Source: Raillietiella orientalis (Eukaryota). From it: 64,000 nt of DNA. The notes under the pieces were generated by a model. That model did no database searches. It worked only from the letters and a program-made list of their open reading frames with translations, and was not told the DNA's origin. Location: the NCBI GenBank assembly GCA_036172245.1, contig JAYWIR010000001.1, positions 6,076,001 through 6,140,000 on the forward strand, read 5' to 3'. The first letter of the stretch is position 1. The number at the start of each line of letters is the position of its first letter. Positions 1 through 64,000 of this stretch are shown piece after piece. Both the position numbers and the translations under genes were made by a program.

Positions 1-435
1 ATGAAATACATCGCCGATCCCTCAATGCATTCCATGCCAGCTGTCACATTATCCCCGAACCAAAAATGGCTAGCCTGCCAAAGCATGGACAACAAAGTGG
101 TCATCTTTTCGGCCATAAACAGATTCAAATTAAACCGGAAAAAGGTTTTCAAAGGTCATATGGTTGCTGGTTATGCATGTTCTGTGGATTTTTCTCCTGA
201 CATGAGGTAAAAAAAAAATAACGAAAATCTCAAAATGTGCTCTTTCTGGTGAACCAGTTATCTTGCATCTGGAGATGCAGATGGGAATGTGTATGCTTGG
301 GATTGGAAATCTACAAACGTGGTTAGTACCTGGAAAGCTCACGAAGGAGTTTGTATTGGAGTACTGTGGCACCCTCATGAAACATCGAAAATGGCCACCG
401 CAGGATGGGACGGGCTGATTAAATATTGGGATTAA
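1..435 (+). CDS. CDC40: Pre-mRNA processing factor 17 (WD40 second-step splicing factor), last two exons; 5' part lies outside the window
   Basis: Exon 1-206 ([30 protein letters not shown]...[19 protein letters not shown]), GT-AG intron 207-257, exon 258-435 ([18 protein letters not shown]...[22 protein letters not shown]). This matches the conserved CDC40/Prp17 C-terminus. Confidence 0.97.
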
Positions 436-706
436 GAAGTTTTCTGCACGAGGAAGACGTACATTCTCATTATATCCATTGCAGACGATCTGTCATATCT
501 TGCAGTAAAACTTTCATATTAAACTGTATTCGCAAACGAATGTGGTATTTTATTGGCACCCAAGAACTGATTGCTCTCGGTGGAATGAAGCATTTGAATC
601 ATCTGAACAGTTACCATGGTTATGATGGCACGTGAGGCATGAAGTCATGCCGAGCTGCTTGCCCCACGAGTTTGTCAGGTTAAACCTATTTATCTGGGTT
701 GTTTCA

Positions 707-741
707 ATCGACCCTCTCGGCTTTTTGGCTAAGATCAAAGT
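707..741 (+). pseudogene. U2 snRNA 5' fragment (truncated or variant)
   Basis: TCTCGGCTTTTTGGCTAAGATCAA (715-738) matches metazoan U2 TCTCGGCCTTTTGGCTAAGATCAA at 23/24 positions and is preceded by ATCG. Similarity stops before the GTAGTA branch-recognition motif; stems II-IV are not visible. Confidence 0.65.
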
Positions 742-1033
742 ATTTGCATGTTAGGGATGTATTTTGTGGATGTTAGGATCGAAGATGCATGAGGTTAAGA
801 GGTTTGAGGATTCGTTGCTTTGTTATTTACTCCCATGACAGTTCTTCCCGTTGAGGTGATGAAAGAGTACAGTTAAAAAAGGCAGGTTTTGCTCCTTGCC
901 TTATTCCCTTCGCGGTTGTTTTAATCAGCATTTTTCCCCCCCCCCCTCCTCTTCAAAGGGAGGAATGTATTTTGCTTAATTGAAAGGGAATGCGCTCGTG
1001 TTGTTACGTCGGGATGCAGTGAAAGGGGGGTAA

Positions 1034-1440
1034 GAGCTCATCTTTCGCGACCCCCGTTATTCTCTGCTTCCTGAGGATTGCGTGAAGTGCCGTGCCGAGC
1101 TCCGTTCAACGTGAATGGCCCCACCACAAACGAGCATTTGCAACCACGGAAAAATCTGTGCTCCCTTCGCCGGTATGGGTCGCCGTGACCCTGCGACCGC
1201 CGGTTGTTTCTGTGGAACAGCAAGGTGCAAAATTTCACGCGCTCGGAACACGGAGATCCGTCAACGTCCGCCGTGGACCGTCTTTACTCGCAGCCGAATG
1301 GAAAGGCGAAAAGTTTCCGAGGAGTAATCCCTGGTCGAATAGCTCGTGTGTGTCCCAAGACTTCCGCAAGGAGGGTCTCTCTTTCCCATGAGAAGCACCG
1401 GCACTATCGGTTCGCTGCCCCACCGCTGTCCAGAAAGGAT
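1034..1440 (+). ncRNA. Candidate large structured RNA, family unknown
   Basis: GC-richer island with seven or more nested helices containing G-U pairs on the + strand and two GNRA-capped hairpins (see findings). Boundaries approximate. Confidence 0.4.
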
Positions 1441-1774
1441 AATCTTTGAGATCTTTTGAGATCATTGTTTTGAAGGATGAAGCAGGAATGCAAGGAACTT
1501 CAGGGAAACGGGAACGTTAAAAAAAACGTAAAGCAGAAAAACTTAGCAAACGTTTCACAGGAATCGCATGCAATTTTTAATCAGCTTGCTTGCGGTCGTT
1601 CACGGTATGATTTTGAAAGTTTGCAACGGCACAGTTTAGCAAGATGTAAATATTTTCTGATCTACCAAATGGCACTAAATGGTACGTCTAAATTATCAGC
1701 TACCAAGTAATCCCAAGTACCAAGTAATGGATAATTTTGGGATTTTCTCCGTCCGATAAGACGAAAATGGATTT

Positions 1775-2300
1775 TTATTCCTGTTCCAATAAAAAAGCGA
1801 ATGTGTGCTCAGTAGTTTTCAGTTTTCCCTTATTACCTACATCCAAAATAATTCCTTCTAATCGAAGCATGGGAGAAAGATAGGATTCGACTATTTCTCC
1901 AGTTTTTTCTCCAGACTTCAAAACGTTTTCCGATAAGACCGCTGAGTTTGGATACAAAGCGAACCAACACTTCTGTTTCCCTTTAAGAACTCTGCCTCTA
2001 GCAGTTGCTCTTCCGAACTCGGAATAACCCTCTCAGTGTTTGGTGCAAGGATGTTTGGTACTATCGAAGAATCTTGAAAATCCAACCTTCAGGATTGTGC
2101 TGAGCTTCCTCTTTCTAGAACATCGTGAGTTTACATCGGGAATGCAATTTTGTTGCTTCACACAACAGTTTTCCGAAGCTCTTTCCAGGTCTTCATTTCA
2201 GCTTCAGCATTTTCCAAGTAACCGTCTGCCTTCTTCAGTTGCAGAAATTCCTTTTCTTCCGATAGTATGCATGCTTTTCGTTTTTCCTCTGGCAACTGGA
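1775..2300 (-). CDS. Possible small multi-exon gene of unknown product
   Basis: Charged, coiled-coil-like ORF segments (EEKRKACILSEEKEFLQLKKADGYLENAEAEMKTWKELRK) bounded by plausible acceptor and donor sites. No recognisable domain. Confidence 0.25.
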
Positions 2301-3265
2301 ACGGGACACACGGGTCAAACATACCGAAAAAGGAAAAAAAGAATTGCAATATGAAATCAGTATTCACACGTAACACTTAGTCACCTTGAAAAAAGTTCTT
2401 TACGTTATTATTCCTTCTCACGTGTTTTATGTTAGTGAATATATGAGGACAGACATGATCACTGCTGAACTACAGTTGAAATTACTAATTGTTTTGAGCC
2501 TAATCAAACCTGTAACCGAAGCATAAAACAGTTTGATTGAGATATTTAATCACCATTAAGTCATTGAGAGAACTTTTTTCTGTGGTGGCTTACTAAATCT
2601 TCGAAATTCTCCCTACTTTTCCAGGAAACAAAATGAAAACCGTTCCCTCTCTTCGGATTAAATCCTTTACTTATTTCATCATGAAACACACAGCTTGAGA
2701 GTGTCCGAGCTGATGCATGAAAAGATATCGTTTCGTTTTCCGTTCTGTGCTCGTGGTCAGTCGGAAGGAGAATGCTGGAGTAAAGGTTCCACACAATCCT
2801 CAGCAAGTGAGATTGCGTGATGATTCATCTCCGGAAAAATTCACAAGTTTGCGTTCCTGTCTTGTTACTTGCTCTGGCGAGGGTACAATGGAACACGTTG
2901 GCGTCTTCGCCGTGTTGGCACTCTTTGCCGGGGCAGTTTTCTGGAAATCGACTAACGCGGAGAAGCAAAATGGCAATGCAAAATAATGCAAGCTGTTTTT
3001 ATCCTGTTCTGCAAGTGCAAAACGTGATGAGAACGCAAGAAAAATGATCCACCTCCCCATCCCCACCCCTTCATCCCCGAGATGCTTTCATTTTTACAAA
3101 ATTTGAGGTGCGTCTTTCATCAAAACACGTGCTTTTGGAAACCACGATTCATCTTTAAACTGTTTGTCGTTTTGTCAGTCGTCACGGTATTTTCTTTTCC
3201 ATTTTGCTACAAAACGGCCTCCATGGCTGCACTACCTTAGCAGTGGACATGTGGCATAGACACAC

Positions 3266-3372
3266 GTACACGCTTCGGCTGTACATATACTCAAACTGGA
3301 ACCATACGGAGAAGATTAGGGTGGCCCTTGCGCAAGGATGACACGCAAAATCGTGAAGCGTTGCACATTTTT
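3266..3372 (+). ncRNA. U6: U6 snRNA, full length (107 nt), divergent variant or pseudogene
   Basis: Colinear with U6 without indels: 5' hairpin GTACA-C-GC-TTCG-GC-TGTAC, ...GAGAAGATTAG..., TGGCCCTTGCGCAAGGATGACACGCAAA, TCGTGAAGCGTT and a T5 terminator. The ACAGAGA box reads ACGGAGA and the AGC triad reads AGG. Confidence 0.9.
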
Positions 3373-3528
3373 CGATGGTGACATTCAAAAGGACACCATG
3401 CGTGGAAAAATAGAATGCAGAGATGAAATGTGACTGAAAGAGTGCTACTGGTGAGATTGATGTAATTGTATCTTTGTTGTTAAACAAATTCGCCCCTCCG
3501 CTGGTCAGAGCGGGGACGATGTTGCATA

Positions 3529-3713
3529 GACACATATTCAGAATATCATAGAGGTGAATCTGATTTTGTAGATTGGTTGCCTGTTTGGGACCCTGCAGAT
3601 CAGACCACCTCTGTAGTGCACTTTGCCACAGACAGTTTGGCATGACATGTGCCTGCTCGTCGTCAAGTACATGCACTGCAGTTGTCTCGTGAAATCCTGA
3701 TGGTGTGTTTTTT
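3529..3713 (+). ncRNA. Candidate Pol III-type structured RNA downstream of U6
   Basis: Shares the U6 upstream flank (15/16 nt), folds into a long hairpin plus a branched domain, and ends in T6 (3708-3713). Confidence 0.5.
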
Positions 3714-6700
3714 AAAGCCGCATTTCCTCATGATTCATTGATTGGAAATTGAACGTTATGTTGTCGTGTATTCATCGTAGTTGTTTCGAGGTTCCTTTCG
3801 ACGAAGGTCTTTTAGGAATCTCGCACGTAACAGGAAATTTCAAAAATGGCACGTATGAATTCGGAATAAAAAGGAAAACCAATTAGGTTATCCTGGAGAT
3901 TGTGAGCGTGAATTCTATTGAAACTGGAACAAAATTGCAACTGCTTATTGAATTCTTCTCATTGAATAAGGCCATTTTGACCGGCTTCCGTGACCGGTTT
4001 TGATTCGAACCGCATGACTAACGTGATGTCAACTATGCGCCTACTATAAAAATGAAATGCCCAAGAATACAGACATATTCGTATTAGGAAATCCCAAGGA
4101 AAACATGCCGAAGGTAATTATAACGGAAGGGCGCTTTTCACCATCGGATCACACACAGCGAGGCGCCTACGTGGGGTTGCCCGGGAAGCTGGATGCCTTC
4201 CCTTTGGGGCTCCGCGCACATTTGAGAGCAGGATTATCACATTCCGGGATCAGAAATCACGAATCCCACCGCCGAGTAAAAAAGAGGACTGTTTCCGGTT
4301 TGGCAAAAAAGTGGATGGATCAACCACCTTTTCTATGCTTGTGCAGGATGCACTTGTTTGAGATGCAGTCTACGTTTAGAGAAAAGTGAATTGGGAGCAT
4401 TCATTGAAGTAATGAGAAAATCTTAAACCAGCGAGAGTGGATCAAGTGCAAATCGTATGTAATTCAATTCTTTTTAACAGGAGAGTTACGGATAGAGTTC
4501 AGCGGTAAATCATCTGGAAGACGAACTATTATCGATTTGTCGTCTTTGAGGGTATGCAGCTGAGGGTTTTTCTTGTGGTGAGACCGAAAAAGTAAGTTTC
4601 TTAGTATTACACTGTTGAACCGTTTTCTGAACACGTCCGATAAAGACATCAGTGTCTATGGCTAAAACGTGTCAAAAACATCAAATGGTAATCACGTTCA
4701 ATTTCCTAGAACGGGGGTTTAAGCAATCTCACACGTGAATTTAATGATCAGTGATTGTTTACAGTCAGTATTTTATTTTAAAAAATGCACTCCTCATCAG
4801 GTAAACATGTAAATATCTTCAAATGAAACCTTCTAAAGTGTCCCTGTTTGAAAACATGCTTTCGAATTTCATTTCTTCTCTCTCTTGTTCTTGTGATCTA
4901 AAACAATAAAATTGAATGGTTGAATGCAAACTGGACAGTCGGAACGTTTACTGAGGATAAACAAAACCATCAAAAATTTCAAAATATATATTCTAAAGAA
5001 AGTGCACGTAAGTGTATTGTGTAGAACATAAATTCAAAAAAGTGTCCTCAGATTGCACTGGGAGTGCTGCTGCCGTGTCGAAACTACGTAGGTCGCGTTC
5101 CTAAATCTCATACTGAGTGAAGCCTAATGTTTAATGATTATCTCGTTCGTCTGACGTAAGTCATTTGTCAGTACTATAATAATTTCACCGAAAGTAAGTG
5201 AGACTTGCCTTCTCAGTAGATTGAAAAACTCAAAATGCTAACTGCTGATTTGGTTGGTACTTTTAAAAAGTACTGCGCTTTTAAAAAACCTCTCAGAGAA
5301 TTCTTGCTCCATCTTGTTCCTGTTCTTCCTTTTCACTGCCCATTGATTCACACGTGCATAACATACGCTTTTCTGAGATCACTGATCGACGATTTAGATG
5401 ATACCTAAGAGTTTCTCTAATTTTTGAAATTCAAAGCCATTTTTGCAAGGGTGATAATTCCATTTCTCTCTCTCTCTCTCTTTCTTTGCCCAATCTTGTC
5501 ATAATTTTGAGATTTTTTTCTGTGCCCTTTCGTATTGATCGAAAAAATGAAAATCTTGAATTTTCAGTCCTTTTTGTAATTTTTTGCAAAGAATAGCATG
5601 GGTTCAACTTGAGATGGAAACATTTTGGACTGCAAGTAGTATGCAGACTGTTAACGTCATGTGTTAACCACAGCAAGTAGGGATGTGATTCCATAGTCTG
5701 AATTTTAGATAAATGTGCAGCGGTCATGTTCTTGCGCTTCTCGTCACGCCACAGTATGATCGCGTATGAGGGACGCCGCAAGAGGTTAACCTAGTGGTCA
5801 AGTCTTGTAGATCAAGACTCGATCAGAGAACTCGAGAATTTCAGGTAGGGAATAAGTAATCAGTCGTGTGCCATTTTAGGTTAAAAAAAAAAATCGTCCT
5901 AGATTCAATTAATTTTTTCTAATCAAAGAGTTTTAATTTTAATTGAGTTTCATGTGGAAGCAGAAGTTAGAGAACTAATCAAGCGCAGACAATTCAGAGA
6001 AACAAATTGGGTACACATTCCTAGTCTTTCACCGTACATTAGTTACAAAGATGTATTTTGAGTCGAACAACAAGAAAGCAAATGAGGTTAATTGCAAAGA
6101 ATGAATGCTAATGGGTTTTCACAAGGATACAGGAGAATTTGCCTTGAAGACCACTGAAGAAAACTGAAGGATTTCCGGGTTACACGTTCCGTGCATTAAA
6201 TTGGTTAGTTTCCATCCACTTTCCCCTAAAGGTGCAGTGAATTGCTATTGAAGATTGAGAAATAGATTCACATCATAAAGAAATCGCTTCAAAAGATTTA
6301 CCCCACGTGAGTGCAAATATGATAGAAGCAATTTGCAATTGTCATGTTCATTCATATCTTCATTTAGTAAATCAGTTAAAATGTGCTTTGTGTTAGCTCT
6401 TCTGCTGATAGGTATGATGTAATTCATCAGGATCGACTAATACGAAAAGTTCGACTCATATAATGTAGTGTCCAGATGAGTGTGACGAACCTGATAATTT
6501 TACTTTAATGATACCCTAAAAGCTTGAATCATAATTAAAATTATCCCATTGAACAGGGAAGAGTAAAAATTCATTTTTGAGAGTTCATTAAAGGGAAACA
6601 AAATAGCGAGTTTAAGTGCAACTTCATGATGTTCCATTTCTTAAATAATTACATACTGTATTTGTTGAAGCACTGAAAAGATAGGAACAAAAGGCAAGAA

Positions 6701-9700
6701 GCCCTCGCCGAATATTTAGTGCTGAAAGTAAAGGATCAAACTATTTAGACAATGGAAAATACGATCCTTTAATCGAAAACAAACAAACAAACAAACATAT
6801 CCTGATATGTTTTTTTTTTTTTTTCGATTAAAAAAAACGAAATTTCAAAACACGGACAAGCTGAATGTGCTCACGAAATAGAAGACGAGCGTCAGTTTGG
6901 AATAAGCAGTATGCCCAAATTCAAAATCTTTTGTTTCAATAACAAAATGCTACTCTGATTGAATATCGAAAAGAAAGCTCAAAGTGACGATTAACTTGAC
7001 TTTGGGTTTATCATTGATGGAATAATCGATGATGATGAGCCCGAGTAAGCAACAAATACGTATCCCGAGAGGAAGAAATTGATGTTCACAAATTTAAATA
7101 GTACGGAGTTTTTTTTTCGATTTTAGCAAATTTTAGGACTCTTGTATTTAAAATGTCCATAAGTAACACAGGTTCGGAGAAATAAGTTTCTTTTCAGAAA
7201 AAAAAAAATGGAAGAGGAAGAAAGCAACAAAAAAAGTTAGACAAGATTCACTGAGAGTGCAACTTTGAATTAGGTTCATTAAATAAGAGTTTTGTGGTTT
7301 TGGGAGAATCTGCGACCACGGAAAACGCTTTGGAATAAAAAGAATTGTTTCGATTCTAAGGCTGCTAGCAGATGCATTTAAAGCAATAGTTCAACTTCAT
7401 GAGAAGAAGAATACTCTGAACAGTGGAAGTATTCTTTTATGGTCGACAAGTAAGCTATTTCCGTTTCATTGCATATGGTTTCTGATGGGAAGACAGGTAG
7501 ACTTTTACTACTAAAAGTGACCGTATACTTTTTGATAGAATACGGAATCGAAGTGATTTTCTTTTTTTGTCTGGAAGCCTCTATTTCAGTCTAGCTTACC
7601 GATCTTACTGATTACTGATGTGCATCATCAGCTTCGGAAACCATTATTCGTTTGTACGTGAGCGACCGCGAGCTTCAGGAAGTAGCAATCCTGGTGCAAT
7701 GGGTTCACATCAGAAATTCACAACTTTACGTCTGTTGGTTGTTCCGATTTTATGAATGCGACTTACGAAACGATAACTATTTGTATGAGAATCGAAGTGT
7801 CTTCGAAGTCCAAAGCAAAGACGGCTCAACTCTCAAGACTTCCATAGTATATTGCAAAATAATTTGAGTTTTCCTTCGTTTCATGCTCTAAAAACTGTCT
7901 CGAAATCCCCATGTAGATTCTCATTCATTATTCCATTCTGGATGAAAACACGAAAACTCTCTGACTGTGTCTTCGTCTCACAAAACGTTGAACCAATGCT
8001 GTCTTGAAACTACCCAGTTTGGTCCACAACTAGGGTAGGAACTGCAACAGCAAATTCCATTTCAGATTTGTCAAAAAGCCAGATGTGAGCAGAGCGCACC
8101 TCGAGTGTTTGTTTTGTTTTTTTTCAAGTAGAAATACGAACGTTTCGTCTTTTACTAATATTGCTTATATTGTAAATACCTTCGGAGAATTATGACTAGT
8201 AAGAAAGAAAATTAATGACACCTTTTGCAAGTGTCACTGTCAGAACATTAGTTTATCTTTAGTATGTCTCCACATAATCAACGAAAATTAGCCCATAACA
8301 TCACCCATCACTAATGACGAAATGAAAGTGTTCCTGAATAACTTCAGCTAAGCAGAGTGGATGTTTAGAGATTTTCTCAAATCAAGTTTTCTTGAATTTA
8401 TTTAAGTTTCCTGCTATTTGTAATTACGTGAACGAGTAACAGTCTGTGAATGATGCACGTATTCTGAATTCATTTATCACAAAGTCTATGGATCACTGTG
8501 GACTTCTTTCTCCTTCAGATTCTGTATTTGCAGAAGCTCATAAGAGGCCTTCAAAGCAAATCGCTGATATCGAGGAAGGATCGTTACAAATTAACTTGGA
8601 ATTATTCCTTTTTTCAAGTACCCATATGAGGATGAACTGAGAGCATAAAAAAAATCACAGGGAAACATCGGAAAGCAAGCAAAATAACCTCTCCTATTTT
8701 GGCAATTTTATTTCTGGATTTGTGTTATAGGCCGTTAAAGTTCGTAGGTGATCGATTTCTCGTTTGCATATCTGCGGAATAGGTAACTCCCACATATAAC
8801 TCATTATACACATGTATAGTATATTTATTATACAATTATGCTAGTTGAAAATCATTTAGATAATAAAGCTGGTACTGCAGATAAAATTCTCTGAAACAGT
8901 GCAGCATTTTTTCGCCCAATATGTCATTGAAGAAAAAATCAGATATTCATTTGGAAGTTTTTCTCAAATTTCCCTTCTAACTGAGATTTCTTTGGACACA
9001 TAATTATGGGATTAATAATTATCTATTTCTTACAAAACGTATTACTTGTCTTATCCAAGACGCATATCATATATAAATTATTCGATTAATTATTACATAT
9101 ATAATACAGTTCATTTCACTGAAATCATTTTTCAAATGTGCTTTATAGAAGTGCGCTTCAGTAATTCTTTAATCTAATGAAACCATTTTAATCTGCATAA
9201 AGGCAGTTTAGTCGCTGCTCCAGTGTAGCCAAAGTTCCAAAACTTGAAAGATGCCACAAACTGTGTCAAGAGCATATGCAGGAATGTCTCGCAAAATAAG
9301 GACAATTGTCCTCGATGACACCCAAGGTTGACGAACAGGAAAAATTCCATAATCTACACGCACTGACTGAATTTTCACATCAGAGCAGGGAGTTTGAGTT
9401 TCTTGAACAAAGGACAGTCTTTTTAGCAAATCATCCCAACGACGAATGCAGGAAATAATGTGAAGGATTCAAACCTTTCATATGAATGACGTTTATGCAA
9501 TTACCAGCTGTGCAAGTAGTCAGGAATTCTTAACCAGAGAACACGCTTTGGCATTCAGTATGACTTTTTCAACTTCCACGGAAATTTTTCGACAGCGAGC
9601 CTTGGTAAATTCGAATGCTTTACATTGGTATGGTCAAGCAAGCTTGGAAAAACGGTACCTGCCAAATCTAATGAAGCGTACCTGGCCTTGGTTTCTTCCA

Positions 9701-12700
9701 AGAGACATTTTCTACCAAACCTTGTTTCTGAGAAAAATCTTTAACGTGTCTGAAGCACGCAGAACGTGAATTCAAGTACAATGGTCACCCTATAACTTCT
9801 CATGCACTTCCCTTCTCAGATGAGTGCAGTGAGCATTTCAGATGCCGTTTGAAAGCGGAATGAGCCTAGAGATGCCATGGAGTTTCTAATGTCTTTGGAG
9901 GAAGCTGGGAAATATTTGTAAACGCCTAAGAAATGTCTGTGGGGAATACATGGTCAATGGGAACATCAATGGGTTCTAAGAGAATCATAGAATCTCCAAA
10001 AGGGGGAATACCAACGTGAGTGATGAGACACGAAGCTGCTTGCTAACCATGTCATGGAAAAAGAAAGAGCTGATTCGGAGGAGTATGTTGCAGAGACTTG
10101 CAAAGACTCAATACGTGCATCAAGCTAGCTCGGATCCGAGTACCCTTCTCTTGCCGATGAATGCAAGAAACAATCCCAAGGCATCGTTGGACAGTCAGAT
10201 CTGACTCCATTGCACTCGTGTGTTTGGTCTAGTGAAGAGTGTCAGTAGTTGGGTAGTTTACTGAGGAGGTAAATAATGAAATCACAGAAGGCTTTTACAA
10301 CTAAAAACTGCTGTTTTCGTGTGGAGAAAACACCCGGAAAAAGATGGCAGCGTGAGAAAGTAATGCACGTAAATACGGTATGTCATCATTCTCACATTCT
10401 TGCATTCAGTGAGAACACCTCTGTGTGAGAAAGTATAGATCAGACCCGTTGAATGATCCTCATATCAACTGACGAACGAAACCACGTCTCTCGCGACAAA
10501 ATATGCAAAGAACCGCTTCAGCTTTCCTTGTGTTTCTGTGTTCTCATTAGATTGCTTCAGATGATGGAACTCTTCATCGAGATGACTGGTTTCTGAAGCT
10601 TTTCTAACTTCACAAATGTAGCAGTGCGTTCGTCGCAATTACTTTGTAACACCTCCTTTTAACGTGAATGTGATGAAATACATGATGGAATGAGGTGTTG
10701 ATGGATGAAACATATGTTAACAGTGATGGAATTATTTTCGGATCCTTTAGTTTTGCGTAGGTTCACGAGTCGTTTTCATAAGGCTTTCGAATACACGCAC
10801 TAATATATTGTTTTTGAGAATGGTTCTTGACCTTGAGTTCCTCAAAGAATACTATGGCTTTGGAAAATTCGCGAAATAAATATCTTGAAATACTGAAGCG
10901 AAATCGGAATCGCAGAAACGGAAAGTGTACCGTTGCTCGATACAGCGAATGCATGGGCAATAAAATCAATATGCTACAGAGCATCTAGCAGCAGCGAACT
11001 ATTACATATGTGTTTACATATCAAAAGGTTGGAGTGATCACGCATTGATATCCATATTTGAGTTTTAAAATACTTAAAGGCCGCGGAGGGACTGCAGTGT
11101 GAATGAGTAACATCATCGGAGAGCCGAGAAAAGTTGCCGACATTCTGTAGAATTTGACCGGTTTCTAGATCCGGTACATGAAAGTGAATTTGATGGACAA
11201 GATCCACTGAATTGCTGGAAAAGCGTTGCCTCCGGCGGCAGAAGTCTCATTACTGTATGGAGAACTGAGAATCTAGAAACTTGAAGAAATTCTAGGTCTC
11301 GTGAAATTCCTCAAGACTTTTAAGTGTAAGTAGCCGGAGTCTCTTCTTAAATACATAAATAATAGGATCATCGCAAACTTCAAGCCGAATGGAAAACTCT
11401 CTTTTCTAGAGTTCAACAAGAACAAATTTTATGGAACTCCATGAAAGGTCGCAGAATAAAGGAAAGGCTGAATCACAATAACGAGACACAATTTCGTCAA
11501 ATACAACCAGTGCAGAAAACCTTTGTGAACATGGAATGCTCGTATGTATTTCGAATGTCTCTCCTCAGACTAGAAGAAATCGAAAATCATTCGAAGCGAA
11601 TGACGTTTCTACTCTCATATTAGGAGATCATATTCCTGGCACATGATAGAAATGTGGAAAAGGGGTATCGGGAAGGTAGTAGGAAATTGTGATAGTATTG
11701 TGATAAGGTCGCAATGCTCCTTTAGAATGAGCTCTACCAAATCACGAATACTTTTTTCCTGTTTATCCTGAATGTTTAAAAATTATTCTCTTTTATTTTC
11801 GATTTCCATGTTTAGTCGCTGAATAATTTTATTGAGAGGTCACAAAAAAAAAAAAAAAATGTCGAAAAACTCCTCCGCCCGTAAGCCGCAATGAAAGCAG
11901 GGCTGTGAGGATGAATGCACTTAATGAGCATCTGAGTTCGGTTGAGTACACTTAACTGAATTCCGCTCACTTGGTAGATATCGGTCAAGTTTAAGTGCTC
12001 TATATTTATTTTTATTTTTCACTTTCAATAAAACTCTCAACTGCTGGGGAGTTTTTGTTTGCTTGGAGGACGCAGCTCAAATTCATTCCTCTCAGAACGC
12101 ATTACTTGTTGTAAGGGAAGCAGAGAGGAATTATGATTGAGATGGACCTACTCTTTCTTTGATAAATGTTTTTCTTAAGTAAAGGAAAGTCTCCTATCCT
12201 AAACATCATAGCGCTTCGGAAACTTTGATCTACACAGGTACAAAACTTTGCCTTTTTATAAACCATTATGATGGGAAATAACGAAAAATCGATGCGAAAC
12301 ATTTTTTTTTTCTTTTTTTTAACGAAAGCCCTCATTCAGAGCTTCGACCAATCCTTCTGAAAGTTGGGTCAGCTCGATTCAGACGCCTTTTAAGTGTTAG
12401 CTCGCATATGCTTAGTAGTTCTGTTTAGTGATTCTTTTAATATTCGATGGTGTTAAATGCGTCGCTGAGGCAGAAGGATCCCTCTCCTAAATGGTTCATC
12501 CCATCACCAAATCAAAGCTCTTACCTGGGATCTAAATATCTGCTGCTTCCGAAAGTTACGAGTGGTTCGAACAGGGAGCAGAGCGTTTCCTTTGACATGG
12601 ATTTTTCCAGTCTATCCGCCCCTTCTCGGATACGTGATCGGTTTGTTATCGAGGGTGTACGATGAGCCTGAAAAGAAGCTTTTTCCAGAAATGCTGCTGA

Positions 12701-12756
12701 ATGTTTGTGCTTCGAGTGAGTTCGTAATTCAAGTTACACCCAAAATCTAATTTCAA

Positions 12757-14128
12757 TCAGCTTCTTACCTCTACATGCTCATTCCTGGAAAATTCTTCCC
12801 TACGTTTGTATGGAAATCCAGAATCACAAGAATAACTTGAACTGCCAAATTCTGGATGTGGAAATAAGAAATTTTCTGCAGTGAGAAAGTAAGGATCAAG
12901 ATATGGTGAATTTGTCAAATATACGAGGGCCCAGTCATCCATTCCATAGCGTCTGGGATGCGTTAGTAAAGTGGAACGTCGAATACATTCAGTTTCGAAA
13001 CAGTCGTGGAATTCCCGTTCCAATTGGAACTCTTCAGAGGTATCACTCACACTATTAGTTGATGACCATTGACTCATTTGAAATTCCGAGTTTTTCGTTG
13101 AACTGAGTAGCTGTAGGTTGACGTTGCCACCATTTGCTTTTCCCTTGATGGATTCGAATACATTTTCCAATGATTCCTGCGTACAGACAGCGTTTGCGGT
13201 TCCTTTGTAAGGAATCAAGGAATTCGGATCTTTGGTATCCTCAGACAAAGGTGTGCCACAGCATACAGGCGAATGCCCACTCGAGAGAGAGCCGGACTTC
13301 TTCGCTTGCTTTTCTAAATAAACGTGCAGTCTCGACTGTGAAGTTGCAATGTCTTTGGATAAGGATACAGGGGCGCTTTTCAGAATCACTATATCTTGAA
13401 TCGGTTGGGATCGTTTGAACACTATTTTTTCTAGGCTCATAAAATCCATGCAGGTTTTGGGAAAATTCTTTCTCTCTCTTTTTTCCACAACACTCTTGCA
13501 TTTTTTAGATCCCCCTTTACTACCATTTTCCGCAACGAGGTTCTTGGGATTGATTTTGTTGGGAGTATTCACAGTGTCCCTGCTTAGCAAAAAAAGGTTG
13601 CAATTTTCTTTTTCTTTTCTCTCCCTGCTTAACGTGGATCGGTAATGTTTTTTTTTAATCTCATTTTTACCACGAACCAAATCATCCCAAACGGTTTTAC
13701 CCTCTAGCATGTGATAATTTGCAGGGGTCAAATGCTTTCTGAACTGATTTATAGGACTCTTTTTCGGACCAGAAGTTTCCTGTATACTCTCATCCATTCC
13801 TCTGCCAACATCCTTAATTTGCATTTTTAATGTTTTGTTTGTTGTATTTTCAGATATGGACTTAGCACGAACCTTTCTGTTTTCGAATTCTGCTAGATAA
13901 TTTTCTTCAATTGGGATCATAGTCAAATGGTGCACACCCTTTGGTGGATTTTTTGATGTTTTTTCCTCACCAAGATGCTGATTTCTCTCATGGCTCGTGC
14001 CTTCGTTTGAAATTAATGAACGGAGTCCACCATTCCTCACATCAGTTTCATTGAGGCTCGAGCGAGCAGTGGGAAACTTCTTGATGCTGATGTCTAATTT
14101 CCCTAATCTTCTTTTTTGGTTCGTATTT
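12757..14128 (-). CDS. Large terminal exon of an unknown Lys/Ser-rich protein (>427 aa)
   Basis: About 1.37 kb stop-free frame in AT-rich DNA, where that length is unlikely by chance; candidate acceptor (TTTTAAAG) at ~14129. No recognised domain; upstream exons not resolved. Confidence 0.6.
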
Positions 14129-17100
14129 CTTTAAAACAAAATAGCATTTATGATTGACGATGAATCACTTTTGCTTGCAACCGTTAGAACAAAAACAATT
14201 CAAAAGAAATTCCAAGGTAAGAAGCATTAGAACAGCTTTTGACCGGGGTGATGCACGCAAGCGTATCTGAGAGAGTACTTTGCTTTTGTTTTTTTCTACT
14301 TCTTGCTCGCGTGACGAGAGAGTTACAACCTATGTCGGCGTGCGGAACAGATGCTGCATTAAATCTTAATCGAAATGCAGGCACTGAGAAATTAAAAAAA
14401 AAAATCATGAATAAAAGGTTTAATGCAATCGGTTTCAGTGAATAAAGAATAAAACTATGCATTTGGGGTCTTCTCAAGAAGGAAAGACGTAAACTGAAAT
14501 ATGAAAAATTATTCATACATCGAGAAAATGACAGGATCTCAGAAAAATTCACGCATAGACAAAACGCAAAATAAGTAAGGGGCAATCCTTCAGCTAATAT
14601 TTAGTATTAGAAACAATTTAACAAGGGTTTAACCTTGTTAAATACCTGGTTATTGTATAACGAAAGGGCAAAAAAGCATTCAAAACATTCTAGAAGAATT
14701 GCTGTCACACAGACCCCCTTTATAAATAGGATTTGCCGATCATGGCTTGAAAGGAGTTTTAAGAGACTTTGAAAACACAGAAACTGGAATCACAAAAGCA
14801 TTTTATGAACATGAACAGGCAGACGTGACTGAAGAGAAGCTGTAGCTGAAGATCAACAGAACTGCAGATCAACCGAGCAACAGGTGGGGATTCGATGGAT
14901 CAAACCAATTCCTCTACCTATTAGCAGATATTTTCTTTAGCGAATAGTTTCTTATCAGGTGTAGCTTAGGATATTCCTAAAGTTAACAGACTGAAATCTA
15001 ACAGTATCCAATTTATCACTTCTTGTTTGATTTTTGCTTGAATAATACGTGGCCTGCGATTTATATTTCCAAATTTCGTTCAACTAAAATGCGATGTAGA
15101 GGAATTCACTGACAGTTAGTCACTCGACATTTCACGAGTTCTACTTTTTATCGCAAAATCAGACAACAAGTAGGCCGCAGACGTCTCCCGACTTTTCTAA
15201 AAGTGCGAAGAGTAGACTCTGTCATGATAGGAGGGAAAAAGAAAATGATTTACAATTTCTGGCTTCCACCAGTTGGGATCCAAAGACATATTTAGGAAAG
15301 GAACCGCCTTCGTTTTCTCATTTCACCCCTGTAAGCGAAAACACGAGCGGAGACTCAGTCTACAGCGAGCCTTTAAAGAGTGGCTCTCTCGATTGCCATA
15401 AAGTGGTGCACCTCCGACGCAAGGACGAAACCGAATCACCAGAAACACTATGCACAGTAACACCGAAGGTACATTGCAACACAGGCAAAATTACTCAACT
15501 CTGACAGCCGAGGTGTGGAAGGTGTCGTGCAGAACCGAAAACATAAGAAAAACAAACAGATTCGTTCGATTAAAAAGTATAAGTACCAGCAATTTTCTGA
15601 GGAGTTTATTTTCCAGAAATCTGTTACTAAATGGGAGTTGTAATAGTACCCCTTCACATGTGCATGCATGTGTTTGTGTTCGATGAACGACAGCGGATTT
15701 GATGTTAGCGTTAATTTAATTGTGTGGTGCTTATAAGAGGGGATATTCAGATGCGAATAACGAATATACGGACTGAAGTCATCCATTCAAATATGTGCTA
15801 TAAAACAGAAAAGGCACTCTTGAAAAGAAAATGATTTATATTAAATGACCGATTAATTATTCATCAGATAAGGGAACGATTCGGCAGATTTCTTTTAATG
15901 ATTTTAGTTATAGAATATTTTTTTCAAATTGTTCTTCAGATTTGGAAAAAAAACGCTCAAATATTTTGCAATTCATGCTTTTTTCTTTTGAAATGCGTGC
16001 TAATAAGAGTTGCGGAAAGAAAAAAAACTATTGAACAGGCAAATTGGTTAATGGTAAGATCAAAATTAATGAAGGAACGGAGAAATGGATAGCATGGAAT
16101 AAAAAATTTACATGTTTATAAGTTCAGTAATAGAAAATTTGCTTACTTCCTTTTATTTCGAGCACTTTTATGCGATGCAACTTTCCCAGATCCATTGATT
16201 TTGAGGTTTTCATTTTCCAATAAATTTGAAACGGCCTTCTTATAACCTCGAATGCATTTCGTGGATAACTTGTAAGAACAAAGATGTAAAATCTGATGTA
16301 AATACCTAGAGTAAATAATGTACTCTTATTATAAAAAAAATAGAATTTGGAAACTGAGATCGCGAAAATGGAGTAAAGCACCTTAGAGTAGAGAATAATG
16401 AAATGAAAATGAAATAATGAAATTTTCACAATCATCTTTAGTTATGCTTGCTTACGAATTCACAGCTTCGAAACGAGTTCACGATGTCATTAAGAAAGGA
16501 AACGGAATCAGTGTCTAGGGTTCAGTAGCATCTCTTGAGGAATGATCACTGCACTCGGTTACGGTGTAGCAAGATGACCAACAGTAAGCAAACTGCACTA
16601 GAAATGACAGCAGCAGCCTATTAGAAATTCGACCTTTGTGCTGAGTTGTTTGTTTTCATTTTATTGCCTCATTCAGACTTCAGATCATTCGATCCCTGCA
16701 TTTTGAAAATATTTTTGTCTCAGAGCAATGAATTTTGACTTTTTGTTGTTACGTGGCTGATTATCTTCAACGTGTGGTGAGCTTCTGCTACGATGCAGCC
16801 ATGGAAACTTATCCAGATACTATCTTTTAAACCTGTGTGGTGGTGGTGGTGGTGGTGGTAGTAGTAGTAGTAATCCTCATTCCAGAATTAAGCCGTCCCC
16901 TCAGACATTCATTTGAGTTTTAATATCGTAGAAATATTTTAGAAAAAACAAAGACACATTGTTCAGAGTGCAGGAAGCAAACATAGAAGCAATTCGATGG
17001 TCCGAATATTGCAACTAAATCACCGGGTGACGACTAATGCAGCAATACTGTACGCGGAAGATGCTTTCATTAAGAATAACAAGAGTGTACTTGTTTTCAG

Positions 17101-17854
17101 AAAAGAGGCTGTAATTCAGAAAAAGGAAAAAGAAAAAAAAAATGAAGACAGTCCTCGATGTATTCTATAGATTACCGGCGAAATTTTTACCGGAAAAACG
17201 TATAAATGGAACCATTCGATTGTTTTGGGAGGATACGATATGGAAAGGTTATATAGGAAAATATAGGAAGGAAAGCATAGGAAGCTTCAGTCACCACCTT
17301 GGCATGTAATGTTTTCTACAACGATCAGCGTCGAATCGAAATCCCTGTTTTGTTCTTCGGCAGCGGGCTTCGCAGTGAACAGAAGTTTTTAGCTTTCACG
17401 AACGTTGTTGAATTTATGCCTCATCATCTTCCGAATATATCTCGTCATAAATCAACTTCAAGAGATGGCAGATCAATTTCATTTGAAACCGCTATCTTGA
17501 AGCCTAAGGAAATGAGAACCTATTTCAATCTGCGGAATAAACACTGTTCAGAATCGCCAGGTGCAGTTTCCAAATCTGAATTCACCTCGGAACTTCATTT
17601 CTACAGGAAAGCAATACTTCATCTGTTGCATTTGCCTCTGTGTAAAGGAGGAGGTCCTTCCAGATGCTGTGGCATTCTCAGCATCTGATCGCTGTAAATA
17701 CATATGTCTCTTGAATCAATTCCAAAAACGTTCTTCAGACAACATCAGTGCAATTTCATTTTGTCCGTGAAATTGGCATTTCAATACGCAATCTCTACAC
17801 GCATTAGGGACTCGTTTTCGTATGATGCGTTAAACAAGTAGCATTATTATTATT

Positions 17855-17884
17855 AAAAAAAAAAAAAAAAAAAAAAAATGAGCA

Positions 17885-17934
<50 letters not shown>
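17855..17934. repeat. Poly(A) tract followed by a (GT)n microsatellite
   Basis: A24 at 17855-17878 and (GT)24 at 17887-17934. Confidence 0.95.
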
Positions 17935-17935
<1 letters not shown>

Positions 17936-20900
17936 CTCCCCATTATGATGAGGAAGATTCCATATCTCCGTCTTTCTGTTGTCTCATTGTGATTAGTTGC
18001 ATTTTTCCACGTCTCAGTTTCCTCGGAATCCTCAACAGCCCGGATCACACTTGAAATCGGTTTCGATATATTCGAGCGAGCTAATTCTCAAGTGAGGTCT
18101 CACCCAAACCTAATTGCATCTCTGATGCGGCATTCTCAGTTCCATTTGTCCGAATGTTCCCACCTTTGCCGATGGCAAAGCGTCATCTGACGCCTTGGGA
18201 CTGCCAGCTGTGAAGGAGTTTTGATGTACGTTGCTCCACAGTATACCATTCGTTTCTTTCCTTTCATACGTTTGAAGTTTCAATTTTGTTTTGTTTGCGC
18301 CAATGATCGCTGATGTCTTCGTACATTATGCCGACACGACTAATAGGATTCGACATCTGCCGTCTCTTCGCAAACAACACAGTTTCCGAGCTTGCTTTGC
18401 GCGTTGCGCCTTGTATATCACCAGCTCTGTAAGATGAACGGATAGAATTCTGCATCCGGAACAAAAGTTGCAATCGGGAAATCCAAACTCGTCAGCAGCG
18501 ACGCGGTCATCTAAGAGAGTGTTCCCGTTGCATTCTGATTACAAACGGCTGCGCAAACTTCTATGGCAAAGAGTTGACTTGAAGCAGTGTAAGTATGCAA
18601 CTCTTTGAGTGTATTAACCTTTAACCTTCCAAAAAATTCGTGCACCTGAACATTTGTCAACTTGTCCAACGAACTTCGAAGAGTTCCGTGCTTCGTAGCT
18701 GCTTAGGAAAGTCGGTGGTTTATCCGTAATGACCGGACCCTTCAGTGTCCACCGTTCCATGCCAGGAACGTTCTTGGAAGCACCTAATTCCTTTTGCCAA
18801 GCACCTCATTTGCAGGAGCTCTTACACGACTCCGGTGGGCATCGACGCTGTTTGTAGTCGTGAGCAAATGGGCAACGGTCACTTGTTTCTGAGGAGCTCT
18901 TGAAATTGCAGGAAATGTCTGAATCAGTGATTTTTCGGACTGTGTTTGTCGAATCGAATTGCCCTTGAGCAGATCTCTCCTACAGGCCTTGCTCTCAGAT
19001 TTCAGCCCTGCGGTTCTAATAAAGACAGCGAATTTCGTCACTTGGCCAAGGAAGTGTCAGATCGAAGAATATATCTTCTAACTAAATTTGAAAGATTTTT
19101 CTCAAGGAATGAGGATTTTTTTTAGGACTTTAGACCTATGTTACAACTGCGTTCTCCTATATGACATTGATAAAATTCTATAATTTCGTAAGCAATTTAC
19201 TTGGTCATCTACTTATGGAGATAGCAGCGTTCGAAAGACTAGAAATGACACGTTTTCTTAAAAAACGAATCAGCCACAAATGCAAAATCAAGATGAGATC
19301 AGGAGCATCATCTTCAGAGTTAAGATCACGCTGATCAAAATGAAATCTTAAGATATATACGAAACACCTAAGGTACACGAAAGAGCTACAGAATTTCCAA
19401 GATGTTTTCGAAAATCAAATGTGGATGTGCATTCTTTACTCTATAACTGCTTTGTGGTAAAAGGCCAATGCATGATGATTACTTGTTCTTTGTGCAGATG
19501 CTGATGAATGAATTCAAAGCACCGTGATGTCGAACCATCCCAGCATACAAGGTGAGCCTATCCGATGCTGAATCAGCACACCCGTCTTGGGATTTCCAAT
19601 GAATGAATCATCATCGTAAGTAACCTTCGTGATTCCCGCAATCACTGTGAATGTATCTGTACACAGGATACGGATAAGAAAAGTCATCACGTAAAATTGA
19701 GAATTGCAACAGCTTTAGCACAAAGACAGAGTTGTGGAGGTCTTGTGATGGAGAATTACGAATTTTACGGACATTCTTTCTGAAATAGACCACAATTTTT
19801 GTGGGGATCCGTCACTAGGTGTGTGTACACCGAAGACACTGTACGATGCATCCAACGAAAAAACATCAGGGTTCCTGGTTTTTCTGGGAGCCGAATCAAC
19901 GAGTGAATGGTTGACTGAAAAATCGAAATGAAAGAGACCGAGAACACACCGTGGTGCTTATGGCTACGTAGCCCAACCCAACGTTTGTGAGACACAATCA
20001 AGTAGAAAACTGCGCATGATAAAATGCGACTCCGCTTCTAAAGTCTATGCATTCTGTATTAGCCGTCGATTCTTTCTATCATATCACTGAGAAGATGGGA
20101 AGCGAGGACATGAAAAAAGAACCGAGCAATTACGAAGTTTGCATTTGTTGCTGCTTCCTCGATTCCGAAGGCGAAAACTCAAATCAGTTGGACTGAGAAA
20201 AGTCCTTGCTCATACCAAGTCGAAACACCTAACATCAATGCTTCCATGAAAATATCTTGAATGAATCACAATGCACAGTCGAAAAGTATCCCTCAGAATA
20301 TGTAGAAAGTTCGAAACAAATTCTCATGAACGAATTGATGGGTATTCTAAGCAATCACTTCAGAAGCTTAAAAATGAAAGCTTGACTGAAATTGCATTGT
20401 AAAGATGAAGTTTGATAGAACAACCCTTGAAGGTGAATGATGTCAGAGGCAATGGCTCGAACCTCTTCTTTTTTCCAAGAGCCAACTTATTATTTAGCCA
20501 AAGCATATGCGATGCAGAAACAAGAATCGCAAAATTGTGACCTCCATTACTGGCCATTTTGAATTCTGCTTTGCAGTTATTTTGCGATGCAAACTTTTTT
20601 CAAACAAATGCTTTAAAATGCAGAACTTTCCGAAAGAAATATATGCGCTTACTTTACTCTTTGTCCGCCTATTTTGCACCACTCCTCTGCTACTTTTCCA
20701 ATTATCATTTCAAGAGGTAGGAATGTATAGAGAAATTTTTTGAGTTGTATATCCTTCAGGAATAAATTTTTGACGGTATGCAAATTATGAAAAGCATCCA
20801 CGTTCCGATGCAAGTTTTCTTTCATTTCTGGCGTTTTCTCCGCGGATCCTGTTGCGGCAACACGACGAATACGGCCACTTTTCCCTGGGAAACATTCCGC

Positions 20901-22196
20901 CTTCATCTTTGGACATGCGGAGCGCATTTCGTCACTAGGCTACACTTTTCCCCTCGTAGGCCTAAAAGAAAAGCGGAACTTGAAAATAAAAAATTCCTGG
21001 AAAATTGAAAATTTTTTATTACTAAGCAAAACTACATCACTTGATCTAAAAATATTTCTCTAGTCATGCCAACGAATTCTAAAATGAGTTTCCAGAACAA
21101 GTCGACCAAGATTGATGTGATCTGAGAAATACAGTAACTTTAGTGCACTTCATATAGTTCAAGAAATTGAGTACGGAAGATTAGCCTCTCAAGCAACTGT
21201 ACGTATTCAATACAAAAGCTCTTTCTAGTATTATAAATAAAAGTAAATTTTTAAAATTGCTTGATTATAAATCGCAGAACACGGTACAGTACATGCTTTG
21301 GGATTCCTGCACCTGTCCATTAACTGTGTGTTCGGCTTATGGAAATACTATTGAAATCTTTTCTATCGTACACTCAGAGCTTCTTATTATTCTAGTTGTT
21401 TTCAACACCAAGATGTGCGTCCGAGTTTTCCATCCACAAACGCATGCAGTGGATTCATTTTCATTTCCTAGAGAAATGCACAGGCGATTACAGATTCGCA
21501 ATCTCATACAGATTAGATATTTCAAAGTGTCAAAGGTCAGCTATGGGGACATCACAGTTCAGCGTTTAATAAATGGATCGCAGGAAAACTCGAGTTTCGC
21601 TCTTGCTCACTGTCACTGAAGATTTATGAGATTTCCGGGTGCATCCGAGTAACCGAGATACTTTTACCGGTTGCTTCAGCAGTCCTGGGAAGACAGAAGA
21701 ATCCAGAGCAGACTGTAGACGCGTGGAAGCGTTCGGCCAGCTCTCTCGTCCTTTCGCTTGGCCTCTGTGGTTTGTTTCACGCGGGCAGTGGGCAGCCATG
21801 CACGTTGGCCGCAGTCCGCTCTCCCGGCATGATGTCAGGAGCTTGGGGGGCTGGCGTGGGAATACAAAGAGATGCCCATTGCCTTGAGGTCAGCGACGTG
21901 CCGGTTTCGACTATGGTGCGGTAATTACAGGGCCTCGTGTGTATGGCTGCTCTTGGGATTCGGTTTCCTCCTTGAGCAGGTCCAATCGGCACAGCATAGA
22001 AGGGGGTTTCGACCTTCTCTGAAGACTCCTCCTTCTCTAAAGACGACTGCTATCGCCCATCGGGAAATTTTTCCTGTGTTCACATGCTCTCTCCCTGTCC
22101 AAGATGACCACTGTCCCTCAACCCAGGAGCACTGGCTCTGGTCTCAGCCCGCAGTGACACTACCAAGAATGGGACCATTGGGTTTGGTTCGAAATC

Positions 22197-23890
22197 CTGA
22201 ACGATCAAAATCACAGATTTTACAACAAAACACGTTAACTTATTGAATATATTAATATATATTTTTATATATAGATTAGTGTATATTATAAAGAATACAA
22301 AAAAGAAATATAATGCTTTTTATGTATATTAGGATATATAAGGATATATATATATATATTTACATATAGATTATTTTACAAATTATTCTATCATGCATAT
22401 GTATTAATATTCTTGATACGCATTCTAATAACAGTAACATTATTTTTAACACACATACATATTATTAGCATTTTTTAACATACAGATTACTGATATAATT
22501 AAGAATGTGTTTATAATATATATTGATATATAGTAATTATTCATAGATAAATATACATTGCAAAAATGGTACAAAATAAATACATTTATACATTAACATG
22601 TTTACTGATATATAAATTAACATGTAGGTTAATCTATAGACTAGCATACAGATTCATTTGAGCACACATATTCACTGACATAATTAATAATATGTATTGA
22701 TATGTATATGATTAACATATATAGTGAAGCTTATAAAAAATAAACATTTATGTTTATTATATGTATTAATACATGTTTATATGTGTGAATATCGAATTAT
22801 ACAAAAATGAAAAGCAACTGTAGCAATTGAAAATAGTGGGAAGAAAATGGAAAAGCAAACAAATTTAAGAAAAGTAAAAAGAAATTTGGTATTTCATTTT
22901 CCTGTCATTCCCAATACTCAACAAACGGAACCTTCTCAGGAAATGGCGAATTCTATTTTCGAGATTTTGATCGTTCAGTCAATATGTACATATATATTTA
23001 TAATGTGAGATTTGTATATTTACTTCACGTATATTTATTATATGCACAAATATATGTTAATATGCATAATAAACATGTGTGTTATTTTTTGCAACCTTTA
23101 ATGTATATTAATAATGTATATTGATACTTCTTAATTACATCCATAAATATGCAAATTAAAATAAATTTGTACATTAATCCATATATAAATATATATACCA
23201 ATATACATAAAAGACATATATACTTATTTTTTGATCTTTAGAATACAGATCTTTAGAATGATTAGTCTACATATTCATCTATATGTTTATAATATATATG
23301 AATGTAAATATTAATATATATAATAAACATAGGTATTAATTTTTCATGTTCTTTATAATATATATTCATTCAAATATTAATCCATATATGAATATTTATA
23401 ATAAACACATTATTATATGATCTTGATATCTATGATAAATATATTTGTGATTAATAAATATATATGTATGATTCTCTTAATACTATATATTAATGCATAT
23501 ATTAAATCATTCATATCAATATATATAATTAAAATGTGTATTTACTCTTTATAATCCTTATCATATGTATTATTCTATATGGAAATATATATACGCTAAT
23601 ATGTGATAAAGGCATAAATTATTCTAATAATATGCATGTTATTTTAACATACATATTAACATTTATTAATATCCATGTTAATAAATATTAATAAATGTGT
23701 ATATTAAATAAATTTGTATATTAATCCATATGTAAATATGGATATATTAATATACAGAATGGGCATGCATATTTTTTACAATCTTTATAATATATATTAG
23801 CCAATGCATTAATCTATATACAAATTTATATATTACATGTGTAATGAACATGCGTATTTGTTTTTGCAATTTTTCGTGATTTGGATCGGC
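22197..23890. mobile_element. Extremely AT-rich block with inverted termini (foldback/MITE-like)
   Basis: CTGAACGATCAAAATC (22197-22212) has a perfect reverse complement at 22963-22978 and a 12/13 one at 23876-23888. Degenerate AT-rich modules run in opposite orientations in the two halves. Confidence 0.45.
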
Positions 23891-24799
23891 ACCGTCGCTG
23901 AACAGAAGCGAAGTGAAGTCCAGAAGCACGTGCTGGGTCGTCTGCTGACCTCTTGCTGTGGGTGCCGCCGGGGTTTGCTTGCAGCACAGCTGTCGATTGT
24001 CCACAGTGAATCCTCAGCTGGCGGAGAGCGGCGATGGCAGTCGAAGAAATGCCCACGGGGAAAGCGGCGGAGAAACCCTTCGCGACCTCGTTCGAAACGC
24101 CGCCGGAGATGGTCGCACCTTCAGAGGAAAGCATGGACGCCTGAGGGAGCCTCCCAACCTCCCCTATCGCCCCCTTTTAGGCGGAGGTCGCGGCGGCGAC
24201 ACCAAACGGAAACCCAAGTTCCCTCCCCCCCCGCCAGGTGCGGGTGGCATCTCATGGCAACGACGGGAACGTCCTCCACTCGAGGCCGCAAAGCACGTGG
24301 ACGAAGTCGGCAGGCGTCGCGGACGCGGAAGGACCCTCGCGTGACGGAGGCAGCGCGTCCCCATGCCGAAATCCCCGGCCGCAGCACAAAGAATGGCAGG
24401 TTGGAGACCGCTGTCGCTAGGCGTCTGGCGTCCACCCGCAAAGGGCCCAGGGTTTGGTTGGAAACCGAAACGCTTGAGGGCGGGCGATCGACAGCCGTGC
24501 CGCCTGCCCACGGGGACAGGGCTTGTGCTCTCCCTGGAGCGGAACTCCGCCCTGCGACCCAGACTCGTCGAGGACCGCAGCAAAGGGTCAGCGAACGACC
24601 CGGCATGGACTCAGCAAACTGTCATGGGCACCCCACCGCACGAATGGACGCGCGAAACCGTGCAGAAAAGCTCAGCAGAAGGCTTCCCAGGCGGAACGGC
24701 GCAGGACCAGGCGCTTACAAATTCCCGCACGAGGAATCCCGAGGGACGCGCAGACTTCTAGATGAGCGGAACGTGCGTTCCTCAGCCTCCTGCTCTTCA

Positions 24800-25880
24800 T
24801 CTCGGCAACTCAGCGCGCGATGCGCAAGATGAGTCCTCCGAAGGCACCGGATGCTGACAATGCTGGCTGGCAGTACTGAAAGGGGGGAGGGGCTAGAGGG
24901 ACGCTTCCCATCGCTCCGCCTGGGAATTCCCCGAGAGCTGCAGCATTTCCTGGCTTCCCATGGGGAAAGACGCACGGCGCGAGCGGGGCGCCTGCTGCAG
25001 GAGATCGCGTGCTCCACCCGCGCGAGATGCCGTGGGCTCCGTTCGCCCCCCTCTCCCCACTGCTGTCCTCCCTAAGGGAAGCGAGGGACAGCTACCTTTC
25101 CGGCAAGGTGGGAAAGTGACATGCCACATCAAAGGCAGGAAGAAACTTCTGAGCGCGTGGGGAACACGAGAGGGGACGCAGCGACCCCGAGTGTCCCGCT
25201 CAAAAGCTCTTGTACTCTGAGACCAGCTGCTCGCGACCCCTACAGAGGAGGGTGAGGTGGTCCCTCAGCCTGCTGGAACAGTGATGCCCTCCCCCTCGAG
25301 TGGCGGGAGTTGGCGGTGCATGGGAGAATCCCGTGCAAGACGACGCCTTCACTACTGGACACGGGGGAAGGTCGGCGCGGGAAGTAGACTTAAGTTCTCC
25401 CACACCTGCTGTTGGACTGTGCTATCTTCCGGCTCCTTTGGGATCTTCTCGAGGCAACCCCAGGATCCCCGGTGGGCGGCCCCAGGGACATTTTCAGACG
25501 CCCCTTCGTGCCTGGTGCCTCACTGCTGCCACCAGCCGCGTCCCTCCTGCAGTCCTCTGCTGCCTTCGCGGGGATCGTGGTGGCCTGGAACTCCAGTAAA
25601 AGAGGCCGAAACGGCAGGACGCCATTCTCTAGGCGCAAATCTTCCTGAAGACCGCCTCGAGATGGCCCCACCTGGGTGAACAAAGGACAGAACTTGTGAG
25701 CATCCTGGACGGGACGCCTGGCACTGAGCTGTGATCCCTTGCCCGGGCCCCCTCTCCCTTTCCGAGAAAACACCCACCCACTCCTTTCTTCTGCTTATTT
25801 CTTTTATATATATATATTTTTTGTGTATATATATATATATATTTCCAGTCTTCCCCTCCCCTTCGCTGCTGAGGGCCTGC
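24800..25880 (+). mobile_element. Degenerate L1/Tx1-like non-LTR retroelement 3' part, copy A
   Basis: Homologous to copies B-D: LHYWTRG / HLLLDC-type segment, shared stop context CTGTGATCCCTT (TGA 25732-25734), then a T-rich tract. 5' boundary approximate. Confidence 0.6.
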
Positions 25881-28049
25881 TGCATATTCACACGGAAAGA
25901 CGTAGTAGGAGTCTGTACCTTGTACATGGCTCCGTATCGAGTCCGTACACGCGTACGCCTGCGTGCGAGCGTGTGCAATTCCGCGCGGGAGCGGATTTTT
26001 CACAACCCTTCAAGGCACGGTACGGTCTGTACACAAATACCGGTGCAGTGAGATCGTGAGGGGAGTTCGTGCGGGCAGCATCAGGGGGACGGCGGAGCGG
26101 GGAACCCTCCTGGCCCCTTCTCCGCACGCGAGCCGTGCTGGGGAGCAGCGTCGGCCCTGGCTGGGGAGAGCGCATGCCCGCGCGCGAGGGCTAGACCGGC
26201 CCGAGCGTCGGGCGTGGCAGGCGGGACCCGACGAGGGAGTGCAGCCGCCCAGTGGCGAGGTCAGGGTGTTCCTCCCTTCGCGAGGGGGGATAGCAGCTGC
26301 GCCTGGGACCGCGAATCGGACGGAGGACGCCGCTCCGCCTCCTCTTGGTCGGCAAGGAGGCACGCACGTCCTCTTCCGGAGGTGCTGCCTCCTGGGACCG
26401 TGCTTCTCGGGCCGGCCGCAGCAGCCAAGGAGGGTCGAGCTGCCCTTCTCTTGGCCCCGGTTTTGGCCGCAGCGCGCGGAGGTCTGCAGGGCTGCCAAAG
26501 CACCCGCCGGTCCGGATGGGTGGGGAGGGCACGCGACTGCGTGCGGCGCTCAGGTCGTCGGCTTCGCGCGGGGCCAGCCCGGCCCCTCAGTTCTCCCGTC
26601 ATCACCGCTTTCCTTCCACCACCACCATCCTTTTTTTCTCTCTTATTTTTTGGTCCTCGGGAAGCTCCGGAGGGCCGCTCGCCCCCTCAGAGAGGGCATC
26701 GGAGAAGCTCGACGATGCCTCCACCTGGGGGGCTTGCAAAGCTCTCGGATCAATGCCACCTGAGGGCGCGAACCCGTAGGGACCACCCCAACTAATCCGG
26801 AAAGGCTCCGAAGGAAGGATCCCGTCTCCCTCTTCCTCCTTTTGGTCGGGAGTAACCCCATAGGGAACCCTCTCCCTGGTTGTCTCCCTGGCGTTCGCCT
26901 CGGTCTTCTACGCTTTCGCCTGGCGCGCTCGAGGCGCTCGCTCTCCGTGGGCAGGAGTCCCAAACACCCTTCCCACGGAAAAGATCCCTCTGATGTATCC
27001 GGATGGTTGTGACAGTCGCCCCGTGGCAGCAGCACTTGCGCTTCAAGCTCTCCCGCGAGACCTCTCCGCTCTCTCGCGGGTGGCAACTGAGGGACAAGGC
27101 CAAGGAACCGCCTCGGAGCCTCTTGGATCGCAACGGTCCTTCCGCCTGCTGCTTGCAGGGCCGGAGTGAACCGTGGGGAGGCTGGTTCAGGACGGCTACG
27201 TCCCCGACGGAGCGGCGCTAAGGCGGGCAGGGGGACTCTCGCGGCTCCGTGGACTCTTCCGTGCTCCTGGAGGCGTCTGCTGAGAAGGGCCGACACGCAG
27301 CTCAGAAGGAGCGGTGAGAATGGCAGGTGGTCCACCATCATCGTCATCATTTTTTTCTTATCCATTGCCTCTTTCCTGCACCGTTGCGGCCGACTGCCGA
27401 TTCCCCCTCCCCCCTTCTCCTCTCTTTCCCTCTAGAGCTCCGTCTCCTCCCACGTGGGGGCGAAACCCCAACTTTGTCCGTTTAATTTCGGATGGGGGGA
27501 GGGGGCCCAGAGCACGCACTGGCGGGAGTGCATAGCCTTCAACCCACTGGCAAACAGACTTTTCCCTCGGTCACGTGAAGCGGTGCTGCCACCTGTCAGA
27601 GGCAAGCCGCAAGCATTGTAGCCTGCGATGGAGGCTATGCGGAGAGGAGGGGGGGAGGGGAGGCTCGAGCGAGATCTGGCGATTGCGAGTAGGGTTTCCC
27701 TGAAAGAGACCCATCACTACCGCTGGTGCCGAAAGGTGATGGTTGGGGTCGACTCCTTTCCCACCTGACCCTTACGTCCCCCTCTTACCCGCGATACGTC
27801 AGCCCGAGATCCTGTCCTGCCTCCTTGATGGCCGTTGCCGCTCGACTCTTCTGCTTGCTCGTCCTTGGCGCCGCGGCCGTGGACGGAGAGCTTGGAGGCG
27901 GAGAGGCGCGCTCACCCCTTCCCGGTCACCCCCGCACTTGTAGCTCCCCAGGACTTTCCTGGTCGCTCGCGACGGGGTTTACACCGGCGCTCCTCTCGAA
28001 GGTTCGCCAAGGGTCCTCCCCCGATTCTCGGGGGGCCTTCACTCGTTTC

Positions 28050-29800
28050 TCACCCGGGTGCGTCGGGGCGTTTATTCTCCCGAATAAAACATTTTACAGA
28101 ATCTGTGGCTGGACCACTGGGCCAGTCACATGCTAGATGATCAAAGTCTGCCGGGTCACTGGTGCGCAGACCGGTGCGGTCCGCCTCGGCAGCAGAGGGG
28201 AGGGGGCATACACAAAAAGAAAAACGAAAATGAAAAATAAATCAAAAAAACTGGGGAGGGCATGGGAAGGGATCACAGTCTGCTGGGAGGAGATCCGTCA
28301 CATCCTCTGCAGGATGCCGGCAAGCTCTTCCTGAATATTGGATTCCAGGTGGGACCAGCGCGTTGCCATCCTCAGGAAGCGGACGGCGTATTCGCTGGCA
28401 TCCCCATCGCTGGGTCCTCCCGTCGCCTTGCTCCATGCAATCCCGCGTAGGCAGCACAAGGCTGCTAGCGAGGTCGCTGGTGGGAGAGCGTCTCGAACGA
28501 GGAGGAGTCTTGTTGCGTCTCTGGGGTTGCCACAGGGGATACCTTCGGTCGCAGCAAAGCGTTCCCATAGGGATCGGAGGGCAACATAATCCACTAACAG
28601 GTGGGGGAGGGATTCCCGCTCCCCACACCTAACGCAATTGGGATCGATACCCTCCCGAGTCCAGTGGTGGCGTTGCACGGGAGACCCCAGTGCAGCAGCA
28701 GCAACGCCGACTGCTGCCACTTCAAGGGGAGGGTGACGGTGTTCATGAGCACTGGGTGCCACTTCAGATGCTCCAGCGGAACATCCAGCAGCTCGCCCCA
28801 GCGCGAGAGTCCATGAGGGGTTGTACTCGGGGTCGCAGCGTCGGCCAGTTGGCCCGTCTTCCTTTACACCCGGATATGCCGGGCCATTTATTTTACAATA
28901 AAAATACAGGAATTTTCTTGTGGCGAGCCCATTGGCTCACCACACCAAGACAGCTTGCTTCTTGCCGGTGCGGAACCGGCGAGGTCCATCCGACGCACTG
29001 GGGTTGAGAACAAGAAAACAAAAGAAACAAAAAGTTCAAAAGTAGGGAGGGAACCACTGTTCTGGCCCGTCTTCCATTCCCCTATTCTCTTCTCCCTTCC
29101 AAAGATTTTTGCTCTCACCTCCCATGCCGCTGCAACGCTGCTGCCCAGATGTTTCCTGGGGGTGAGCAGTGCCGCAGCTAGGGAGGTTCTTCCTGCCCAC
29201 GCGCTTTTTCCGGGATCCTTCTGGATCTCTCGGAGCGTGCAGCTGTTGTTGCGCGCGTACGCAAAGCGTCACTCTTGTTCCACGCGTTGGTCGTGGCTCC
29301 TCGCCCACGTGCGAACAGTTTCCTGCAGCCAGGCACTTCCGTTCGCGGGACGACAGGAGATCTATCCCGAGTTCTTCCACGTCACGTTGGCCACCCTCTG
29401 AAGCTGCAATCCGCAGTGAACGATGTGGCGGCGATGGAGCGCAAAGAAGGACGCAAGTCGTGCGTTGCCGGTGGCTTTCTTGACGAGAAGACGTGCAGGG
29501 TGGCACCAGGTGGTGCTCCACAGCTTCGCCACAAGGGCGGTCATCCAGAACTGGAGCTGAAGCTCCAGCCGCTCTAGCGTCAGAAGGCCAAGGCCGCCGT
29601 CCCGACGCGGAACGCACAAGTCCTTCAACACAACTTGGGGCCTCCACTCGGACGGCATCTGCCTGGTGCCTCCCTCCCTCCTCCCCCTCCTCAGTCTTCT
29701 GGGCTCCTCCCCTCGCTTCCTCGGGAGCCTTCCTCCAGCTTCCTCTCCTGCCTCTACCGTTGCTCTGCACTCTCGGGAGGTGGCCAACCACGAAGGGCCA
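28050..29800 (-). mobile_element. Degenerate L1/Tx1-like non-LTR retroelement 3' part, copy B
   Basis: RPQVVLKDLCVPRRDGGLGL (the post-RT L-C-x-P-xxx-GGLG motif of L1/Tx1 ORF2) and DPNCVRCGERESLPHLLVD (zf-RVT-like CCHC finger); frameshifted; conserved 3' tail. Confidence 0.75.
28863..29062 (-). mobile_element. 200-bp 3'-tail-only retrocopy nested inside copy B
   Basis: Flanked by a perfect 13-bp direct repeat TGGCCCGTCTTCC (28850-28862 and 29063-29075). Homologous to the 3' tails of copies B, C and D. Confidence 0.8.
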
Positions 29801-31863
29801 CTGCGAGGTTGCAGAGTTTCTTTCCCTTCCCCTGCTAGGAAGCCTCGGTGACTCTCCCAGACCGGAGCTACCCTCCCGGCCAGCTAAGGTCTGCCCAACA
29901 CTCCGCACGCGCAACTGTGGTGTTTCGGGATCACCGGGAGCCTCACCACGACCCCCAATGGTGCGCACATCCACGCCCCGGGCCCGTTGCCGCATAGGTA
30001 GGTAGGAACTGTGGGGGTCCTGCGAGATCTAGGAGTCCACGGGCGGCTGCCGCTGACCGCCACAGAGGCGAAGGAAGGGGACAACACGGGAGCAGGTTAG
30101 CGTCGCGCGATGGGATGGAGGGCGATGGGATGCCGGCAGCTGCTGTCCCTCCGCGGCCTCTTCCGCAGCGCGCGCGGGATGCAGGCAACCCTCCAGCCGC
30201 TGCCCTCCGTGAGCGCTTCCCGCCGCCTCCGGGAATCAACGGAAATCGCGGGCGGTCCGCTCAGGTCGCTCGTCCCCCACCGATCCGGGGATGGCAGGTT
30301 GCCGATTCCCATTCCCGTCCCAAGGGAAAACCAGGAAAAGCAGGCACAGGAAAGCCTTCGTCAGGATGCGCTTCCGGTCAGTCGCGATTGCGGGAAAAGT
30401 GGATGGAAAGCTGCTGCTTCCTGCCGTTTCTTTCGGTGCCTTCGTTTTCGCGTGCGCCGCGGAGAGCGCGGCCGACGCCATCGCGCGGCGAATCGTCCGA
30501 CGAGTGTCGCCATCGCGCTGAGCCCCGTCGGAAAAAATTTCTACGAATTTAGGTAAACGTGGAATGAACTTTCCACCCCAAGATGCAAATCGAGGATAAT
30601 GTAGAGAGCACACTCATCCTTCTTGGGGAAAGCAAACTGCGAGCAGCGAAGTTTCAAAAGTTCCGAAATGTCGATCCAGTATCGGGGGGAAGCGGAGGCC
30701 CTGCTGCCAACAACCGGTTGCCAAGGTTTCAGGACCGGGCGGGAACGGCGCTGCCCCCCCATGGTTGCTGCGCGTTTCTTGCTGCGGAGCCGCCGCCGTC
30801 GCTTAGGAAGCAGCGAAACTTTTCTTCATCTCTCTCTCTTGTTCGTTCGTTTCGCACGGAAGCCGTCCCCGAGGCTGACCGCTGGAGAGAGGGAGGAGGG
30901 GGTGGGGGTGGACGCGCGCCCAGCAGCCGACGCCCAAGCAAAGTCCGAGGTCTCGGCCATACGCCTCGAGGGAGGAGGGAAGAAACGTGCTGAACATGGA
31001 GAAGAGGGCCATTCTGAATCTGAATTTAGGAAGGCGGGCATTCGCCGTACGTGGAGTGGTGGCTGACAGCTCGCTCCTTTGACGGGGGAGCACCCGTCGA
31101 GGCAAAGGGAAACGCCCTCCACCGCCACGCGCCTAAAGCTGCGAACTGCCGCCGAGCGGCACCGTCGAAACGCATCCCGTAAATGGCAAGCCGCGTTTCG
31201 GTCCAAAACCGCTTGTTGTTTATGGCGCTGTTACCGCCCCCATTCCGTCCCACCGGCCGTCGTCATCACCCCCCTCGCCCTGCTTTGAGGGATGCCCTAC
31301 GACGCCACGTTCGAAATCGAGGAACAGCATCGCTCGAGGAGCGGAGGCGGAGTCTGTCTGCCTGCCCTCATCCCTGCCAAAGACAGGCAGGCGAGCGGTC
31401 ACCCAGGAGTCGAAAGGCGTGCCCTCGGGATCAGCGGCCCTTCCGAAGCGAAAGGCTCGCGTGGCTTGCGGACCGCAGGGGTCACGGCACGCATGCGCTG
31501 CATCGCGAGTGCTCAACTCAAAGAACGAACCGCAGACAAACGAGCCACCAGGCATTCCTTCTCCCACGCTCAGCCTACCAACAAATGTGCTACGAACACT
31601 GCTGTAAACAACCTTACGTACAGGACCTCCCACTCGTACGTGGAAAGTACTACGTGACTATACATTGTATGCACATGAATGAGTACAAACGCAATGGTAC
31701 ATGGTACTACGAAGAAATGGCTCTTTTCGCCAGCCACATCAGCCGCCTTACCATTCCAAATACCATACTATTATTAATAAGTGCCACGTACACAAGTTGT
31801 GCGTGAGTTGTACTGACAGTCCCCTTCCGGGAATGCTCAGCAGCACACAAACAGTCTGGATTA

Positions 31864-33120
31864 TCACCCGAGTGCGCCGGGGCGTTTACTTCATAACCAC
31901 GAGCATTCATAATGTGTGTGGCGAAACCGGTGGTCCAACCACGTCCATCTCCAAAGGAACCTGCCGAGTTGCCGGTACGCGCACCCGCAAGGCCCACCAA
32001 GGCAGCAGAACGGAGGAGGGCAAACAAAATGATGAAAGAAGAAGCAAAAGTGAAAATAAATAAATAAGTAAATAAAATTGGGGGTGAGGTGGGGTGCGGG
32101 AAGGGATCACGCCCTGCTGGGGGCGGTCCTCCGCATCCTTTCGAGGATGCCCGCAAGCTTTTTCTGGATGCTGCTCTCGAGGTGGGGCCATCTGTTGCCA
32201 CCCTCGTGAATCGGACGGCGAAGTGGATGTGGCACCCCTGTCGCTGTGGCACCCTCCTCTTGCGTGACTCCAGGCAGCTGCAATCCCGTGAAGGCAGACG
32301 GGAGCTTCCAGAGAGGCTGCTGCTGGCCGAAGGGCGTCACGTAGGAGGAGGGGTCTTGATGAGTCCCTGGGGTCGCCTCCGGGGGCTTCCTAGGGTCGCG
32401 GCAAAGCCGCAGGGCGACAGCACAATCCACAAGCAGGTGCGGGAGGGATTCGCGCTCCCCGCGTCGGCCGCAGTTCGGGTCCATCCTCCCCACCCTTCCA
32501 TGTCCAGTGATGCTGGCGGGCGTTGCACGAGAGACCCCAGCAGCAACGCCGACTCCTGCCACTTGGAGTAAGGGGTCCACGAGCACTGGGGGCCACCGCA
32601 GATCTTCCTCTGGAATATGCAGCAGCTCGCCCCAGGGCAAACGTTCTCGAGGTGGGGCAGTCGGGCTCAGTCAGTCACCCAGTCCTCTACTCCTACCGGA
32701 GATTTCGACGGTGACCTTTCATCTAGCAGGACGGCTGCTGCCCATGTGTCCTCTCAGGGAGGGCAGCGCAGCGGCAAGGGATGTTCTTCCCACCCATGCA
32801 CTTTTCCCGGGATCTTCCAGGATCTCTCCCGGCAGTTGCTGTAGGGCCCGTACAGGAAACGTTGTGCCTGTTCCGGGCATCGTTCCTGGTTCCTCGTCCA
32901 CGTGCGATCGGTTTCCTGCAACCAGGCACTACCGCTCGTGGGGCCATAGCCAGTCTGGATTTCCCCTTCCAACGGTTCCCTGCCCCACCGACCCTAGCGC
33001 CTGGCTGGATGAAACGGCTGGCACGTGGACGTGCGAAGCTGAAGACCTACTCAGAAGAGTGGAACTGCCTGCGTCTCGGCGGCCCCGCTCGCCTCTCGCT
33101 GCGGAAGATCGTGGGGAGTG
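31864..33120 (-). mobile_element. Degenerate L1/Tx1-like retroelement 3' part, copy C
   Basis: WGELLHIPEEDLRWPPVLVD and MDPNCGRRGERESLPHLLVDC; DNA at 32750-32950 aligns with 29150-29350; same stop context and tail as the other copies. Confidence 0.75.
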
Positions 33121-33164
33121 CCATCATGGGCGCGTGAGCGGGGCACACACCCCTTGCTGCAAAA

Positions 33165-34081
33165 ATGCCCTCCCTGAGGGGAAAGCACTTGGCAGCAGCC
33201 AACCGGCGAGGTGGGAAGTCCCTTGAGAGATTGCAGGCAGGAGATGGACCTTTGGGACAGCTAGCGGATGCTGCGACTCCAAGCGCCTTCCCACGAGGAA
33301 TTCAACTCTGGGGCGAGCTGCCCAGTATTCCTAGCGAAGACCTGAAGTGGCCCCAGGTATTCGTGGACAGCAGCGGCCTCCCTGTGAAGTGGCAGCAGTC
33401 GGGAGGCACTTCTGCTGCTGCGCTGGAGCTTTCCCTGCAACGCCCGCTGACACCACTGGACGCTGGGGTGGAGGGGGAGGGCGATACCGAGCTGTCGCAG
33501 GTGCGGGGAACGGGCAATCCGTCCTCCCGCTCCTGCTTCGGGACTGGGTCGCCCTCCGATCCCTGTGGGATCGACCCTCCAGATCCCGGTTGGGCAACCC
33601 CAGGGACGTTTCACGGCTCCTCTCCGTGCGGACACCCTTCCACCAGCAGCAGCCCCAGCAGCTCTCCGCTGCATCCGGGGGATTGAAGCGGTCGGAGAGA
33701 CGCCAACGGAGGAGAAAGGAACGAGAGGGACGCCGCCCGGTTTGCAGTTGGCTTTCCGCGGATAACAGCCAGATGACCCCACCTGGGACCTATTCGGACG
33801 GACCTTGCCGGCATCGTGGGAAGGATGCAGAGGACTCCCTCCGGCGGACTGTGATCCCTTACCCGACCCTCCATAGTGTTTTCTTATTTATTTTTCGTAA
33901 TTCCTTTCACTTTGTTTTCTCCTCTCCCCTCCGCTGCCGAAGTGGACCTCCGCCGTCCTGCGTGCCGGCGACCCGGCAGGTCCCTCGACCAAGGGAGCGC
34001 GTCCACGCGACCACGCGTGTCCCACCAAGACCGTGGGGGGTTTCTCGGTCGCTTCAACAAGCGTCCCGGCGCGACCGGGTG
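33165..34081 (+). mobile_element. Degenerate L1/Tx1-like retroelement 3' part, copy D (divergently oriented to copy C)
   Basis: WGELPSIPSEDLKWPQVFVD, QSVLPLLLRDWVALRSLW, stop context CTGTGATCCCTT, T-rich tract, and tail hairpin CCCGGCGCGACCGGGTG. Confidence 0.75.
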
Positions 34082-35672
34082 GCAACCACCAACGCCTCCC
34101 AGGAGCGCACGAATCGCTCCCGATCTTCGATGGCCGCCTCCGATCTTCAGCGCCCGTTTCGGCCACCACAGTCCAGTCTGCGCCCACGAGCCGCACGTGG
34201 CCGTTATTTATAGATTGTGTGCAGCTATTTATAGCATCCCGTAGTGTGTGGAACGGTGGAGCGGCAGATGAGGCTGGCGATAAGAAAAAGAGCCATCTCT
34301 TCGTGGTACCATGTACTACCGCGTTTGTACTTATTCGTGTGCATACAATATCTACTCACATAGTTCTTTACGCGTACAACTGGGAGGTACCGTACTTACC
34401 GCAAAGGATTTGTTGACTCCTGTTCCACCATGCCGTTCCGCTGCGCCCACATCCCTCCTGCCGACTCAGCCCAGGCGCGCGGAGGGATTGATGGCCTCCC
34501 GGCGGCGGCGGAAGGGCCAAGCAGTTTCCCCGTGGAAGGGTTTGGGTCCGAGCCCGCCCCTTCCTTTCCAGACGCGAGGTGACCGGTCCGGGGCGGAGAT
34601 TGCGACCCCTCGTCAGCCGCTGGTCCTCTCTAGGAGCAGGAGCTTTCGCTGGCTCGGGTCGCGGAGAGCGCCAACGGATGGACGCGGCGACTGGGATCCT
34701 CGTTCCGGGAGAGTGAATGTCCAGGGAAGACGCGGTGGTGACCACCACCTGGGGAGGGCGCGCATCGCCTGTGCGCAGAGGACGCGAGGTCAGCACCCTC
34801 GGACACGGGCCACGTCCTCCCTGGCTCCGCCGAAAGGTACGGCGCCATTCCCGCTGCCGTCCGCAGGCTGCGGTACTTCCACCAGAGGTGACGCGAGTTC
34901 CCGAGGGGCGTGGCAGCCTCCGAGAGACCCTTCAAAGGGGGCGCAGTAGGGCACCCGCACGGCATGGCGCAAAATGGACGCAGACGCACCCCGAGGCGGG
35001 CGTCCGCGCGCCGAAGGGACGGAGGTCGTCCTCCGTGCCGTCGGCGGCGCCGCAAGGGGAGCGGCGCAACGCGGCGACCCGCGTCCTCCTCGACGGGGCA
35101 GCAGCTGACCCCTTCATCCTGCCCCTTCCCGTCGTCGTCCTTCGCAGCATCGACAGAATCGGAAGGGGAAGCGGGAGCGGAGCGCCCTTCGCTCCCGCTG
35201 CTGCCCTCTTGTGGGCCCGTCCGCCTCGGGTCGCTAAGAGCGGCAGGCGCGACACCAAAGTGCGCGGTGCACGGAATGTTCTAATTCTCATGTTTTTTTT
35301 TGTTTTTTTTTTTTTAAAAAAAAAGGGAAAAAAACGGGATAAAAACGTCTTCCCTGTCTTTTGTCCTGTTTCTGGCAGCTCCTTCCCGTACACCCTCCCC
35401 CCTATTCCCCTTCCGGTGCTTCTCTCCCTCTTCCTCTGCACGTGGACAATGGAGAGTGCGCGTCCGGTGTGTGCGGCGCGCTTCGTCACGGGAACCATCG
35501 CCGCACGAGAGAGACAGAGAGAGAGGGGGGGGGGACTGGCGGATAGAGGGGCGGCGCGCCGGGAAAGGAGACGGTCATGTGCTGCGGCGGTACCCTCTGT
35601 CGGCGGAGAGGGAAAGTCTCCTCATCGCGCGGCGCACCGCTGCGGCAGCACTCTCGCCGGCCTGTGGGCCAG

Positions 35673-37132
35673 CTATCGCTCGCCGACCAGGAGGCTGTGC
35701 ATCCGGAACACGAGCTCCGGGTAGCAGGAGGCGAGGCGCAAGGCCAGCCGCAGCAGGCCGTTGAAGACGGCGACGCCGATGCGCCCCAGGAAGCGCGTGT
35801 GCAGGAACGTCTCCATGACGAAGCGCTGGAAGCGGTACATGGCGCGCGCGTAGCAGCCGCTTGCCGTCACGTCGGGCGTCAAGGTCAGCAGGCCCAGCGT
35901 GTACGCCCTGTACGCCTGGTCGTTGATAAAGGGCACGATGCACCCCATGGCCTTCAGGAGGGCGTCCGACAGGTTCGCGTACTCCGGGTTGGGATGCGAC
36001 ACGTTGGGGATGATGTAGAAGAACAAGATGGCGGAACACAGCCGCTTCATCTCCTCCACGCTCCTGTTGCAGAGGTTGAACCTGGGGCCCACAGACACCG
36101 CTGACACGGGCCCCACCGCGCGGGATCGACCTCACCTGTCCTCGATTCCCAGCAGGTAGCCTATCGCTCTCCAGAAGTGGGTCACGCCCTCCACTTCCCT
36201 TTCGGTGAGCAGAAGGCCGAGCTTCCGAGGGCACAGGATGACCAGACCGATGAACCCGAACTGGGTGATGGTCATGTCGGTCTGGGATATCATGAGGTTG
36301 GACTCCAAGGCGCACTTCTGCAGGAAGGGGTGAGGACCCCCCGAGAGAGGCGGCTCGAGGTCAAGGCTTCGCCCCTCGGGGAACCCACCTGGGCCTTGTG
36401 GTGCATCAGCTTCACTTTCATCAGTCCCTTGTGCGCCCTGTTTTCAGGGGCCCACACGTCGCCCTCGTACCACCAGATGACTTCGGTAATGGTGTGCAGG
36501 TACCTGTAGTACGCCTTTTTGGAAGTGTGCGACTGCTGGGTGAGGACGAGGACTTTGTTGATGGCGGGGACGCTGATGACGGACAGCAGCCCGCTCAACT
36601 TCCCTATCATCATGGAGAAAAAGTATTTTCGGAAGACGTCCTTCCCACTGGAAGATGGACCACACGTGGGAAGGCGGCGGCACCCACACGCGATGCCAGC
36701 GCCGCGTCCGCAGAGCGGTCGGCTGTTTGCGTTTGCTCAGAGGTCCGGCAGATGCCACCCGCTTCGCTGGGACTGTGCAGCGGGACGCGCACGCGCGGGA
36801 GAGGTGGCTGGAGCGGAGTTGTCCGCACGAAGGGGCGCGCTCCGAGGGGAAGTAGGAGAGGTGGAAGGGGTGGGGGGTGGCGTCCGACGTACCGGAAGGG
36901 TTCGCCTGAAGAACCGCGGAGGAGACCCTCCCAGGGGCACGTGGCTCAACCTTACCGCAACGCGCGGGGGAGGGGAAGAAGGGGATCCGCGGGAGGGGCG
37001 CCGGCTTTACCACTTGAACTTCTCTTGGTCCAGCCACTCCGGAGGGTCGACCCTTTCCTCCATCCGCAGAGGCACCTGGGATCCTTCCTGCAAGAGGTCG
37101 CCATAGTCGCCGGGGTCCACGCCGGGGTCCAT
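35673..37132 (-). CDS. ER-bound oxygenase mpaB / rubber oxygenase (Lcp)-like protein, 4 exons, 323 aa
   Basis: Exons 37132-37011, 36647-36389, 36317-36136 and 36081-35673; all introns GT-AG and phase-consistent (972 nt). Motifs PEWLDQEKFK, RYLHT, VKLMHH, ISQTDMTITQFGF and HFWRAIGYLLGI are typical of this family. Confidence 0.85.
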
Positions 37133-40100
37133 GCCGGGGCCGCGGAGCTGCGGGGAGACATGCGTGCGTCAAGACCCCGTCGGGAAAGCTTTCGCAGCCC
37201 CATCCGAGCTCTCCCTTACCCCGAACCCCCAGAAGGGAAAGCCGAGGAAGAAGAATAGAAACCAAAGGTCCTCCCCCTCCTCCCTCTCCCCTTCCCACTC
37301 TCTCCCTCCCTCCCGCAGAAAACCCACAGGAACCGCCACATTACCGTGTCTGTAGGGGTCGCTTCCGCCTTCCGCTCGAGCCTCCGTCAGTTCTGGGGTT
37401 CCTTCTGCTGGGTGGGGTCGGCGTGGACGCTCCCGTTCCGCTCAGCCAGCCGCCTGGCAGCGCCTCGGCGGCCCTCCTCCTTCCTCTTTTTTCTTTCTTT
37501 CTTTTTTTTTGTTTTAGGGGTAGTAGGGCAGTCTTCGGGGGTGGAGCGAGCAGCTCACAGCGTTAGGACACCGGCCCCTTCCCCCCTTGCGAGGACGGAG
37601 GAGACCCCTGAAGCAGCGCCGAACTGCGGAAGTTCGCAGAGCCGTCGCCGGCCGCGCTGTCGTCGGCCTCCCCGCTTTCGCCGGAGGGACACGTGCGTGT
37701 GCCGGCCCTTCCAACCTGCCGCCTCGGGAAGGCAGAGGACCGCCGGGCTCGCCCTCGGCACGGATCGGAAGGCGCGATCCGGGAGGGCAAGGGGGCCGAG
37801 AGCACTCTGGACCACGCGGAGGGACGGACGCGGGAAGGGTCAGCAGCAGCACCTGGGCGGGGCACCCCCTCGCGGCGCAACTGCGGAAGAGCGGGGATAG
37901 TAAGGGCGCGCGCGGCCGGGGTCCCCGTCCTTATAAGCGGCGCGCGGAGGGACCTTCTTTCGCCGACCTTGACCTACATCTCCGGGAGGGGGGAGAAAGG
38001 TCGCCGAGATGGAACCTGAGCGCAGCTACGCGGGGTGGCGCCGCAGAAGGGCCCGCGCCGCCACCGAGAGCCGGCAGGGGTCCCCATCCACCTGCCCTTC
38101 TCGGGAGGGTAGGCCGTCGAAGGGCGGACAGAAGGGACAAAGGGAAGGGGAAGGGGAGCGGGCGCAGTAGTCGACGAGGACGTCGCTCGGTTGCCCCAGG
38201 GCGATCTCTAGCGGCGGGCAGGCCAGCGCGCTCGAAGGGAGGACTGCGTCGTCGTCGGCAGCCCGCGCGACGAAGGGCGGGCGGGGGGTTGCGTGCGGAT
38301 GCGGCGCAGCCGTCGCGGCAGGGCAGTTCTGTGACGTCATGGAGAGGGGAAAGCGAAACGAAAAAGGCGGTGCAGGGGACGCGGCTGGGTCACCGGCGCC
38401 ACTCTCGGTGAAAGTCCCCGATACGGGTCGCGACCTTCGCCCCAGGACCAGAGCCACCGCCTTCCCGCGCTCCCCAGCGACGGTGAGATGTCCAAGAGGA
38501 GGAAGAGGGGAGGAAGGAAAAAGGAGGAGGAGGGTTCTTTCCCGTTCGATGCCGTGAGTTGGGTCCGGAGCAGTCTGCTGCCACCTCCGCGGAGGTTTCC
38601 GGCATGCCTGGCGATGCCGCTGGGTACTGTCGCACAAGGATGGTTGCTGTCGCCTCGTGGCGAAGTCGAGGTCGAAGTCCTCCCGTACTCATGGGAGGCG
38701 CGAACGAGGTAGATGCATCCTGCAGCTCTTGCTGGACCATGGTTGTGCACTCCGTTGAGTCTGGACCCCCCCTGGTATGAGTCGTCCCCCTCTCATCGGC
38801 AGTCACCGAGGAGATCGCCATCTTGAGCGATTCTCTGCGCCGACAGGGGCTCTGACTCTCTGCTGCCCCCTCCTGTCCTTCTCGCCTCCAGAGGTTGGTG
38901 GTAGGTCGGACAGCCTGCCATCGGATGGCAACGGCGTCGCTCGCGCACTCCGTGGCGAAGGGCGCGGCGCGCGCGCGTTTCCCGCGGGTCCCCTTTATCT
39001 TCGGTCGCCTCGCGACCGCGGGAGGGCACGGGTTTTTGACGCTGCACTCCCCACCCGAAATCCTCCGCCGGAGGGCGTCGGCAGAACCCTTTCCGGCTAA
39101 CCATCCTCGCTCCGTCCCATCTTTTCGCTTTTTCCGTCCCGGGCCGCCTAGCGGACCGCACCGCAGGGGAGTACTCCGCGGTGGGGTTGGGGAGGGCTTG
39201 GTTGCGAGGGCCCCATTCCGTCTGCCTCACGAGCGGTGGAGGAAGGGGATGCTCCCGTGGTATTGGGCCGAAGACGGTAAGCTCGGTGACTCCGCCGCCT
39301 CCGGGGTCGACCGTTCTTCCGCGCCAGCCCTTCCGGAACGCCTGAGGATCTTCCGAGCGTAGCGGGGCGGAGTTGGAGCCACCACCCACGAGGTGCCTCC
39401 AGCTGGCAAGACGACGCTGGCTCCCTGGGTGCAGGGAGCCGCCCTCACGGCAGCAACCGGCCCCTCCGAGGACAGGCTGCCGGTCGGAACCGCACCCGAT
39501 GCCCGGAGCTCGGGGAGGGCCGCCATTCTGCGCGAACCAGGCGCCTTCCTGGATCCCCCGGCGGCTCCGCTCTGCCTTCGAAGGGGCTCCCGTCACGCGG
39601 CCTGAGGCCCCTGGGTCGGTGGGAGGGGCTGCGGGGCAATCGCTGACGAGGAGACGGGCGATCTGGAGACTGGGTGAAAGGAAGGGGATAGAAGGAGGGA
39701 GGCGTCCGCCATCTTTTTTCAGCGCTAGTGAGGATGCTCGAGAAGGCCCGCGGACCCTTCTGCCCCGAAGTCCGCAGCGAGGTGGTCTGGGCATCCAGGA
39801 GAAGGGTGACCTAGCCGGCACCGAACAGCCCACCCCCGCGGTCATCAGGTGAGACCGGAACGGTGCCCTGGGATGCCAGCGGGTGCAGGAGAGACCCCCT
39901 CGGGGCGGAAGCAGCAGAGGAGTGAAACCGTTTGTGAGGGATCCGCAAGCTGACCCCATGCATCCGGGAGAAGCGGACTCCGCGGCTGAGGGCTCAGGAA
40001 GGCACCGCCACGGGGCAGGGGGAGGGAGGGCGTCGGCTTGAAGAGGGGAGAACTCCGGGACGTGCCGGGAAGGAACGTCCGCGGGAGCCTGGCCGAGGAG

Positions 40101-43100
40101 CTCGGCCTCGTCTGGCTGCAGGGACTGCGCCACTCCGCCCGAGCAGATAACCTGCCTGAACTTCGCTCTCCTGGCATCGGCAGGACTCGCCAACTGCACT
40201 CCCGAGGCGCTCCCTGAGACCCCCCCTCCAGGTCAGAGCTTAGGGACCCGCCCAACGCTGGCAGTCTCCCCACTGCGGCTGAAGGCACGGACACCGGGGG
40301 GGGGGGGGCGCCGAAGGTCTCGGGTTACCCGAGGCGCTTCCGACCTCCCTTCAGCTCGGCCAAGAGGCGACCCTCCGGACCCGGGGACCCATGAGGGCGA
40401 GATACCCGCACCACCTCATTCCTGATGCGCCCCGTTCAGGGAGGCCATCCCCGAAGGTGGCAGCAAGGTCACCTCCCGAGAGGAGCCGATCCCGTTCGTT
40501 CGGGCGTCAATGTGACAGAGGACAAATAATCTGAAATGATATCACGGGGAGTCGCTCACCCCCCCACGGAGATCGGGAGCCCGACCCATCTCAACATCGC
40601 CCTGGTTGTCTCCGAAGAAAACCTCCTCCTTGTTCTCTCCGAGGGACCCGCCCTTCCTTTCTTTCTTCTCCAAATGGACCCCCCGGAAGGATCCGCTCCT
40701 GGTCTTCTCCTCCGAAGAGGAACCCCAAAGGGACCTTCCCGATTTCTTCGAAGGCCGCTCCCCGGAAGGAAGCAGCGCGCCTCTTGGCACTCTGGAGAGG
40801 CAACCCCGAGCTGGTTGGTATCCCCGAGGAGGATACCAACCAGCTCCATAGAACGCGACGGAGGGTTCCCTCCCTCGAAGGGAAGAGAGCGTCTCCTTGA
40901 TTCCCAGAAGAACTCCGGAGGGTCAGCTTCCAATCCCGGACGGTCAACAGGGGCGTCCGTGGGTTCCACCAGCGCCGCACCCGAAGCCTTCGGGCGAACC
41001 AGCGTCGTCCTACTGAGGGAGAAGGGGGGGGGGAGGGGGCAATCCGCGATGCTCCTGGTGCCCAAGCGTGGGCGTCAGCATGTTCCTCTGGACATGCTTC
41101 CGCCCGTGTTGCCTGAGGGCACTCCATTCTCATCCGGGGGAATCCGAAGCATGGTCACTGGACACGAATGCTCTACGATGGTCCTAGCCGTAAGGGCTTC
41201 CAATGCTGCTTCTTGAGAGCCGGGTCTCCTTCAGCTGCTGAAAATCACCTTAGGCGAAGGTGGCAACACGCAGTCACTACGATTACAAGTGCAGCTCTCC
41301 AGCCGTCCTTGGAAGGGCCCGATGCTTCCCGCATTCCATGCCCCTACGTGCCCTACAGTTGCACCGCGATTTCGTGATCCGCTGCGCACCTATGCGCTGC
41401 TCTGTCACCTTCTAACCGGCGGGAGAATCCGACGAGATTCCCGAATGGATCGAGAAGGAAGGGAAGGAAAGGAAGACGCCGAAAGTGCGAAAATGGGAAA
41501 GCGTGAATGGGGCACGGGCGAAAACATGGCCCGCCCCAATCACGTGGCAGCCGTAAACTTTCGCTCCGACCATTCTCCGCTGAGAAGAGAAATTCTCAAG
41601 AAAAGAAAAAAAAAGGGAGGAAGCACCAAAGTGCAGCGAGATCAGACAGACAGCATCTCGCCGCGCATGCCCGCTGGAGAGTTCCACGTCCTCAGGAACT
41701 GCAGGAAAATCTTTAGCAGCCTTGCGACGCGGAATCTCTGTTGCTCTCGATCGAGTTCCGTCGACGAAGCTCTCGCAACTTGCTTACAGTGTCAAGGACG
41801 ACCTCACTGACCTCCCATTCTCGAGCGCGTTCTTTCCACGTACTGAAAAACTGGGAACTGTCCAGGAAGCCTGTTCTTTCCCAAGAGATATTCAACACCT
41901 TTTCAAGAACCTTTCTTCGCCCTGGGAACGAACTTCCTTGTTCGCTCGTTCATTTGCACATCCCCCTTTCCTTGTCCTTCAAGCGAAACTTCGTGTACAT
42001 TCATTTGCGATGCTAGGACGGAATCGTTTGGTCTCCTGGGGCAGCCACCCAGGCGCCGCAGGCTATTTCCGCCGCGGATGAGAAGGCCGCTCCCGCTCCG
42101 ACGACGTGCTGCAGTCGCCGAGGAACATTTGCTCTTTGGTTCGGGACGGGCGGAACGCAGCAGCCGAGACCGGATGCTTCCGGAAAGGGTCCAGTTTGAC
42201 GCGGGGGAGGGGAAATGCCCTCTGCGCATTCTCCTGGCGAGGCTTCGGGTTAGCGTAGTTTCGGAGGTACCGCTGATTCCTTCTTTGGGCTCGGATCGCC
42301 TCTGTTCGGGATGGCTCATTCAGCGATCTGCTTACACAGCCGAGTAGGCTGTGTAAGGTAATGTGTAAAAAAGATGGAGTACATCTTTTTTACACGATAC
42401 GTATAACCACGTTTCCACAAAGTGGAATGCCTTTTGTCGTGGTCGAGGTCGCCAACCTCTCCTCGGACGAGAAAAGAACTGATAACAAGTGAAGCTCATG
42501 GACCACTCTCGGGATCCTTTTTGCATTCGGGTGCTCCCCTGTGCAGCCATCTCCTTGGCAGCCGTGGAGTCCTCTGTCCCACCCCAGCACCAGAATGCGG
42601 CTAAGAGCGACTCTTCGATTCTCCTTGGCACAGAATGCGAATTCCGCTCCAGGTTTGTGCACGGGCGGTTCCCGAAAGCGGGAATCGTCGGCCACCCGAA
42701 AGCACATCGATCCTTATCCTACAGAACTTCTCGTGCAATTCCCCGCTCAGGGACCCCCACCATGCCAACTGGGGGAGACAAGCACAGAGCAGGTGCGAGC
42801 GAAATTTCATTTTTCGCCTTCCGGTCTCCGGTTTTCAGCATTACCAACTCTTTCTGCGGGAAACTTGAGGGTTCTCCTCTTTTCTTTGGTTCCTTCACCC
42901 GGCATGGACTTGAAGTTCCCGCGCGTCAAGAAACCTGAAACGGGAATGAGCTAGAAAAAACGGAATCAGACGACCAACAACCGAGTGCTACGCTTCGTTC
43001 ATCCAGTGTCCACGCCAGTGCCGAAGTGTCGGTTCCTGAATTCCAACGAATCGGACGAATTGAAAACCTATCATGAGGAATCAACAGGAGAGAATTCGTG

Positions 43101-43122
43101 CCTGCATGAACATCCGACAAAT

Positions 43123-46100
43123 CTAACACTGTATTAGCTTTCCTGCCCCATCGTCCAAACGCAAAACAAAAGAATGGAACGCTTTCAGCGATTCTCGGTG
43201 ACCAACACTTAAGTAGGTGATGCCCAGCTTTTGGCATTCTGTGTACAGAAGTTTTTCCATCTCTTCCGTGACAGACGATGTTGCTTCATCTAAAATGGCT
43301 AGCTTGGGTTTATGGTAGAACAAGCGAACGAAGGACAGGCGTTGAATCTCTCCGGGGGAAAGCATATCCTTCCTGACTTAGTCAAGTTACTCGGGTCCAA
43401 CATAAATTCAGCAAATACCATTCTGTTGAAGGCACAGCATCCAAGTTTCCCAAGGTGTCTACCAAGTGATCAAGATTGACCTTCCTCAGTAAAAATAGTA
43501 TACGCTCCTCGTCGTCGATCTGATAGTCACTCGCAAGGGGGTAGATTACCTGCTCAGGGCATGGCACCAGGTTACTTCGACGCTCTGTCACCTGTTCTCG
43601 TAGGGTGCCATGACCAAAGTAGGGCTTCTGTGGGATACAGAATATCCCGGAAGGGCCTGGTTCACAGAATCGCTGCACAGATCCGTCCTTGGGAACCCAT
43701 AATCCACAAAGCAGCCTGAGTAAACTCGTTTTTCCACACGAACTTGGGCCTGTGATCAGTATGTTCTGTCCTTGCCACACGCTTAAGGAGACACCTAGGA
43801 CAAACAAGGGGTGAACACGTGGATCATTCATGGGAAACCAACCATTCAAGAGACATCTGCGTCCATCCGGAGTCATCAAGCTCACCCCCTCGAATTTAAC
43901 CAGGCACTGCTCAGTTGTGGCCCTAGGGAAACCATTATGAATTCAACGAAAAATGATAAATTCGAGGTACTGTTATAAACGAATCCTGAAAATCGCGAAT
44001 CACGCTGCAAGGTGTACGAAAATCAGATTTCTGCCCACACGTCCATCGAAAAACAACAGCCAGCATCCCATGCTCACAACCAATGTGTTATTAGTAATGC
44101 ACAAACAGCAGGGACAAGAGGCAGCTACATAAGATGTTGGAATGATCTCACGCACGCAGGGAAATAAAAATGGGTACATGGAAAACCCAAACCAAGTTCC
44201 AAGCTATTAACAATATTTTGAAGAAGCTACGGAATCTTCTCCGAACCGGATGATATGATGGGTGCCAACTGCATGAGATGCCAATTTATCACCCATACAT
44301 AAACATGAACGTTTGGAAATTCAACTTCAGCCACATCCCAGCCCGTGCATGCGGGAGAATGCACGGAAACCGAACATTCCTTCCTGAATGCGAGGGCACC
44401 GGACGGGAGGAAACCGAAAGGATTTGCATCTAAGCAGGAAAAGGTTGTTCCGGGAGGCTGCTGATGCATAAAGCTACCTCGTCGCACACGAGAAATCAGC
44501 TTGAAACCAAAGGCTTGGAAATGCTTGGGAAGACTTTTTCCGCCTACGTTTCTGTTGACCGGCAAATGAAACTACTTGAGGTCTTCAGTGCCCACCACTG
44601 CTGTGTGCATAAGCGACACTTCGCCAGCAAGCACTCGTTGCTCATGGTCTTGCTGGTGAAGAAGAAGAATTCAACCAACAGCTTTTCCTACTCAGTCGTT
44701 TCTTTGGTTGTGTAAACAAGGTCGTGCTTGGTGCTCGTTTATCAGCAGCTTCTGCACGGCAGGAGCTGCTGATAAACGATAAGGCTCGCGTCTCGCGATT
44801 CACGAAGAGAGTTCCCTCTTCTTTCGTTTTCCAAGTGAAGTTCCTTCCCACTGCTGGTGCTTTCTGCTGGGCAGAGCGGGCGTCGACGTTTGGTTCAGGG
44901 CTTGGGGAGCTTCTTCGGTTAAAACATGATTTATGGACGCTCAAATGTCTACCAAGATTGCATTTATTTTACTCCACTTGTGATATCAAATCATTTACTA
45001 CATTTTTGGCTGAAAACAGGCTACAAGTTTGTTTTTTTTTTTTTTCAAATACCCTTTTGTGATTTCCTTGTAAATATCCCATCCTTGTACCAATCGACAC
45101 TGTGTTGGGAGCACCTGACGCTCTCAAGCCACCACCTACTTTCCTAAATGCAACAGATGAAAATGAGACTGTAAACTGTCACCACAAATTATTTTGAAAA
45201 CTGGATGTGGACATCTAACTGCTCATCACTGACTATATAGGAATAAGTCGGAACATCAGATGCTTAATAAGTGAAAATAAGACAAGCACATATCCGATAC
45301 TAAAAATCGGGTCCCAGAGACCAACTGTTTTCCACTAATGTTTGCTTATGATTCATGTTATACCTCAATATATATATAAATATATATATTACATTTTTCC
45401 TGTTTATGGAAATTATATCCAAAGTAAGTGACCAAAAGTTTTTTATTTTAGGCAACAAAACACACAAACATGGAGGACAAAAGAAAAAAGAAGAAGAAAA
45501 AAAACAAACAAGCATTGTATTTTATAACTACATTCACAATATTATTAATAAAAGATATGAATATGTCATTACTTATTTTTGGTGCTCATATATTCTGAAG
45601 TATCATAAAAGTATGTTTTATGATGATCTAGATATTCTAGCAGCTCTGCAAGCCGATGAGTCATGCCAGCCAGATCTGCAAGCACTTTGCACTGGCCAAT
45701 TAGCTGTGTGAATCCAGATATCAAATAAATACATATAAATGCATTCTATAAATTACCGTTTCTCATACTTCATTTTATTAAAACACTACACTAACCTTGC
45801 TAATAAGGGCACTCATCTCACTTGGCAACAAATGATCATATTGATTACTAAATAAGGGTATTGCCAAGAACAAATAACTTAGGACTGTGCTGCCATAATC
45901 ACAAAGATTAGTAGCAATATTCAATGCAAACTGATGCATAAATATCTTCTGCTGAACACAGAGCAGTGAATTAAGTCTCTTATTTGTTTGCTGGTATTCA
46001 GGAATTGCTGCTCCCAAAAATGCAATGGTTTCAGCATTGCAGCGAACTTGCAAATGCTTGTAGCTGACCAGAAATCATTAAATAATTATTCCTATTTACA

Positions 46101-49100
46101 ATGCCTAAAGAAAGAAAAAACATTATTATTAGCTTACCGTAAGTCTCCTTCTTTATTCTCCTGCTTAACAATGAGTGGAACAATGGGAATTATTAATAAT
46201 TTATTAATTGCAGTAGCCACCAAAAAGAAGACAAAGCATCCAACAGGTCCAATCCAGCCAATGCTGAATTTATTAAATGAACTCAAGCTTAGACACAATT
46301 ATTGCTCAATGCATAAGAATAAATGCATTTAAAATGTGTAAATTAATTTGCTGCATGTGTGTGGGGGGGAATAGCAATTCTGATAAATGTCTTATGTATG
46401 TTACAGATTTGCAACTGTGGTTCCTAGTTATAAAATTTGAATTGCCTAAAAACAGTTTTATAATGTCAAGTTTCTAATAACAGCATTTCCATATATTATT
46501 CATAGCCTTCTCAAGAAATCAAATCCAACACTATAAGTACAACATTTTTACATGAAGTCACATTTTGATTGTACATGTTTATTAGTTTTGAATTCTAAAT
46601 AAAGACTTCATGCTCCTTAATCCCCTTCCAACACCAAGAAAATTTTGTTTAGTCCATCAACATTCTGTACGACTAAAATCCCTCGTGAACAGATGTTATG
46701 CAAAACTCATTTAAATATCTCACAATAGTTATGATTCTCACAACAGAGTGGATCCTGCTAAAAATGCTTCTTTTGTTTAACATCCAAGTACAATTTATAG
46801 TTTGTGAACTTTGTGAGTTTTTCTGATTTATATTTTTATTTAAAAAAGTTTACTAAGAATTGGCATCATTATTCAAACTTCACTGTCAAGCTTGAAGTAA
46901 TCCACACATCCCAAATGAGCTCCAATATCATCAATGCCATGTAAGTCCACAGTTCGATTTTTTATTTGCCGTATTATTTACAATTGGAAAATATCTCCAA
47001 CTGTAAGTAGGTAGCATCCATTAATGTCAAACTGGACTGACAATAATGGATGCTACCTGAATATTCTTAAGTGAATGAAGATTTAATTGTAACTATGGTG
47101 CTATAAAATGCAATCTTTTTGGTATTCACCAGAATGGTTGGTTTCATCTGGAATTAGGATGCATTCGAAACTTTCTGAAATAAACTTTCGAATACAAAAC
47201 GTGGTGATAAAAGATGGAGAAGGTGAAGAAGAAGGTTTTGAAATTTTCACAAGTAGATTGATAAATTATACTTTTCATGATTTTAAAACAAAAAAAATGA
47301 TGTAATGATATTCTAGAATGCAATGATACAGAAAAGGTGCCCACATTTATTCTATAAAAAAGACGAAAATAAAAACTTGTCATTTTGCAAAACAAATATA
47401 CTACAAGTTGGTCCCTACAAGTTGACACTTGCAGATTCCATTCTCCCAAAAGCAAACTTCAGGAAAAATTAATCTCTTTTTAGGATTTTCCGAGAAATAG
47501 TTTTTTTTTTATACTCCACATTAGGTTTTTGCAACTGTTCTCTTTAAATATTTAAATATTTTTCCCCTGCAATGCTCATGTTATGTGGAACACCTCAAAA
47601 ATTCCCAAGACACACTTTTATTGCAGTGTGCCTTAAAATGCCAACTCATAATTAGATTGCACATTCACATGCAGCACAAACAAATATATGAATGTATGTA
47701 AATACATATAGACAACAGATGTCTTATGAACTTGCAATAGAGCATCATAAAGATAAAAATCTGTAAATATATAATTTGATTTCTGAAGTCTACTGCAGTC
47801 TAGAAGTACTCTGAATATCTGGCATCACCCTGTTCTTACAAGCAAATTTCATGTTCTCATACTTCAGCAGGTGCAAACTCAACATCATAACATTACATGC
47901 TCCATTCTATTCATGTACAGAAATAGGTACTCTACAAGATCAGTCACTACTGCAGTGGATAAAGTGATTTACTATATGACCTCATCCGTCTTACAAGAAA
48001 TGCAGTATTTCACTTGTAAACGTACACTGATTTCTTCCATACGAATCAACAGCACCACACATAAAATGCCTGATTGCATCTATTACCTTCTGTGTATGTA
48101 CATAAATAGATAATGCATGCATGAAGCAATTTTAAAATGCACATTCTCCAAATAAAATATAGGACTCGTTACTGGAATGATAATTTAAGAAACAAAATGT
48201 ATGCTACTCTAAACTAAGAAAGGACACAAATAAAAAGTATTTTCCAAGTCGGAAACCATTTTTTTGCACTTACTTTATGTAAGTCTGATAGGAATAGTAT
48301 ACTATGATGAAGGGAAGTACAAGCAAGACTTCAGTAAGATGGGAAAGCAAACTGCAGAACTTTTCAATATCTTGAGTTATTCTCTGGTCCCTAAAGTAAA
48401 CAACAAACTAAGAATTTATCAACAGGATCCAAATCATTCTTACGGATTATCTATCTCACAACCAAAGCAATTAAGGTGATAATAACTTAAACCCCAAAAA
48501 TAATATTTATGAACATATGTACTAAGAAGATATCGCCATAAACTACTCAAAGTGGACACTAAATATTTCTTTACACTTTTTACCTGGAAATGCATACAAA
48601 CAACTGAATTATAAGATTGACAATAGAAACACAATATAAACATTTGACGTATGCAGACATCCAGAAGTAGGATGTGGCATCTAACAATCTGCATTGATTT
48701 TATTAGACTGAACATAAATGAATAGGGTTACTTTCACAGAGGTACAATTTTACCATCTATTACTTACGTCTCTGTACCATTCTGGTGGTCAGGTGTTGCA
48801 GTGGATGTTCTATCATGAGGTGGCAAAAGTGAAAGGTCTTTTTGCAAAGAACTGCTTGTAAGTTGGGGCAATTCTTTCAAACTGCTTCAAATACGACAAA
48901 AAGAAAAAAAAAGGGGGGGGGGGATGAAGAAGGGAGATTGCTACTTATTTCTTTCAAATATTTCTTCCATTTAACAGGAAAGGTTTATCACCCAAGCACC
49001 GTCCCCATTTACCGGGAAACATGAGATTCAGCAGAAGCACAAGTTGTGTGTCTTGTACAGAAAGCAAGAAAGGAAAAGGCACTGGGATCACAGTCTCGTA

Positions 49101-49892
49101 CCAACCCTAGCTGGTACGAAAATGATAAATCTGGGAGCAGGAAAAACAAACCGCCAGCATGCATCATGGGCCACAACCCCGGGAAAAACGTTTCATGCAA
49201 AAGAATCACAACTGAGATCAAAGGCAAAGCTGAAAGAGAACTGCAAGAATGCATTTACGATCTCATTCTATGACAAGCCAATAACTTCAGGTGTTGTGAA
49301 ATAATGCCCGAGGTGGTGCTGGTCCTTCCCACATAAATCGGCATGGAAAAAGTAGAAATTCCGACACGGTCCAGACACACACCCACGGGATCTCACGGGA
49401 ACTCCCGAGTGCATTTTTTTTTTCTTTTTTTTTACGTATGTCTATGACGACCATTAACTATCCGTACGAAAAGACTTTTCTTTTATCCTTCCTTACCATC
49501 TGCATTTTGCATACAGCGATTCGGCAAGCCACATAGGAAAAATTACTCACCAAAGCTATGGATGATAATATGCCAATGCTCTGAAATGTGCTATTTACGA
49601 AACCCTCCATGTTTTTTTCCGACAAAACTCTGTAGAAATAGCTGGGTATCAGTCCAACGTTGTAGATCAGGAGCTGCTCTGGAAAAAAAAAAAAAAAAGA
49701 AAAACCCTATTCAAGGCACCTTGGCACGATAAATTACAGCTTACCTATCAACAGCGTGATGAGTAGAATCAAAACCAGAATAGACGACGACCTGTTTTCG
49801 CGTGGGAAAATGCACTTCAGGATGCTGCCCAATCTGGACCAGAAGAGGAAACCGATCTTGTAAGGTACCTTCGAATCTGACTTTTCATCCAT
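43123..49892 (-). CDS. ABCD4: ABC transporter subfamily D member 4 (lysosomal cobalamin exporter-like), multi-exon
   Basis: N-terminus [89 protein letters not shown], Walker [10 protein letters not shown], signature [31 protein letters not shown]. Exon 1 49892-49745, exon 2 49678-49551, stop at 43123. Confidence 0.95.
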
Positions 49893-51442
49893 CGATCCTT
49901 TCTTCCGATTACCATCTACGATTTCATCCGCGCGTGTCTGCTTGAAACGGTCGTGTGGTGAGTTGGGAAGGGTGCCCGCCCTTGGGTGTTCCGCATACAC
50001 CGTTCCTGAACAACAGCGCGAGGCACACCGCCCGGTCTTTCACGCGCTCGCCGCAGGCACGACCGCGACGTCTTCCCGACGGCGGTCCACGTGCCCGTCG
50101 CACCTCTCGCGACACGGACGGAACCCTCAGCGAGCGCACCCGCCGGGCACGACAGCGACCAAGGTTCAGTCCGGGTTCCAAAGTTGGAGAGTTCCCCTCA
50201 GGGTTCAGCCGCCGAAGCTGTGCAAACGATCGTTGAAAGCAAAGAAGTGCAGAGGATGGCGACGCAGCAGCAACACTTCCCGACAGAGTTTCGTGGAAAA
50301 AACGACGACGCCGACATTGTGTCCCCTCCCTGAACACGATGACCACCGTGAACGGAACCGAAGAGAACCCAGAAATTCAGACCTTCGGCAAGGTGGGGAG
50401 GAGGCGAAGTGAGAGCACGCAAAGGCAAAGTTGCTGCAGCCTTCCGCGATGCACGCCGTTTGCTCCACAGCACAAGCAGCGCGTGTCCGCACGTTTCCGA
50501 TATCTTGCGTTTTTTTTTTTTTTCTCCTTCTTCTTCCGGAGGCGGGAAGGGGGGCCCTTCCTCCTTTTAATCTCGCCCATTTCTCATGGCGTATATAGTC
50601 ATGTAACGGCGTCTACCCTCCACCAGGTGGGACAGGGGAGGCGCGCAACACTTGGTACCACGGGCGGTGACCGCAGCCACACACAGTTGCTCACAATTAC
50701 TAACTTGTGAATACAATACCCGATTAATAATTACTTCTTACCTTCTAAAATACCTGGGTGTAATGATTACAAAATTAATCTTTCGAAAATGATGTGTTGA
50801 GGATGAAAGCTGCCCTGAGCGACAAAGCAAACACCACCGTAAAGTTCGCAACCCGGTTCCCACGTTCTTTCACGAGCCCAGCGGTTTGAGTTAACGTTCG
50901 AAACTCATGTTTAAAGAGCATGAAAGGAAAGGAAAGGTCACCCAGAAAACTGAGTTCCAATACAGACCATCGAGTGCTGATGATCGCAGAGATCCCCCTC
51001 TCTGCGCGTTACCCACGCACCTTGGAATCCTTGCCTGCGACGGTTTCAAGACCCATCTCTGAGGTCAGGGTATCTGATGACCATTGCTGATCAAAAGATT
51101 CTGGTGGTGCTCTCGTCCTTCTCATTCTGGGGTTTCGCCCAGAATGAGAAGGACGACAGTTCGCTGCCGCCTGGTTTGTGGTTCTGCAGCACAACATCCT
51201 CCCCCGAAAGTTGAAACCGCCTTTGTTTTTGCTCCTGTCCCAAATCTGTTAAAGCATTTATCACAGGGCCAAAGATGGATTCTCCGCCTTACGATTTCCT
51301 GTGGAACGAAACTACCATCGGTGTCCTCTGTGCCTAAACAGTTATGCTGTCATCATCTCGAAGAGAATGCCCTTCGATTTTTTCCTGCCTTGTAGATTTT
51401 GTGTGTGTGTGTGTGTGTGGTCCGATTCTTCTTGATAAATTG

Positions 51443-53253
51443 TCAACAGCTCGCCCTGTTGCGAAGAAAGCGGTTTGCCACATTCATCTCTCGAAAAATG
51501 TGCTCAAGGAAGGAACTGTTTAAACCGGACGGCGCGAAATTCGAGTCACTGCGTGCAAGAAATCCCTGCGGGCATTCTGGACCTCCCAATGGTTCACGCA
51601 TTTCCCCCTTCCCGGCAACGCGTGCCCACGTCGATGATTTTCTCAGCTCCAGTAGCAAGCAGCGGGTGGCTTCTGCTGCAATCATAACATGCTTTCGCTG
51701 TCCCTCCTGAACGTCCATGCCTGGAGGAACGCGTTTGACCCCTGCAACCCAAGTGGACGCATCCTCTCTTCTGGTGGCAAGTCCTAGTTTCGGGCCCGAG
51801 GACATCTGGAAAAGATTCTTCGCCAACTTTCTACTCTAAGGTTCTCGCATCCCGAAAGGGTGGATGCGATTTTCATGTGAATCCCATGTGCTTTTCTCCC
51901 GCTCCAGATTCCTTCCAAATCATGGTGGACGTCATGGTGGACGCGCGCGCATCACGACCGCCCGATGCTCGCAACTTCCCTTCCGGAAACGCGCGTCATC
52001 ACCGGCAAACCAAATGTTGGAATTCCGGATTCCCGATTGGCGCAGGTTTCCCGTGGCAGCATCTCGTGACGGGGGAATCACAGTCCCACTCGAGCTAAAC
52101 AGACACGCAGACACACACATCACAAAAAAAAACGAAGCGCGCAGATATTGCAAATCAAATACGAGCACGACGGCATCACTGGCAGCTCCCAAATGCTTAT
52201 CATCTGAGAAGGAAAGATCAAACGGAGTGGGCGTCGACCAACCACGGGGCACGGTGAGCCGAAGGCATCGTCCTAGAAGTAATCGACGTGTTCTCAGCTT
52301 CTCCCAGCTGACGACTTTCGGAGTGTCATCTTCCCGACATTTTTCTTCCGGTTTCAGCTTGAAAAAAAAAAAAAAAGGAGAGGAGGAGAGTGAAGACAGG
52401 GACAACTGAAACGCCTCTGCTGCGCCATCCCCCATATCTGACAATGCAGGTCTCCTTGGCGCCCGCTTCTGGCACATACATGCTGGCTCTTCGACCAGGA
52501 GGCAACCCTTCGTCGTCGCCTCACTTGAGCTCCCGGCTGCTCGGGGACGCAGTCCGCTGTCCCCGCAGCGCACGCCCCAACGGACCTCGACACGAACCTC
52601 GGGTGCCAAATACGCCGGGAGTTTGGAGCGCGCGTCAACGGTTCCTTTCGCACGCACGCCATCAACGTGGACGTGGACCCGCTCCACCCCATGCATGTTA
52701 GCGCATGCATGGCGCAGGCGCAGCATCCTGCAAGAAACACCCGCCGTTGGCACGAGGATCGGAAAGGAAGCCGAAGACAAAAAAGTTGGCGCCGTTGACG
52801 CGCGAAGGACGGGCGCGCCATCCGTCGGCAGGGTGCTTCAGGCTGCACAGTAGTGGGCGGCCCCGCGTTATACGAGCCCTGCGCGTTGCACGAGGTCCAG
52901 GGACACGCGTTTGGAAAACGCCTGTCCCACACGTCCCGGCGGTGGAACATCCCGAGTCGTCCCACTTGGAAACGAAAGCAGGAGACCGGAAGCCTCGACG
53001 CGCTGCTGCTCCACTTGGAGTGGAAGGGAGAAAACTTTGGACGTTTTGCGGACGTTCGGCCGACCTGCGTGCTTCCCGCTCGACCGCCCTCGCTGCCGAA
53101 AGAGGCATCCTCTTGGGCGACTTCATTCGGGACGCTGGAAGCGAGGCAGGATGCCGAAACGTGCCTGTCCAAGGAACACGTGCTCGCGTTCTTCCGGAAA
53201 AGCACGAAGCCGCGTTGCGATGCTCGGCTGATGCGGGCGGCCGCCGTCGCCAT
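51443..53253 (-). CDS. Possible lineage-specific multi-exon gene
   Basis: AAAATGGCG start context, plausible splice sites and chained ORF segments, but no recognisable domain; GC-rich DNA inflates ORF lengths. Confidence 0.2.
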
Positions 53254-55142
53254 TTTGTCGTCGCCGCGCAACGCGAGTCCGCGTTATGCGGGGGCTCCTC
53301 GGCCGCGGATGGGGCGAACGCCTCGTAGGGGGAGGGGCCGTCCCAGGGCTGCCTCCCACCAGTGCCCGAAGCGCGTGCCCCCCAGGACTAGGAGGAGACC
53401 CTCCCGCGGCTCTGCGGAGGACAAACGAGCGCTGAGCGCAGCGGGTCGTCCTGACGACGGCGCGTGTCCGCGGGCGTGACCGACCGCCGCTTCGTCTTGG
53501 GCGGCGGCGCGCGCGAGCTCGCACGCCCGACCACCTCGAGGCATCTTCCGGCTTCCCCATGGGGTCGTCCCGGCGATACGCGACCGGCGGCGGCGGCGGG
53601 TCTGTGCGGGTCACGTGCAGCCTCGGCAGATGCGGGCGCTTCGCCTGCGGCGACGAAGGCAGCTGGCGCACCCGTCCGCCGCACCGCTCCGGCCGCACGC
53701 AGTAACGGCGCTGCGCACGCGGCAAGCGAGCCAACCTCGGGTGGCAGCCGCGCGCGGGGCGCGCCCACTCTGACCGCTCCATCCCCCTCCCCGTTTCTGT
53801 GGGTCCCCCTAGAGGCGCCAGAGCCTGCGGAGACCCAAAGTGGCCGACCGTTTCGGGACCGGCCCGATAGTCCTTGGGAGACCCCTTGCAGCACGTGGAG
53901 TCACCATGGCCGAACCTTCTCCTTCCTCTTCCGTCGGAGGAAGGGCCGCGCATTCCCGGCGGAAGGGGGGGCATGCCCCGGGGCGCCCGCCGCCAAAAAG
54001 ACAACTCCTACTCGAGCAGGAACGTGCGCGTAGCTGCCAGGTCGTCCGGGGGTCGAGGGCGGGGGGATGGCATGCGAAATTGAGGGTGGAGGCAGGTGAC
54101 CCCTTCTTCCTTCCTGGGGGAGGTGGGGACTTGGGGGCCGAACAGGGACACGGGGAGACTATCCTGTCGCTGCCCTCACGTCACCCGTGACCTCCGACCG
54201 GCTGGACTGCCACGCAGGCCTTCCTTCCCGCCCCTGTCCTCCGCCGCTCCCCAAGGGCCGCAGCCCTGGCAACTCGCTCCCGAAACAGAAAGGGTGCCAT
54301 TATCGCTCAGCGAAGGGTTGACCCAGGTGAACGCGGCTGCGGGCCACGACGCACGCGGTGGCGGCGCCCTCCTTTGCCCGGAGGGAGTTGCCGCCCGAGC
54401 GCAGGAGAGAGGGCGAGCCCTGGGAGGCGATGTCCGGGGGCGCCGTCCCTCGCCGTACCTTGCTCCCTCGCCGGCGTCCCTCGGGCTGTTTTCGACGCCG
54501 TCGGTGTTTCCCGCGAGCCAGAGGGAAACACCGACAGGAGGGGGAAGGGGAAGGTTAGCAAGCTACCAAGTGCTTCTGGAGCTCTGGAGGAGAGTCGACG
54601 CACGCGAGAAACATCCCGAAAAATCTCGCACAGGGAGGACGACGGAAGGTCAGGGGTGGGCGTCCGGAATCCCTCGAGTGTTCATCTGGGAACAGTTCCG
54701 GAGCTGCCGCCTTTCGGCAAGGCTCGATGATAGGCGACGAGAAGGGATCGGACGTGACGACGCTGCCGCCGCCCCGGGACGAGGCGGCGGTACTGCAAGG
54801 CGGCGGTACTGTTGCGCCGCCTCACGGCCCTCGCGTCGTCGATCGGAGGGGGTGGCGAAGGAGGTGGAGGGGGGGGGAGAAATCGATCAATCGACGCGGC
54901 AGCCCCCGTGCTCTCCGCTCGCGCGTTGCCATGGAGACCGACGACGACGCCTATCCGGGACTTCCCTTAGAGAGAGCACGCGCGCGTCCGGACGGACGGT
55001 CCGAGGGAGCAGGCGCGAGCGCCGCCGCCCGCAGCATCGTCCCTCCCTCCCCCCTGTCCGCCCCACGCGTCAGTGGCCAAGCAGCGCTTCTTCGGCGTCC
55101 TCTTCTTTCGCACCCTTCCTGCTGCTGCGTGGCCGAGCGGGG

Positions 55143-57165
55143 ATGCGGCAGGCCGCGCGGAACGGAGCGGCCCTCCTGTGGCTCCTTTTCGCCCCCCTCG
55201 CCTGCCCCTTCGAGGATCTCTTCCCTGTGAGTAGAAGCAACCTGCGCCCCCTTGGTGGAGACACCGGGAGAAGCGCGAGTGACATCATGCGCCGAGGCGG
55301 GAAAAAGAGGAAGGGGGGGGGGAATAAGAGGCGGGTGGTCATAGGGGAAGGGAGGGCGGAGGAGAAAGAAAGAAAAAAAGAGGGGGGGGGATTCGAGGAC
55401 GCGCTAGGACGTGACCGCGCCTGCGCACGGGGGGAAGGGTTCTGCGCAGGCTCCACCGAGGAAGCCGCATTTTCCACGTGCGCCGCCCGGAAAGGCAGCG
55501 GTCGACGTCAGCGGAGGGCGGAAGGAAGGAATGGGGTGTGGCCGCCCTCCGTCACCGGGATGGTGGGACGTGGAGGCTCCCGCGACAGCCGCTGACGATC
55601 GCCCCCTTGTTCCAGCTGAAGTTCGGCGCGCCACCGCCAGAGTCCATCCTGCGGGCGATGATCGCCAAGATTGAAGAGGAGGATGCCGACGGTGACCTGA
55701 GGAGGTGAGCGGCCACGACGACGCCACCGGCCGCCCCTCCCCGGGTTTGCTTGTGGGAGGGGCGACCCCGGCCTGCCGCGGGAACCGTCGCCGCGCGGCG
55801 CTACGATCGCCTTCCCCCTCTTCCTTCCCCCTTCCTCCTGTGATCGCAGCGCCGCCCGGGGTGCGCGCTTTCCTCCAGTGGCTGCGCAGGGTCGCCTTCC
55901 AGGGTTGCCAAGGACTACGACGGTAGCGGGTTGGACCTGGCGGGTAGTCCCGTCCCGGCGATACGCGACCAGGAGTACCTGCAGCACAGTTCCCTCTGGG
56001 GTCACCAGTACATGTCAGGCAAGTTGCCCTTGAGGGAAGGAAATCGACACGCGAGCGACGGGGGGCGCCCTCCCTTCCAGGGGGCACCGGCGAGGGCTAC
56101 CAGCGGCAGAAGCCAGACGGCAGCATCGCCAACGTCAACACCGTGAAGACGGACGCGGGGCTGCCATCTTACTGCGATCCGCCGAACCCCTGTCCCCCGG
56201 GATACGGAGGTAGGGCGCAGGGGAAGAGATCTGCAATCCTTGCTGCCCCTCCCTGTCCTTGCAGCCGAGGACGGGTGCCTCGAGGAGTTCGTCAACTCGG
56301 CGTCCTTCAGCAGGGACTACCAGGCTGGGCAGGACTGCCTGTGCGACGCCGAGCACATGTTCGCCTGCACCAAGCCGCCCGCGGGCGGCACTGGCCCGGG
56401 CCGCCTGCCGACCGCCGGGGGAGCGCAGTTGCAGCAGCTGGGGGATATCTTAAAGAAGCTCAAGGTCGGTGCGGGGGGGGAAAGAGGAGGAAAACCCGCC
56501 TTCTAGGAGGAGCGCAAGAACCTGGTGGCCAAGAAGTACCAAACCGCCAGGGGGGGCACGTACCACCCCCGCCGCCAGCCCGTCCTCCACCAGGTGAGGG
56601 TGCGGGAACGCCCTGTCAGGGACGCGCAGCGGCGGCGAAGACGGGCTCCGCGGGCGAGGGGGCGCGCGCGTGTCCTTGCGAAAGGGCGGGATACATGGGA
56701 ACGAGCAAACGAACGCAGGGGAGCACAGGAGGCGAAGCGCGTGCATGAGCTGCGAAAACGAGCACGTGGCTGGCTGAATGAATGAATGAATGAATGAGCG
56801 CGCGTACAAACCGAGCGCGCCGACACGCTCTTGCGAGCGAAGGGGAGGCGCGCGCGTCCGCCCCCTTCCTGAGAGGTTCGCGTGAAGCTCTCCGAGTACC
56901 CTCTTGCGGATGTGACGGCAGAACACGCGATTCGCTGATCGGGCAAGAGAAGGCGCGCGCTTCACCCGGGAGAACTGCAGGTGCCGCAGCGGCTATCCGT
57001 CCACCGCGCCAGACATGGCGGCGGGACTTTCTCTCTGAAGAATATCTTCCTGACTACTGCTCGTATTCTTTTCAGAGCCACCCTGGTAACCCCTTCCTGC
57101 AGGGACGCCCCCTCTCGGTGACCGCCAAGAAGCGGTTCCCGGAAATTATCGCAGGCGTGGCTTGA
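55143..57165 (+). CDS. SCG5: Neuroendocrine protein 7B2 (PC2 chaperone/inhibitor), about 7 exons
   Basis: Signal-peptide exon 55143-55226; 55616-55704; 55879 or 55903 to 56018; 56081-56209; 56265-56464; 56507-56593; 57076-57165. Motifs IRDQEYLQHSSLWGHQYMSGG, LPSYCDPPNPCPPGY, GCLEEF...SRDYQ..QDCLCDAEHM, NLVAKK and NPFLQG...VTAKK. Confidence 0.95.
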
Positions 57166-58407
57166 GTGGACCAGGTGGAGCAGAGAAGGATGGCAAGGGG
57201 CAGGGAAGAGAACCACCCCTCTGTACCAAAAAGGAACGAGGGAGATTCCATACCAGAGCCCCTCTATCGGCCAGTTCCAGAACCTCCCAAATAAAGGCGG
57301 GTCCATCGGCATTTTCTCCGTTCGGGGAGGGAGCGAGGAGGAAAAAGGAGGAGGTGGGAATACGGGAAGGCTCCTTTTTTTTCCTTGGGACTCCTTCCTG
57401 TCCGCGCAGCACGTAACCGCTTGCGCGTAGGCGAGAGGAGAGGAGGAGGAAGGGACATGAGGCCAGCTGATGGCCGCTGATGTCATCGCAGGCTCGGAAG
57501 TGCAGTCCTGCGTTCGGAGTCGGTCCACCGTCGCCTGCGGAAAATCACCGGTGGCCTCCTCGGCGTCCGAGGATGGACGCCCCTCGGGAGCACCGTCCCG
57601 TTCTCCGGAGACTGAGGGATGGGCTCGCTTTCCTCCCGCGTCGGGCCGGGCGCGAAGGCGGGGCAGCCGCGCCGACCCGCCACGAGTCGGCGCCACGTCA
57701 ATTTCCGGCCGTCGGCTTCTCGATGTCTGCGGGACCTCTCTGGCGCCCCGGCGACGACGACGACGCGACTGCAGGGGCGCGACCGGCGGCGGCGGCGCGG
57801 CGGCCAATCAGAAGTGGCGGAGACCAGCGGGACCGAAAGGCGACCTCCAGCGCCAGGAGCGACCTCCGCGCCGAACGGTCCGCGTCCCCCGAAGGGAAGG
57901 GGGACACGCCCGCGCCATCCATCCCGCTTTGGGCTCATCCGCCTTCCATCCCGTAAAGCGCCCCTCCCCGCGCGCCCTCGACCGGCGACGGCGGCTCGCG
58001 CCCGGCGCCGCTCGCCCGGCATCCTCGAGGGCAGGCGAGAGAGGAGGGGGGGGAGAGAGGAAAAGTAGGGACGCGCGCACACCTGCGCTCCCACCTCCCC
58101 GAGCGCCCCCTCGCGGTCCGCACGACCAGACGAGGAACGCCTGCAGCGTCCCAGCGACGAGACAGCACCATTCCCCCCCGCATGCGGAGTGGAGCGGAAC
58201 GCACGCCACAGGCTGGCGAGCACCTCCCTTCCTCCTCCTCTCCCCGCCCCTCCCCGCCCCGAAAACGTCAACACCAGGGTCGATGCTTCCCCGGGACGCA
58301 GAAGCCTCGTGCGTGTATTTCCGCCAGAGGACATGGCGGCAGCGGCTCGCGCGTCCATCCGACTCGGTCAGGAGGAAGGGGGGAGGAAGTCGCCCCTCCT
58401 CGCGGAC

Positions 58408-59067
58408 TCAGGACGCGTGCATGCACCTGCACTTCCTGATCCTCTGGACGGTCTTCTCCTTGTACGGCGGGTCCAGGCCGGGGCACGTGTGGGTCACGGT
58501 CACCGTCGCCGTGAGGCTGGGTCTGCAGGAGGGGGCGCTCTGGAAAGCCGCGCCGTCGAGGGACCGATCGTGGTCGGTGGGTATGTAAAGGGAGTTGCAC
58601 TGGCCGTAGCAGAAGCGGTTCGCGAAGAGGACGTCGGAGCAGCCTTCCTCCCGGATCGTCTGGATGATGGGCCGCGAGTGGCAGCGGTCCTTCCGGAAGA
58701 TGTTTCTCGTGGTCACGAGCAGGGCGCGGTACTTGGCTCTCAGCATCCCGTGTATGCGGATGGTGTCGTTGTCGAAGCACCCCCGGAGGGGGTCGCTTCC
58801 TTCGCCGGGGAGGCTGAGAAGCGGCCCCGCGGGCCGGCGGTTCCTGGGTCCGTGCCTGACGGCCCTGCGCACCTCCGACGGAGGTGGCGGCGAGCCCGCG
58901 TCCTTCCTCGTCTTCGCCGCCAGCGGGCCGGATGGCCCGCGTCCATCCCTGCCTCCCCTCGTGTCTGCCTTGCCGATCGCCTTGTCCAGGCACAGGTGCA
59001 GGCCCACCGCGCAAACCCGCAGCGCGCACGTGGCGCCGAACAAAAAAAACAGCCAACCGCAGACGTA
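58408..59067 (-). CDS. GREM: Gremlin/PRDC-like DAN-family cystine-knot BMP antagonist, main coding exon; start exon not located
   Basis: TTTTTCAG acceptor, then hydrophobic YVCGWLFFLFGATCAL..., then ALLVTTRNIFRKDRCHSRPIIQTIREEGC...NRFCYGQCNSLYIP...CRP...CPGLDPPYKEKTVQRIRKCRC. Confidence 0.93.
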   Translation of the reverse strand, partial: YVCGWLFFLFGATCALRVCAVGLHLCLDKAIGKADTRGGRDGRGPSGPLAAKTRKDAGSPPPPSEVRRAVRHGPRNRRPAGPLLSLPGEGSDPLRGCFDNDTIRIHGMLRAKYRALLVTTRNIFRKDRCHSRPIIQTIREEGCSDVLFANRFCYGQCNSLYIPTDHDRSLDGAAFQSAPSCRPSLTATVTVTHTCPGLDPPYKEKTVQRIRKCRCMHAS

Positions 59068-62000
59068 CTGAAAAACACAACGTCATTTAACACGGGAAAC
59101 GCCCGCGCACTGGTCGTGGGGGCGGACCAGGGCGATCATCGGAAACGATCGACTTGGCTGTTCACGCCCGGAACTCTTGCAGGTCAGCCGGAAGCCCCCG
59201 CGCCCGCTCGACGCGCGACCCCGTTGCCGGGCAACCCGATCTCGTTTTCGCAACAGGCTTTCGCGAGCGCTGCCCATCGGATTAGGGGGATCACCGGGTC
59301 GCACGCGTTCCTTTTCAAATGCGCAAGCTCAACAGGTATGAATTGCACGTACCCTCTTCATCTCAAAGCATCCAGGAAGAAAGGCATGCGGAGCACAGGT
59401 GCCGGGCGGCAACGGGCCGGTGGAGCCGTGCGGATCCGAGGGGTTTCCAGGTTGCCACCCTCGTGGGCGAACGCCGTCGCGCGGAAACAGCTCTTGGCAA
59501 GCACGCACCGTTTCGAGAGCTTGCAGTGGACACCTCGGTGTATCCGATTTATATAAAAGAAAAAGCCCTGCTTGGGAATTGTCCTGAAAACGAGCAGTTG
59601 CAGAGACAACCGTAATTGCCGACGCTTCCCTCTTCTCCCGAAGCGCTTCTTCTCCGAAGCCTCTTCTCCGAATCCGTCTCTCACCCCCTTTTCCCATAGG
59701 CTGTCGTAACCGTCGAAGACAAAATAGTGTGTGTATAACCAAAATTAATTGACTTTCAACATGGGCTTTCATGCGTTTTGCCGGGCGCGCAGTCTTGTTC
59801 GCCGCTGCTGATGACTTGGCGCCTTTTGGCTTTCCTTTTAAAACTTGCCGAGCGTCGCCGACCAGGCGAAGTCGAGCTCTCGGCCACTCTGAAATATGTC
59901 ACCTGTCAATGCGCGCGCGCGCCCGCCGCGTGTTTTCCTTTTGCCCTCGCCTTCCTTCCATTTCGTTGTATTTTATTTATTTTTTCGTTTGCTGGGCGCT
60001 CGAAACCGAAAAACCGGGGGGAGGGGCCTTTCGCGCCTAAACGAAAACCGGCGGATCGGACGGTGGAATCAGAAACGAAAAAAGAAGACCTCTTCGATAA
60101 AGAAGACCTCGAAGACGTCTTCGTTTGCTCGCTGATTTTCCTCGCCTTTTTCTTCCCCTTCCCCTCGGTGACGGGTGCGAGAGAGGCGCACGCAACCGCG
60201 CCGTTGCTCGTGACGACGCGTTCGCGGTAGGTTCGTTGTTTCCGTCTCAACAATCGGCCGGAGAGCACCAAAAAAAAAAAAACATGGCGCTGCGCGATCT
60301 TTGACGAGGCTGCTGCTTTTCCGTGGAATTTTTTGCCTCTGCAAGGAGAGGGGCATTGGCAACCACAGTAGCGGGAACATGGGAAGCGACGGGGAAGGGG
60401 AGCTCGGGCTCGTGCACCGGGATCGTCAGAGCGTTACTACGCATCTCGAATGCGGAGCTCTGGATAGAGGGGAGGGGGGGGGGCGACTTGCCGTTTCCCG
60501 GATACTGCTGCATTCGAACCGAACGGGAAGCCGACCTCCCCGCCTGCCTTCGATGCCGGGCGGCCCTCTCCTGGATGTACACCGCGATGCACGCTGGGGC
60601 AAACGGCGACGGCGACACGAGGCGTTTCGCGCGCTGAGATGAAGCGGGTGGGGAGGTGGGGACCGTCTTCCAGCACGAAGACCGCTCGTGGTCGGTCGGT
60701 TCCGGCTCCGGGGGCGCAACCAGCCCCACGACAGGCAAGGGGTTGGAGGAGGAAGAGGAGGAGGGAGACCTCGGGTTGCCTTCCTGAAGCTGCGAGTCGC
60801 ACTCTTCGCTTCCTTCGCTGAAGGTTCGAGACGAGCATCGGCCACGAGAGGACAGGGTGAGGTTCACTAAGGAGTCATCCCCCGCCCTTGGCGCCTTCCC
60901 GGACGAGTTCGGGGCCGGAGCGACTTCCCGCCGCCCCTACTCTCGCGCCGTCTCGTATCAGCCCGGGAATAGCATTTCGAGGACACCCAGGGATGAAAGA
61001 GGCGCTCCGGGAGAAGAGGGAAGCCTTCGGCGAAGACGGCAAGCGGCAGGGTCCCTCCCTGGGAAACGCCCCGGAAAGCAGCCCGCTGCCCCTCTCGTCC
61101 GTTTGTCGCCTGTTGCCATCGCTACGCGCGCTCGCGTTCCGTGCTCCCCGCGCGGGAGCCGGGTCGCAGGGGACGGACCCAGAGAAGTAAAAGGAGAGGA
61201 GGCGGAGGACGGGGAAGGAGATGCGGGGACCTTTCTCCCTGCGGGACGCTCCGATGGCTTGCCACCAGGGTAGCCAGGAGGCAAAGATCCACACGGCCGG
61301 AAAAAAGGACCTGCCGGGCGCGTCTGGGGAGAAGATTCGTCCACGCGGTCCCCTTTGCCTCCCGCGCGCGTACCCGGCCCCAGCTCCAGCTCCTCTTCTC
61401 CTTGGGCGAGAGGACGAGGGAACTCGGCCTCCGCACGCGAGCTCCACCAGCGCCGGCAGGCTTCCCGGGACCGCGTGGCGCCAGGAGGCGCTGCTACCGT
61501 TTCGCTTTCACTTTCGGGATTTCAAAACCGGCCGGGGCCGCCTCCGCGTGACACTGGCGCGCGGACCACGTGGAGAGATGCGCCATCCCGGTGGAGAGGC
61601 AGATGCCTCGGGGAGGAAGGAAAGGCGACGGGGGAAGAGGAGGATCGGCAGGAGCAGCAGCCGCGCGCGTGACGACGGCCGCACCGCCGTCGGCTGGTCC
61701 TACTGTACAGCACGCGCGCGCGCAGGGGAGGAAAGGGAGGGGAGGGGGAGGAGAAGGTCACGCGACGCGTGTCCCCGCCAAGATAAGCACGAGATAAAGA
61801 TCAGGGGGAAGAAGTGCTGGTGAGCCCGCGCGCGGCTGCGGCACCTGCGGCCCCTTCCACGGGTCGCGCGCGCCCGGGACGGCGGAGGCGGTCGCGCCGG
61901 GCTCGCTGAGAACGAGGGAGGGACGCAGGAGGACGCGCCACTCCGGCAGGCAGCCAGAGGAGAAGGGGAGAGGCGCGTCTCCATGGGGTGGAGAAGGGGG

Positions 62001-64000
62001 AACGAGTGGCTGGCAAGAAGCCACGAGACGAGGTGGTGACCGCCTGCCCTGTACCTCCCCCCCCCTCCTTCTACAGGCGCATGCCCATGGCTACCGCACA
62101 AAATACGAGAAGGTTGGAGAAGGAAGAAGAAATACATCATCCTTCTTTCCCCGCACCTCCTTCCTCCCTATCTCTGACATTCGCCGCGTTGCCGCGCGAC
62201 GGGTAACGCCGCCGCTCCGAAACGGCGTCGTTCCCCGTCGCGCGGCAACGGGCGAAGGTTTCGTGTCGGGTCTCCGTCCCAGCCGTGCGCGCTCCGGATC
62301 CGCTGATCTGGGGAGGGCACGGTTTGTTCCCCGGGAAGGGAGGAGGGGTAAGAACCGTGCTGCAAACAAGTGCTCCGTGCGTTCACGTGACGCCGAAGGA
62401 AGCGGTCCCCGCCGAACCCGCGCCGCTCCCCCGCGTCCAACCCGTGCCGACGCGTGGAGCTTCTTCGCCTTTGAATTCTCGTCGCTCGCTTACTCTGGAT
62501 GAAGGATAGCAGATCTTGAAGCGGATCTTCTGACACTAATCTTCAGCATCTGCCCGACGTGTCGGATGCGCAGCAGTGTCGAGCACCAAGCGCGGACGGG
62601 GATCCGCGTGCGCGGGGAAGGGGAAGGAGGAGGCACGGAGAAGAGAAACTGCCGCGTTCGGTCCGACGCTCCCTCGCGCGAGAGGCGGCGGCTTCCATTG
62701 TTACGTCACCTCCGTTGGCCGAGACCAACAGAAGGGGACGCTCACAGCAGGAAACTTCGCACGCCTGCGCGCCTCCTGTTCCTCCCGATAGGGGCGCGCG
62801 CGCGAAGCATCTCCGTACGCGGGACTCTTCTCCCTTGACCGTGAGAAAGCAGGCTCTCCGAGGTGCATTTTGTTGGTTTGTTCGCCCCCCCCCCTCCCCC
62901 GGAAATATGGAAGAAAAAAAAAACAAAAAAAGGCAGCCTCCACCTGGAGACGCGGTTCTCACCGGCAGCGTTGCTCCCGAGAGGAGTCCACTCGCCGGGG
63001 CGGTAAGTCGGAAGAAATAGCGCGGGCGGACGAACTCGCTCGCGCGCGCGAAGCCTCGGATGCGGTTGCAAAAGCCGACTCGTGGGAAGAGGGGTGAACT
63101 TTGCCTCGATGAGCAAGCGTTCTTCGGTTTCGCTTCCTTCCCGCCCGTCCAGCAGCAGCAGCTAATGGCCGGAGGCAGAAGACAACTCCCTCGCGTGGCA
63201 ACCGCATTGTCACGGGGAAACCGAGACGAAGCTCCGAGCGCCAGGAGAAACCGATCCCGTGAAGCATCGAAGGAGTCTTGGTTTCAGCTCGGCCTTGGGG
63301 CTATCCGTCCCCACCCGACTGACTTCCCAATGGCGTCGGTCGCAATTTCCACGACCACCGCTTCATCCGTGCTCCATGTCCCGCAGCGCGCCGCTTCGGA
63401 TGCTGCCGCGTCGGTGAACTGGAAAGTTCCGAACGGGCCGACGGCGCTCGCCCTATCGCGTCAGATGGGCGTGGGGATGCACCTTCTTTGCAAAAGATGG
63501 CGCCGCCCGAAGGCGCACGCCAGACGAAAATCGGACGGCGTCTCTGCTGCGGTCTTCGCGGCACGGTCGTCCGATGCGAGAGAGGGCGCGAAGCCGGGCC
63601 GACCGCCTCGTGCGCACCGGGTGGACTCCAAGGCGGCGGCCATGCTCACTTCCCCCGCGCGCTTCGAGCAGCGTTCGCATCCCGCGGGACTGAAAGCGAT
63701 CCCGGGAGAAAGGAAGACAGAGCGGATCGGTGGCTGCCGCCGAGAAAGGATGCGTTAGGCATCCGTGAGTGCAAGAATGGGGACACCACGAAAGCCCGCC
63801 CTTCCCGGGCGAACCCCGATGCTCGGGTCGGGTGGCCCTCCTCGGCGGCAGGGCGTCCCCGTTCCTCCCACTCGAAAAACGATCCTCCCGAGGATGAGGG
63901 AGCAGCGCTGGGCGACCTTCAGCGAGACGTAGCCTCGCACTCTGCAAAGCGGGAGCGCCCGCGTTCCGAACAATGGGTCGCTCCGCAACAATGGACCGCG

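Follow-up and report, generated by a model that had tools for sequence, protein, structure and literature searches.

Chimeras in which a U6 copy is joined to a 5′-truncated LINE and flanked by a target-site duplication are a known layout, and U6 is found joined in this way to L1, L2 and RTE elements and to SINEs in placental mammals, platypus and lizard (PMC4476161; see also Buzdin 2002, as cited there, Group IV in Doucet et al. 2015, and Moldovan et al. 2019, PMC6789731). Internal initiation on U6 is described in PMC4476161 as never seen in U6/L1 chimeras. It has also been shown that U6 bearing a 2′,3′-cyclic phosphate can be ligated by RtcB to an RNA with a 5′-OH prior to retrotransposition; in the genomic chimeras described in the same source most U6 copies are full length up to the T tract, and snRNAs other than U6 are usually 3′-truncated (PMC6789731). 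Chimeras of this type have so far been described mainly in vertebrates. The locus analysed here lies in a 64-kb stretch of DNA (the window) and shares much of this arrangement, and we consider it probable that it is a retroposed (processed) chimeric U6 pseudogene.

The U6-derived sequence occupies positions 3266–3372 on the + strand and is full length, matching RF00026 over model positions 1–105 of 105 with 93.6 bits (gathering score 44, E = 7.9e-23), and U6 is the sole Rfam family to reach its gathering score within the window. The 5′ stem-loop and the T-run terminator expected of a functional U6 are both present, the hairpin at 3266–3284 forming a perfect 5-bp stem (GUACA/UGUAC) in the Rfam alignment as well as in the predicted fold, and the T5 run lying at 3368–3372. 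The ACAGAGA box of a functional animal U6 gene is altered, and so is its AGC triad. Relative to the Rfam consensus, an A>G change at 3308 turns the box at 3306–3312 into ACGGAGA instead of ACAGAGA, and changes of C>G at 3320 and A>G at 3321 produce AGGG for AGCA at 3318–3321, with the triad itself (3318–3320) reading AGG. Two further near-invariant (capital) consensus positions are changed (3296 U>C, 3328 C>U), which brings the hand count to 5 of 63 (7.9%), and four lower-case positions (3292, 3303, 3363 and 3366) also differ. An earlier note on this DNA, made from the sequence alone, had described the same changes at 3308 and 3320–3321, an intact 5′ hairpin and a T5 terminator, all of which agree with the alignment; its count of about six other substitutions corresponds to the two capital and four lower-case positions when the Rfam consensus, not the human sequence, is the reference. 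Its statement that indels are absent holds outside the hairpin loop, within which two insertions of one base each set the copy apart from the Rfam model.

Paired changes distinguish the 5′ stem from the Rfam consensus and leave its five base pairs intact. Judged from the sequence, this pattern would fit a functional lineage-specific U6 as well as it fits a copy of one, and it could simply reflect the parent U6 gene of the same species. The internal stem-loop is not recovered by a single-sequence fold of the U6 region (z-score 0.10), and the 3328 C>U change would, given the known pairing of that stem-loop, produce a G-U wobble and not a break. A 181-codon stop-free frame runs antisense over the U6 copy and the sequence behind it (3182–3727, − strand); its translation is random-looking and without a Pfam family, and the frame was dismissed as a chance occurrence.

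The U6 copy is flanked by the sole direct-repeat family that the repeat search found in 3000–3800. Its core copies, ATGTGGCATAGACACA at 3249–3264 and ATGTTGCATAGACACA at 3519–3534, are identical at 15 of 16 positions, and blastn extends the match to 3245–3264 versus 3514–3534 (90.5% over 21 columns, with a single mismatch and a single indel). The upstream copy stops at 3264, one base short of the U6 +1 position at 3266, and the downstream copy begins 141–146 nt past the U6 T run, so that the repeats bound a unit of about 250 nt (3265–3513/3518) that comprises U6 from the first base of the RNA and a non-U6 tail. A single C at 3265 separates the upstream repeat from U6 +1, with a T at 3535 in the corresponding place behind the downstream copy; the C may be one additional base at the junction or else the last base of the duplication, mismatched. 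From its placement in the sequence, the flanking repeat can be read as a target-site duplication, with putative 5′ and 3′ copies at 3245–3264 and 3514–3534, and a length of 16–21 nt would fall among those produced when non-LTR retrotransposons insert; the duplications left by DNA transposons and LTR elements are short and fixed in length.

Repeats of this quality are scarce enough for the position of this one to exceed chance. When pairs at least 15/16 identical with a spacing of 100–600 were counted over the whole 64 kb, 16 were found, 11 of them within 1–23800, and most of the 11 fall in an A+T-rich low-complexity stretch at 22.5–23.4 kb. Within ±3 nt of any one site, 0.0018–0.0032 comparable repeats would be expected, and no hits arose in 3001 trials in which the downstream flank was simulated with a first-order Markov model, both figures having been calculated post hoc, with the repeat already seen. 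The two repeat copies differ at between 1 of 16 and 2 of 21 positions and U6 at 5 of its 63 near-invariant positions; on these small numbers the divergences are of the same order, as expected with shared drift since one insertion. A tandem U6 array was considered and rejected, the sequence past the second repeat copy being unlike U6 (local score 14, shuffle mean 15.4).

Directly abutting the T5 run, and inside the repeat, is the non-U6 tail (3373–3513/3518, + strand), such that a U6 that is 3′-complete to its T tract is followed by a second sequence in the same orientation. The segment 3373–3513 has no Rfam match at E ≤ 10, no second copy within the 64-kb window by blastn and lacks poly(A). 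At its end, around 3496–3515, both the MFE and the centroid folds show a 7-bp hairpin; a 3′ stem-loop is expected at the end of those LINEs that are recognised through such a structure. We infer that the tail is the 3′ part of another RNA, whether a LINE, a SINE or some other transcript. Domain searches of 21 ORFs and of 150 ORFs from the A+T-rich blocks of the window gave no reverse transcriptase and no endonuclease.

The region upstream of U6 contains no TATA box at −35 to −20, where matches to TATAWAWR reach at most 5/8; positions −32 to −25, the place about 25–32 nt upstream of +1 where the box is looked for, read ACCTTAGC. The best match anywhere in −100 to −8 is 6/8 at −58, and A+T amounts to only 43% at −40 to −20. 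A TATA box is described as universal in metazoan U6 genes in PMC1761439, where mutation of the fly U6 TATA box is given a more than 30-fold loss of transcription and U6 homologues without a good TATA box are classed by the authors as pseudogenes. The same source describes differences among insect species in the PSEA, an upstream element at about 40–60 nt from +1. Given a human U6 variant with an internal promoter, the missing TATA box does not strictly prove that the copy would be silent.

Further upstream, the C-terminal exons of a PRP17/CDC40-like WD40 protein lie at 1–435, as indicated by a WD40 domain match. The first 69 residues, encoded by the exon at 1–207, are 84–93% identical to PRP17 proteins, and all named matches among the 120 matches listed are from arthropods (lice, thrips, spiders, crabs and others); the host is therefore an arthropod-type animal. 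Between this exon group and U6, open frames on the − strand at 1778–2032, 2161–2376, 2564–2824 and 2803–3087 are all without a Pfam family. They suggest a candidate gene at 1775–3087 (−) whose 5′ end would lie about 200–300 nt from the U6 insertion site.

Taken together, these observations are best accounted for by the chimeric retrocopy. In the proposed mechanism, a U6 RNA that was mature and complete to its terminal U tract would have been linked to the 3′ portion of a second RNA, either because the reverse transcriptase of a non-LTR retrotransposon switched templates or because the RNAs were ligated before being reverse transcribed. The joined copy of about 250 nt (3265–3513/3518) would then have been inserted by target-primed reverse transcription, with duplication of 16–21 nt of the target. 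Because one repeat copy ends at 3264 and the other lies past the tail, the unit starts at the 5′ end of the RNA and not at a promoter. Since animal U6 promoters are described as lying wholly upstream of the gene (PMC5855946), the inserted copy would have been promoterless on arrival and silent; it would never have been selected and would subsequently have accumulated point mutations. The earlier note had left open a pseudogene branch and leaned against this copy being the main U6, citing the lack of a clear TATA box and donor sites in the window that mostly have A/G at +4. The TATA observation agrees with the motif search, and the pseudogene branch is supported by the duplication-like repeats, by the missing TATA box and by the 5 of 63 near-invariant positions that are changed.

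A second snRNA-like sequence is located about 2.5 kb away. It is a U2 5′ fragment at 709–741 (20.9 bits, below the Rfam threshold) that is followed by unrelated sequence and carries an ordinary GCUAAGAUC at 728–736. Besides U6, this fragment is the only snRNA-like Rfam match in 1–8000 at E ≤ 10, and none was found in 8001–64000 at E ≤ 1. The fragment is likewise associated with a direct repeat, GGTTGTTTCAATC at 697–709 and GGTTGTTTTAATC at 914–926 (12/13 identical), of which the upstream copy lies directly against the U2 fragment on its 5′ side, with a chance expectation of 0.011–0.018 per site. A second short repeat of similar spacing (753–766 and 961–974) makes the structure ambiguous. To judge from the repeat and the truncated match, the interval 697–926 may be a second chimeric snRNA retrocopy, a weaker reading than that proposed for U6. 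The sequence behind the U2 fragment has no significant similarity to the U6 tail (local score 21, against a shuffle mean of 16.2 and a shuffle maximum of 25), so that a shared origin is not supported, and a search for tandem duplication around the fragment gave short matches only.

Among the alternatives, the one that survives best is that a true U6 gene was copied by DNA duplication in the course of snRNA birth-and-death turnover, lost its function and decayed, the direct repeat being coincidental. The full length of the copy, its intact terminator and the spread of point changes along it are what such a duplicate would show, and insect U6 homologues with several point mutations and weakened promoters are described in PMC1761439. 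However, a divergence of about 8% should leave an 8-bp TATA box largely recognisable, whereas the best match at −35 to −20 is 5/8. DNA duplication also gives no reason for the copy to begin at the first base of the RNA, and a 15/16 repeat that ends one base before +1 has a chance expectation of 0.002–0.003. We therefore regard this origin as unlikely.

Somewhat less likely again is that the unit belongs to a SINE-like family of many copies, its head derived from U6 and its tail matching a LINE, comparable to the crocodilian SINEU. The head-plus-tail layout, the 3′ terminal hairpin and the flanking duplication are all consistent with such an element, and SINEs with snRNA heads exist (PMC4494074). 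However, neither the head nor the tail has a second copy in the 64 kb, and the internal T5 run would stop Pol III within the element. Neither the 22-nt word of the 5′ hairpin nor a 19-nt word spanning both variant motifs was found as U6 in three collections (metagenome, genome and viral contigs), which hold little animal DNA, so that these searches reveal little about relatives. The hairpin word has no exact match in any of these animal-poor collections. The 19-nt word has two exact matches in the metagenome collection, two in Cryobacterium and none in the viral contigs; at E ≤ 1 none of the four is recognised by Rfam as U6, and both of the metagenome matches lie in unrelated sequence.

Returning to the chimeric retrocopy, the changes in the conserved motifs would be the outcome of neutral decay, even though they fall in positions called invariant. 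The earlier note had set against this a functional branch, in which the locus encodes an expressed variant U6 acting in a variant spliceosome, the G at the m6A position altering the preference at 5′ splice-site position +4. Its background on these motifs agrees with PMC5855946, where the METTL16 m6A site is A43, in the middle of the ACAGAGA box, this box is called “perfectly conserved and essential”, and pairing of the AGC triad takes place inside U6 as well as with U2 (helix I) and U4 (stem I). An AGG triad would need a matching U2 (CCU) and U4, the compensating forms being CCUAAGAUC in U2 and CCCUAAU in U4. In favour of function, the copy spans the whole of U6 and retains its terminator, its 5′ stem is kept perfect by paired changes and its internal stem-loop would, on the known pairing, have a wobble at 3328 and not a break. 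A human variant U6 with nine substitutions is also described as expressed from an internal promoter (PMC5855946). If the copy were indeed expressed, it would give an animal a second U6 that lacks the m6A-target adenosine in the ACAGAGA box and has a catalytic triad of AGG, in effect a natural experiment on the spliceosome's catalytic core.

The observations in the window do not support this branch. The TATA box is absent, the copy sits in an insertion-like unit, and near-invariant positions 3296 and 3328 are altered as well. The only U2-like fragment in the window has the ordinary GCU, with no compensating CCU, and the one intron read in the window, at about 207–263 in the PRP17 gene, is of the ordinary GT-AG kind and has A at +4. 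The AGC triad's C is in addition described as part of a base triple that includes the internal stem-loop's bulged U, besides its use in U2/U6 helix I and U4/U6 stem I (PMC5855946); with three interactions involved, its change to G therefore needs several simultaneous compensations. It is thus very improbable that a variant U6 of this kind is expressed, and equally improbable that the copy is transcribed from an internal or fortuitous promoter, enters spliceosomes together with an unseen U2 or U4 variant and serves a distinct class of introns.

The window as a whole is a sharp mosaic in base composition, with 33–43% G+C at 1–24 kb and 44–48 kb and 56–66% at 24–44 kb and 52–64 kb. The block boundaries lie near 23850, 43500–44000 and 51800, and CpG observed/expected is 0.74–1.08 throughout. 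An A+T-rich low-complexity stretch at 22500–23850, with many short direct repeats and tandem units of 17–22 nt, directly precedes the jump to 63% G+C at about 23850. Exons of an ABCD-type ABC transporter (− strand; ABC_tran at 43385–43942, ABC_membrane_2 at 45781–46074 and 48443–48727) are found on both sides of a G+C boundary, and the mosaic therefore looks real and not like an assembly chimera. The G+C-rich blocks (24000–44000 and 52000–64000) contain dozens of overlapping stop-free frames of 130–500 codons on both strands; 61 of the 64 that were scanned have no Pfam family, and most are probably by-products of base composition. Within the G+C-rich block that begins at 52 kb, a secretogranin V/7B2 exon (55948–56745, + strand, E = 1.1e-10) and a DAN/gremlin domain (58411–59082, − strand, E = 2.8e-29) lie about 2 kb apart. 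For the DAN piece the search gave one homologue only, a gremlin-1-like protein from a fish, with 50% identity across 48% of the query. The genes for secretogranin V/7B2 and gremlin are also adjacent in vertebrates. An A+T-rich block holds a 457-codon open frame (12757–14130, − strand) that is lysine/serine-rich and without a Pfam family.

Read as a chimeric retrocopy, the U6 locus is one more dead snRNA retrocopy and in itself matters little. It does provide a worked example of why a high Rfam score alone does not make a U6 gene, and of the need to check the flanks, the promoter and the presence of a target-site duplication. The occurrence of the U6 copy and the U2 fragment within 2.5 kb of each other hints that non-LTR retrotransposons of an arthropod-like host make snRNA chimeras too.

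Compared with known systems, the locus shares with canonical metazoan U6 genes the RNA family, the shape of the 5′ hairpin and the terminator, but those genes have a PSE or PSEA and a TATA box (PMC1761439; PMC5855946), the latter being missing here. The human variant U6 (Tichelaar 1994, 1998, cited in PMC5855946) is similar in carrying about nine substitutions and in having no standard upstream promoter; its expression was shown experimentally, whereas the present locus is known as a sequence, and the comparison does not extend to the catalytic motifs. No report related to ACGGAGA in U6 snRNA was retrieved by a literature search judged by title and abstract. SINEU of crocodilians (Kojima 2015, PMC4494074) resembles the locus in having an snRNA-derived 5′ head and an unrelated tail, and in its mobilisation by non-LTR retrotransposon machinery, which is what we propose here. 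The heads of SINEU derive from U1 or U2 and its families are multi-copy, whereas the head here is U6, followed by an internal Pol III terminator, and one copy was seen.

The closest comparison is with the U6/LINE chimeras. They differ in that their partner is a LINE or SINE, whereas the tail here has been matched to neither and has no poly(A), and in that the cases described in PMC4476161 and PMC6789731 are from vertebrates, while the host here is arthropod-like. No arthropod U6/LINE chimera appears among the literature matches listed, although one may still be in print. What the locus and these chimeras have in common is a U6 that runs from its first base to the T tract, a partner sequence in the same orientation, a target-site duplication of LINE-like length (here the putative one of 16–21 nt) and the lack of an upstream promoter, here judged from the missing TATA box.
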